Under the pieces are notes generated by a model. That model saw only the letters and a list, made by a program, of their open reading frames with translations, did no database searches and had not been told where the DNA came from. Below are positions 1 through 64,000 of a stretch of DNA of 64,000 nucleotides, piece after piece; the first letter of the stretch is position 1; each line of letters begins with the position of its first letter. The stretch comes from Phoronis australis (taxonomy: Eukaryota > Animalia > Phoronida), in assembly GCA_002633005.1 (NCBI GenBank), contig NMRA01000011.1, positions 780,855 through 844,854 of the forward strand, given 5' to 3'. The translations under genes were made by a program, and so were the position numbers.

Positions 1-6
1 GAAGTT

Positions 7-1075
7 TTGTTCAAATCCTTTGTACTTCCACACATTGATTATTGTGATATTATATATCAGTCTGCCAATACGGGTGCACTCCAACATTTGGAGAAGTTAC
101 AATATCAAGCCGCCTTACTCATAACCGGAGCTTACAGGGGATCCAATAGTGTTAAGGTCTTGAATAGTCTCAAGTGGCCCAAACTGTCTACTCGACGCAA
201 TCTTCACATGACCACGTTTACTTTCAAGTTAATAAACAATGTCAACAACGTGTCTGTCAAAAAAATATTTGATCTATATACTAGACAAGGCCATCGTAGT
301 GATTTGAGATCCTCCACCCCATATGCAATTCCTCCCTCGTTCAGTCAGGCATTCAGAGGGTCTACAGTCATGATGTGCATCAACAACTGGAATTCTCTTC
401 CAGTCTCTGTTAAGGAAAGCAACTCTTTTACGAGTATAAAAAGTAATTTTAGAGCTGTTTTTCATAATTTTGATAACTCAACACCCTTGACTCAATTCTC
501 CCTTACCCGCGATAACGAAATAGCATTGTACAGATCAAGATGTGGCCTTTTCCTCAACTCTGACAAGTTCAGGCACAACTAATTAGTAATGTCTCTCCAA
601 ACTGTGAATGTGGTCAGTGACCATCAATCTTATCCTCATATTTTCTTCAAATGTCCCCTCATCGAATCCCTAGGAGACTCACTCTTTCGTGCACTCAATG
701 ATAACCAATCAATTGTTAACGCTCTCAATTCTTGTAATAATATCCCTACTAGAGTTACATTATTACTGAATGGTAGTCCTAACCTTGACTTTGTTCTCAA
801 CGAATTCCTCCTAAGCAACGTTAGCAAATTTTTATGTACCGTTTATCAATATTGTTGCATCTGATTTCCCTACATGAATCTGTACATATTTTTGTTTTTA
901 TATATCTGTAATAGCATGTCTAAGTATTGGAATACTTATTTTAGATACTACTTAATTGTATATACCTCTATGTATATAAGTTTCATTTATGAATTGTTTA
1001 CAACCCAGATATAATGCTTCGCGGTTTCTGGGTTTGTTATTATTTCTCTGTATGATCTGTGTATCCTTCAATAAA
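7..1075 (+). mobile_element. 3' remnant of a non-LTR retrotransposon (CR1/L2-group LINE): end of RT/thumb region plus C-terminal Cys/His motif, disrupted
   Basis: ORF 7..582 has the typical post-RT LINE motifs LPHIDYCDIIY, LEKLQYQAALLITGA, LKWPKLSTRR and INNWNSLP. It continues out of frame into C.CG...HIFFKCP (about 600-660). AATAAA at about 1070. Confidence 0.8.
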
Positions 1076-1639
1076 TATATATCACAGTGAAAAAAGTAAT
1101 TAATCAAAATTACCAAAAGCAATAAATAAGTGAAAAATGTTTGGGATAATCAACGAACCTTATTTTTGCTAAAAATGACATGAAAAAAGGTTGCCTTCGC
1201 CTTTAAGCAACCAGTGTGGCTTCCTTAGAAAGAACTGTGAATGTTCTAAAGGTAATAGAAAAAAAAAATAAAATGTATTGCAGCCAGTTAGAGAATGTTT
1301 AATTCACCCCTATATCAAACGTCAACCAGGCACTAATTTCAAACATCGATCCAACTTTATTTTTGTATTGGAATAGGCAGCAACACAGAAATAATACGAC
1401 TCAAATGACCACCGTAGCCGTAGGGCTAAGACCTTGAATGCCCGGTCCATTACTAAGGGACATGTAATCACAATACATTCCTTAAATAATTTTTTATTCC
1501 AGTCCCTCGGTACTAACCAGTATTCATATCCAGGCCACGGAAGCTTTATCTCGATTTTTTTAAGAAATCTTTTCTCTCCGTAGCCTACCGGTTCAGTAAC
1601 GAGTTCAGCATTTCAGCCCAGGCGCCTTGTTCTGTGATT

Positions 1640-2300
1640 GTGTGCCAGGCAGCCACTTAATTCCAAGTTCACGCAAGATTCCAAGTTCAAGTACGGAGTT
1701 TGTCAGTTTGCTCTCAAGATCACTTGCTTGATCGTGGAATTCCTAGTTCACGCAACACTCACTTCCGCTTATTCTTGAGATTAAGCAGGATTCCAAGTTG
1801 AAGTACAACACCACTGAGCCTGGGAACCGGCCGGGAGACGGCGGATGAGAACGAGTCATTCGTATCGGGTATGTTTCCATTGAGAGTAAATTTCTTTGTG
1901 GATTTATTTCGTTTAAGTCTTACTTCTCACTTTTAATATGATGCATGCTCATCAGAACGCTGCCGCTTCGCTTCCGCCGCCCAGACAGCGTCCACAAAAT
2001 TGATATTGATTTTGGTCTACAGATGTCGCGCTTACCTTCCCAGCAGGCATAAGTAAAAATGGCGATTTGATTAACAGATTTGCATTGTTTTATGAAGTAG
2101 TTGTTTTTTGCTGTTTGTTTAAATTGCAGAGGTAACATTTCGAGGTAATGATTGTAATTTCGTAAAATTTCAGTATTCTTGATTTATTGATGTCGATGCC
2201 TGCGAATTCTGTGTTGCTCTATTAAAAACCGGCAACGAGGCAAAAGTCCTGAGTGGCCCTGGCGCGAACCCTGAGACCGGAAGTGTGTCGCGTGAAATGA
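1640..2300 (+). promoter_or_regulatory. Probable SRRT promoter and non-coding first exon(s)
   Basis: Locally CpG-rich. ETS-like CCGGAAGTG at 2277-2285, YY1-like AAAATGGCG at about 2057, candidate donor CGG|GTATGT at 1869, possible 15-nt exon 2130-2144 (tgcag|...gag|gtaatg). It lies upstream of the ATG exon, which begins at a splice acceptor and so needs an upstream exon. Confidence 0.45.
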
Positions 2301-2659
2301 ATGGAACTCAAAAACTTAGTTCCCTTTTTGTTTTCCTAATTTCTTATTTAATTTCAAAGTATTAGTGAACCCCCTGCCTTTTTCGGATGTTGCACAATTC
2401 TTTCTCTACTCTTGGGGCTCAATTTCGTGAAGTTGTGAATCACTGTCATTGTGTCGGATTTTCCCTTTGCCTTTGTGACTTTGTGTTTGTTGTTGAGTAA
2501 TTGTTGAAGCTACACTTATATATCATAATCACAACTGTCCTGCTTTTTACATTAACGTGACTGTCTCCGTGAAGGCTTATAACGGCAGCCTAAGCTAGGC
2601 ACCGCTAACATGACATGGTGTGAGGTACAGCCATATAAAGCCACAGGCGTCCTTAGCTT

Positions 2660-3605
2660 TAGGCAATGACCATCGCCTCTGTTGGCCCGAACCAGAGGCG
2701 ATGCAGCTCCTATAGGCGTTCCATACGCCGGAAGCTTTACGGCGAATTATGCCTCGCACCAACAAACCATCAAAGTCGCGTTGTTATAAATACCTTTTGC
2801 GCATAGAGGAACACCTTAGGAGGTTGTCGATGTGTTTAATTCCTTCCAACTCGAACAAATACTCCCGTTATCAAACTTTTTCTTGAGCAGTCTCTATTTC
2901 AGTTCCCAAAATCGTGAACTCAACAGTTTCACTCGGCGCACGCCAAGAGATTCTTATAACCAGGCTGAAGGTCAGAAGTTGCGGTCCTACCGGCGAAATT
3001 TGAAAGCAGAAGTTCCCGCCCTTCGCGTACGTGCTGCCGGGAACCAGCCGTGCATTTGCCATGTTGTTAAACATTGACATGTCAAATATGTGCACAAAGA
3101 CTATTAAATGTCATATCAACAGCATTTATTTTTATCAAATACAAACAATAATTAATTGAAATACAATCAGTTTCAAGTAACGTCAATTAAAGACAAATAT
3201 AAGTGGTGGCATTTTCGAAACGAACATTTGACTGACAAGACCGCAATGGCTCACCTTTTGCCTATTTAAAGATTGAGATCATGAAGTCACATCACCTAGC
3301 GAGCGCGGTAAAAAGTGGAGTGTGCGCAGTATATAAATGGTGAGTTCACGATTTTGGGAACTGAACGAGTGACTACTCGAACAAAAAGTGCAATAAAGGA
3401 AGTATTTGTTCGAGTTGGAGGGAATTAAACACACCGCCAACCTCCTAAGGTGTACCTCTATACGCAAAAGGTGTTTATAACAACGTGACTTTCATGCTTT
3501 AGCCAGTGCGAGGCATATTTCGCCGAAAAGCTTCCGGCGTATGAAGCGCCTATAGGAGCTGCATCACCTCTGGTTCGGGCCAACAGAGGCGATGGTCATT
3601 GCCTA
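2660..3605. mobile_element. Non-autonomous Mutator-like (MULE) element with long TIRs and a 9-bp TSD
   Basis: Imperfect inverted arms of about 280 bp (TAGGCAATGACCATCGCCTCTGTTGGCCCGAACC... / ...GGTTCGGGCCAACAGAGGCGATGGTCATTGCCTA). Identical flanks CCTTAGCTT at 2651-2659 and 3606-3614. Confidence 0.85.
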
Positions 3606-6097
3606 CCTTAGCTTCTGATCGTCCCCCAATTCACGATATATAATACTAAGTGGTCTTTCACTGGAGATAGGAATTCCACAGATGTTTCACGTCAGCCTTC
3701 TATGTCAAACAAAAATCTCAATAAATTTACTTAAACAGGGATTTAACAAAGCATCAGCAATTGTTCTTTCTCCTGAAAGTCAGGTTTGTTGTGTAATTTT
3801 GTTGGAATTTTTTTGGGAAAGTGGAAACTATACATTTTTGGAAACCTCACGGAATGAAAAATCAAAAAATAATTGATTCCATTTTTTGGCGGCCATCTTA
3901 GGTTTTCAAAAATGGCACCGGTAAAATGGATTTTGTCCAATATCTCCACTTTTGGGTCACTTAGAACGTTGGTTTTTATGGCTACACCTGCATTTCTCAG
4001 GTCAAGGAATTGGAAATTATAATTTTTGGGTGCCATCTTGGTGGCCATCTTGGAATTTTAAAAATAGCGCCCGTAAAATACATTTTCCTCAGTGTCTTTG
4101 CTCTTGGGTCACTTAGAATGTTAGTTTTAATGGCTGCACCCATATTTTTGTGGTCAAGAAATCTGAAAATGCAACTTATTAAATGAGAAACATAATCAAA
4201 ACTCCATTTATTAGCAGCCACATTTTCTAAATGCATTCTTCGTGTAATCTGACACATGATCACTATCTTACTTTCTTGTATATTTTGTTCGGAGCTTGTT
4301 TCCTTCCAGACTCTTGAAACTAAAACAGTACCTAAACAACTTATTTACGTTTGAAAAGTATGTTTTTTGTAGTGTCAATAGTCTTTCAAAACTGTGAAGG
4401 CAGTCTATAGATCATTACTATACTCATCACTGCCACCAGGAATCATGTCATCATCACCATTCTGACATTCTGCATTATACTGAAATAGATCTGTGTAAGA
4501 TAGGTCCTTTGATTGGCAAGAGCATCTTTGGGAAGAGGAATTGTTTTTGCACTGGCATCTAACCATCTCAATGATAGCCTGTGGTGCCGGAAGCTCATCA
4601 GTTGTGAGTGTTTCAGCTGGTCATCTTTGTCCTTGTAAATTCATTCTGCAATGGGTCAAGGAACTCCTGTTGAGCAAAGACTGCCTGGCCCCACAGGTAG
4701 TCTCGGACTTCACCTTGAACTGACTCGCATGAATCGTCTACAGGAGTTACGACGCATTGGCCTTGATGGAATTTTTTTGTGCTTTGATCGCGAACTTGCT
4801 GGAGCAGGACGCTTTAAATGCCATCAGGAAAAAGAACAATTGCTCGTGGTTTGTTGAATTCCTGTTTTGTGTATATTTATTGAGGTTTGTGTTTGATAAG
4901 GATGGCTGAAGTGAGGCACCTGTGGAATTCCTATCCCGAGTGTTAGACCTTATGGTATTATATTTGTATTGGGGACAATCAGAAGCTAAGGACGCCTGTG
5001 CATAAAGCCTCTTTAAATGATTTGCCAAGCGGCATTGCCTCATGGCTGAACATTTAGGATGCTTGGCTCTCACATGGGAAACCCTGGTTCAAGTCTGAGT
5101 GTAAGCAAATTTTTCAACATTGGTTCCCAACAATGGTAGAAATCACGACCAGACGGGCAGTCCGGAGTCACACTCCAACAATTGTAGTGGAAACCCAAAC
5201 CAGAGACATGGCCAACCTGGGGGGGGAGGCAAGAGGCATGCTTGAACTGCAGAAGAGAGAGGAGTGTTGTGATACGTGACTTACATGCGTGACACACAGC
5301 CAAGTGGCAATTGCCTCTTGGCTGAGTGGTTTGACGCTCAGCTCTCCCGCTGCATACCCCATTTCAAGTCTCGGTTTCGACAGGTTTTTCAACAATTGTT
5401 GACTCCACATAGATCTTGAAATATCACACTGGCCGCGTAGTTCTTCTCGTGAACTTGTCATGAAACTTATATCAACATGTAGAGCTATCGACCAAAAGGT
5501 TTGCATACACAATCAGGGAGTCAACCAATGCTTACCAGACCTTGCCTGTTATAGCCATTTCATTTGGCACCACAAAGTCATGACAACACCACAATCGAGC
5601 AAGCACCCGAATTACAACGGGAAATATATATACGGAACTAACGGAAGTTGTAGTCATTTGGTAAAAACTTGAAGGGCCAAATCAACTTGGGAGGGGAGCT
5701 AGTACAAGGGATACAAAACAAGTTCTCTAGTTTCGCATTATTTTCACTTGCTAAGTATACCATAATCATATTGATTGCCACAAAAATAAGTATGAATGTG
5801 CAACTTAATAAGTATCACAATACCATAGAATTTCAGTCATTTGTCTTGTAAAGCATAAAAAATATGGCTTTTCAAACACTTCTTAACATTGTGTAGCACC
5901 ATGTTTGACTACATGTAAAGAGAAGACCACAGTTTGGACACTAGACCTTGGTTCAAGGGGTCACTGGTTTGTTTCTCGGCTGAGCTAAGAACAAGTATAG
6001 ACAAAAATTAGTCATCAGAACGTCCAAAGCACAATTAGAACACTTAAAGACATTGTGTATAGTCTTGGAACTTGTGTATTTTGTTCAGGACTGAAAT

Positions 6098-6219
6098 ATG
6101 GGTGATAGTGATGATGAGTTTGAACGTCGATCTAGAGGAAGAGACAAGTTCCGCAGAGAAAGAAATGATTACGACAGAAGTAGTCGAGACGACCGTCGCC
6201 GTGACAACTGGGATGACAG
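6098..6219 (+). CDS. SRRT: SRRT first coding exon, duplicate copy (assembly overlap)
   Basis: Encodes [40 protein letters not shown](R), identical to 7834-7955. Confidence 0.7.
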
Positions 6220-6460
6220 GTGTGTGTGTGGGAGTATGTTTAGTTGCCTACTCTCAACTAATGGCTAAAGATACTCGGTACCTGAATGNCATTTGCCAAG
6301 TGGCATTGCCTCATGGCTGAACATTTAGGATGCTTGGCTCTCACATGGGAAACCCTGGTTCAAGTCTGAGTGTAAGCCAATTTTTCAACATCGGTTCCCA
6401 ACAACGGTAGAAATCACGACCAGACGGGGCAGTCCGGAGTCACACTCCAACAACTGTAGT

Positions 6461-6920
6461 CAGGGCTTGGAATTTTCCGCGGAAACGCGGATTTCCGCTT
6501 TTTTCAAATGTGCTTTCCGCTTTTTTTATAATATTTCCGCGTAAAAAAATCGGATTCGATATAAAATTTTCGCGGCAAATTCCTTTCTTACCGCGGCGTT
6601 GCAGACGACGTTCACCTCGAAAAGCGGAAGTTGCTCTTTATTGTCAACATTGCCGGGGCATCTGGGACAGCGTGGTGGGAGATATTCAATGGCGTCTCGT
6701 GGCGACAAATACTACCGCTCTGCAGCCAAAAATGTGTGGGTTGGGAGTGGACGGGCGAGCTGAAAGGACGCAGATGCATGCTACTGATGGTGGTAACGTT
6801 TTTTTATTTTTTTTTTTTAGTCTTCCCGATTTTTGTGGGGAAAGGTTCACACTGACCATTTGAAGGCCGTAAAAGTTTCAAAGTTTCCGCGTTTTTTGTC
6901 ATTGGTCATTCCAAGCCCTG
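6461..6920. mobile_element. 460-bp MITE, hAT-like termini, 6-bp TSD
   Basis: Perfect 13-bp TIR CAGGGCTTGGAAT/ATTCCAAGCCCTG. TGTAGT is duplicated at 6455-6460 and 6921-6926. The empty site is visible in the other copy at about 5183-5188. Confidence 0.9.
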
Positions 6921-7833
6921 TGTAGTGGAAACCCAAACCAGAGACATGGCCGACCTGGGGGGAGGCAAGAGGCATGCTTGAACTGCAGAAGAGAGAGGAG
7001 TGTTGTGATACGTGACTTACATGCGTGACACACAGCCAAGTGGCAATTGCCTCTTGGCTGAATGGTTTGACGCTCAGCTCTCCCGCTGCATACCCCATTT
7101 CAAGTCTCGGTTTCGACAGGTTTTTCAACAATTGTTGACTCCACATAGACCTTGAAATATCACACTGGCCGCGTAGTTCTTCTCGTGAACTTGTCATGAA
7201 ACTTATGTCAACATGTAGAGCTATCGACCAAAAGGCTTGCATACACAATCAGGGAGTCAACCAATGCTTACCAGACCTTGCCTGTTATAGCCATTTCATT
7301 TGGTGCCACAAAGTCATGACAACACCACAATCGAGCAAGCACCCGAATTACAACGGGAAATATATATACGGAACTAACGGAAGTTGTAGTCATTTGGTAA
7401 AAACTTGAAGGGCCAAATCAACTTGGGAGAGGAGCTAGTACAAGAGATACAAAACAAGTTCTCTAGTTTTGCATTATTTTCACTTGCTAAGTATACCATA
7501 ATCATATTGATTGCCACAAAAATAAGTATGAATGTGCAACTTAATAAGTATCACAATACCATAGAATTTCAGTCATTTGTCTTGTAAAGCATAAAAAATA
7601 TGGCTTTTCAAACACTTCTTAACATTGTGTAGCACCATGTTTGACTACATGTAAAGAGAAGACCACAGTTTGGACACTAGACCTTGGTTCAAGGGGTCAC
7701 TGGTTTGTTTCTCGGCTGAGCTAAGAACAAGTATAGACAAAAATTAGTCATCAGAACGTCCAAAGCACAATTAGAACACTTAAAGACATTGTGTATAGTC
7801 TTGGAACTTGTGTATTTTGTTCAGGACTGAAAT

Positions 7834-10800
7834 ATGGGTGATAGTGATGATGAGTTTGAACGTCGATCTAGAGGAAGAGACAAGTTCCGCAGAGAAAGAA
7901 ATGATTACGACAGAAGTAGTCGAGACGACCGTCGCCGTGACAACTGGGATGACAGGTGTGTGTGTGGGAGTATGTTTAGTTGCCTACTCTCAACTAATGG
8001 CTAAAGATACTCGGTACCTGAATGTACCGGGCACTCATCATTGTCTGTGTGCATAAATATACAAATACAAACACTTCATTTCAACTTTTAATTTCTTGCT
8101 AGTTACTGATTAAGGCGCCAACTGATTTCTATTATTGGTTTGTTGGAGAAATGGAATCAACATTGCTGTCATGACCTATTTACATCATTGTAAAAATGCC
8201 CGTGTCCAAGTTAAATTTACATTGGCGCACCATTTTGGTTAGTCATTTTTCCAGCCATCTTCGGGTGTTTCATGTTTGTACAGTGTTCTTTGAAGAACGA
8301 GCACGGGTATGTGGTAAATGATGAAAGAGGTACACTTTTTTTCAAAAGTTTTGTATTTTTCCTTGGGATGCAGTCTGTGCTGGTAGATGTAGGTACCTTC
8401 CTCAAGGGTTCTTGTAACTGAATTATTAACTCTGGCTGTTTCCACATCTTTCATGTGTTCATTAGGCTTGTAGTAAAAGTTTCTAATCAAAGGTTACATG
8501 GTATATTACTCCACCAGGTGTCTCCACGATTTAGGTACTAGTTTAGGAGTAACAGGGAACATGGTATACTTGTGTTTACCTTTGTGTGTAAAAAAATTTG
8601 GACAGCCCACCACACTCCTTTTTGGCCCCGCCACTCGTAATCTTTCACCAAATCCTGATGGGGAAAACTTCACCACCATACAAAAATCTAATGAACGTGA
8701 AGCCGTGTGCTCGCTGGCATGTCCGCTGACTAAAAACATACTTTAGTTGGTGATTAATACATTGGAATGATAGAAAACTTTTCATACTCTGGGATCACAC
8801 AATGACACATCATTGTCAATGTGTCTTGGGAAGCACCCTTTACCTAGATACTTCCACTTTGTACCTTAGTCACTTGCTCAGGTTGAGGTCCTGTCTTTGA
8901 GAATGAGTGCAACAGACTGCACCTAATTACATCTATTGTTTTCAAATTTTCTGGGGGAGACCCCCCAATTGGAAGGGGATCCCACACCCGCATGCGGTGT
9001 CGGGCTCTGCATCCACTGGGACCATTCACCACCATGCTCATTTCGAAACTCGAGGGACACCATATGTACTACTCCACTAGATGTCTCCAGCATATAGGTA
9101 CTATTGTAGGAATCACTGGGCAAATGATATACCACTCCAATAGGTGTCTTCACCGTATACGTACTATTGTAGGAATCATAGGGAACGATGATATACTGCT
9201 CCACTAGATGTCTCCACCATATAGGTACTATTGTAGGAATCCCAGAGAACATGATATGCTACTGCACTCCACTAGTGTCCTGAGAAACTCTAAGAAGGAA
9301 ACTTATGGAGTTATTGACTAGACACCCTGATGAGCTTATTTAGAGACTTCTTTATTGTGTTTTATGTGTTTGCTATCATGCTTTGGTATGTTGTTCTTTT
9401 TAGAGAATTGTTTGTTTGTTACAGGGTTGTGTTATGCTTTTCTATTTGAGAAGAACTACGACACTGATCTCTTTCTTTGTTATCTCGTCTTAAGCAAACT
9501 GATGTGTTACAGAGGGCGTGACAACTGGAGTAGTCGTAACCGCGACAGTCACCGCAGAGACCCCTATGGTCGAGACTATGATAGGCGCAGAGACCGGTAT
9601 AGTCCCCCTCGAAATGACATGAGTCCACCTCACATGAAGCGAATGAGACGAGATTGGTAGGAACTCTTGTATTTTGCTGCTATTTGGGCCTTACCCATTA
9701 CTTTGATAATAGTGATGCACATTACACCGTCTGTGCTTATACTTACACTGGTCCCTTCATGGTAACAGAAACTGGACAATGGTAGCAGTTTTTGCATTGT
9801 TTTGTTATGTTAATGGATACAGTAGGCAATGCGTTTTATTTGTCCTAGTGTCTCACACACCAGCTTTATCAATCTGTAGGCAAGTCATGGTTAGTATCAA
9901 GTTTGGTACATTGTTTGTGTGGAGTGTCTGTCAATCCGGTTATGTCATTCCACTGAGGCCTGATTTTCAGCAGATGAATTAGAGCAAGATGAGATTATGG
10001 CTTCACATTGAATGTACCTGAAACAAAATCTGTTTAGTATGTAGTTTCACCATTCAAACTATGTGTCACAATTATGTTGTACCAATGCTTTTACTTTAAA
10101 TTTGTATTCTAAATTCAAATGAACCGTGTTTTGATTTTGAGCATTGGAAACGCATGGCGAAGTTGTTCTTTATTCTTTAATACAATTTAAACTTGCGTCA
10201 CTGGTGACTTTGTGGTTTTATTATCAGCTTTTAAACAAAATGGCGCATGTTACAGTAATTGAGAGTGTACTCATGTTTCAGGGATGATGGTGGTTATGGG
10301 CGTGGCTATGACATGTACCAAGGAGGTCCTTCCCCCTCGGGACACAGGGGATGGGGGCCTGGTCATGACATGCCACCCCCACAATCGTATGGAGGTGGAG
10401 GGCCTGGCCAGAGGTAGGACTTTGTCCATCTTATTCTTACATTTGACAAAATCAGACAATGTTTGTCAAATTAATATATATGCTCTGATGAGAACCCTTT
10501 TTAAGAAGACGTGTTACAAGTTTGGTTGTTTGGAACAGGTGGCCAAGGGCCGTCATGCATGGCCTGCACATGTCCGGTACAACATATACCAGACCGCCTG
10601 CAATTATTTTAGTCGCATTTTCACACTAGCATTTTAATGTATCTGTTTTTACGACTGATGTTCATGGTTTTCACTAGTGTGGAGCCCAGTCATGAATACA
10701 TCACCTTTGTCCACCTCTCCCTTCAGGCTTCCTGAGGTCGACTACCCCACACAGCCCCAGATAATGAGCTTCAAACAGTTCCTGGCCAATGCTGAGGACA

Positions 10801-13800
10801 CCATCTCAGATGAGCAAGCAGTTAAAAGATTCAACCAGTACAAGATTGACTTTCAGAAACAACAGATCGCTGACTTCTTCCTCAGCCACAAGGACGAGGA
10901 ATGGTGCGGCTTATTTATCATCAGTCATGTTTATGTGTTCGCATTCGTGTATTTGTTTGTCAGATGTTGGTTATTCATGCTTAAACATTATAATTATAAA
11001 TCCTATTTACTGGAGAACCTAGTGTAATTGAAATTCACACAGTACAACATTGTATGCTCCACTTGGTCAGTATAGTCAAAGAGAAGCATAAACATTTTTT
11101 GTCACATACAAAGCAATTTTGGATGCTTTTTTGCATCTATAAACATTTGTCTGATATCCAAATCTTTTAGAGCACCATAAATCACTAAAACCTACTTCTT
11201 ATTTAGACCACTTGCCATTATGAAATTGGTCTCAAATTGTTCCGTATTCGATTTGGAGATGATTTCATAGTTTTGAAACAACTTACAGTTTGTCATTGTT
11301 TGAGCTCAAGCTTGTCACGCTGTGTCATTTTGAGCATTAAACATTGTCTCTAGGAATAAGGAACTCGGGTCTTTGCAAACCCAAAATTCTCATCTGAACA
11401 AGGAACAAGTTGAGAGCAATTTTATAACAGTTTGTTAGTGTTCTTAATTAAAAATTCCCTTCTTGGACAGAACTTGGATCTATGATCACTTTAAAAATTA
11501 CATCAAATCTCCTTTAGCCGTTTTCGCTTTGGAACACAAGATTTCAAGAGCATACAAGTTATCTGAATATTGTCACCAGTTTTCATATAGACTGGTTATG
11601 TGTGTTAACCATGACTAACACATTCAGCTTTCAGCATCATTGTACAGAAGACGGACTGTGGACTATATACTCGTGGAAGCAACGGCCAAGCAAGCTAGTT
11701 GACTTAGTTAGGGTGCTGCGCACAATGCAGTGTTAGTTTTGCGCGATAAAGTCATAGGTTAGATAGGGTCATGTGTTGCCATTAGTTACGATTGTTGCCA
11801 CGGCGCCGTGTACGACATGGTGTGGAGGTTTAAATGTATTGTGTGCTGGTGAGGTAAAGCTCCTGGTGTTCCTTTTGTTTGACTTAAAGTAAGTTAACAG
11901 AGGTGGATTGGTGCTTTCGGGTATTTTTATTCAGTTATCAGATGGTGGACTCACTGCTAGCTTATACAAACAAAACCCTAATTGCTCAAAAATGGTTGTT
12001 TTTTGCTGAGTCAAATCTTGCAAGCATTCAAGAATGTGGAACTTCCGACCAAATGAACATATCTGATGTAGGTAACTCTTAATGATGTGCTTGTGAACTC
12101 TAGAATTGATCTGTTCTTACAGAAATGCCAAACGCACCCTCACTTTTGGAAAAGACATCATGTGACTGATGTTCACATATTTATGACCAAAAAGTTTAAA
12201 CCACGCTAACGTGTAGTTATGAAATTACGTGATTTCTTATAAAGATATGTCTGTTGAGGCCACCGTCTGAATCCACCCCTGTGCATTTTGTGTTGCACTG
12301 CAATATTTTATCTCTACAGTCCTGGCTAATATCAAACCAGTTCTTATTTTTGCAAGAGGATTCTTCTTATGTTCATATTCAGGCTTGTTTTTTTCACACC
12401 TTTTGACATGTGACACCCTTATGCCAAATAAAGTTCTAAATTTTGAACAAGTGATAACCTTAGGCCAAACAGAGCTCCAACTTTTTCTTAATAAATATTC
12501 CATTATTGGCCTCAACTCCCCTACGTGATTTACCAATCTGTGGTTCCCTCTGTTGTAAATGAGAAAACTTGTTCCTATGTATGTTCAATCCTTGCTAAGG
12601 TTTACAAAGAACCACTTCTAAAGCGTCTCCAAAAGTTGCCTATGGGTATCAGATTGTTCACTTATAATCTATGAATTAGTAGAACTCGTTCAGCAGTATC
12701 TCGTGTTGTGTTGGAACATAGCCAGTTTTGTGGTCGCTAATTGCTGGTTGTTGATGTGATGTAGGTTTAAAGTCAAGTATCACCCAGAGGAGTGTGGTAA
12801 GAAAAAGGAAGAGCTAAAGAGCAACGTCAATGCTCGACTGAAGGTGTTCCTACAGCTCTTGGAGTCTGGTCGTCTTGACGAGCTGAAGCTGGACTATAAC
12901 AAGAGTGATGAGATTGTGAAGATTCTCGATTCGGGTACAGTTGTTATGACTGGCTTTTGGTTGCACTTTGGATGTCTTGTTTTGTGTTCTTGTAAAGCAC
13001 ATAGTGAATGAACACATGTAGCTATAGGGTGCTACTCTGTGCCTCTATTACTGATGTGCTACCAACTTGTGATGGGCAAACGAACGGGGAGATAATTTCA
13101 GTTATCAATGAAAGTAATTTTTGCTGTATGTCGTCGCCCTGCAGTCTTCACTGTTCTAGTTTTGGAACTTAAAGATGATATTGTCTTGCCGTCTGTCAAA
13201 ACGTTGACTTGATTTGGATTGATTCTAAGTACATTATAAAACTGGTCTTTGGGATTTTTATTACTTAAACCAAATAATGATTACTGGTCTTGCAAAACAT
13301 GGAAGTTCATCGTTGTTTAGGCCAAGATCAGTGTATAAAGTGACCTGCTGGGTCAAGCCAACTTGAGGCTCAGTGGATAAAATGACCAGCTGGGTCAAGC
13401 CAGCATCAGGCTCAGTGCACTAAATGACCTGCTGGGTCAAGCCAACTTGAGGTTCAGTGCATAAAGTGACCTGCTGGGTCAAGCCTTGTATCCAGCTGTA
13501 ATGAACTGACAGCACTTACCAAGTCCAGAAATCACTTCTGATCAGGGTAAGGAAAGGGTTGCAACTTCAGTTGGTTCTAGTTATTGCTAACTGTTCATTT
13601 CAACATACATTTTGTTTACTTGTCCAGCGGTCATTCTGCTAGAAGGAGGCACTGAAAAAGATCTACAAGTTCTGGACAGACCACCAGAGGACACTGAGCG
13701 TACTAGAACCACGTCAGAAAGCCTTAACTCAAGGTATGCTGCTATTTTTTCTGTTAACCTAACAAAGTTAATCTTAGTTGAGTTAACATCGTGAACATAC

Positions 13801-16800
13801 CTTGGCAGGTAATTTTCTTTGAAGTTTATTTAGGGCACTACAAAACATTCAAATTTGACTAACTTCGGAGCATCTTTTTCCAGACACAACTGTTCAAATT
13901 CTCGCAAAGTTTTCTGGTACTGTGAAATACATAATTTTTCTTAAAATAATCCATTTTCCATGAAGATAAGACTCTAGGTTGTCCTGTTAGGGGGCAGTGT
14001 CATCCAAGATGTAGGTGTAACTGATGAGTTCAATAATGGTCTTTCAGTCTTGATGCCAAGAAAGATGGTGAAAAGGCTGAGGTGAGTGTTGGACAACAGG
14101 TGTCGCTTTGTACTGCAGCTAACCAGGACTGCACAGACTGGGACATTATTGGCAAACGAAGTTTTCGTAAGAATGGCTTCATCCATAGACACTATTGAAT
14201 CAGTTGATTTAATGTTTGGAGTCCAGAGGCTGAAAATACAATTAAACGGGTGTTGATACAAAACATTTTAATATACACAACATGTCTTGTACATGGTACT
14301 TTACATATTGTGGCACATTTCACAAACATCTTTTTATGTCACGGTCCTGTGCTGGTATGTATTATGAATTACACAAACCACTGTGTAGTAAAAACTCAAA
14401 AGTCCGAGTCCAGACTCGGAACATACAACGTTAATGCTGGGGTCATCAGGTGCAACATAGGATTGAACAGTCATCCACTTAAACCATAACATACTGCACC
14501 ACAGAATAGTAGACACTTGTCTTGAGTTCATACCAAACTAGAACGCGTTGCTCTTGTTCGTCTTGCCTTCCACGTTGTGCTGCATCAAATCTCAGTCTTT
14601 GACTTTGAAACTAGTAGTCTGGCATCACTGTTGATCTGTGTTGCAGGATTCGTCGGACAAGAAAACTAATGGGGAAGAGGCCACCCCAGAGGAAGGAGAT
14701 GGGGACAAGAAGGTATGGTGCATTGTGGGCAGAGGTCAACTCTCGAGCAGTCCGATTTTTTGTGAAGAGTTAAAGAAGGCATCACCTTGACACATAATGT
14801 AAAGTGTATTGACTACTCATGCTCATCAGGGTTAGACTTGATGACCTTGACCTGTAGTAGTTGTGGCACTAGGGGGGGCGGGTGTCAGTTATACTTTCTG
14901 ATGCAGTTTGTGTTATTTTATAGAATCATTTTGATGAGAATGTGTAATGTATTATGTTGGCATTTAGTGCTAGAAATATGACTCAGGTACTGCATTCTCG
15001 TTGCATCTTACTTGTCTTATGGTCTATCACTGTTACTTTGTGCATGTGCAGGTGATGGTGAGGATATGGTCATAACCTTGCCTCTGCATCTCTTTTTCCC
15101 TCCAGGCCATCACCGACAAACCTCAAAAGGCCAAGAAGCGTAAGCGGGAGTACTCCTCTTCTGACAGTGGCTCCAGCTCAGACAGTGGCTCTGAGTCAGA
15201 GACCGAAACTGAACCAGCGCCTCCTGGTGGGTGATGCTGCTGCTATACATCAAGTGTTATTATCCACCCATCTCCATGTGAAGACCACTGTTCACCTGTT
15301 TTTCTTACCTACAAAAATGAATGGACATGGTATCCATGGTCTTCCTACATATGTTCAAACATGGTGCTGAGCCGTATTTGAAGAGCTCTGAGCCATGTTC
15401 GAAGAGCTCTGAGCCATGTTCGAAGAGCTCTGAGCCATGTTTGAAAAGCTCTGAGCCATGTTTGAAGAGCTCTGAGCCATGTTTGAAGAGCTCTGAGCCA
15501 TGTTTGAAGAGCTATGAGTCATGCTTGAAAAGCTCTGAGCCATGTTTGGCAATCATGAGTTATGTTTGAAAAGCCTGAGTGTTCCCTGCTTTACAAGACA
15601 CATGATTGATATAGTGTTGTGTGGTGGTTCTTATTTTTATTATTTTGCTTTAAAATGGTAGACATGTTGAGCAAGTGAAAATATTGTTACTGTACTTGCT
15701 TCTTTGAATTAGTAGAAAGCATTAAGAGGTGAAAACAACATACAATTTCCACCATATTTGAAGATTTGGTTACAGAGAACCCTCCGTACGTTACAGATTT
15801 TTTAGGCTTAAATGTTTTACATAAAGTTGTCATCTGTTTGGTTTTGTCAGGTGTAGATGAGCCACCTCCACCAGGCACAGAATCGAGCAGTAGTATTCCA
15901 GGCATTGAAGTCACTAAAGAGGACATCAACGAAGGAGAGACTAAAGAAGGTAGACTTGCTTGAAACTGAGTGACTTACATTTTGCTTCAGACGGGCTCAC
16001 AAGCATTTGTGTGTTGCTGTAATTCTACATGAAAGCCCCTCATTATCCTCCAAATTTGAAAACTTTTGTGGTGAACCCTGCCAATAGGTGGCATTTTCAG
16101 TGTTTAGTGCACTAGACCTGTCCATGTGGCCTGTACCTATCTCATGCACTAGATCTGGCCATGTGGCATGTACCCATCTTGTGCACTAGACCTGACCATG
16201 TGGCCTGTACCCATCTCTTGCACTTTATTTAGTCCTGTGGCCTGTATACATACTGTGTACTAGAGCTCACTATATGGTATTCATCTGTCTGATGCACCGT
16301 GCCTAGCCATATGACCCACACCTGCGTGAAGCTCTACATACATAAAGCATTGGATCACCTGCACTTTCTTATGCCTTGGAGTTTTTTTTAAGATTTTCTT
16401 AAACATTAAAAGTCTTGTAAGTCACAGCCAACCTAACTGCAAGAATTTATGCTAAGTAAGGCAAAATCTGACTTTTTGAAGTTCCAAGTGCAGGAACCAG
16501 AACATCCATGTCATAGACCTTCATCCAACTACTCCAGAGACTCAATATATACTATTTTTGCTGTATTTATATTGTTTAAACGTCTTGATAATTTTGTTGG
16601 TATTTTATCTGCTATGTTATGTCTTTACGTGGCATGTTATGTTATGTCTATACATGGCACGTTATGTTATGTCTATACATGGCACGTTATGTTATGTCTG
16701 TACATGGCACGTTATGTTATGTCTGTACATGGCACGTTATGTTATGTCTGTACATGGCACGTTATGCTATGTCTCAGGGCTTGGAATTTTCCGCGGAAAC

Positions 16801-19800
16801 GCGGATTTCCGCTTTTTTGAAATGTGCTTTCCGCTTTTTTTATAATATTTCCGCGTAAAAAATCGGATTTGATATGAAATTTCCGAGGCAAATTCCTTTC
16901 TTACCGCGGCGTTGCAGACGACGTTCACCTCGAAAAGCGGAAGCCTTTATGTCAATTGTCAACATTGCCGGGGCATCTGGGTAAAGCGTGGTCTGATTTT
17001 CAATGGCAGCTCGTGTTATTGTTAAGCGCGGCGACAAATACTACCGCTCTGCAGCCAAATTTGTGTGGGTTGGGAGTGGACGGGCGAGCGAAAAGGACGC
17101 AGACGCATGCTACTGATGGTGGTAACTTTTGTTTTTTTTTTTNNNNNNNNNNNNNNNNNNNNNNNNNNNNNNNNNNNNNNNNNNNNNNNNNNNNNNNNNN
17201 NNNNNNNNNNNNNNNNNNNNNNNNNNNNNNNNNNNNNNNNNNNNNNNNNNNNNNNNNNNNNNNNNNNNNNNNNNNNNNNNNNNNNNNNNNNNNNNNNNNN
17301 NNNNNNNNNNNNTGCTAATCATTCACGTGCTAATCATTCACGTGCTAATCATTCACGTGCTAATCATTCACGTGCTAATCATTCACGTGCTAATCATTCA
17401 CGTGCTAATCATTCACGTGCTAATCATTCACGTGCTTTTAGACTAGTTAATCTGAAGGTCTATGCACTTGAGTATAATATAACTATCAAGTCTACACTGT
17501 TCACACCAGTCGTGTGAGGCTCTATACACTTGCGTAGAATGTACCTGTCAACTCCACCCTCATTTACCTACTCCTGTCCCTCCAGATGTGTCGTCAGTAC
17601 CCAGGCTTCTTGCGTGTGGCCATTCAAGACCCGCAGCCAGACCGACGCTGGTTCAGGCGAGGTTGGGTGACCTTTGACCAAACGGTCAACATTAAAGAGA
17701 TTTGCTGGAACCTCAGCAACATTAGAGTGAGTACTACCACTTATTGCAGATTTGCTTGTATTCCATGCACTCATTGCCTAAAAATTGTTATGTACAGGTT
17801 TTAAAATTTTTGAATTTGTGCCTTTACTTCTTTAAATTAAAAAATATCCTCTGGAATTAAAAAATATTTTTAAAATTATTGGCCCTTTGAAATGCCAGAT
17901 CAGCAAAGATCAAAGTTGAAAATTGATGGAAATAGTCCGGAGTGCAAGATTCAAGCGGTATCTTGAGTAGCAGTGTATATTGTGGCTTGCATATCGGGCT
18001 TTGCCTTTCATGATTGGTCGGTTGAAGCTAGTTTGTGAATAACTGACCAATGAAAGGTACTCTTACTTACTTTTGCATTGTGGGATATCATCTGCTTTAG
18101 AAATCAAGGTGTCGAGAGCAGAATTTTGAAACACAATTAAAAATGTATTGTATTGCAATCAGAAAACTGGAAAAGAACTTCACTATCTTTCATCCCGCCA
18201 ACTTCAGTACTTTGATCTCATATGTCTACAACATGATGCATATCAAGAAGGATGATATGTCGATACTTACTGGGTCATAAGCAGATGGTCAGAAATCACT
18301 CATGCCCACCTCGAAACATCGACGTGATGAGCATAGTTTTTAATGTTTCTTTTTTCGTTGAACACGATTTGAAACTAGAAATGTTTTTTGTGTATCACAC
18401 CATGTTTTTGATTAAATTTAAATTTCCTGAAAATATTGGAAATAGCACATGTTTTCTCTTTCAAAATACGGATTTTTAGCACGAATGTTACAGATGTCGT
18501 GCTAAATATGTCGGCAGCACAGATAACACGTCTTCTCATTAATGATGCATGACATGGTCTTTGTCTATAATGGAGTCGTAAGTGACACCTACTCTCTCCA
18601 TTCTGTCATCGCAGCTGCGAGACTACGAAATGGGCGCCATTGTGAATCGGGAGCTGCGCCAGCGCGTTCGTCCTGTCAACGGCCTTGTCAATCACAAGCA
18701 AGTGATGCGGGCGGACGTGCAAATGGCGGCCAAGATTATACAGAACTTGGACGACAAGTGGCACCTGTGGACAGATGGTGAACAGGAGAAAGTTGACCAA
18801 CCAGAGAAGGTACACTTTGTAGTACTCTCCTCTCATGCATTTTGTACATTCATCTAATGGTAGATAACTAGTCATGTCTTAGTGCAACCCATTTTTGAAG
18901 TTTCTTAGGCAGTAACTTTACCATGATCACGGTATGTATAATACCTACACCGACGTCAAATGAGACATCTGTTTGGAAACGTTTACAAGTAAACTTGTTG
19001 AGGCTTGTCTCAACCAATAACTAACTGTCAATCATTTACACGCCTAGCAATCACTCTTATTCTGACAAAGGAACAGTCTGGGGTCAATTTGATAAGGGCG
19101 AGAGATCTAAATCAAAAGTTGTTTTTTGTAATAGAAGGTGGGTTTATAGCCAGTTTAAGTAGAGGTGTGTGTCTGAAACTGCACTAAAGTAGACCTTTGG
19201 CAAGATAGTGAGCAAGGTGAATTGTTTGTCCCATTTTTCTTGAAATCATGGCGCCAAACTGTAAATGCACAATGATTGTAATTAATTCAATCCTGCTTTA
19301 TCTATCTTGTAGAGTTCATTTCACACTTGCCAAAAGTGTAATTAATTTAATCCTTCTTCATCTATGTTATGGAGCTCACGCTACAATTGTCAAAACTGTT
19401 AATTCATTCAATCCTGCTTCATCTATGTTGGTCTTCCTTTCAGTCTCTCGGTTTTGTATCCAAGAACCCTGTGATGAAAAACATCACTGACTTTCTGGTA
19501 GATGAAGGCAGTTTTGAAGAGGAAGAGCTGTTAGGTGGGTAGACTGGTGAAGTTGTCTTAGTGACCAGACTATTGCGTTTGAGTTGTGACGGTGATAATG
19601 GTGACAAAATTATGCAGTCTAATCACATGACAACCAACCCTCCTGGGACTTTTCTAAATGCAGCGTAATCAAATCAAAATACATGCAGTCAGCATGGGAC
19701 TATAAACCAGGGGTCCGTTCCAAGAAACTGACATAAGTTCATTTTTTACTTACGTCTACGATCTGTCTCAACTTTCATACTGAAACTTCCACATCCGGTA

Positions 19801-22800
19801 GGTTAGTTAAAATTAAGACAAAACTTAAGTTAAAAAGGTTACGTCAAACTTAAGATCTCTTTCTTGAAATGGATTTTAGGCAAATGCAAGTTTTATCTTA
19901 GAATTAGCTTAAATTTAAGATTGGTCTTAGCTAAGTCAGTTTTCTTGTAATGAGCCCCAGGTATGCTGTTCGTCTCTAATTTTTGTACATTTGTCATTTT
20001 GAACCACTTTCTTTGTCTGTATACTTCATTAAAAAAGGTGGCATAACTATAAAAAATATTTTCCATTTAAAAGATTTAGAAGAGTTGCACTGATTAGCAC
20101 GTACGTGGATGATGATTACTGATAATGGCACTTTGTTATTTGTATGCTTTATTGGTGATAACTGACTTTGCAATATATCTACCTGAACAGGTACCAGCAC
20201 TGACGGTGAAGTCAAGGAAGGTGAGGTGCAGGTAGAGCGTGATGAACCCCTCTGTCAGGTAAGCACTCCCATGTGTGTGTGTGTCACCCTCTGTCAGGTA
20301 AGCACCCCCATGTGTGTGTGTGTCACCCTCTCTCAGGTATGCCATCCTCCGCTCTCCCCTTGCACAGCGTGCAATGAAGCAGCTGTTAGAATTTTTAAAA
20401 TAAGTCAATTCCAGTTGATGCCTTTCTAGATTCCTGCCAGTGTCAACAGACTTGTCACACTGACTTCCATTTATTCTCTGTCATGACTTTCCATCATTTC
20501 ACCTTTTATTATTCATTATTTTGTCTATATTTCTAAACTTTTCTCTTGGTTTTATTACTGTCTTCTCAATGCATGTGCTCTGTGTTAACATGACATGTGT
20601 CAAGATTAAGTCACATGAAATAATCCAGAAGCTGGTAAAACTCTTTAAAATCATTGAAAAGTCTTTTATTTAAGATTCTGGCTTTCGAGCCTAATAGGAA
20701 CAACCCGTCTTTAGGTATGAAGACAAATGGCTGGAAAGTCTGTCTTTTTTTAAACCAATTTTTATAATTTCACTGGATTTTATTTTTCCTAGTTTAATTA
20801 TTACAACCTGTCCCACTGTCGCTGTTCTTTCACATTTCCCAGAATTCCCTGTCTCCACATTATCAGTGTGGAGCACATCTATTATTAGAAGCTTCACAGT
20901 AATACTGAATAAACAACTATCGTGTGGAAGGTTTGACATAATAATACAACTCACAATTCTCAACGAGTCCATGAGGACTACTCGGGTGAAAACACAAATG
21001 GCTAAGAGTCTGGAGATGACAGAGAAAATATCTTTTAATGAGTTGGAAAGTCATAGTTCAAGAAAATAGGTGAATAAGCCAAGTGGGTATATGTATGGAG
21101 TATCACTTGTTCTGTAATTGTAATGAACCATCGAGCATAAACAACTTAAAATGAAGATTGAATAATCTGGAATATCTGTAATCACAAATTGTATACTAGT
21201 ATGACTAACCCATCACTCTTTGTCTTATTTATTCGACGCTCCGTCTGTCTTCTGCAGGTATTGGATCGAATGTTGATGTATCTGCGTATCGTTCACTCCA
21301 TTGACTTCTACAGTGGCATCGAATACCCTAATGAACACGAGATGCCCCATCGTTGCGGCATCATCCATGCCAGGGGACCCAAACCGAGCAACCCCATCCC
21401 TCAGAAAGATGGTGAGATTTGCATTATTATTTTGTGGCATTATTATATGCCCGCATTTACATTAACATGGTTAAAATCACCAATTTTATATCATAAACAC
21501 CCATCAGTCTATCAGCTGTCAAATTAGGACACCCGCAAATACTATCTGACCATATGTTAATTAGCTGATCTCAAGTTATGAGAATGTATTGGTCGAAATG
21601 TACTTCATAAATAAGGAACACCCAATCACAGCGCTAGTCATCCTCCATTGTGTTTAGTGAGAAAAGTCGTCAGATATTGCTGTGGTTTATGGTATAATAA
21701 GGAATGGCCAGGTGTTGCATTTGTTGTGGTTGTGACAAGATAGTGTTGGTTTATGGTGTGGCTCTTTTCACTTTCCCACGGGACATCGGAGAAGGGCAGA
21801 TATGGCTCAGATTTGTACTAGAAATTCGTGTGTTGGTGGACATGACACGCTGGCCCTGGATATGTTCATGTGTCACACTGATGGCCATGACACGCTGGCC
21901 CTGGATATGTTCATGTGTCATACTGATGGCCATGATACGCTAGCCCTGGATATGTTCATGTGTCATACTGATGGCCATGATACGCTAGCCCTGGATATGT
22001 TCATGTGTCATACTGATGGCCATGATACGCTAGCCCTGGATATGTTCATGTGTCATACTGATGGCCATGANCAGGGGACCCAAACCGAGCAACCCCATCC
22101 CTCAGAAAGACGGTGAGATTTGCATTATTATTTTGTGGCATTATTATATGCCCGCATTTACATTAACATGGTTAAAATCACCAATTTTATATCATAAACA
22201 TCTATCAGTCTGTCAGCTGTCAAAGTAGGACACCCGCAAATATTATCTGACCATATGTTAATTAGCTGATCTCAAGTTATGAGAATGTATTGGTCGAAAT
22301 GTACTTCATAAATGTGGAACAACCAATCACAGCGCTAGTCATCCTTCATTGTGTTTAATGAGAAAAGTCGTCAGATATTGCTGCTAGTTTTGCTGTGGTT
22401 TATGGTATAATAAGGAATGGCCAGGTGTTGCATTTGTTGTGGTTGTGACAACATAGTGTTGGTTCATGGTGTGGCTCTTCACTCTCCCACGGGACATCGG
22501 AGAAGGACAGATGTGGCTCAGATTTGTACTAGAAATTTGTGTGTTGGTGGATATGACATGCTGGCCCTGGATATGTTCATGTGTCACACTGATGGCCATG
22601 ACACACTGGCCCCGGATATGTTCATGTGTCACACTGATGGCCATGACACGCTGGCCCCGGATATGTTCATGTGTCACACTGATGGCCGTGACACGCTGGC
22701 CCCGGATATGTTCATGTGTCACACTGATGTCCATGACACGCTGGCCTTGGATATGTTCATGTGTCACACTAATGGCCATGACACGCTGGCCCTGGATATC

Positions 22801-25800
22801 TTCATGTGTCACACTGATGGCCATGACATGCTAGCCCTGGATATGTTCATGTGTCACACTGATGGCCATGACACGCTGGCCCTGGATATCTTCATGTGTC
22901 ACTGATGGCCATGACACGCTGGCCCTGGATATGTTCATGTGTCACACTGATGGCCATGGAGCTAAGAAACAGTTGAAGTCACTTTTATACTATTTTTTCT
23001 TTTCTGGGATATTTAATTCATGATTGTGATATTCAGTGCTATAAATGAAGGTTTAATGGTGCTGATATTGGTGGTTTAAGCACCTTGCGTGTCATCCTGT
23101 CATCTGCTGCTCTTTCTCCTAAACCCCTGCAGGATCTTCATGAAATTTTGTAGACGTGTTGCGATGGAGATGACAACAGATGGCGGCAATTTTCAAACAC
23201 ATCTGATTGCTGCTGTGCCATCAAGTGGCCATCTTTGTTTTTTTTGTTTACGTTTCCTTTTGTATCTACCCAGTTCCATGATGGGTTTTTATGAAATTTG
23301 GCTAGGGTATTTCTTTTGAGATGACATCTTCCCAATTTTGGACAAATTTGACTTATTCTGTGTCACAAAGTGATGATTTATTATTTTCAAGTGTGTTTGG
23401 CGTCTGCTTCTCTTGCTGCCAAACAGGTCGAAGGATAATAATGAAAATTGGCTGATGTGTTCTACTGAGAAGACCACAACTGACATTTATTTTCAAACAG
23501 GCCAGACTACTGTGGCACCCCCAAGTGGCAATTACGTTTTTGCGTTGGCTGTATCTCCTAAATCTCTTCAATTTCAAATGTTACCAGAATTCACTTGATG
23601 TTCTATAAATGCTAAGTCAAAGGAGGCAGTATATTGTTATGAATGTTGTTGTGATTGTAGTATGACGACACATTGTTTTTTCATATTTCAGTCAATGATC
23701 ACATGAAGCACATTGAAAATAAACTAAAGCCAATGAGTGAAACCCGGTCATTGTTGACGGACGAGGAGGCGACCCCTCTGGGAAAGAAGGATGCCGAGCA
23801 GTATCCTTTTGAATTTTGACAGTACCCACTGTGTCACTGGAACTTAAGGACCTTAATGTCACCTGGTCATTTTTTGAATGGTATCACAATCATGCCGTTT
23901 TGCTAATTCCAGGGAATCATTGCTACATTTCATGTGGTATGCATTTACCACATGTATTATATGTATGCCAACTCCAAGAACGTTAGTTGTACTTTTTAAT
24001 GCTGTCTGTACGTTAGTGTGTTATGGTTTTGCATTCTTCAAACGGTGTTGCTTTGAACTAAAGTGTATGGCACTCTTTAGTGCTATGTGTTGTCTCAGGA
24101 CAATTTTTGATTCATTAAACCCCCTTTAGCTGGTATGTAGCTGTCAACTTATTGTTGATTGGTGAATGTTTTAGATGCAAACACAATAACTGATAATTAA
24201 TAACGGCAACGAACAAAGAATGTAGTCATGTCTCTGTATCGCAATGATGCATGTGTAGTAGTTTTCTCTGTGATTAACTTTTGGTTTGTCATGATCATCA
24301 AGTTGTCCTGAGACACTGTTATTGCTTTTATTGCCATTCGGTTCCCATGTGTGCATGTCCGATACTTGGTTTTGGTGCAACTTTTTTTTTAAGATTACAA
24401 ATTTTTTCCGAAGTGGTTTCAACCATTCAGAGTGCTCCACTAGTCTTACTCCCCCTAGTGGCAATTTTGGGTCAAGAGATTTTATTGAGTTTTGCTGAAG
24501 CAATGTTTAACAATAAGTGCAGTTACAAAGTTGCCAACTGTCATGGATTTAATTGTATTATACCCACTTTTAGAGCCTAAAAATCCCTGGACCTTTTAAA
24601 AAATTGTGAATTTTTTGCTATTATTTCTCTTCAAAAAATCAGCTGAAAGTAAATTTATCATTAAAGTTGTTGGTGTTTTTGAGGTGCCAGGTCAGCAGAA
24701 AACTCGTAAAAGGCGTAAATAGTGGAGAGTGCATGATTCAACCAATGAGGCGCATCCTGAGTAGCATTGTAGTGTGTAACTTGCTTTCTCTTTGGCGGTT
24801 GGTCAATTGACGCTTATGTGGCTTAGCATTGTGGGATGTCATGTGCTTTGGAAATCAATTTCAGATGTCAAGATTGGAATTTCAGAGACGAATAGGTTAA
24901 GAAATTAAATTGCATTTAGGAAATAGGAAAAGGAATATATGGCATTTTGACACCCCGACTTTGACATTGAAAACCTTAGGTCTCTACAACATCAGTGTGG
25001 ATTGGGAATTTCAGGATATCTAGATTTGCTGTGTTGTGGTCCAGTGGACAGCAATCAACCGTACTGAACACAAAACATAGTTGTGATCGGTTGATTTTTT
25101 AAGTTTTTAAGGTTATATAGGACTATCAAAAAGTGGCCAAATTTGGCACATTTTAGAATGTCGTATCTTGGGAGTGGTGGATTGGACTGGAGTGAAACTT
25201 TCAGACATCTTACTTTCTGTACTGTTCTCCAAAACGGTGTTAGGAATTGTTTTTGAAATGTTTTTCATGAGGGACTATCAGAAATAGAACTTTTAAGGTT
25301 TTTACGAAAAATTCAAGAACGGCGTAAAACGAAAATGAAGTAATTTAGAAAACTGTAACAGCATTTTTTAATTTTCATCTTGAATATTTTTATCAGAGTT
25401 TTGTTATGGATGTACCTTTCTTTTTGTTAATTTTTCTACAAAATACGTAGTCACATGATCCAAATATCAGATTGGTATTAAGTCAAAACTCAGGTTCTAC
25501 AGGCTATTTTCAGAAAATGTGTATTTTTGCTAAGCTAAAATCTATAATTATTTAAATATGTGGCTTAATGCACTAAGTGGATAGGTTATACATAATGTCA
25601 TTGTTAGTAGAACACGATTTGAAACCAACATTTGTTTTTGTGTACCACACCATATTTGGTTGAAACTCAAAATTCTGAAAGTATTGCAAATTGTACTAAA
25701 TGGGTTGATGGCCTTCAGTTGACCCTGATTGATGTTTGGAGTGCTCAAAGTACTTGAGCTCCCCCTGGTGGTCATGTATTAAATGGCTGGAGTCCTCCAA

Positions 25801-28800
25801 TCAGTTATTGGTTATTTTCATAGGTGCACTTTTAGAGCTCAGAAAACTATTTAAAATAAGATTCCCTTTGAACTTTGAGAAGTTTGATAGTTTGCGACGG
25901 ACTTTGCGTAGTACATCCCAGTGCATCGCCCTCGTAATGTGACATCAATGTGGCATTTTCACTTGTTCTGTTGTTCGTTACAGACAAAACCCTTGTTTTA
26001 CTATTAAGCATTTTTGGTGTAACGTTTCTCTCATTGTTATAGCTTGGCAGGTCATGAGTATAAGTTAACTGCTGGGTTGCTTGTGTTGATAAGGATCGGT
26101 TCTTTGACAAAAATTAGTCATGGTATCGTAAATATAATTTATTATAGTTTAAGTTTCAAGTTACCATATAAATATTCACTCATAAATTTAACATTATATT
26201 AAAACATCAGTTATAAATAATAGATCTGTACAAGAACCTGTCTCATAGACATTATGTTCAACTGTTCAATTTTAACAAGGCAAGATATTAGCTTGAGCAA
26301 TGTATGTGTAAGTCTACTGCACTGTTCACTTTGGTGTTCATGTCTGTTGAACAGTTCACAGTGTGTACGGTTGTACACGAAAAACTCTCCACTGGTCTCT
26401 CGCCATCGCATGTTGGGACCTAGTGTTCTTACTGCGCAGACGTTTGTTAGAGAACCATTTCTTGACCTGTTCTGTGGTAATGTGTCCACTGTGTGCTAAC
26501 TCTTCCACTTCCTCATAGGTGGGGTAAGGACAGTCGAGGTGGGCAGTGTACCAAGCACTCAGCACTGATACAGTACTTGAACTGTGCTTTCTTCTTGTTT
26601 TTCTTCCCACACTAGTACTACACTTGGGACTTGGCACTTTGGTTTGGGATTTCACTGATAAATCTATTGGCTTGTCCTCGTCCATCCACTTGCTGTTGTC
26701 ACTTACAGAGAGTGTCATGTTACCATGGTAACGCACTAATGAGTGTTCGTGCCGAGATGTGTTGCCTGGTGGTGACGAGCTGGCTGCACTGTATGGGTGT
26801 GAGGCGTTGAACACTGCATAGTGGTTGGTGGTCTCCCTGAGTGGAGCTGTCAACAGTGGTGTGGGCGGGTAACAGATGTAGGGGGGTGGACCGTAGACTG
26901 GCATGACCCTTCTGTGAACTGAGCTGTGTAGACTGGCAGCCTCTCTCTCCCAGGGGCGGAAGTAGGCAGGTAGCTAGAAACATACATGGCTACAGATTAG
27001 TGTCATGCATTGAAAAAATACAAGTGTCATTTGTTAAGAGTACATCTGGGCCTGTTTACTTTAAAGTTAAAAGCTAGATACGTAACAACAACTGATGCTA
27101 TTGTTGAACACTATTTGGACATCATGCAGTGATCAAACTCGCGCATCAAGTAAGTGTGCAAGTCTTTTGGAGCGCCCTCTGTAGTCTTGCTTTGACATGG
27201 CAGTATAAACATCTAGGAAACCTTGAGATATGACAGGAATTTAAGAATAGATTGTCATGGAAATCATGCTCAGTAGGTTTTTCTTGTTTATGAAAATACT
27301 ATTTGTCAGAACTTTTTCCATAGCAACTATGTTAATTCTATTTGACAAAGTGGGTATTTTGGCAGTTCAATTTCCGAACCATTATAGTCACATTTTTTAT
27401 AATCTCAATCTACGGATCTAGTATCCCATCCAGTTGTTTCACACTAGGCGTGGAATGACCAATGACAAAAAAGGAAATTTGCCAGGTGATGTATCGTTTC
27501 ACTAATAAATAGGCTGATTTAAAAGAAATATTTTTGTGTTGTAAAATTTAACTCAAGTAAACGTTTTTGCATAAACAAAGTCAAAATAATGATAAAAAGA
27601 GACGAAAAAAGTGGAAACTGGAAATCAAATAAAAGGAAATCAAAACCAAAAAAGAGGAAATCCTCTTAAAAGAGTAAAATTTCAAGCCCTGCTCACAAAC
27701 ACATGGAAGGAATTAATCAGTTTATCCACTGGTAATATCTGATATGATTGAACTATAAGATACAAAACTTAATAATAACTTAATTCATTTGATAACTCAC
27801 AATTATATAATCTAGTTGAAGAGTGAGTCCAATTTGCACACAGATTTTTGTTGCAAAATTTGACTACTAAACAAAGTTTTGACTATTCTCCCATATTTTA
27901 ATCCTTAATATGTGAAGAATGACTGAGCACTTGGAATGGATATACCGGTAATATGAAAATTGATTTTGACAGACTTCTGTTGATTTTTTTTCTTTGAAGC
28001 ATATTTTTCCTGTTTTGAAGCGTATAGTGTTAAAGAATCAATATTTTGATGGGTGGTTTAATGTGTGACTTATCAATAGTTTGTCAACAACTTACTGTAG
28101 TATTGTAAGTGTAGAATTTATCTTTCACTCAGTTGTAAAAGTTGTAAATTTATTTCACGTTAATAGGCCCTGGCCCACATTACAAATATATAATAAACAG
28201 AGAGTACAGGATATCTTAACCAATATTAATTTACATCAAGAAACTTGTTTCGATGTTTCTCAGCATTAATTAAATATTAAGCAATTTTTCTCAAGTTATT
28301 TATATCATGAGTCTTTAGGAGATCCTTGAATACTGCTTCATCCACCCCATCGAATCTATGCAGAAACTGTATATTATGCAAATCAGAATATGATTTACAT
28401 TCAAAAAGAAAGTTCATCTCTGATTGCACCTTTCCACTACTTGTGTTTATTTATTTAGTGGACACCCTGACATTATGGTAAAATGATAACATTACGTTCA
28501 TCTTTTGTTGTCTAAAAAAGATTAAGTTGAACTTTGATTTTTTTTTGTTTTTAAATAGTTCAAAGTTTAACTTCTGTTTCTTTATGGTTGATTGACTCAC
28601 GATCCATATAAATGACAGTGAAGGTGAGACTTGATAACAAATAAATAACACAGAGAATATGGTAAAACATGAAAAAGAGAAGAAATAAAATTTTTGCAAC
28701 AAGGATAACACCAGACATTAGTTTCTGTTGTGGTTCTTTACGGATAACATACCGAATGAAGATGGATAAAAACTATTCATAACACTGATAATAAAGCGGA

Positions 28801-31800
28801 AATAAATATGTATTTTTAAGCATGAACAAAAATTCCGTTTGATGAGAATAAATTAATAATACATACTTAGAGTAGTAAATAAATAAGAAGAAATAAATAT
28901 TTTATAACTAAGATGGCAATTGTAATTTGTTTCTCTTATAGTTGAGGTACATTTTCATTCTTACCATTGCTTGTTCTCTTTCTGCAACCCAATCTTCTTG
29001 GTCATGAAGTTGTGAAGACATTCTGTTGCTGTTGTGGCTTGTGTCTCTGGTCTCTTTAACCCTGGCACTCTACCCTCTAGCCATCCCCAGCTGTCCTTAT
29101 ATAGCCTCTAGCATTGTCCCCAGTCCTGCTCTGGCATTGGTCAGAACAAGACAGGGTCCTGAAGACCCAACCTGTTGAGTCCAGCCTATTGTTGTGCTGG
29201 AGTTAATCCACTAAGTTGGAAAATTGGTGTGCTTACAAGCCTCTACTGTTTATAATGGCCAGTAATAAGCTAGTCTCTTTGATGTGTTCCTAGCATTGTT
29301 GGTTGGTTATACAGGTGACTAGGGGCCAGGGAAACCATAACTATTGCACTGTAGATTTGGGTAATTGTTGCACAATGGAGGTGTGTGATTTGATAGTCAT
29401 CTGTTACCTGGTTTGGTGATTCTGTGGAATGTGTCTATGTTCTTGATGTTTAGTAGGTACCCTGGTGTCTAGAAGATCAGGTGGAGGCCTGCTGAGACTA
29501 CATACACTGAACATTCCAGAGCAGATTTGTACCATGGAAGCTACAAAAGATTAAAGACTTTTTATTGGGCTGGGAATGTGATTTTGGGATTTTTAAATTA
29601 AAATGTTTGAGTGGAGCTGGGCTTGATAGTGGTGCAGGTGTTGAGATGTTGTGATAGTCAGATGTTTATGACATATCTACATGTTATGATAGTCAGCTGT
29701 TCATAACATATGAACATTTTATGGTTTAAAAGGGAAAATTTTGGAAAAGTTTTTTTTTTACCTGAATTTTTGTGATAATGGTGATTTTTATCTTAAGGTT
29801 CAAACTTGATGTTTCAAGTTTGTAAATATGAAGTTAGGTAGATGCGACATGGTGAAGACTTCTTGGTTTAATGCTCAATAGAATGAGATTGCTCTGTGCT
29901 GACTGATCTTGTTTCAAGTTAAAAAGTTTAGCAAAACAAATAAGAAGGAATTATGTGTACTCTTAGCATATGTGCTGTTAATGATCCTATCTTCAGAAAG
30001 GTGTTGGAAAACTGCTTGATTGATTCTCTGAGAGTGATTCCTGAATTGATAAGCTATCCTTGCTCAAAGCCATGTTGTGTATTGCAGGAGTTCCCACAAC
30101 TCTTTGTCCTTGGTGGGAGCTATCATTAACCCCCTCACTCCTTCACATGTGATTTAAGCCTGTCCCACTAATCCCTTTCTGAACACATCCTGTACTCCTT
30201 TGATGTCCTGCCTGGTTCCAAACGACATCCTCTTCTACAGCTAATAGTTTTATTTGCTCTGAAAATTGTGGAAATGACCTGTTGTTGTTTTGAAACTCAG
30301 CTGTGTCATAGTAAAATTCTTTGTTTTGGGATTTTAGTTCCTTCTTGTGTTTCTTGCTTTGCCACAAGTCTTATTTTTAAATGCTGCTTTGCTGTAATTT
30401 CACTGCACTTCACCAGGGTTGTATGACCATAGGCGCCATGGTATATGCCAAAATGCAATGACAATAAAGATTTTGATTAGATTTGTCTCCCTCTCCCCAA
30501 CCAGGTTTGAAGTTTCAGGTGTGGAGATCCTTGGTAGATATTGATTGTAAATAAGACGATTGTGTATTCTGTATGTAAATCATCATACAGTTGGTAAATA
30601 TAAAATAGCTGAATAAACATTGGTTTTCTACATTGTGGCACAAGGCTGGTGAATATGTAAATACAAGTGTGTTTACAATGTATAGAGAACGCCAATCGCC
30701 GCACGCCTCCAGCGTGTTTGTTGGCATTTCTGCACTCACAACATGTTTAAGTTTTCAGTTGTGCAAAACATTGATCATCTCTCGCTATGCTCCTATTTGT
30801 TTCTCAACTGTGCTCGCTATTCTCCTATTTGTTTCTCAACTGTGTTGTGGAGAAAGTGACCGTCTATGACTCACTCTTTCCAGTAATTAATCTAAACCAA
30901 TATCCCTTTCTCATCCTGTGGAAACCCTAAAGCATTCTTGCATGGATTACCTGCTTAGGATTTCCTAATAATTTATAATGAGTATTTACTTGTAAACAAG
31001 TCTTGTTGACTTTAGGACAATACTCTCTTCCTGGCTGGACCTTGTTTGTGTTTAGTGATAGGCATTGAGCTCTCTCAGTTTGACAAGTTGTGCCAAAACA
31101 TATGGAATGGCCACACTGTCATCAGATGTGATTAAATCATTTTAGACCATAGATTTGGTAGTGTTTGGTTACTGTTTGTCTAGAGTGAGGACTTCAGCAA
31201 AGTGAATCAGTGTTGAGAGTTTCTAATGTGTGGTCTTATTTTAAATCAAAAGCGGATTATTTGTAAGAACTCAGTTGCTTGGATCATTAATTTGCCCAGT
31301 TTGTTGAATATATGGTATACTGTGTTAGGGTTGCATTGCCTGTCATTCAGCTAACAGTGGCCGAGTTCTTGATATTGTCAGGGTGACATGGCACTAAACT
31401 ATGAATGGACCATCCTAAGGTTACTGTATGTAAAACAAGTCGTGCCGTATTTAGCCAAATGTCAGCAAAGTTATATATTTTAAACTCAGTAAAAATATGT
31501 ATTTTCTGAAAGTAGAAAGCTTGTATAATTTTATTTTTAACTTTACACCAATTTCCCGTAAATTGGGTCACGTGCCCGTGTCTTTTAAGTAAAGTTTAGG
31601 AGAAAGGAAACATACATTCATTGCAAAACAACAGTAACAGTAATATGACCAAAGTTCATTTGACATAAATGTTCAAGAGGAAATCTCAAGAATTGTCGCA
31701 GTTTTCTGAATTATGATTTCATATTTTTTGTTTTATGCAACTTTCCGTGGAAAAGTGGAACATTTAAAAAGCAATTCTTAGCAGCCATTTGGAGCATAGT

Positions 31801-34800
31801 GCATAAATATGGCATCTGAAAGTTTCATATGAACCCAGTAAGCCATTTCTGAGATATGGTGTTCTGAAGGTAGTCAAACTTGACATTTTTCTAGGGTCCT
31901 ACATAATCTTAAATTGACCAATCTATTCCTTCCCCTTACTCTAAATTAAATGGAATCCCACCTCTCCAGTGTTGATACTGTGAATGTCAGCTTCTTGGTC
32001 TAGTCATGGTCACAACGCTTGTGGCCCCCTGCTGTTAGTGTTGAGCTGGTCATTTCACTAAGGCTGCTGCTACTTACCCAACATGTCGGTCAAATAAGCT
32101 ATTTTTTGCTATTCACCTGACAATCTTGTCGAAGCTTTTATTAGTCAAGATAACGCCACAGCGTTGCTGTTCAAGTAAGTCATTTATGCTATTCAGGTGA
32201 CAAAGCCTCACAACCTTATTGACAAATTATTGCTGTCTACCAGATCAGTTCAACATTCTCATTGTTCCAAATTAGTCACAACCTTGTGGGCAAATGTAAT
32301 TGGTTTTTGCTATTAATCCGGCAATTTTTGTTAGCCTGATGATATTTGTTTTTTCTTATGTATAAAAGTCGGGTGGAACTTATTCTATAGAATGTACTTC
32401 ATTTTTGGTTCTTGTCAACAAGCCTTAGTGGTCTTTTCTGTAGTAAATAGAAATAGTAATTAAAACAAACATTAGTGGTCCTTGAAATAATAAAAGTAAG
32501 TTATTAGTTATGATAATTTTCTGTTGGATATGAAGCAAAAATGGTCTTTTGGTTGACAAGGATGTGATGTCATACATATTGACCCATGAAATTGTTAAAA
32601 AGGTTGCTGGATGAATAGCTAAAATCTTATTAGGCCAACTTGTCAGGTAATTAGTTTCTTTGTTGTTTTAAAGTTGCATTTTGCCCTGTTTAGCTGTCTA
32701 AAATACTGAAATCCTTTTGCTCTCATAAAATCGCTCTTATACTATTCCTTACTGTGATAGGATTCTGTTTCTGATTAGAATGTCTTAACAGTCACCGACT
32801 CAAAATAATTCAGTTTGTTTGGATTGACCAATACTAATATCGCACAAAGTTGAAAATGGCCAATGTACATCTTGCCTTGCTGGCTCATTGGGCAGCAATT
32901 TAAGATCTCCTGAGTGTAGCTATGATTTCAAATGCCTCTTTAATTTTCATAAAATCTGAAAATTTCTGAGACATAATGTTCCAAATTTGGACGTTGTTCA
33001 GCTTTACACATTACCTTAAGTGTTTAAAATAGTAGGAAAGGAAAGTACACAGAGATAATTAGAAATTACGTTGTAACGTTGAAAAGATGAAATAGAATGA
33101 TAAAGTGCATTTTTGGTTCCTTAACCGTGGCCAGAGAGGTAGAAAAGTTCATCACCTCTAACACACAGGAACTTGCCAAGGATAAGTGGTTGTGTCCCCT
33201 CAGTGGAAAGAAGTTCAAGGGGCCGGAATTTGTACGCAAACATCTGTTTAGTAAACATGGCGAGAAGATTGAAGATGTCAAGCGCGAGGTAAGTTAATGG
33301 ACTGGGCTCAAATGGGTGACAACAAGTGTGAGCTGAGGGCTGGGACCAAATGGGTGATAACCAGTACAAAATGAGGTCTGGGGCCAAATGGGTGACAACA
33401 AGCGCAAGGTGAGGGCTGGGGCCAAATGGGTGACGACATTTTTATGATATCTGTGCCTGACGATCACTGTGGAATGTTGAAATCAATTGAGTTTGTAGAA
33501 AACTTGTTTTATTAATAACTATGCTTACGTGTCAATGCACAGTTCTTCCACAAAGTTAACTTTTTTACTGTCAAGCGTTTTAGAACTGCATTTCCCAGAG
33601 ATAAAGATTTTTTTACTTGCAATTTACTAACACGAATCAATGGGCAGTGTTGCAGAAATGGATTTTGGTTGTAATGCATTCCACTTCTGACATCTACTCA
33701 GATTCTGGATCAAAATTGGTTTGAGTAAAAAATATTGGCTATGGCTAGTCCAGAGGTCACTGCATTCATTGCAATTGGATGAGTTTGGCAGAAAAAGAGT
33801 CAATGTTTAAGGTTATGTATGGCCTGATTAACAAGACTATTTATTTAGACAATTATCTTCATAACAATCGATTTTAAATTGGTAAACGTATACATTTTCT
33901 GTGAAGAAAGCTTGTAGAATTTGTTTTTTAATTTTACTATTCCGACATGAATTGGGTCACCTAGCTATGTCGTTTTAGCAAAATGTGACAAAAATAAAAG
34001 TGCGTTGATTGCAAAGCAAAGGTATCCGTAACATTTATCAAATTTTATTTGATATAAATGTTCAGTATGAGATCTCAAAAGAGCTGTTACTTAAAATTCA
34101 TTTCATTTTATGTATTACATTTTTTTCATGAAAGTCATAAGTCTTATTTTTGACAGCCCCTCATGCAAAAGCGGAACATGTTAAAAACAATTCCTACTGG
34201 TGTTTGGAAGAGCAGTGTGAAAACCATAGTAACTGTTTTGCTCGTATGAATCCAATCAGCCATTTCTGAGACATGATGTTCCGAAGTCAGTCAAATTTGG
34301 AACTTAAGAGTCCTACATAACCTTAAATTCATTTTCTTTGTATTAGAGTAGCAACGAAACCATAGTAATCACATGACGTGTAGATGTGCAACGAAACCAT
34401 AGTAATCACATGACGTGTAGACGTACAAAGGAGTTGGTTAACTTCTTGCAGGTCGCCTTTTTCAACAACTACCTCGTGGACCCTAAACGACCGTCACTGC
34501 CGGAGCACCCTGCCGTGAAGCAGAGCGCTAGTAGTCGAGATTCTCACCGTAGTGGGGGTTACCAGGGTGGGCCACCCCATGGAGGCATGGGAGGGTATGG
34601 CCCTCACCAGTCGCCCATGAACCAAGGTGGAGGTAGGTGCACGATTGTTGCTGCAACTTGGTAATCTGTATACAGTATAGCTGTAGCTACCATTGTTTTC
34701 CTTATGTGGCTTGACATTAGGTGTCGTGACCAGCCAGAAAATCTTGATTACAAATTAGAAAATGATGCTCTTGTGAGAAAAGCTAAACCCTAACTTGAAA

Positions 34801-36412
34801 ATGATATTTAAGAGGCTATTGTGAAAAAGTTAAACTCCAAGTTGAAACATAACCCTTACAGTGGTGGGTTAGTTGCAGTTGAGAAGTTCCTGTTAATGCT
34901 GTTATCATACAACCAGTCTCTTTAATTTTGACTCTCTCACTTCTTGACTATGTAAAAACCACTGTCGACTTGTGGATGACTCTCAATAACACTAGTGGCA
35001 TCTGCCACGGGAATGTTTTAGCATCCTGGTCCGGTCTGTGGTACTTAAGCAAGTTCCTGGTGGTGTTGCAAAAAGAAAAATGAGCCCTGTTGTAATGTTT
35101 CAGGTTACCACCAGGGAGGAGGTCACTACCAGCGGTCTAGTTCATATCAGGGTGGTGGCCATGACAGACGATCATTCAACCGGTCCAACAGTTACAAGTA
35201 AGGACAGTAATGTTAGATACTTGCCTGTGAAAGCTGACACGGTCATTTCTTTACGTGCAGTGCATGACCTCGCTTAATTTGAAGGTTACTAGCCTTGCTG
35301 CACTAGCCTTCCTGCTCTAGCCTTGCTGCACTGTCTAACCTACCTTGTTGCGCTAGCGTTGCTGCACTAACCTTGCTGCACTAACCTTGCTGCACTAAGG
35401 AATAGTTACATCTTTCTTTGAGATTGATCACATTTGTTTAGTCAAATTAAAAACTATGAATAGGTAGCATTGAGTAGAAATGTTTGTAATATTTGTAATA
35501 AATCAAATAGATGCTGGAATGCTGTGCAGCTACCGACAGATAAAAATATAAAATAGTAAAACCAGTAAAAATAAAACGACTAGCGTCGCTACTAACATAT
35601 ATTAAAATATTTTCACATTTTGAGCGATACGCTCTTTTTCAAGGATATGTATACCCTCGAAACGTGGGTAATATTTTAATCTATTTTGGACCGACACTCG
35701 TTGTTTTATTTTTAAAGTGTGTGAATGGTCGCCACTGTCCATATTTCCTGAATGATCTTTCAATCAGTGCATCAATTACAAAACAGTTCTGTGATACATA
35801 AAGGAGATAATCTGAAAATAACCAAGTCTTCAATATTTCCTTTCCAATATGTTTTATGTCTTTTGTAGAGATCGTTGATAGATGTTTTATGTGTAAAGTT
35901 GAAGTTTGCATAAGCCAGACAAACGTACCTATCGTATTTTGTTTTTATGTCTAGCTTGTTTTAAGTCTAGCTTGTTTTTATGTTTAGCTTGTTTTTATGT
36001 CTAGCGGAGTGTTAAGTAATAGAAAAAGTAGAACTTTTTGTAAAACTTTGCCTATGCTGCTTCTTCTGTGCTGACAGGTTGTCTTTTTCTTTTACTTTAT
36101 GCGCTGTTTTTGTGTGTCCAGATCATTCGCAAGGTCAGTTTTATGAATTTCACCACGTAGAGTGTTAAGACAACTTCCTATTAGTGTTCTATGTTTTTGT
36201 AACAGCTTTGCGGTTATCTGAGAAGTTGCGTGAGATTTAGACATTTTCAAGACCTGTTATATTGTTCCAAAAGCACAGTGTTCCTGTAAGTGTCCCGTTA
36301 CCCGTCAGTGTATAAGTAGTTCTGTTTCTCTTACAGCCGCACTCGTCCTGACCCTCGCGGCATCGTTGAGTACCGAGATTTAGACGCGCCAGAGGATACA
36401 GACATATTCTAG
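7834..36412 (+). CDS. SRRT: Serrate RNA effector molecule homolog (Ars2/SRRT), multi-exon
   Basis: Coding exons with GT-AG boundaries: 7834-7955, 9513-9656, 10282-10413, 10727-10903, 12765-12934, 13628-13733, 14048-14081, 14647-14712, 15106-15226, 15851-15949, [missing exon, probably in the N gap], 17586-17726, 18615-18809, 19444-19534, 20191-20258, 21258-21411, 23692-23800, 33135-33288, 34452-34632, 35104-35197, (36122-36133 optional microexon), 36337-36412. Phases agree at every junction except across the gap. Hallmark Ars2 peptides: [65 protein letters not shown], zinc finger [21 protein letters not shown]-terminal [10 protein letters not shown]. Confidence 0.96.
13340..13487. repeat. ~40-bp intronic minisatellite (about 4 copies)
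   Basis: Unit resembles TGACCTGCTGGGTCAAGCCAACTTGAGGCTCAGTG(C/G)ATAAA. Confidence 0.8.
15366..15575. repeat. 21-bp minisatellite (about 9 copies)
   Basis: Unit CTGAGCCATGTTTGAAGAGCT; it produces the spurious SSEPCLK ORF. Confidence 0.9.
16612..16774. repeat. 25-bp minisatellite (about 6 copies)
   Basis: Unit GTTATGTTATGTCTGTACATGGCAC. Confidence 0.9.
16775..17142. mobile_element. Second copy of the CAGGGCTTGGAAT MITE, truncated by the assembly gap
   Basis: Starts CAGGGCTTGGAATTTTCCGCGGAAACGCGG and is colinear with 6461-6820. Confidence 0.85.
17313..17436. repeat. 15-bp tandem repeat at the gap edge
   Basis: (TGCTAATCATTCACG) about 8 copies, running into the N gap. Confidence 0.9.
19711..19957. 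mobile_element. PIF/Harbinger-like MITE
   Basis: Imperfect TIRs GGGTCCGTTCCAAGAAACTGACATAAG / CTAAGTCAGTTTTCTTGTAATGAGCCC with 3-bp CAG on both flanks (19708-10, 19958-60). Confidence 0.6.
21371..22958. repeat. Second overlap duplication (21371-22070 vs 22072 onward) containing a 45-bp minisatellite
   Basis: The sequence after n22071 restarts at the sequence of 21371. The 45-bp unit CATGACACGCTGGCCCTGGATATGTTCATGTGTCACACTGATGGC occurs at 21841-22070 and 22551-22958. Confidence 0.85.
26138..26143 (-). terminator. Poly(A) signal of the nested homeobox gene
   Basis: AATAAA on the minus strand about 210 nt after the stop codon, in AU-rich sequence. Confidence 0.55.
26356..29021 (-). CDS. TALE-class homeobox protein, divergent/SPILE-like, 2 exons (29021-28965 + 26973-26356), 224 aa, nested antisense in an SRRT intron
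   Basis: Homeodomain [57 protein letters not shown] has the TALE PYP loop and the WFxNKR helix. Exon 1 [19 protein letters not shown]|GTAAGA joins in phase 0 to TTTCTAG|LPAYFRPWE..., in frame with ORF 26356-26904. Confidence is high for exon 2 and moderate for exon 1. Confidence 0.85.
27444..27691. mobile_element. Degenerate relative of the CAGGGCTTGGAAT MITE, reverse orientation, inside the homeobox gene intron
   Basis: Ends TAGGCGTGGAATGACCAATGACAAAAAA and AAATTTCAAGCCCTG match the two ends of 6461-6920. Confidence 0.6.
29096..29140 (-). promoter_or_regulatory. Core promoter of the nested homeobox gene (TATA and CCAAT)
   Basis: Minus-strand CCAAT (29140-29136) and TATATAAG (29103-29096), about 80 nt upstream of ATG 29021. 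Confidence 0.6.
33811..34322. mobile_element. Non-autonomous TTAA-site element (Kolobok-like); diverged relatives near 25110-25550 and 31418-31910
   Basis: TTAA|GGTTATGTA...TACATAACC|TTAA. Internal sequence is shared with the 31.4-31.9 kb copy and, inverted, with the 25.1-25.5 kb copy. Confidence 0.65.
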
Positions 36413-36898
36413 GTTGACCGTCAGTCACATGTGTTGTTACTTGACCATTGGTCAACCGTGTAGTAAGTTGACCAAGTTACAGCTGTCAGAGATCCTGTGA
36501 CTCACTGGTTTTCAAGCAAGTGTTAGTAAAAATTTGGTTTTACAGGAAGTTTCAATTCTCATTACCTTGCCCTTAGTAGTAATAATTGTTTCCACAACAC
36601 CCCAATTATAGTCAAGTGACGTGTCAATTTGATTTGTTTTATGTGTTTAATGCAATAATTTAGGCAAAATGAAATTGTATCAAAAGAACGGAAGTTTTTG
36701 CATAATCAAATCATGCTTCTATCATCGAGTTTCCTAGGTGACTGTGTGATTGTTAAATCCCTTGTGGTTCGTCTGGATTACAGTATTCAATGAGTCTGTA
36801 CAAACGTTTTATAACCTGAAACATTTTTATCACCTGTATTCAAATAATTATGTTGTCAGTTTCCTTTTGTATTTTCAATTGTATAGGTTTTAGTTTGA

Positions 36899-36904
36899 AA
36901 TAAA
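36899..36904 (+). terminator. Probable SRRT poly(A) signal
   Basis: AATAAA about 490 nt after the stop codon, followed by a GT-rich tract. Confidence 0.6.
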
Positions 36905-37639
36905 AAGTATTTAAATGGACGAGTTTGTTTACTGACAAATCTGGAGAATGGTTTGTTTTTCCTGAAATCATCATGAAACCAGTTCATGGGTTATCTCAGT
37001 TAAATAGATCATGCCATTTCACCATCTGACATGAGTATTACACACACTAGATGGAGCCACTAGCTTTCCATCCAACATATTCTTCAGGTCAGTAGGAACT
37101 TTTGTAAATTTTATTTTTTATCCCTGGATATGGCTCACTTCTATTCCTGTTTATAACCAACCACTCGTCACCTTAAAATCCCAGGCTGGAGCTTTTATTT
37201 ATAGTACATCTGATGCAAAAGTTGTCACGGTTTAATCGAGACGTTTTAACCTGTTGTTTGAATCATATATCATGACAACTCTCAGTAGGCTGAATACTGT
37301 AGCATCGAGATTAAACGCCTCCAGAAAAAAAAACTTGTCAATTTACCTGGGAGAAGTCCATGTATTAGAAATCCACAATACTTTGACTAGGATTACCACT
37401 TTTAATTTTCATAAACTATAACATTGGTATATAGCAATTAAACAAAATCGAGAACAGTAATGTATTGTTACTTCACCAAATTTCAACAAGTTGAAGACGG
37501 TTGTGGACGTCACTCGGAGACAGTATTGTTAATAAATTAATGAGCAAATGTACATGTAGTTGAGAAGGTGCATAGTGCAGATTAAAAACAGGCGTACACT
37601 GTCTTATTTCTGGGAATGGTCTGGGCTGCTAATCCTATG

Positions 37640-37725
37640 GTCGAAGGTACCAACAGAGGGAGCACTCACAGTGTGTAGGTTGAGATTGTTCCACAACCTA
37701 ATGGTGAGTGGGAAGAAGTCATATC
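37640..37725 (-). mobile_element. Short LINE 3' fragment
   Basis: The minus strand reads FFPLTIRLWNNL, the conserved FFP.TI..WN.L motif near LINE ORF2 ends. Confidence 0.5.
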
Positions 37726-40700
37726 CCTCAAAAAAGTTCTGCCGCCTTCAGAAAATTTGTGGTATATTCGTCAAATTACCCTCAATGCGCATAGATCATT
37801 TATTTTTGCGTGGAATCCAGGGAAATGTTTCATTATTCATGCACACTGTGTTGTACAGGGTGTCTAGAAAGGGTACAGAGGTCAAAATTTCAAAAATCAC
37901 AAAATTGCACTTATTCTTTACTTAAGCTCATACTGACTGATATCTTAATTCTTGTCTTGATCAATGTATACCAATTGGGGGTTATTGTTTGCCAGCATGC
38001 TTGTGAGTATTGAGCACTATTGGGTTAAGCGTATTGCTGATTCAACCTGAGTTGTTGTGGGACCAGTTGGTACGAGTTGCCCAGTCACGGGTCCAGGCTA
38101 GCACCACTCTGGCAGAGTTGAGGGCCAGAACTACATGGATCGTCTGATTCATTCCATGAGCAGTAGATGTATGCTATCCAATGCATCAATGCACTGGGTG
38201 GATATACAGGGTACTAAAGCGCTCAGCCTGTGATTAGATCTGTTGCAAATAAAGATTGTATTAAATATCTCATATTAACGTTAATTGCAGTCGCAAAAAA
38301 TTGCTTCGGTTGGACAAGACTTATTGTCATACTTAACTTGGTAAGCTACGTAAGTTTACTGCGCAGTGCACCCGTTCATTGTGATTTTTGAAATAGTATC
38401 CTGTGTTCTTTCTGCATTCACTGTACAATTCTATGTTCATGAATAATAAAACATTTCCCAACACTCAATACAGAAAACAAGCTTTGCAATGACTTATAAT
38501 GTATACCTGTTGATGATAATTTGAAGAAAATGCCCCAAATTTTCTGAAGGGGACAAAACTTGTTTAAGGGTTTAAATGGAAATTTTGCCTGCTATGTGGA
38601 ATACGCTATGAGAGCGGATGGCTATGCCTTGATGAGCGAGTAGGCTGAAGATCGAGAACGAGTAAGGTCTGAAGATATTTCCATTTTGTTTTCATACTCG
38701 CATCATAACTTTATGAATAAAAAGTGCATTCCAGTGTTCGGGAATAGAACGATTCATGGCAGAGCGGTAAACCATCACGTGACTTTCCCTGCAGCGCCAC
38801 AGTGGTAAAGCCATAGACTTCACGTAGACCGGGCGCGCGCCACTCGGATACGTGCAGCTCGCGTTGTCAGTATGCCCCATAGACATCTAGACAACAGACT
38901 GAGGCAAACAACAAATGTTTAGTTCAGGCATCTTTTAGGGGTACAACAAGTGTACTAGGGACTTCCAATAGAGCCCTCCAATTTTTCCTGTGATGATGTT
39001 GGACCTAAGAAGAGCTTGCATTGCTTCTCTTAGTATTGAGATGTCTATGGGTAAAGCCCTTGGTCATGTGCTACATTTTACCTGTGAAAGGTTAAATGCT
39101 CTCACTATGTACGGGGTAGGGTCAACATCGAGGAAACATGTAGGCTCAGTCGTCATTTTAAGATTGCAGAAATCGGGACATCCAGTCTGTGAACTGACCT
39201 TTCTTGATCCCAACACTTTTAAGCTGTAGACGTAGTTTGAGATGAGGGACACGTTTCTGTACTTAGCAATTTCACGGTGTAGAGAAAACGAAAAACTTAA
39301 GTAGTGTTTCGAGTTTCATTTTCTCCAAAGAAATTAAAAAATCAATTATTTATTAAATTATCAATTTTTCGGAGAAATTAAAAAGCGAAAATTAAAATAT
39401 CAAATGCTGGCTCGACTTTTCAATGTCGTTTCAAACGAAAAATCGATTTGGACCTTTTATTCACGGTCTTTAATGTGAAATGGGCTTCTGATTAATTGAC
39501 TTACCTTTTTTAAAATTTAAACATTTTGGTTAGATTAAAACTTTCATGTTTATTGCGTTTTTTTAAACTTAGGTAAAAATCAACCCTCGTGGCTTTTTTA
39601 AAACTTTATTGTAAGAATCGGGAACTATATCATTTTTCATTACTACCCTTGGCATTTTTAGGTACCAAACGTGCGAATTACTCGAGACGACTTCGGCTAC
39701 GTGACAAATCTTGGTCGACCGTTTTCAAGTGTTTCAGTTTCGATGCTTTGACAATTCAAATTGTATAGTGTTCTTTAACGCTTGGGATAGATTTGCAAAT
39801 GTAAATGCCTAGGATTGTTTTTAATGAGAGTTTGGTTGCTGGTGTTGACGTTGTTGGAAGGTATATCGAACTTTTTTCTGCAAACCATGGACGCAACTTT
39901 GAGCAAGAGAGTCACAGTTATTTTGTCTGACGTTCGCGCACTAAGCAAAGTTTCAATTCACGTGCGGGGTTATCATCGCCGTAAGGTAGTTCCATGTAAG
40001 TAGATGTGTTTCTACTTCAACTGAAGACTGCTACTGTTCTTTTGGTGCATTCAACGAAACTTCTGTGCGTTATAATGACCCTCCATGCAAGCCTTTCTGC
40101 GGATTTTTTTCCGAATCTTAAAAAATCGCGTCCGCAAAGGTGAATTTGTTCACTGGAGTAATTTTCAAAAAAACCGGAAACATATCTGAAAAGAACGCAC
40201 AGCGTGTTTATTCTTTGGAGACACCTTTTAACTAGTATGACACCTTTTAACTAGTATGACACCTTTTAACTAGTATCAATCGAAATCAATTTAAAACGTT
40301 TTAAAAATGTAAACTCTGAATGTTAATTTAAAATATTTAATATATTAATGAGCACATCCCTGAAATTAATCAACCAATCAATCAATCTCTTTATTTATAG
40401 TCAGTTAGACAAAACAAACGCTACCCAAAGGCTGATATCACCGACTGTGATAATAGACATATAACATAGAAAGAAATTCCTTTGCCTTACGTAACTCCCA
40501 GAAGTCCCAGCTCCACGTGACTAGGTACGTCACGGGTATGGTGTGAGGCAGGGCACAAATTTGCAAGAACAAAATGATAGCAAATAAAAGCAAATAAATA
40601 AAACTGGCTGATCTTCCCTCTCGGGGCGTTTGACGTTTGTTCAGGAATTAGCTCACAGATAAAATTTGTTTACAACTGGTCGTAGTGTGTTGCGAAATTC

Positions 40701-40785
40701 AATGGACATGTGAGTAATTGTTTATTGTTGTTTTGGAAACGAGAATGCAGCTAATCGCCCCCCATAGCTACCTTGCGTGCAGATG

Positions 40786-40952
40786 TATAAATAGCCACCT
40801 TGGTGTATTGACGCAAGGGTCACGTGACGTATGAAATACAATAGATTATTGAATGAACAGTCCAGGTTGAATCGCTTGTACTTAACGTTCTCAGCCCGAA
40901 CATAAACGTGAGAAGCAGTGCTTTAACAAGGAAATTTGAAATTTTATTCCAG
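40786..40952 (+). promoter_or_regulatory. Candidate tetraspanin TATA promoter and non-coding exon 1
   Basis: TATAAATA at 40786-40793, E-box/CRE-like CACGTGACGT at 40821, strong donor CAG|GTGAGT at 40953. The ATG exon starts at an acceptor (44755), so an upstream exon is required. Confidence 0.5.
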
Positions 40953-43900
40953 GTGAGTCGATTTTCATAACGAAGGCATGAGATATTACTGTCTCCGCCA
41001 TTAGGTATACTGCTGAACCTCATTTTTTTACTCATCAACGACTGTGTGGTGGCAGACTTTCACCTTAGCGTGATAAATGGTTGCAAATCCAGCCAGTGTA
41101 CCTAACAATCAATTCATGTTTTCCCCGGCTTTATTCAGCAGCGAAAGGTTGGACTGAAATGGTGGATTGGGTTTTACAGAAAATCTAATCGTGACGGAGA
41201 AAAACTGTTAGACTACTCTACTGGAAGTATGTGCAAATGATTAAATCAAATGGAACCGAGAAAAATATCTTCTGGTTTGATACTGGCGTGGTCATATGTG
41301 AATGGCACATTTGATCCCCACCTGATTTCCCCCACATAAAGCTTGTATCGATTAAGTGTTGGATGGTTTACTTTATTAATGATATTCTTGGTTCAGGTGA
41401 CACTGTGGTCCTTTGTAAACGTAAGACGTCGACGAGCTCTGTTCCGTCTCGCCCCTTGCCCCATACTCTGTACCCAGCAATGTCACCTCAGTCCGCGCTC
41501 TGGTCACTTGTTTGTCGCGGTCCAGGCTTGGCTCTGGTACCGCCGTTATGTTACCCTGATACATTGCTATCATGTCCACATCGCGTTGGTTTCCTTATAA
41601 TGATAAGATGTAGAAAGTGTGTTCACGACGAAACATATGGTCGTTAGATACACAATGCTGCACGCGCAGCGTCAGGGTTCGAACGAGGAAGTACTGTAAA
41701 ATTTCTGACGTGGTGAAAGAGGTAACTACCGCGAGGTGAAGGTTCACAGGCAAAGCTTTCGTTATGACTCGATTTCCATTGTGTGCTATCTAATCAGTAC
41801 GTTACAGTCAATATCTCGACTTTGACTCGTCTTGCTACGGATCCAGCTCCCATCGACATAATTATTTTCCCCGTGTGCAAAAAAGCATTTTCATCAATTG
41901 ACGCGGTCTCATTTAGTCTGTAGCGATTTTTGAAGTTTTTCCCAAAGCAAATCAACTATCGCTTGGTTCGCGCACTCGGTTTTGAAAAGTTGACCGAAAC
42001 GCGTACAAGTAGTTCTTTCCTACGTACGGTAAACCCGTTATCGATCATGAAATTGATTTTCCTATAAAATGCGATGAACGCTTGTACCGTAGGCAACTTT
42101 TCCTTGCCGCATCATAGCCTGACAATTTAATAACCGTTTTAAAACACCCGTTTGAAATATCGCAAAAGGGACTGGAATGTTGGCAAACATATCTGTTGAT
42201 TGTGATCGACTTCGACGAAACTCTGCTATGAAAGGCTCCCCGGCACACTTCCCTGTTTAAAATACGACATTGTTCACGCGATACAAAACAGTTTGTAAAG
42301 TCTATTGTAAGTAATGGCCTGTTGAGCTTTATCCTTGGACAGCATCCAAAATAATCTTATTCAGAGACTAAGTGATTTTTCGAGGCCATGATATTAAAAA
42401 ATTAGTAAAAAGATGAATATAGTCGGTACATATTTATGTTAAATTCTAACGTTCTGAGCAGCACACTCTTCGGAGATGGTGTATGGTAAAATGCTACAAA
42501 CTACAAACGGAAAAGCAGCCACTGGACCCTTTTTAAAGAGCATACAATTTGTCTACCAGTCACGTTGTTGCTTTGGGCAAACTGCAATGCTTTTAGCGAT
42601 TACGAGCTTACTTACGCTTGTTGATTATGAACAATACACATTTTAATATAGAATAACCATGGACTTCCATGACATGTTATGTAAGTGTATGAAATAATTG
42701 AGTCCTGGTATCACGGCTGGAGCTAATTCTGAGCTGGCGTTAGAGTATATGATCTATTGGCGCTAAAAACAACGTTCTTTTCAAACTTATTTGTTCCTCA
42801 AAAGCAACGTCATCGATCTCTTATCCTTTGCTTGATTTGAATTTTGTTGCAATAAAATGGAAGTGCCCTAGGACGGGCTGTACTTCTTCAGCCATTAAAA
42901 TTAACTCGCCTTATCAAGCAAACTTCATGAACTTTGTTTAATCTTTGGTAGGAAAAAAATGGGGCCGATTTTATAACTGTACATGGCCCAATGATCGAGA
43001 GTTTTTTTTGACAAAAGCCCCGTGTTTCTTGCCCCTTTAATCCTTCGGCCGTCAATAGTGGGACACTAGTAGTGAAATACAGACTAAGATTTTAACCACG
43101 TGTCCCGTATGGCGAGTGATGTCATGTGCACGTTTTTAGATGCCACTGAAGGTAGAGCAACACTTACTGAAGCAATCGCCATCATAAATTTCAAAGAAAT
43201 TCACATGTTATTAACGCGTCAGCAGTGAAGAACTAATATTTGTACAAAGTTTTAACCTTATTTTCTTATACAAATGTTTTGGTATTCGGAAAATCCGACT
43301 GTAAGGTGAAAAATTAATGTATAATTCTTTGTTTTACCAAAGTAACTAATCTCGCCTGAAAATTGTTCATAATTCTATGGAAAAGTGTTCCTTTTTCAGT
43401 CAATGCCAGTGTTCAGTTTGAAAAGTGAAACGCACCCCTCTAATGTATTTACACAAAAACAAAATTTCTTCGTATAACTTCGAGTATATGCCGTCTGTAA
43501 GGTTCCTAACTTAACATCCTCGTTCTTGTCGGCATTCTTTCAAATTCCAGCAATGTCATTATATGAACATGGTTTTTAGAATTGTCCAAAAAACAACGTA
43601 TTATCGTAGTCTTGCCCGGAATATTTTGGATATTTATACCGACGTTTAATCTACCTTGTTTGATGTTATTCAGCTAAACGCAGGATTTACATTCCTTGGC
43701 AGGCCCGTTAACGGTGAAAAAATATGGATCTCAATCTAATGTTTTTGTATTATCACGGCAACACACCCATGTCTTGTTCATTAAATTCTATCAAGGCGTG
43801 CTAATAATCTAGAAGCAATTCTTTACTGTGGTCAGGATTGTGATATTGCCATGGTGACGGGGCAAGAATTGGGAACTGTAAAATGTGTCTCCAGCATACG

Positions 43901-44780
43901 GTGAGAGGCCAGCTTTCTGGTAGCCTTAGCTATTCAAAGATTATGTCAAAGTGATGTTAAGCTAAGAGCGTCGATTGAACATTTCGTCGACGAAGTATAC
44001 AGAGTTTTAGGAATGTTATGGTTGGATTGTTGTGAATTATCGGACAGTATTCAGTATCCAGACAAGAAACTGGTGTCAAAAAGTATTCTCCCCAAAGTAT
44101 GCCATGACTCAATTTACACTGCATATCAAGAATAGGTCCATTACTTAGACTGCACATCACGCACTACATAGTCCGGCATAGTGTATCACAAGCAACAGTT
44201 GGACGTATGAGGCAATGATCCGGGAGTAAAACTGTTTCTATGTTCAGTAGTTCTACCACGACTCGTGTGTTCTCACTGGTTGTTTCTCGTGCATCTTGCT
44301 CGACGAGTACACTATGTGACATGACAGTAGTCGTAGGCCGCTCGTTTTCAACCGCTTGATGCAAGTTCTTTTAGACGAAGTTAGAAACACTTCAAATTTG
44401 CATAACATTTGGTTCGCATAGACTGCAGATAAAAATGAACTATAAAAACGCGAAAAGCTAAGTATATGAAAAACGTCACAAGTATTCTCGACGTTTGGAT
44501 GATATTTGCAAAAAACATATTATGATAAATAATTTAATCGTATAAAAAATTGTAACGCCAAGTTCCATCATCGCCAATATCGCTGTCGACACACGTCAAC
44601 TGCTTCTGTCTCCGGTCATTGTTTTGCTGCTTCATTAGCAAACAGTAACGCGTTGCCATGACAGCGCACTGCAGGTGTTGTGTCACGGTGTAATCCTGTT
44701 CCTTTGTGTGTTCAATGCATGAAGTTCTTACGTAACTATTTCCTGACATTGCAGACTAAAACTCCAACGAAGACCGCAAG

Positions 44781-47700
44781 ATGGCATTAGGGTGTGGTTC
44801 CAAGTTGGCCAAAATGTTCCTTATTGTGTTCAACATCATATTTTTCGTAAGTATATGTGGTTTCTTTTATGCTCATTTAACTTTAGTGACACTTTTTTCG
44901 AGCAGCGCCATCTAGAATTTCTTTTTTGTAGATTTTGACTTCGTTTCAATTGATAATCTTTTTCACATGTCTTGTAAGTAAAGTACGAACTGTGTTACTT
45001 CGTTTCTTTAAATGTTATTGTGCTTTCAATTGCCAATTGTATCAAACATGATATATGTCGCATTTTGCCGTCATGAGAAGGTTTAAAGTGTCTGTAAACC
45101 CACCTTTCATAACAAGAAACAGTTTATGACGTAGATAACGTACCAGCCTGAGATTGGTCTTACATTGTGCCGTGGTTGAATTAGTGGAGATTCCAGGGCT
45201 TTCAAAGATCTGGACGTTTGTTGCCTGAGCCCAGGCTCTACAATTAAAGTTAGATTGTCACGGCGTGCCACTTTATTCGCCGAGCAGATATAAATCTCAT
45301 TTCTTTGACGGAACGCGAGTTTATAATCGTTGAATCGAATGTTTTTAAACGAATTGTTGATTGGAACACTACACTCTCGTTTGCCAGGCGGAGATACATG
45401 GATTTCATAAGCGCGGCAAGCCACATCCTTCCATGAATACGGGAAAAGTCTGGGCAATAAAACGTCACGAATATAGTTTTTCTTCTTTATTCCAGATATT
45501 GGGTGCCGTGGCTCTCGCCTTGGGAATATGGGTGTTGGTGGACAAAACACATCTAATCACGTTGACCAAAAGCATTAACACATTTGACGTGCCCGGCTTA
45601 CTCGAGTCTGGTGCCTACGTACTCATTGCTGGAGGCGCGTTCATCTTTGTCGTAGGATTCCTCGGCTGTTGCGGAGCAATGAAAGAAGTCAAGTTATTCT
45701 TGATCTTGGTGAGTTCGGGTGATTTAATGATATGCAAATGCACTTTCCAAACATCGGTGTTGATGTTTTGTGTTAAGCCTTTGCTCTTTATGAAACATTT
45801 TAAATTGATAAAGAAATTCTCAAAACGAATTTTAACGTAAATAAAGTTAATCGAAACCTGTTCCCATGCTCTTGAAACTTAAAATGTTTTTTAAACAAAC
45901 GGAAATTTGTGGCGAATAAAGAAAGCTGTTAAAAAGTTTCAAAACAGCATACCAGCATTTCGTGTCTGAAGGGCCACTGGGTAAACTGTTCTCTTGTGGA
46001 TGAGCCCCCAATTTTACCATGAGGTGTCGCTCAATATTGCTGAAACGTGTATTATTTGTAAATTTTTTCTTGTCAGCAATATCTGCTCTATCGTATTTTT
46101 TCTGTTATTTCTGTCGTCCGAGGTCGTTTCTAACGAAACATGACACTGTTTATCGTGGAAAAATAGACAGAAATATCTTATCTAAAACATCCCCATATGC
46201 AGCACCGTTGCTTGTGGGAGTAGGCTTACCCGCCTAACACACCATTACTTGTGAGAATAAACTAATTCGGGTAACGATCATTGAATAAGAAATGAGCTTG
46301 TGTCATGTTCATGAAATCTTTATTTACAGTACGCTATCTTTGTCATCATCATTTTTTGCGCTGAGCTGGCGGCGGGTATCGTCGCTTACTTCTTCAGAGA
46401 TCAGATCGTGGCCCAGCTAAAGACGTACTTAAACGAAAGCATTGCACTGAAGTACGAGGGTGTCTGGGGCACAAGCGAACCCTTCTCTCTAGCATGGGAC
46501 TTCGCTCACGTCACGGTACGTTTTGTTCTAAGATGGCCTATTAGTTTGCATTTTTGGTTCGTTGAAAAGCGTAGTAGTCTTCTAACACTTTTGAGCAGAT
46601 TTGGGGAAATTGTTACAACTTTTGGTCGACTGAAAGTAACTTTGAAATTCTTGGTAGAATGCTGCAGTTTTCAAATATAATTTACTAATTAGAACGATCT
46701 TCTGTGCATTTATGTATATAAAAAGTGTTATAAGGATAGAAAGGTTCCCTTCAGTTATTTGGGGGGAGAGGCGAGCCAACTTCTGACGCCCATCCGTGAT
46801 GATTATCGTACGAAAACTGCACAACGCCTATCTCGTAACCAGATTAATAATTAATGATGCATCTCGCCCAGTTAGGCAGACTAAAAAACGATAATTGAGT
46901 TAGATTCTTTACTCCCATAAAGTCGGTCTAATAATATTCTTTGTCCCATTGGTTTCCATGTCCGTTACCAACGAGAACGTCGAAGCCATCTGGGTCTCAA
47001 TAAAACGCTTCGGAGTTTATTGACTGGCTGGCCAACCCTGAAACAGCGCATGTATGCGTTGCCTGTTACTTGAGTTGTTGAGGATACAAATGTTGTGACG
47101 ATGAAGAATGTTATGAGACTAATTGTATGGAGCTTTAAACATCTGACACGCGCCACCTAGTGATTCCCCACTGAAATATGTTTGAAGCTTAACTGATACA
47201 GTGAAATGTGCTTACGATATCAGCTTTTTTTTTTTCTGCAAAACCGTCTGGACAAATTTTTGTTGTCCGTCGTTTCTGGATTTCCCAGTCTCATTCGCAT
47301 AATTTTTGAGTAGGTAATGAGCGAAACCTAAGTTACCTATTCACTGATGACTTTGTGGTAAGCAACCGAATAATCGAACACGAGTTGATTTGTGCTGCTT
47401 TCATTTCATATAGTTCGACTGCTGTGGCTTCAACAACGGAACTGATTTCACTGAGGCAACGAAGTGGAATCGCACAATGGTCGTGAATGGAGTTACCTAC
47501 GCGATGACCGTCCCGCCTTCATGTTGCAAAATCAAGGATAAGTCTAAGTATCCATCAGACGTCGCTAATATCGTGTTGACCGACAACATGTGCCCCATTA
47601 CACCGTCAACCACCAACTCAAACTCTAATACCGTAAGTAAACATGGACCATTTGCCTAAGTACAGTTTATTAACTTTGAAACCGTTCCTCAAAACTTCTG

Positions 47701-50149
47701 TGCAATGTAAGTTTTCACCACTAATTTTAAGAAAGTTAATACATAAAGGGTTAAAAAATTTGTAGTGCATTTTGCGACCTTTATTTTGCCTCCTGTTGTC
47801 CTCCAATTCTCACACGGAATACCACGAACTAGTTTATTCCCTTGTTACTGTGTTTGGTTAGATAAAATAATCTTTTAATTTTTGTTTATACCTGGGCTCT
47901 AGGATCTCGCAAGGGGAGCCAACAACAATTCTCTAAAAAAAAAAAAAACAATCCGCATAACCCCTGTATCGCCCAGCTTTCGGGGCGTTTTTTTTTGTTT
48001 TGTTTTCGACATACCTACAATTTAATCATGATACTTGAAATCACGCTATTTTTTCGTTCTCAATAGGAACATTGGGCGCTTGATTTTTACAATCAAGTTT
48101 GAGCTCCGACACTGTAAGGAGATTCTGCACTCATTTTCAAATATTTTGTCTGTTCAGAAACAAGAGTATAACTGTCCTGATCGTCTTGACTTCTAAACTA
48201 TTGGTTCACACTCTGCCAAGCGACATCACTGTACGACTGCTGGCCGCAGTTGCTTTATAAAAGCATCAACGTGTCTGGGCCATTAGTCCGTCAAAAACGT
48301 GACAAAGACATTGCGGGGGGTGGGGTAGATGGATAATATTAATGGGTTTGTCGCTTTGTCGTTGTCAAACCATTGTTTGGCTTCAGCCGTGAATTTGTTA
48401 CACTTATGTAGATGCTATATTATACGATTACCTTTTATGTTACCTCTGTTTTGCCCAGGGTTGCTACCAAGCTGTTATCGACAAGGTGCTCGAATACAGT
48501 GGTATAGTCATGGGTGTTGGTATCGGTATAGCTGCTATCGAGGTAAGTCAGTTACTTAACTATACTGTGCCTAGGGGCTCCAACACTAAGAACGCCTTCA
48601 TTTTTGCAAGGTAGCAAAACCACGAGAAACCTCGATTGAGATCTGGCGAATTAGACAACCTGTTACCAAGCGTTGGCGTTTGCGCCCTCATGCGAGACTT
48701 TGTAGAAATAAATATGTCATGGAATTTTTAAAACTTATACCACCAAGTTGAAACTTCGCGTGGAAATTTTGATCACAGTTCCATAAACTAAAAGTTTGGA
48801 CTCGTTTCATTTTGCAAACAAGAAACCAACGTATAATATTTTTTTAGTCAAGAGAAAGTAAGAGTTTCATGACAACAGCCTAAGTGCATTCAATAAATCA
48901 ATGAACTTCTGCGACAGTTAAGTATTCCGTATCTCGGTTCGGTTACACAACACTTCTCTGGTCTGTGGTCTTTGGGTGACAAAGTTACTAATTTTCATGT
49001 TGCCCATACTTTCGGGTATTTTAAAGTACTGTTTCTTTTTTTAAATTCTGTTGACAACTATTTGTTAAGATCCCAAGACACTGAACTCGAGGATTTGATA
49101 ACACGTGAGAAAGACCTTAGCAAACTAATACCATAGATCAAATACTCTACTGTAGTATTGAATCTATAATAATACCAGGTGACAATTTTGTCGTCCAGTA
49201 GTTAGCCAGTCTCTGTTCAGTACGCGCCTTTTTGCTATAAGTTATGCTCCGCATTTGATACAATGGGAAAATGACAGCTGTCACGTATAAATTGTGATAA
49301 TAGAATGTCTTTGTTATCAATGATCAAATTTCTTTAATAATTTTTTCAATTATTGACAGCAGACTCACAAATCTATATATTTTAAAATCATTGATGACCG
49401 CATAATCTTCTATGCACGAAGCAATGCACAAATGCTCGTATTCACATGATTGCGTTTTTTCTGAAAACGGTTTTTCATAGACATCTCCAGATTTTCCATC
49501 AAAACAGTTGTATTCGCACGAAACTTTTATCTCTTTATTCTACTAACCACAAAGCGAGTCTGCTATTTTCTTTTGATCGTTTTAGCCCCATAGGTTTTTT
49601 AACATAGTCATGTCTTCATTTTTGACTATAGAGATCTCGGGCTAAAAGGGCTTGAAAGAAAATACCTGACAAGTTTAGGAGTTAACAGAATAACCATACA
49701 GAATTTTGCAAGTTTCGTTCGAAAACAAATCGTTTGCATGGAAATTATGAACAGATGGGCATTGCTTTTGAGCACACAATAAGATTCTATGAAAGTCAAG
49801 TATTTTAAAAATATGTAATTTAGGTACTTTTAAATTGATTTAAGAAATTCGATCCTTGGAAACAAATGTATCAATGTTTAAAAATTTATCGAAATCCATG
49901 AAATTAAGATTTATGGGAAAAATTACTGGATTCGGCACAATTGATGCGAAGTGTAAGGATCACTGTTGATAATAGTAGTCTGCTGTTATAAACATGAATT
50001 CTGAAGTGACTATTTCTTTTTCAAATTTACAATGGTTCCGTGGATTGCTTATAAAGTTTGTTTTTCTTTAAAATTTCCAGATTATCGGCATTATCTGCGC
50101 CTGTTGTCTCGTGCGCGCGATTAATGAAGATAACAATAAGGTGGCTTAA
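44781..50149 (+). CDS. Tetraspanin (278 aa, TSPAN1/TSPAN18-like), complete CDS in 6 exons
   Basis: Exons 44781-44846, 45496-45708, 46330-46515, 47414-47632, 48459-48542, 50081-50149, all phase 0. Four TM helices, FNIIF in TM1, GFLGCCGA, E in TM3, and a large extracellular loop with CCG, PPSCC and GC. Confidence 0.95.
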
Positions 50150-50561
50150 GAAACAACGAATAAAATCAAGAGAATGACGAACTATTGGAACACTCTACTT
50201 CAACAAGTCTTTCTTGTTTCAAAAATTTAGTCTTTTGTGTTGTAAAGATAGCTAGCGTAGCTGTAGTGTCAGTGTGGTCATGTTTGTGTGGATAACTCGC
50301 TTTGATAGTTGCAGTGAAGTAATGCGCTCTCTTTCTTCACTTGAATGGAAAGCTTCACTCTAACTAACGCTTTACGAGTACTGGGCCAACATATCTTTGG
50401 CCAGGCGGAAACCTAAGTCTATCGATTCAACGTATTTCACATACATTTTGTAATACTTGGTTGTCCATGCAAAACCTGACACCGTGTTTTGAAGACGAGG
50501 CTTCAGCCATCTTTGTCTCTTGCTCACAACGAAGGTGCAATTCTCAATTGAAGCGCTCCAG

Positions 50562-50858
50562 CATGCGCGCACAAAGCCTTTAATATTGGGGGGGCTCGAA
50601 TTTCTGACGATGTGGACCCTTTACTAAGAGAAAAAAGCTGGAAGATTAACAAAAAAGCGAAAAAAAAAACAAAAAAACAACAACGGGGTACCACGTTCAG
50701 AGCTGTAAATTGTGTGTTTGCACCTTTTTAGTGGACATTTGTCTCTTTTTCTCGGATTTTTTGTTCTCTGAGGTGGACCTTTTTACCCACTTCGCCAAAT
50801 GGGGGGGGGGCTCGTTCGAGCCCCATGAACCCCACCTACCTCCCTGGGTGCGCGCATG
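50562..50858. mobile_element. MITE with 11-bp TIR and 5-bp TSD
   Basis: CATGCGCGCAC...GTGCGCGCATG flanked by TCCAG at 50557-50561 and 50859-50863. Confidence 0.8.
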
Positions 50859-51734
50859 TCCAGAAGATCACCAATGCAGCTTTATTGACCAATATGTGTC
50901 ATAACTACTTCATTCTTACTCTCTGTCTTTGACGAAACTACATCGTCGAAACGGTTTTGCTGGGTGTTTTTCTTTCATATTACTTTTCTTGATTTGCCAG
51001 TCTCGACTATTTTCTTTCTAGCTTATTGGAATAATCGCCGCCTGTTGCTTAGTCAGCGCAATTAACAACCAGGACAAAGTCACTTCCGTCTAAGTGTGTG
51101 ACGTAAAAGTGGCGACAGTTAATTCTGAAACTGGATTTAGATCAAAATACAACGTTTCTTCGTCGACCTGCTTGGCTGCCTCAAACGTTCTTCCAAAAGT
51201 GCAGAGTGAAATTACTGTTTTCTGTGCAACACTTTGTTGTCATACGTTGGTGTTATGTGTCGTATCTAATTCCTCTTCGATTATTCAAGATCTGCCAGCT
51301 TGTGTAAATCGGTCAAATGTACATAGAGACATGACACTTCAGATAATTTATCAGCATTTGCATTTGAACGTCGACTCTATCTTATTCCGTTTTCTGAATC
51401 ATACTATCTTCACGTGCAGTAATGGTCTCCAAGATAAAAGTATTAACGGCTCCTAAATTGACATCTGAAAAGTGTCCAAACGTGTCTCGGTACTTGTCTG
51501 ATCGTGTTGACTTGATTTAGTGACGATATGTGTAGTCTCCATTTACTCCAATAGGTGGAATTTGCACGATCGAGTATTATCAAAAACAGCAATCTTTAGT
51601 TTAAAATGGAATTTAAAAGTTTTGACCAACCATATCTTATTTAGATACCTATGTACAAGCGATGATGTTGTTAATGTAACAAAAGGTATTGTTGTATTTA
51701 AATAGACTAGAATCATGATCTCAAAATTTTCGTT

Positions 51735-51942
51735 GTCCAAATGGATGAACGTTACGCACGTAAATTAATTCTTGTTAGTGGCGAAAATCAATTTTTAACG
51801 GCGTATGTTAATTATTTGCGGCGTAAAATTGACTTAACTGCGTAAATTAATTCTTGTTAGTGGCGTAAATTAATTATTGACGGCGTAAATTAACATTAAT
51901 TTACGCAAGTAATTTACCTGCGTAACGTTCACCCATTTGGCC
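51735..51942. mobile_element. Small foldback/MITE with internal CGTAAATTAA repeats
   Basis: Inverted ends CCAAATGGATGAACGTTACGCA / TGCGTAACGTTCACCCATTTGG. Confidence 0.7.
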
Positions 51943-52879
51943 AAAGATACGGAATGGGCGCTGGCGTTCCAACTTCATATCCGTCCTCGTTTTAGGAGCC
52001 TGTGATGATTTAAGGGAACAGTGAATTTAGCATGCAAACATTTATAGCGAACCCACAGTTTTTATATAGGCTTTACTAAGCAGTCACATTACTAGAGAAA
52101 CACACAAGTAAACAATTGGACGACGTCAGCCAGGTTTGCAACAGGTTATTTTTTGTGAAAATTCACTGTTCTCATAGTTTGTTATGTTGATGTACAAACG
52201 AGGATAGTTTTTACGACTGATTGTATCTAGCACGAGTTTACTTTGAAGTACAGAGTGACGCGATTGCGTGCAAATCAACGTTATTTTAACCTATTTCCAT
52301 CCACATGTACATTTTTAAAATATTGTATTTCGATAATAAAGGTTTAGTTTTTATTTTTTGATTCAATTTGCTTTGTGATACATATTTCATGGACGCTTTC
52401 CAGCAGGAAGTTGTCCTCGCTGAAGGTTCTCGTCCACACGCTTATTTCTAAAATTCAGTTCGACACAACACCTGGTCAACCACGGATTTGAAACTCCTTC
52501 CGAGACAATACTACTTTCGCCAACCCTCCGCTGACCGTCTTACCACAAAACTAAAATACCCACCTAACGGAGCGCCCCCTGGGAGACGATAGAAGCAACG
52601 CAAGTATCTGAAGAGTACATCCATAAACTTCCTATGACGTAGGACAAGGTTCCTCTTGTCCATATTGTGCCTTTTCGTTAGCTTTAATTACTATCATGCA
52701 CTAGAAAATCCTCAACCATTTCATGAGAGGTGACAAATGCCAGAGTATTTTAAGGTTGTGTAGGAGCCTAGCAAAAATGTCCAGATTTGCCTTAGGAGCG
52801 TATCTTAACAAGTGCAACGTGGAGCGTTGAAATGCGCCCACGAATGAATCGCAAATGGTGTGCTTTCAAGGTTGTTTAT

Positions 52880-54060
52880 TTCTGTCATGAAAATGGCCAC
52901 TAGATGGCGCAAAAATATAATCCATCCGAAAAGGGAACATGTCATTGCTTCTTAAATAGAAAGCTATACACAAAATTTCATAGAAATCCATCATGGAACT
53001 TCAGAGAAACAAAATGAAAACAGAATAAAATGAAATTGGCACTAGGGGGCACACTGTTCATTGGATCCGCCTGAAAGTCGTCATTGTCTGTTGTTAGCTT
53101 CATATAAAAACATTTAAAAATTAATTTTAATAAAGATCCTGCAGTGGGTTTAGGAGATACAGATGCCGGTATTCAAAATTTTATGAAAATCCGTTGAGGA
53201 CCGAAGTCATCAGAAAATCATCGTCACCGTCCANNNNNNNNNNNNNNNNNNNNNNNNNNNNNNNNNNNNNNNNNNNNNNNNNNNNNNNNNNNNNNNNNNN
53301 NNNNNNNNNNNNNNNNNNNNNNNNNNNNNNNNNNNNNNNNNNNNNNNNNNNNNNNNNNNNNNNAAAAACAGTAAAAATGGCCACCAGGAGGCGCAAACTA
53401 GGTCAAATCCATCTAAAAACGGAAAGATAACGTCACATTGCTAATACACCAAATTTTATGAAAATACATTGAGGGCCTTTTAAAATACAGAGGTAAACGT
53501 AAAAAAATAAAATTGCCACTAGGTGGCACACCAGTAGTCAGATCTGTCCGAAAGTTGTTGTTGTCCGTTGTCATCATCATATAAATGCACTTACTAAATA
53601 TAGTAAAGATCCTGCAAACGGTTTAGGAGATAGGCTATAGCAAGACGGAAAAAAACCGACACTAGGGGGCGCCACAGTATTCAAAGTCGTCGGAAAATCA
53701 TCGTCAACCGTTCTATTCATAGTAAGAACATACATGCCAATTTTCACAATCATTCTTCGAGCGGTTTGGTTGATAGAGGGGTAGGTGGCGCAAACTACGT
53801 CGAATCTATCCGAAAACGAGAGGATAATGCCGTCTTACTAATAGATGCCTATATACCAAATTTTGTGAAAATATGTTGAGGACCTTTGAAGATACAGAGG
53901 TAAACGTAAAAACCTAAAATTGCCACTAGGGAGCACACTGGTAGTCGGATCTGTCCGAAAGTTCGCTCATGCCGTCCCATCCACGAAAGGAACACATGTG
54001 CTGAATCGGTTTTGGAGATAGAGCACCGGACGTCGGACGGACGGACGCCGGACGGAGATG
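52880..54060. repeat. Interspersed repeat built from ~140-bp diverged subunits; a related copy lies at about 62980-63860
   Basis: Recurring AAAATTGCCACTAG(G/A)(G/T)GGC, CCAAATTT(C/T)ATGAAAATC and GGTTTAGGAGATA blocks. Confidence 0.7.
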
Positions 54061-55849
54061 ACGGGCACCCACATATAAATATGTGGGCGCATAAAAATGA
54101 CTAATCCATTCCAATGAAACTTTCAGATACTATGCTTTATGCTCGTTCTCCAAACCACAGATTGGAATTGTTTTAAATGATGTACTTTTGCAAAGGATAT
54201 AAACAAACATTACTTTTATTATTTCACGAAAAAAAAACAAAAGCTGCATTAAACGGAAATAAAATGTTAATTTAGAAAACTGTAACAGTTTTTTGAGATT
54301 TGATCATGAACGTTTACATCAAACAAAATTTGGTCATTACATAATATTATGGCCTCTGGTTTTGCTATTAATATACCTTTCTTTTTGCTTAATTCAATTA
54401 AAAAGACTGTCACTGGACATTAATGGCACCCCGTATAAAGGCAAAATCCAAATCTACAAGCTTTCTACATTCGAAAAATGTATGCTTCTACTGAATTCCA
54501 TTTTATAGTTTTGAAGACATTTAGCTGACTGCACTGAGTGGTTGATAAGGTCCAACATAAGCCTAACCTTATTTGGTTGGTGAAGTCCCTGGCCAGGCCT
54601 TGATATCAGAGAATGTCTATACACATCAGGGAAAATTGCCGATTTGTAATAAAATTGCAAAAAAAAAGATTTTATTTTTCATAGCTCTGGTCAAAGCTAA
54701 TAACTTCAAAAAGACTATCCCATCCAACAAAAATCCACAATATGCAGTTTTTACCAAAATAATGACTCAATGTCCCCTTAAGTTCATTGTTAAAGCAAAA
54801 AATTATGTTTAATCCTAAAATACTCAAAGCTGGCAGAAACAATAGCCTGTACTCGTTTGGACAAGAGATCAAGTTAAAAAGATTCTAAAAATCATATAAA
54901 AAGTAATGCTAAGATAAATTAAATAACAGAATTTTAGCCAGATAGCTTAGATTGGATTATCCTAGTTCAGTGGGGTTACAGAGGGTATATTGCTAAGACA
55001 CACACAACAAACCAGAAAATAATTATGCTTAATTGTATTAGTACTAGTTACTAACATACAAACACACATACTTATAAATAACCCCTTATTGCACGATTAT
55101 CATGATAACAGGAATGCACAACATACACTTCCTCCAACATATAATAGTGAAGGTGAAAATCAAAATAAAAAAGGGCTTTTAGCCTAATTGTCAAGTTGAT
55201 ACAAATGCTCCGATCCTAATTCACTAGTATCTCCACAGTGAACAAGCCTCAAGGATCCCACCAGGTCATACAACAATTATTCAAGATTAAGTTTCAAATT
55301 TGAAAATGCAAAACGAATATAAAACCTTGATTTCACGTCATTTTCATTATCAACAATAAATCACCACACGTAACCAATCACATCAGTCTAATTTGCACAT
55401 ATATGTGCATTTTCAGTTTCAAAACAAATAAAATAGTCTTGTATTACTGATACAATAAAACACGCATTGTCTCAAGACAACAGAGGGCACACTCACCCAA
55501 TACTCTAACACAACTCCAAAACCGTAAAATGGTTAAAGTTAAGAATACTTAAATTAGCCTACTCTTTAAAAACTTCAAGTGCACAAAAGGTTCACTCTCC
55601 ACAAAACAAAACAACCGTCCATTTTCTAACAATACCCTCACACTAGACCTTATTATGCAGGGAGCATCAGTAGATGGACAAGCATGATCTAGTAGTACAG
55701 TAAGATTGGACGTTAAAACTACTGCAGACAAAATGAGATCAGTATCCAAGTTGTGCCAGCGAGGCAACGTTTGCAAACTCATGATGGAAAAATGAGATCT
55801 GGTCACTTAAATGTTAGTGGTACATAACAAGAATGGTGGATACAGTGCC

Positions 55850-56213
55850 ATATTGATACGAGTCATAATGATACAGTATCTCATATTGATACGGATCATA
55901 ATGATATAGTATCTCATATTGATACGGATCATAATGATACAGTATCTCATATTGATACGGGTCATAATGATACAGTATCTTATACTGATACGAGTCATAA
56001 TGATACAGTATCTCATATTGATACGAGTCATAATGATACAGTATCTCATATTGATACGGATCATAATGATACAGTATCTCATATTGATACGGGTCATAAT
56101 GATACAATATCTCACATTGATATGGGTCATAATGATACAGTATCTCGTATTGATACCAGTCATAATGATAAAGTATCCCATATTGATACTGGTCATAGTG
56201 ATACAGTATCTCA
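55850..56213. repeat. 33-bp minisatellite (about 11 copies)
   Basis: Unit CATATTGATACG(G/A)(A/G)TCATAATGATACAGTATCT; it produces the YEILYHYDPYQ and MRYCIIMTRIN pseudo-ORFs. Confidence 0.9.
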
Positions 56214-56457
56214 TTTATTATGTCGAAATTATTGCTGAACTTACTCAATTATTGCCACAGTGCATCACAGAATGATGCAACTCCAATTTATGTCACTGAT
56301 GTATTTGTAAATAAACAAAATTGGCACCTCCCTCAGTGTCATTCACCTGGTAAAATTAGTACATTCTATAAATAGCAAAAAGTGGAATTTCTGGTGAATG
56401 TTTTCGGGCAAGTATCATACACTGTTTATAGTGCGGAGGTCTATTCACGACGGGGGC

Positions 56458-59400
56458 CTAACTTTCCTTGATAATATTCAACACATTTGCTGCCAGTTCT
56501 CTCACAGCATCAGACTGGCCTGAAGATATGATGTTCTCCACGTGCTTCTCTGATTGGTTGTTTCTTTGGACGGACTGCTTAAAAGCATCGTCTGAAAGTG
56601 AATTCAACAGTTAAGCCAGTTTCTAGGCATATCAGTGGCGAATCAGCTGTAGGAATCTGATATTCATAGATATTCACAGCTAAGAATGACACTGTCCTCA
56701 ACTAAATCTATTGCAGAGTCTGACAACATCACCTTTGTGTGGCCACACATGGGTCACAGTTTTAACAGTGTGCCCAGCATGGTCACATATGTTTAAATGC
56801 AACTGGGAGAGAGTTGTATGTGCTGTTATTAGTTGAACAAAAGTATGTTAAAGACTTTTAAGTTAGAAACAACGTGAAAATTTGAGAGTGAAACATTGGT
56901 GTAGCGTCATGGGTGGAAGATGCCTGCCGGAGTAGAGTTTATCATGAAGAAATTCTTGTACCATTCAATACAGGTTGCTATTGAATACAGATATGACGTG
57001 GATCTACGGCTCAGTTTCCAAAAAATCACACATGATTCCAAGTTAAAATAGACTTAAGTCCTGTCTTGTGGCCTTGGCAATGGGTGGCCATGGTCCTGAG
57101 TTGAGCAAAGATTTACTACGAATCAACACTACAATATATGTACACTTATTACTTCAGCAACGGAAATAATATATTCAGTTTTTATATTTCAGAAGTAATA
57201 ATTGTAAGCTCAAACACATTATAAGAATGAGTCGTTTCTGGTTGCAACATTCTTTTTTGACTACCAGTATGCGAGACTGAAAGCCAAATTAAAAATGGTT
57301 ACATTGTTATTATTCCACGGGGGCCTAATCAAGAATTCATTGAGAAAGAGCCCACTTGGAGGGCTATTTCTTGATGGAACTCTTTTGGAATTCTACTCCA
57401 TTTTCATAATGATAAGGCAGAGTAAATAAATATTGCAGTATACACTTATTACTGCGGACTACATGCTAAAGGACTGACTGTTTGCGGCACTCAAGAGAGG
57501 CTAATATATTTGTTTATGAATATAAGCAATACATTAAACACCAATAGGTTGGATGACATGTACCTTTAAGAAGCTGGGTGAGAGTCCACAGTGCAATGTG
57601 TACGAAGCTGGGTTCTGGGCTAGCCAGGAATCTGTTGATGTATGACAGCATACGGTCAGTCTGTGATGTCAAAAGGCCGGAGGGAATTCCTGGCAGAAAC
57701 ACAAAGAATAGGTTATTGTCTGCATTTATCACATAACCATTGCAAATTCCATGTAACCCCACATCACCGAGGTGTATCAGAAAACAAAACAAAGCTCTAG
57801 TCTGTTAGCGCTGCATGTCACTCAGAAAATGCAAAAATATTGACAAAAAGTGCAATCAGAGTTGTTTGAATAATTTAATGACAAATCGTGATGGATTTTG
57901 TTTTTATTTTATCCTAACTTTCAAATTTAGCAGTTATAAGCAGGAAATGAGCTCTTTCTACCAATAGGCAGTTGAACCACAACCAAGATCTTGGAAATAC
58001 ATGTTTGCAATGCTTAAAATTGGGTGATCATTGGCATATTTCTCTCTGAAAAAACAAGAAAACAAAGTAACCTAAAAGGAAGGAAAAAGTCAATAGCTGA
58101 CAATTGACCTATATTTCTAAAATAACTTTGGTAAAGATACCGGTAGTTGATGTGATGTGTAAAAGCCAAGGAGACCCATGTAAAATAAAACTAAACCAGG
58201 GTCAAGTCAGACCAACAATCAGACCCACAACCCGGTCAACTCAGAACCACAGCTGGGTCAAGCCTTACCATTCAATGCCACCTGCCCAATTGTTCCGGCT
58301 GCGTTATATTGTATCTCTGTCTTTGGAGAGCTGGCAGCCAGCAAAACCAATGTACGGAATGGCTGTCCACTCTTGTAGTTAAGTAACTGCCGCTTGGTCT
58401 CATCTGAAAAACAAGACATAGCCAAAACTCATTAATCATCAAGTGACTTAGTTGTCAGCATCGACTGTTTACTTGCATTCATTAAATCCACTTCCCAAAT
58501 TTTAAAGTTGCTATTTCCTACAACAAAATCTTGTAAATTAAACGTCATCGTTTTGCTTCGAAGTAAATTCCTGCAACCATCTCCCCACTGTGAACATATC
58601 AAACTTGTATTAGAAAAAGTCAGTGCTCAACAAGGCTTTAGAGTCATCAACATTTTCAACGTTATCTTAACAGAGTAAGTTGCAGCTCAAATATTTCATC
58701 CAAAGTATTCACATTACATCAACCATATATTCACACAGCATGAATATTTTCAACAATTGCAGATTTTGAAAGAAGGTGACTATTCATCCTCAGGTCGCAA
58801 AATATCTAACATTTGTTACCTACCCTACAAACCAGTTCAGAAAGAAGGCAGATCAAACATTCTTCAAAATATCAAGCATAATGGCACAGAGCTTGCAACC
58901 CCAGAAACAAACTCATATTATGAGTCAGCTACATTCTATCATGTAATATGATACAGTGCCCCCTACCCACACATCAGTCAACTACACTCAGTAACATAAT
59001 AAACTGGCCCTACCCACCCATCAGCCAACTGCACTCAGTATTACGACACAGTGCCCCCTACCCACCCATCAGCCAACTACACTCAGTAATATGAAACACT
59101 GCCCCCTACACACCATCGTCAGCCAAGACAGCCAGAGCAGCGCTGACTTCACTAAGTACGTCCTCTTCAGTGCGTTGGGACAACAGAACTTCAACTAGTG
59201 CCTCCACACAGCCACTCTGGGCTACAGTCTGTAATTCAATATCAATAAGAACAGCAATGAAAAACAACAGAAAGGTATATGTAGATCAAAACCAGGACAT
59301 GTGACTAGTGACTACCAGTTCAATTGTAGATGCAAAAATACCCTGATACTGCTGTTGAACTGAAAACATTGGTGTGAATTAGTTGTCTCTTATCCTTCTG

Positions 59401-62151
59401 TCATGACAGATTCCAACATGATCCCAGTATTCTGACGGACACACTTGTTTTTTGTTTCGAGTGAAAATGAAGATCTCGTGAAAAACAATTAATAAGGAGC
59501 TTTTAAGAGTAAATATAGAGTATTTCAGGGTTCAACTTTCGCAGTATTTGTTAGAATTTTGAAACCGTCTGAAAATAGACTTTTAGCTCTCAAAGCCACT
59601 CTGACATAGCGCCGACAAAATGAAAAACACTTTGACTCCAGATGGCGATAAGAGCAGCTGGTGAACAGTGTTCAGCATTCTTAATGGGATTCCTCAGCAC
59701 TTTTTATAAATTTTTTGCAACTATCAAGCTTGAAATAATCACTGTTGTGAGGCGGGATGTTTGAAAGATTCACACAAAAAATCTAATGTCTCAAAACCTC
59801 CTTCGACGAAAGAAATTACCTTTCGTCCACTGTCAACTCAGGCTGTCTCGTGCACCAGAATTATTGATAATATTAGTTCTTGGCCAAAATACAATTAAAA
59901 ATCGATCGTAGTTCGTCATGATGAGCTGACTTTTTGCTGTCACTTTTTCCTGATGACGCTCGTATGCAAGAGTGAAACATTGCGTCCGTTTGTATTGTTT
60001 TTTGAAACATGAAGCACGACACGTTGATGCTCTCACAATGCTGTAAAACACTCCCCAATAAGGATTTTAACTGAGAAGCCCTGATGGTGAACACGTACTA
60101 CCAGATGTAAAATATTGTATTTTTCAATGCAGACACCAGTTAAAAAAATCAGCAACCAGCAATTATAAATAATTTAGGTAATAGAGTTAATCTAAATCCA
60201 TCAAAGGTTTCACATAATTGGGAGGAACTGATGAAATAGAAGAATACTTTGGTGTCATAGGATTGTGAACAATCAGCCATTGTTTTGTTGTCGTAGAATG
60301 GATCGCACTGCACAATGTTTGCTTACCCTCAAATGTTCGCCTGCAGCCAGGTTACGAATTGTGCCCGCAGCGTGTTTCTGGACTTCTGGACAGTCAAAGT
60401 TAGAGAGAAGAACAGAGAGTGACGTCGGGAGACCCTCAGCCATGATGGGTAGCTGTACAAAAAGTGGAAGGAAAATGTGAGCAGTTGAATTTCTATGTCC
60501 CGAATTTAAGAGACTGTCCCAAACTGGAGAATATTTACAGTAACATTAGTGCAGCATTGTAACAAAACAAAACATATTTGTTCATGTTTTATTTACATAA
60601 TTTCAACACAAGGAAATACTATTCAGATATGGAAAGGATGAAAGTAGAAAAGGAATCCCTGAATGCTCTAAAAGTAAAATGTATCCATACGTCCTCAATT
60701 ATTATTATAATTATTACTACTCATTAAGTTAAACGTTCATTCTCATTTATCATTATCATTACCACTATTAAAATACAAATACCATTTACCTCGTTAGATT
60801 TGTGAATGGCAAGATTTCTCAGACAGGCAACAGCCAGGACAACACAGTCGCCTTGTGACCTCGACATGATATGGTTCAAGGTGGGTAAACAGCCAAACCT
60901 AACGATGAGTACTTGATTGTCACTGTCTGACGCCAGGTTACGGAGTGCAATACACGCTTGACACTGAACCTGCAGACACACATTGGAATAAATTGGGCTA
61001 CAGACCAGAACCAACGATTTCATTTCATATAATGCATAAAAAATAAAAGAGATTGTTTTTAAAAGCGGATTTCAACACATAATGAAACAATAATTTTACA
61101 AAAAAATTTAAGTGGGCTGTTTTCAATAACACTGGTTATAGGTGGGTGCAAGTTCGTATGACCATGTGACCCCATCATGATATTTTGTGCAGAATTGTGT
61201 CATCTCCAATCATTCCTTAATTTTCTAAAAAAAAGCTCTTTTGACCACACATCATTAATAGCCGTTGAGCTGCTATATAACAATCCAATACACCCAAATT
61301 TCATGCAAAATCTGGTCAATAGTGAGGTGAAAGATCACTAACTCGTCTCTCAAACTCACCCTCTCCATTTTACTGGATAAGAGACCAATCAGCTGAGTAA
61401 TGACATCATAGTAACCGACAGCGACCAGCATGGCTCGGTGTTTTTCGTTGACTGCCAGGTTACTAACGGCTGCTGCACAGTAATACTGGACGTCTGCATC
61501 TTTAGAGTGCAGCACGTCCACAAGGACGGGAATGGCGCCAGCAAACACGAGATCATTACGATTGGACTCTGCAGGGATGTATCACATATTGACTACAGCA
61601 GTTAAATAACCATTAAGTTGACAATATATTGTACAAGATGCCGCCATTTGCTAAATAATAAATAATGGCAAGAACTGTTTAGAAAACAGACATTTACACA
61701 AGTCTGAAATTAAAAATTGGTTGCTTAATGTCCAGAATTCAGTAGAATTTCAAGAAAAGTTACAGGAACCATATGAAATAAATACAGAAGACAACTTTTC
61801 CTAGAATATAAAATTCAACTATGACTTTAAGTCGTACTAAACATTTTTAAATAAACAAAACCAAGCCCAGTGGCCACAGGCAAACTAGGGCTACCAAACA
61901 GGTGAAGTGGCAGAAATTTAAGACAGAAACATTTTTTAACAAATCTGCCATTTGCTCCCCCCAAACTGTGAGGTTCAAATACACGAATTCTAGTGACTCT
62001 TAACTTTACCAATCACAATATTACTCACGCAGATGAGTGAGATTGAGCAGTGCCCCCATGGCATTACGCTGAATGCGCACATCACGTGACCGAGTGAGAC
62101 CCAGTAATGGCTTGACAGCTCCTGCCTTGACAATAACGTGTTTGTTGGCAT
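56458..62151 (-). CDS. Vacuolar protein 8 (Vac8)-like armadillo-repeat protein, last 8 coding exons (5' end outside window)
   Basis: Exons 62151-62029, 61568-61360, 60969-60790, 60452-60327, 59228-59114, 58403-58269, 57689-57564, 56591-56458 (stop), with consistent phases. Peptides [65 protein letters not shown] and F.HIALWT..QLL are colinear with fungal Vac8 ARM repeats as recalled. Confidence 0.9.
58950..59113. repeat. ~47-bp tandem repeat abutting a splice donor of the Vac8-like gene
   Basis: About 3.5 copies of CAGTGCCCCCTACCCACCCATCAGCCAACTACACTCAGTA. Confidence 0.75.
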
Positions 62152-64000
62152 CTGGAATGTGAATTCACTAAGGTAAAACATCAAAAATTCAATTTTGTCA
62201 TATTTGGATACTTATGAAGTTGCATACATCTGTAACTGAACACTTCAAAACATCCAATTTGTCGTTGCAGCGTGAATGCGACATTCTTCATCAGTATCAT
62301 AACATGGAGTTTCTGATAATAAGCCCCACCTGGGTATAATTCAGAAAATGGCTAATCATTATCGTATTTTGGGAGTTTGAAAATCAGGTTATTGACCTCT
62401 GTCAGCGAAAGTCAACAACTGCATAACATAGGCAATTTTTCAAATTATATGTACCCTTTGGGGCTCATATGAAATTCCTAGTACAAATAGTGTTGAAGAA
62501 AGTGACTTGCAAAAAAACTATGAATGTTTTGGGAAACCCTACAAACTTCACAAATTTCAATTAAAATGGTTCTGAAAGTAAGACCACAACCTTATATTTG
62601 GAAAATTTCCACTTGCACAAATTCCTGGAATCAATTAGCAGAATGTCTATAGAGAACAGAAATTGTGAGAGATGAAGGTCAACTAATAACTTCATAGGAA
62701 ATTGTCTCCCATGAGATGCCAAATATATAGGTCATGAATGTAGATCAAACAGATCGATATAACACTCTAGAGAGAGTCACAGTACAGTGTTCACTTATCT
62801 GAACACAGTCATGGTTTACTTGGTGAAATATGCTGCAAAGGATCTATGCCATGTACATCGCGTGTATCGTAAATACGAGGGATTATTACTATTTCAAACA
62901 GTCCCACTAGAGGGAGTAGTGCTAGTAAACTAGAGGGTGCGTAACAAGTTAGCAATGCTCTCCTCAACTTGAACACACCAGCCAAGATCGTAAAAAAAAT
63001 AAATCTGACACTACGAGGCACAGCAGTAGAAAGATATGTCCAAAAGTAATTGTTATCCGTTCTCATCCTCAGGGTGGTGGATGCGAAAGAAAACACAACT
63101 GCCACTAGGGGGCGCCAAAGTAGTCCAACATGTCCAAATATCATTGTCAGTCATGTTGTGGCCAGTAAGACCACATCTTCCAATTCTTAAACTGGTTTAT
63201 CCAAATGTGACGGACACCAAAAAAACAAACTTGAAAATCCATCTGAAAACAGGCACATGTCATCACCTCTTTAATATATAACAATATGCAAAATTTCAAA
63301 AAAAAAATCCATAACCGAAAGATACAGATGAAAATGGAAAAAATAAAATAAAATTGCCATTTGGGGGCACAGCGTTCATCGGATCTGTCTGAAAGTTGTC
63401 ATGTTGTCAACTTCATATAAAGATCCTGCAGAGGCTTTAGGAGATTCAGCCATGGATGCAAAAAAAAAACTGCCAATAGGAAGTGCAGTCTGAAAATCTT
63501 CGTCAGCTGTCCTCTTCACAGTAGGAACGTATATGCCAATTTTCAAAATCATCCTTAGAGTGGTTTGGCTTTGAGCAGAGGATGCCAAAAACAGACTAAA
63601 AAACTAAAAATAGCCACTAAATGGCATCAAATACCTCAAATCTATCCAAAACTTGGCATCATCCTACTAACAATACCTATATTTCAAATTTTATGAAAAT
63701 TCAATAAGGATGTCCAAAGATACAGACAGGTAAACGGAAAAAACTAAAATTGCCACCAGGAGACATAAAATTCACTCATGCCATCTCATCCATCAAAAAA
63801 ATATCTGCAAAATTTTATGAACAACATCCAAGGGTTTTGGAGATAGAACACAAGACGCTGGAGAGACAGGGATAACAGTAAAATACATCGACACATTTAT
63901 ATGAAGCAGATTGTGTGTACTTATTAACATATTCATTAACATATTCATTAACTTAATGAGGTGTCACACCAACACACCAACTTCCAAACAAAGACTCCAC

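Follow-up and report, generated by a model that had tools for sequence, protein, structure and literature searches.

A probable SPILE-type TALE homeobox gene in antisense orientation within the U12 intron of SRRT

The 9334-nt intron of SRRT raises the question of whether a complete gene lies in it on the opposite strand, to which family this gene belongs, how its product may act and whether the arrangement matters to either partner. Within the window, by which we mean the whole 64-kb stretch of DNA that was analysed, the U12 intron of SRRT hosts an antisense TALE homeobox gene that looks intact and has two predicted exons. The host features are listed below, with their basis in brackets.

23692..23800, plus strand: SRRT exon 5′ of the U12 intron (in-frame join with the next exon; RNA reads and a contig)
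23801..33134, plus strand: U12-type GT-AG intron of SRRT, 9334 nt, in which the nested gene lies (GTATCCTT 5′ site, TTCCTTAAC branch, RNA junction)
33117..33125, plus strand: U12 branch site TTCCTTAAC (sequence)
33135..33288, plus strand: SRRT exon 3′ of the U12 intron (Pfam ARS2; RNA)

The host intron begins with GTATCCTT at 23801 and carries TTCCTTAAC at 33117, and the flanking SRRT exons are joined in frame. It has the RTATCCTT 5′ site and the TCCTTAAC branch near the 3′ site that characterize U12-type introns, and it is spliced in RNA: the 23800>33135 junction is present in 30, 32 and 16 reads of runs X1, X2 and X3, respectively (78 in total), and in one X4 contig. The exon at 33135..33288 matches Pfam ARS2 (E 1.2e-27), and a 51-aa SRRT segment is 81% identical to Owenia and 71% identical to Potamilus, the two named among 14 SRRT matches; the DNA is thus probably from a lophotrochozoan. 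No publication stating that SRRT contains a U12 intron was found in the literature searched. The elements of the nested gene are as follows.

29136..29140, minus strand: CCAAT box (predicted; sequence)
29096..29103, minus strand: TATA box TATATAAG (predicted; sequence)
28965..29021, minus strand: predicted exon 1, coding part, 57 nt, 19 codons, of which the first and the last are ATG (sequence)
26974..28964, minus strand: predicted U2 intron, 1991 nt, phase 0, branch CTAAT at 27000-26996 (sequence)
26356..26973, minus strand: exon 2, coding, 618 nt, 205 codons plus stop, 51% GC (sequence)
26947..26961, minus strand: FRPWE, Groucho-type (WRPW-like) motif (predicted; sequence)
26656..26670, minus strand: PIDLS, CtBP-type PxDLS motif (predicted; sequence)
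26419..26607, minus strand: TALE homeodomain, probably of SPILE type, Ser50 (Pfam, tree, structure)
26138..26143, minus strand: AATAAA polyadenylation signal (predicted; sequence)

All the elements that the initial annotation had described, from CCAAT to AATAAA, are found where it placed them. The nested intron runs from a GTAAGA donor at 28964 to a TTTCTAG acceptor finishing at 26974, exon 2 follows in frame, and the stop codon that seems to precede its open reading frame is indeed the TAG of the acceptor, the first Met of exon 2 being residue 24. The predicted product has 224 aa, and the N-terminal 120 residues encoded by exon 2 are predicted to be disordered. The 205 open codons of exon 2, at 51% GC, lie within an intron of 30-36% GC, and the promoter and 5′ UTR reach 52% GC vs. 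30% in the nested intron behind them. The composite of promoter and exon 1, a pattern picked after it had been seen, also arose when this part of the sequence was Markov-resampled (3% of 500 draws), and taken alone it is the less secure part of the gene model. The two-exon structure gains independent backing from FRPWE, which is encoded 5′ of the first Met of exon 2 and therefore supports the predicted upstream exon. An Rfam scan over 9000-37500 gave no match.

The initial annotation had also proposed a spliced transcript, which the RNA data do not confirm: in all three stranded raw-read runs (tissue and stage unrecorded; 18-19% of each run covered), there are no minus-strand reads on either nested exon and none across the nested 28965/26973 junction. 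Read depth within the host intron is ~0-3 vs. 14-50 at the flanking SRRT exon, and hence splicing of the host intron is not impaired in the samples at hand.

Against Pfam Homeobox_KN, for which the cut-off is 24, the homeodomain reaches 44.8 bits and is thus not a chance match. It has the 63 residues, three-residue loop extension and PYP of the TALE class, aligns without gaps to PBX/Exd, and keeps all 11 residues that are invariant across a 17-protein alignment; its predicted fold consists of three confident helices and resembles those of Exd, PBX1 and TGIF1. In a tree of 63 columns, from which MEIS, TGIF, IRX and MKX are absent, it falls within a 45-row SPILE-type branch with support 95/80, leaving PBX and PKNOX outside, and its end branch of 0.46 (median 0.32) is not flagged as long. 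The tree anchors P0079 (Capitella orphan C), P0148 (oyster TALE13) and P0016 (Patella TALE-IV.1) were named or matched by eye to a published alignment. The SPILE-type set was collected by searching with the query and so leans towards it. A search for the canonical TALE families gave 40 proteins; those with an annotation are insect PKNOX or insect homeobox proteins of no given name. At the diagnostic sites, the query follows the SPILE majority against PBX in 14 cases and PBX in 4; W-Y of helix 1 and the N-T that follows helix 3 are among the 14. Identity over 63 positions is 27 to PBX, 26-35 to SPILE and 19-23 to PKNOX, 35/63 being the closest found. Approximately unbiased (AU) tests reject a pairing of the query with PKNOX (p 0.02), and do not reject a pairing with PBX (p 0.37) or an affinity with homeodomain 1 of the B clade (p 0.66). 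The nested homeodomain is therefore likely to be of SPILE type, judged from its sequence, with no single subclade assignable, in line with the earlier proposal of a non-canonical, spiralian TALE gene. Atlas leads were generic homeodomain clusters, at no more than 0.83.

Ser50, which had been regarded as distinctive, turns out to be ordinary: it is present in published SPILE clades and in 11/115 SPILE-type domains, so that a new family based on this residue is rejected. A Pfam scan of exon 2 finds homeodomain models only, bearing out the reported lack of PBC domains; together with Ser50, this sets the gene apart from PBX, which has Gly50 and PBC domains. Ile50, WFINARRR and a MEIS domain, the marks of MEIS/PKNOX/TGIF, do not apply either, and the PKNOX pairing is the one rejected above. 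Among SPILE clades, A/C is discarded on the absence of PADRE, for which the query scores -0.7 bits and no match occurs in six frames of the window, using a profile that matches 59/150 relatives; B (TALE-IV) is discarded since it has two homeodomains and the six frames of the window contain one match only. SPILE E is defined by a lack of PADRE together with a homeodomain that groups with SPILE-E/TALE-III; the nested gene has no PADRE, its helix 3 looks unlike that of the E sequences in print when judged by eye, and no E sequence was recognized among the proteins compared. No orthologue of the nested gene was found: 35/63 is the best homeodomain identity, and a word-index search over 71 candidates of 112-359 residues gave no scoring protein.

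Spiralian TALE clades, including SPILE, were reportedly treated by Morino et al. in 2017. Their nearest representatives (PMC6118893; PMC8524836) are single-homeodomain A/C-type genes, TALE-VIII-like genes and B-clade (TALE-IV) homeodomain 1. The nested gene shares with them the TALE loop, helix-1 W-Y, QVKKW and N-T after helix 3, and is 32-35/63 identical to B-type domains and to the named proteins of Capitella and Patella; Ser50 recurs in oyster TALE-VI 11-13, Spirobranchus TALE-VIII, SPILE-Z, Capitella IV-like and Helobdella XIX. It differs in lacking the PADRE present in A/C, B and D, in having one homeodomain instead of the two of B, and in sitting in a U12 intron. One relative, P0098, has the same order of an N-terminal FRPWE, a PLDLT a short way ahead of the homeodomain, and a single Ser50 homeodomain, with 36% identity over 107 residues; however, it keeps PADRE in between, the homeodomains are 27/63 identical, and the sister pairing has support 65. 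PBX/Extradenticle shares the TALE fold and provides the nearest solved structures, yet falls outside the query's branch.

FRPWE and PIDLS, neither of which was mentioned in the initial annotation, each occur once across six frames of the window, both in exon 2. Among 150 related proteins, FRPWE is found in 3 (0.005 expected from shuffles) and P[LIM]DL[ST] in 16 (0.4 expected). Across 75 relative loci, gathered by a homeodomain-only pattern on short contigs of 342 kb in all, FRPW[EQ] is on the coding strand in 6 loci and PxDLS in 5, with 0 on the opposite strand in both cases; the FRPW loci amount to about 4 independent cases, and FRPW shares an open frame with the homeodomain motif in only 2/75 loci. 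Huckebein FRPW is cited as a Groucho motif, and the similar FKPY of Znf703 is dispensable for repression (PMC6547707); CtBP is recruited by PxDLS (PMC9890238). The nested protein is thus likely, as predicted from these motifs, to be a gene repressor acting via Groucho (FRPWE) and CtBP (PIDLS). TGIF, a repressor of the TALE class in which PLDLS serves as the CtBP motif, resembles the nested product in combining a TALE homeodomain with PxDLS, as an analogy of working only; it has WFINARRR and 33% identity in the structural alignment, and the nested gene is not a member of its family. In the SPILE literature, available in part and with Morino 2017 outside its scope, repression, Groucho and CtBP are not mentioned, and a search for SPILE, TALE and repressor was empty. 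A look-up of the motifs in published supplementary alignments was blank, and weak in that the alignments, accessible in part, are gapped or pictures.

Taken together, we put at roughly 0.6 the probability that this is a lineage-specific SPILE paralogue, antisense in the SRRT U12 intron, which encodes an early-embryo repressor recruiting Groucho and CtBP and is merely lodged there. The gene would have arrived as a DNA-level duplicate, since it has an intron and a promoter. Its own TATA promoter would yield a ~3-kb transcript at about the time of zygotic genome activation, as for other SPILE genes, and activity would probably be confined to a short window of early embryogenesis. The protein would bind DNA through its homeodomain and repress by recruiting Groucho (FRPWE) and CtBP (PIDLS). 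Host and guest would be transcribed at different times and mostly avoid collision; nesting would therefore be lodging and not regulation. A/C- and B-clade SPILE genes have their zygotic onset at 4-16 cells (PMC8524836), more than 10 unclassified TALE genes of Owenia rise at genome activation (PMC12550047), and for some divergent TALE genes expression extends beyond embryos to regeneration in adults (PMC6118893).

The alternatives differ in which part of this reading they dispute, and three of them concern the origin or state of the gene. That it is a young pseudogene, a recently silenced SPILE duplicate whose frame and motifs are still undecayed, would fit the lack of antisense reads in 3/3 runs, the absence of PADRE and the frequent gain and loss of SPILE genes (PMC8524836); against this, the exon 2 frame stays open at its elevated GC, the gene has kept its promoter, splice sites and poly(A) signal together with both motifs and every invariant residue of the homeodomain, the end branch is unremarkable, and no second copy of the nested gene exists within the 64-kb window, so that we consider it unlikely, albeit the strongest competitor. 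Descent of the homeodomain from PBX by fast evolution, with loss of the PBC domains, is considerably less probable. The top solved-structure matches are Exd/PBX1, but the PDB matches included no SPILE structure and their ranking cannot discriminate; the PBX pairing survives the AU test and PBX identity falls in the SPILE range, but the tree nests the query in SPILE and separates it from PBX by two forks that are starred or nearly so, the diagnostic sites favour SPILE, and FRPWE and PxDLS are common to the query and SPILE-type proteins. The third possibility is transposon cargo brought in between two inverted repeat copies. The repeats in and around the nested gene are listed below.

25193..25547, no strand: one copy of a dispersed repeat of ~500 bp, in inverted orientation to that at 31448-31915 (66-77% matches to other copies)
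31448..31915, no strand: second copy of the ~500-bp dispersed repeat (sequence matches)
27440..27700, no strand: high-copy repeat in the nested gene's intron (reads of other origin that fit in part pile up here; short matches elsewhere in the window)

The inverted copies flank the gene with arms 78% complementary over 37 nt, and a viral-contig scan gave 2 stretches, 1 counted as a relative, with no locus returned. However, the 25193..25547 copy is only 66-77% alike to those at 31448-31915, 33842-34329 and 54115-54526, the family is dispersed, and its copies outside the intron are just as divergent; no further ORF >111 aa overlaps the host intron; and X1 and X2 reads place the locus in SRRT pre-mRNA, with none of the 22 reads <90% alike when paralogue reads were sought at 80% likeness. 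We regard cargo as very improbable. The remaining alternative holds that nesting is functional, an antisense burst slowing SRRT elongation or U12 splicing and so tuning embryonic ARS2, or host transcription silencing the guest elsewhere. U12 introns splice slowly, guest and host overlap fully on opposite strands in a minor intron, and the guest is silent where the host is active. On the other side stand the undisturbed splicing of the host intron in these samples, the absence of an SRRT exon beside any relative (0/75 loci, on the short contigs totalling 342 kb) and the vertebrate record, where nested genes are common and their arrangement mostly unconserved (PMC2151771). Such coupling is improbable.

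The proposal that the guest uses host chromatin or collides with host transcription is accordingly left unsupported, SRRT being transcribed and its intron efficiently spliced with no reads from the nested gene. The antisense nesting itself is real, although as a special feature it does not hold up, intronic nesting being common: 972 of 22,291 human genes are nested (PMC2151771, table 1). Nested antisense intron genes of the kind described there are likewise complete genes on the opposite strand of a host intron; here the host intron is of U12 type, and the titles found in a literature search point to no nested gene in a U12/minor intron. The nesting is probably incidental.

SPILE genes specify blastomere fates, and recurrent FRPWE and PxDLS offer a testable mechanism for how their proteins act. 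We judge the odds about even that, host coupling aside, many SPILE proteins are dedicated blastomere-patterning repressors working via Groucho (N-terminal FRPWE) and CtBP (PxDLS). Improbable is the extended reading, in which such repressors are widespread and the nested gene, parked in the SRRT minor intron, is a reduced variant that lacks PADRE, recruits both corepressors and throttles ARS2 production by its embryonic burst. The locus also illustrates how SPILE genes can be undercounted: a stage-restricted gene that lies within an intron of a housekeeping gene and begins with a 19-codon exon is easily missed.

SRRT/Ars2 was confirmed as the host gene: its exons match Pfam SERRATE_Ars2_N and ARS2, and the Owenia and Potamilus SRRT proteins align in collinear order over ~6-36 kb of the window. 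Both a U12 5′ site and a U12 branch are present in SRRT intron 23801-33134, whose splice junction is covered by 30, 32 and 16 reads in three raw-read stranded RNA runs (X1, X2 and X3, respectively) and by one contig of a further RNA set (X4). All coordinates initially annotated for the minus-strand homeobox gene nested in this intron hold on the sequence. The unit comprises CCAAT, TATA, a 19-codon exon, a phase-0 intron of 1991 nt, a 205-codon exon and AATAAA, with a predicted product of 224 aa; GC content is 51% in exon 2 vs. 30-36% in the surrounding intron. An ATG at 29084 (minus strand) follows the TATA box by 19 nt and starts a frame of 4 codons closed by TAG. This ATG probably lies upstream of the transcription start site; were transcription to start earlier, its frame would form an upstream ORF.

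The encoded domain is a TALE homeodomain by profile and alignment match, and its predicted structure shows three confident homeodomain helices behind a disordered N-terminal region, the closest folds being Exd, PBX1 and TGIF1. Searching 1.84 billion representatives yielded 1627 matches, of which the best 150 were kept as relatives; several of these match the spiralian alignment in the PMC6118893 supplement by eye, or bear Capitella or Patella names. In a tree of 72 rows, hand-picked from 209 anchored domains plus PKNOX (MEIS, TGIF, IRX and MKX absent), the query falls within a branch of 45 rows that joins single-domain SPILE-type proteins to domain 1 of two-domain proteins (support 95/80; bootstrap values rough, no resolution inside the branch). 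This placement bears out the initial SPILE-type assignment. Ser50, which had been presented as distinctive, is ordinary: it occurs in 11 of 115 SPILE-type domains and, in the PMC6118893 supplement, in oyster TALE-VI 11-13, Spirobranchus TALE-VIII, SPILE-Z, Capitella IV-like and Helobdella XIX, and thus marks no new family. Whereas PADRE is typical of the SPILE A/C, B and D clades (PMC8524836), a PADRE profile matching 59 of the 150 relatives gives the query -0.7 bits; neither a PADRE match elsewhere nor a second homeodomain was found in the window. Among the relatives, P0001-P0005 rank first and are multi-homeodomain TALE-like proteins, in each of which 4-10 homeodomain stretches were matched. 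The P0144 cluster consists of 13 near-identical Ser50 single-homeodomain proteins, some of them on equally long contigs, which points to a tandem array of SPILE genes within a single animal.

Two candidate corepressor motifs in exon 2, FRPWE (residue 5) and PIDLS (residue 102), had been overlooked; each pattern occurs once across the six frames of the window. FRPW of Huckebein is cited as a Groucho motif (PMC6547707; PMC2674455), with the caveat that the FRPW-like FKPY motif is dispensable in Znf703 (PMC6547707), and PxDLS recruits CtBP (PMC9890238). Among the best 150 of 1627 matches, 3 carry FRPWE against a shuffle mean of 0.005, and 16 carry P[LIM]DL[ST] against a shuffle mean of 0.4. At 75 metagenome loci collected with a homeodomain-only pattern, FRPW[EQ] is found on the coding strand at 6 loci vs. 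0 for the opposite strand, and PxDLS at 5 vs. 0 (~4 and ~3 independent cases, respectively, once near-duplicates are removed); FRPW and the homeodomain motif share one open frame at only 2 of the 75. At three metagenome loci FRPW lies a few codons after an acceptor-like site, as in the query, with intron phases that differ from the query's. The query also resembles, minus PADRE, the layout of the relative P0098 (from the N-terminus, FRPWE, then PADRE, PLDLT and a Ser50 homeodomain). Because FRPWE precedes the first Met of exon 2 (residue 24), an upstream start is needed if the motif is conserved, and its position therefore supports the predicted exon 1 independently. PLDL[ST] turns up repeatedly among long B-clade-like SPILE proteins with two homeodomains (P0011, P0019, P0027, P0030, P0033, P0038, P0039, P0041, P0044, P0053, P0055, P0060, P0061, P0077 and P0084), which suggests that this clade characteristically recruits CtBP. 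A limited literature search by titles and word counts, with supplements partly searchable, found no earlier description of SPILE proteins as bearing corepressor motifs. This family-wide repressor-motif lead is the main value of the locus, more than Ser50 or the nesting.

Every SRRT junction read has its first mate on the minus strand; the libraries are therefore stranded, and nested-gene signal would appear as first mates on the plus strand. The minus-strand transcript proposed initially did not appear: the bins spanning the two nested exons have a first-mate-plus depth of 0 in all three raw-read runs (18-19% of each sampled; tissue and stage unrecorded). At finer grain and 80% likeness, 26050-27250 holds 22 reads (X1 14, X2 8, X3 0, X4 0), all on the SRRT sense strand and all aligned over their full length. 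They run across the nested acceptor unspliced, so the locus truly lies within SRRT pre-mRNA. The nested gene is thus off in the sampled RNA. Host-intron depth away from repeats is ~0-3 vs. 14-50 at the flanking exon, and there is no sign of disturbed host splicing in this RNA. The sense strand of the host intron carries 13 AATAAA hexamers within 27504-32489, 7 of them clustered at 28640-28892, within the AT-rich intron of the nested gene; in the RNA-run coverage, no pile-ups of reads were reported to end at these hexamers.

We take the nested unit to be real and probably a further SPILE-type gene, with predicted expression. Genes of the early zygotic wave are typically short and driven by a TATA box; housekeeping mRNAs are typically supplied by the mother. 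We consider it reasonably probable (roughly 60%) that a SPILE duplicate carrying its own TATA promoter would give a short transcript in early embryos, whose protein would repress targets through Groucho and CtBP, as its motifs predict; such a zygotic guest and its maternal host would be separated in time. The early timing is drawn from SPILE kin: A/C and B genes start at 4-16 cells (PMC8524836), and many unclassified TALE genes of Owenia rise at genome activation (PMC12550047).

The RNA silence is as compatible with a stage-restricted gene as with a dead one, and a young pseudogene is the least improbable of the alternatives, though still unlikely. Functional coupling to SRRT is improbable. 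An SRRT exon adjoins 0 of 75 relative loci, but these span only 342 kb in total. Slightly less credit goes to a PBX derivative. In AU tests on 34 rows, query+PBX (p 0.37) was not rejected, nor was query+B-type domain 1 (p 0.66), and query+PKNOX was (p 0.02); at sites separating the SPILE majority from PBX the query is SPILE at 14 and PBX at 4, and a SPILE-type profile scores it 95.8 bits vs. 78.4 for PBX, both with a set gathered with the query and leaning to it. That the gene is transposon cargo seems very improbable: the inverted repeats on either side, 66-77% alike, belong to a dispersed family that has copies outside the intron too, and among 76 ORFs of at least 45 aa, assessed by length, no other exceeding 111 aa overlaps the host intron.

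SPILE genes are a described family with fast turnover and many orphans (PMC6118893; PMC8524836), and nested genes are common (PMC2151771); a limited literature search by titles found no earlier report of a homeobox gene inside a U12 intron. Downstream of SRRT, Pfam matches mark two further genes.

Genes downstream of SRRT in the window
45361-47659, plus strand, exons of a tetraspanin gene
60273-61581, minus strand, exons of an armadillo-repeat gene

Two duplicates also lie in the window. Copies at 5183-6288 and 6921-8024 (1.1 kb, 98.9% identity, abutting a single N at 6289) repeat one SRRT N-terminal exon (matches at 6098 and 7834), probably through an assembly or haplotype join. Those at 21365-22070 and 22065-22781 (0.7 kb, 93% identity, meeting at a single N at 22071) repeat an SRRT exon's 3′ end together with a 45-bp tandem array, and probably reflect an assembly join.
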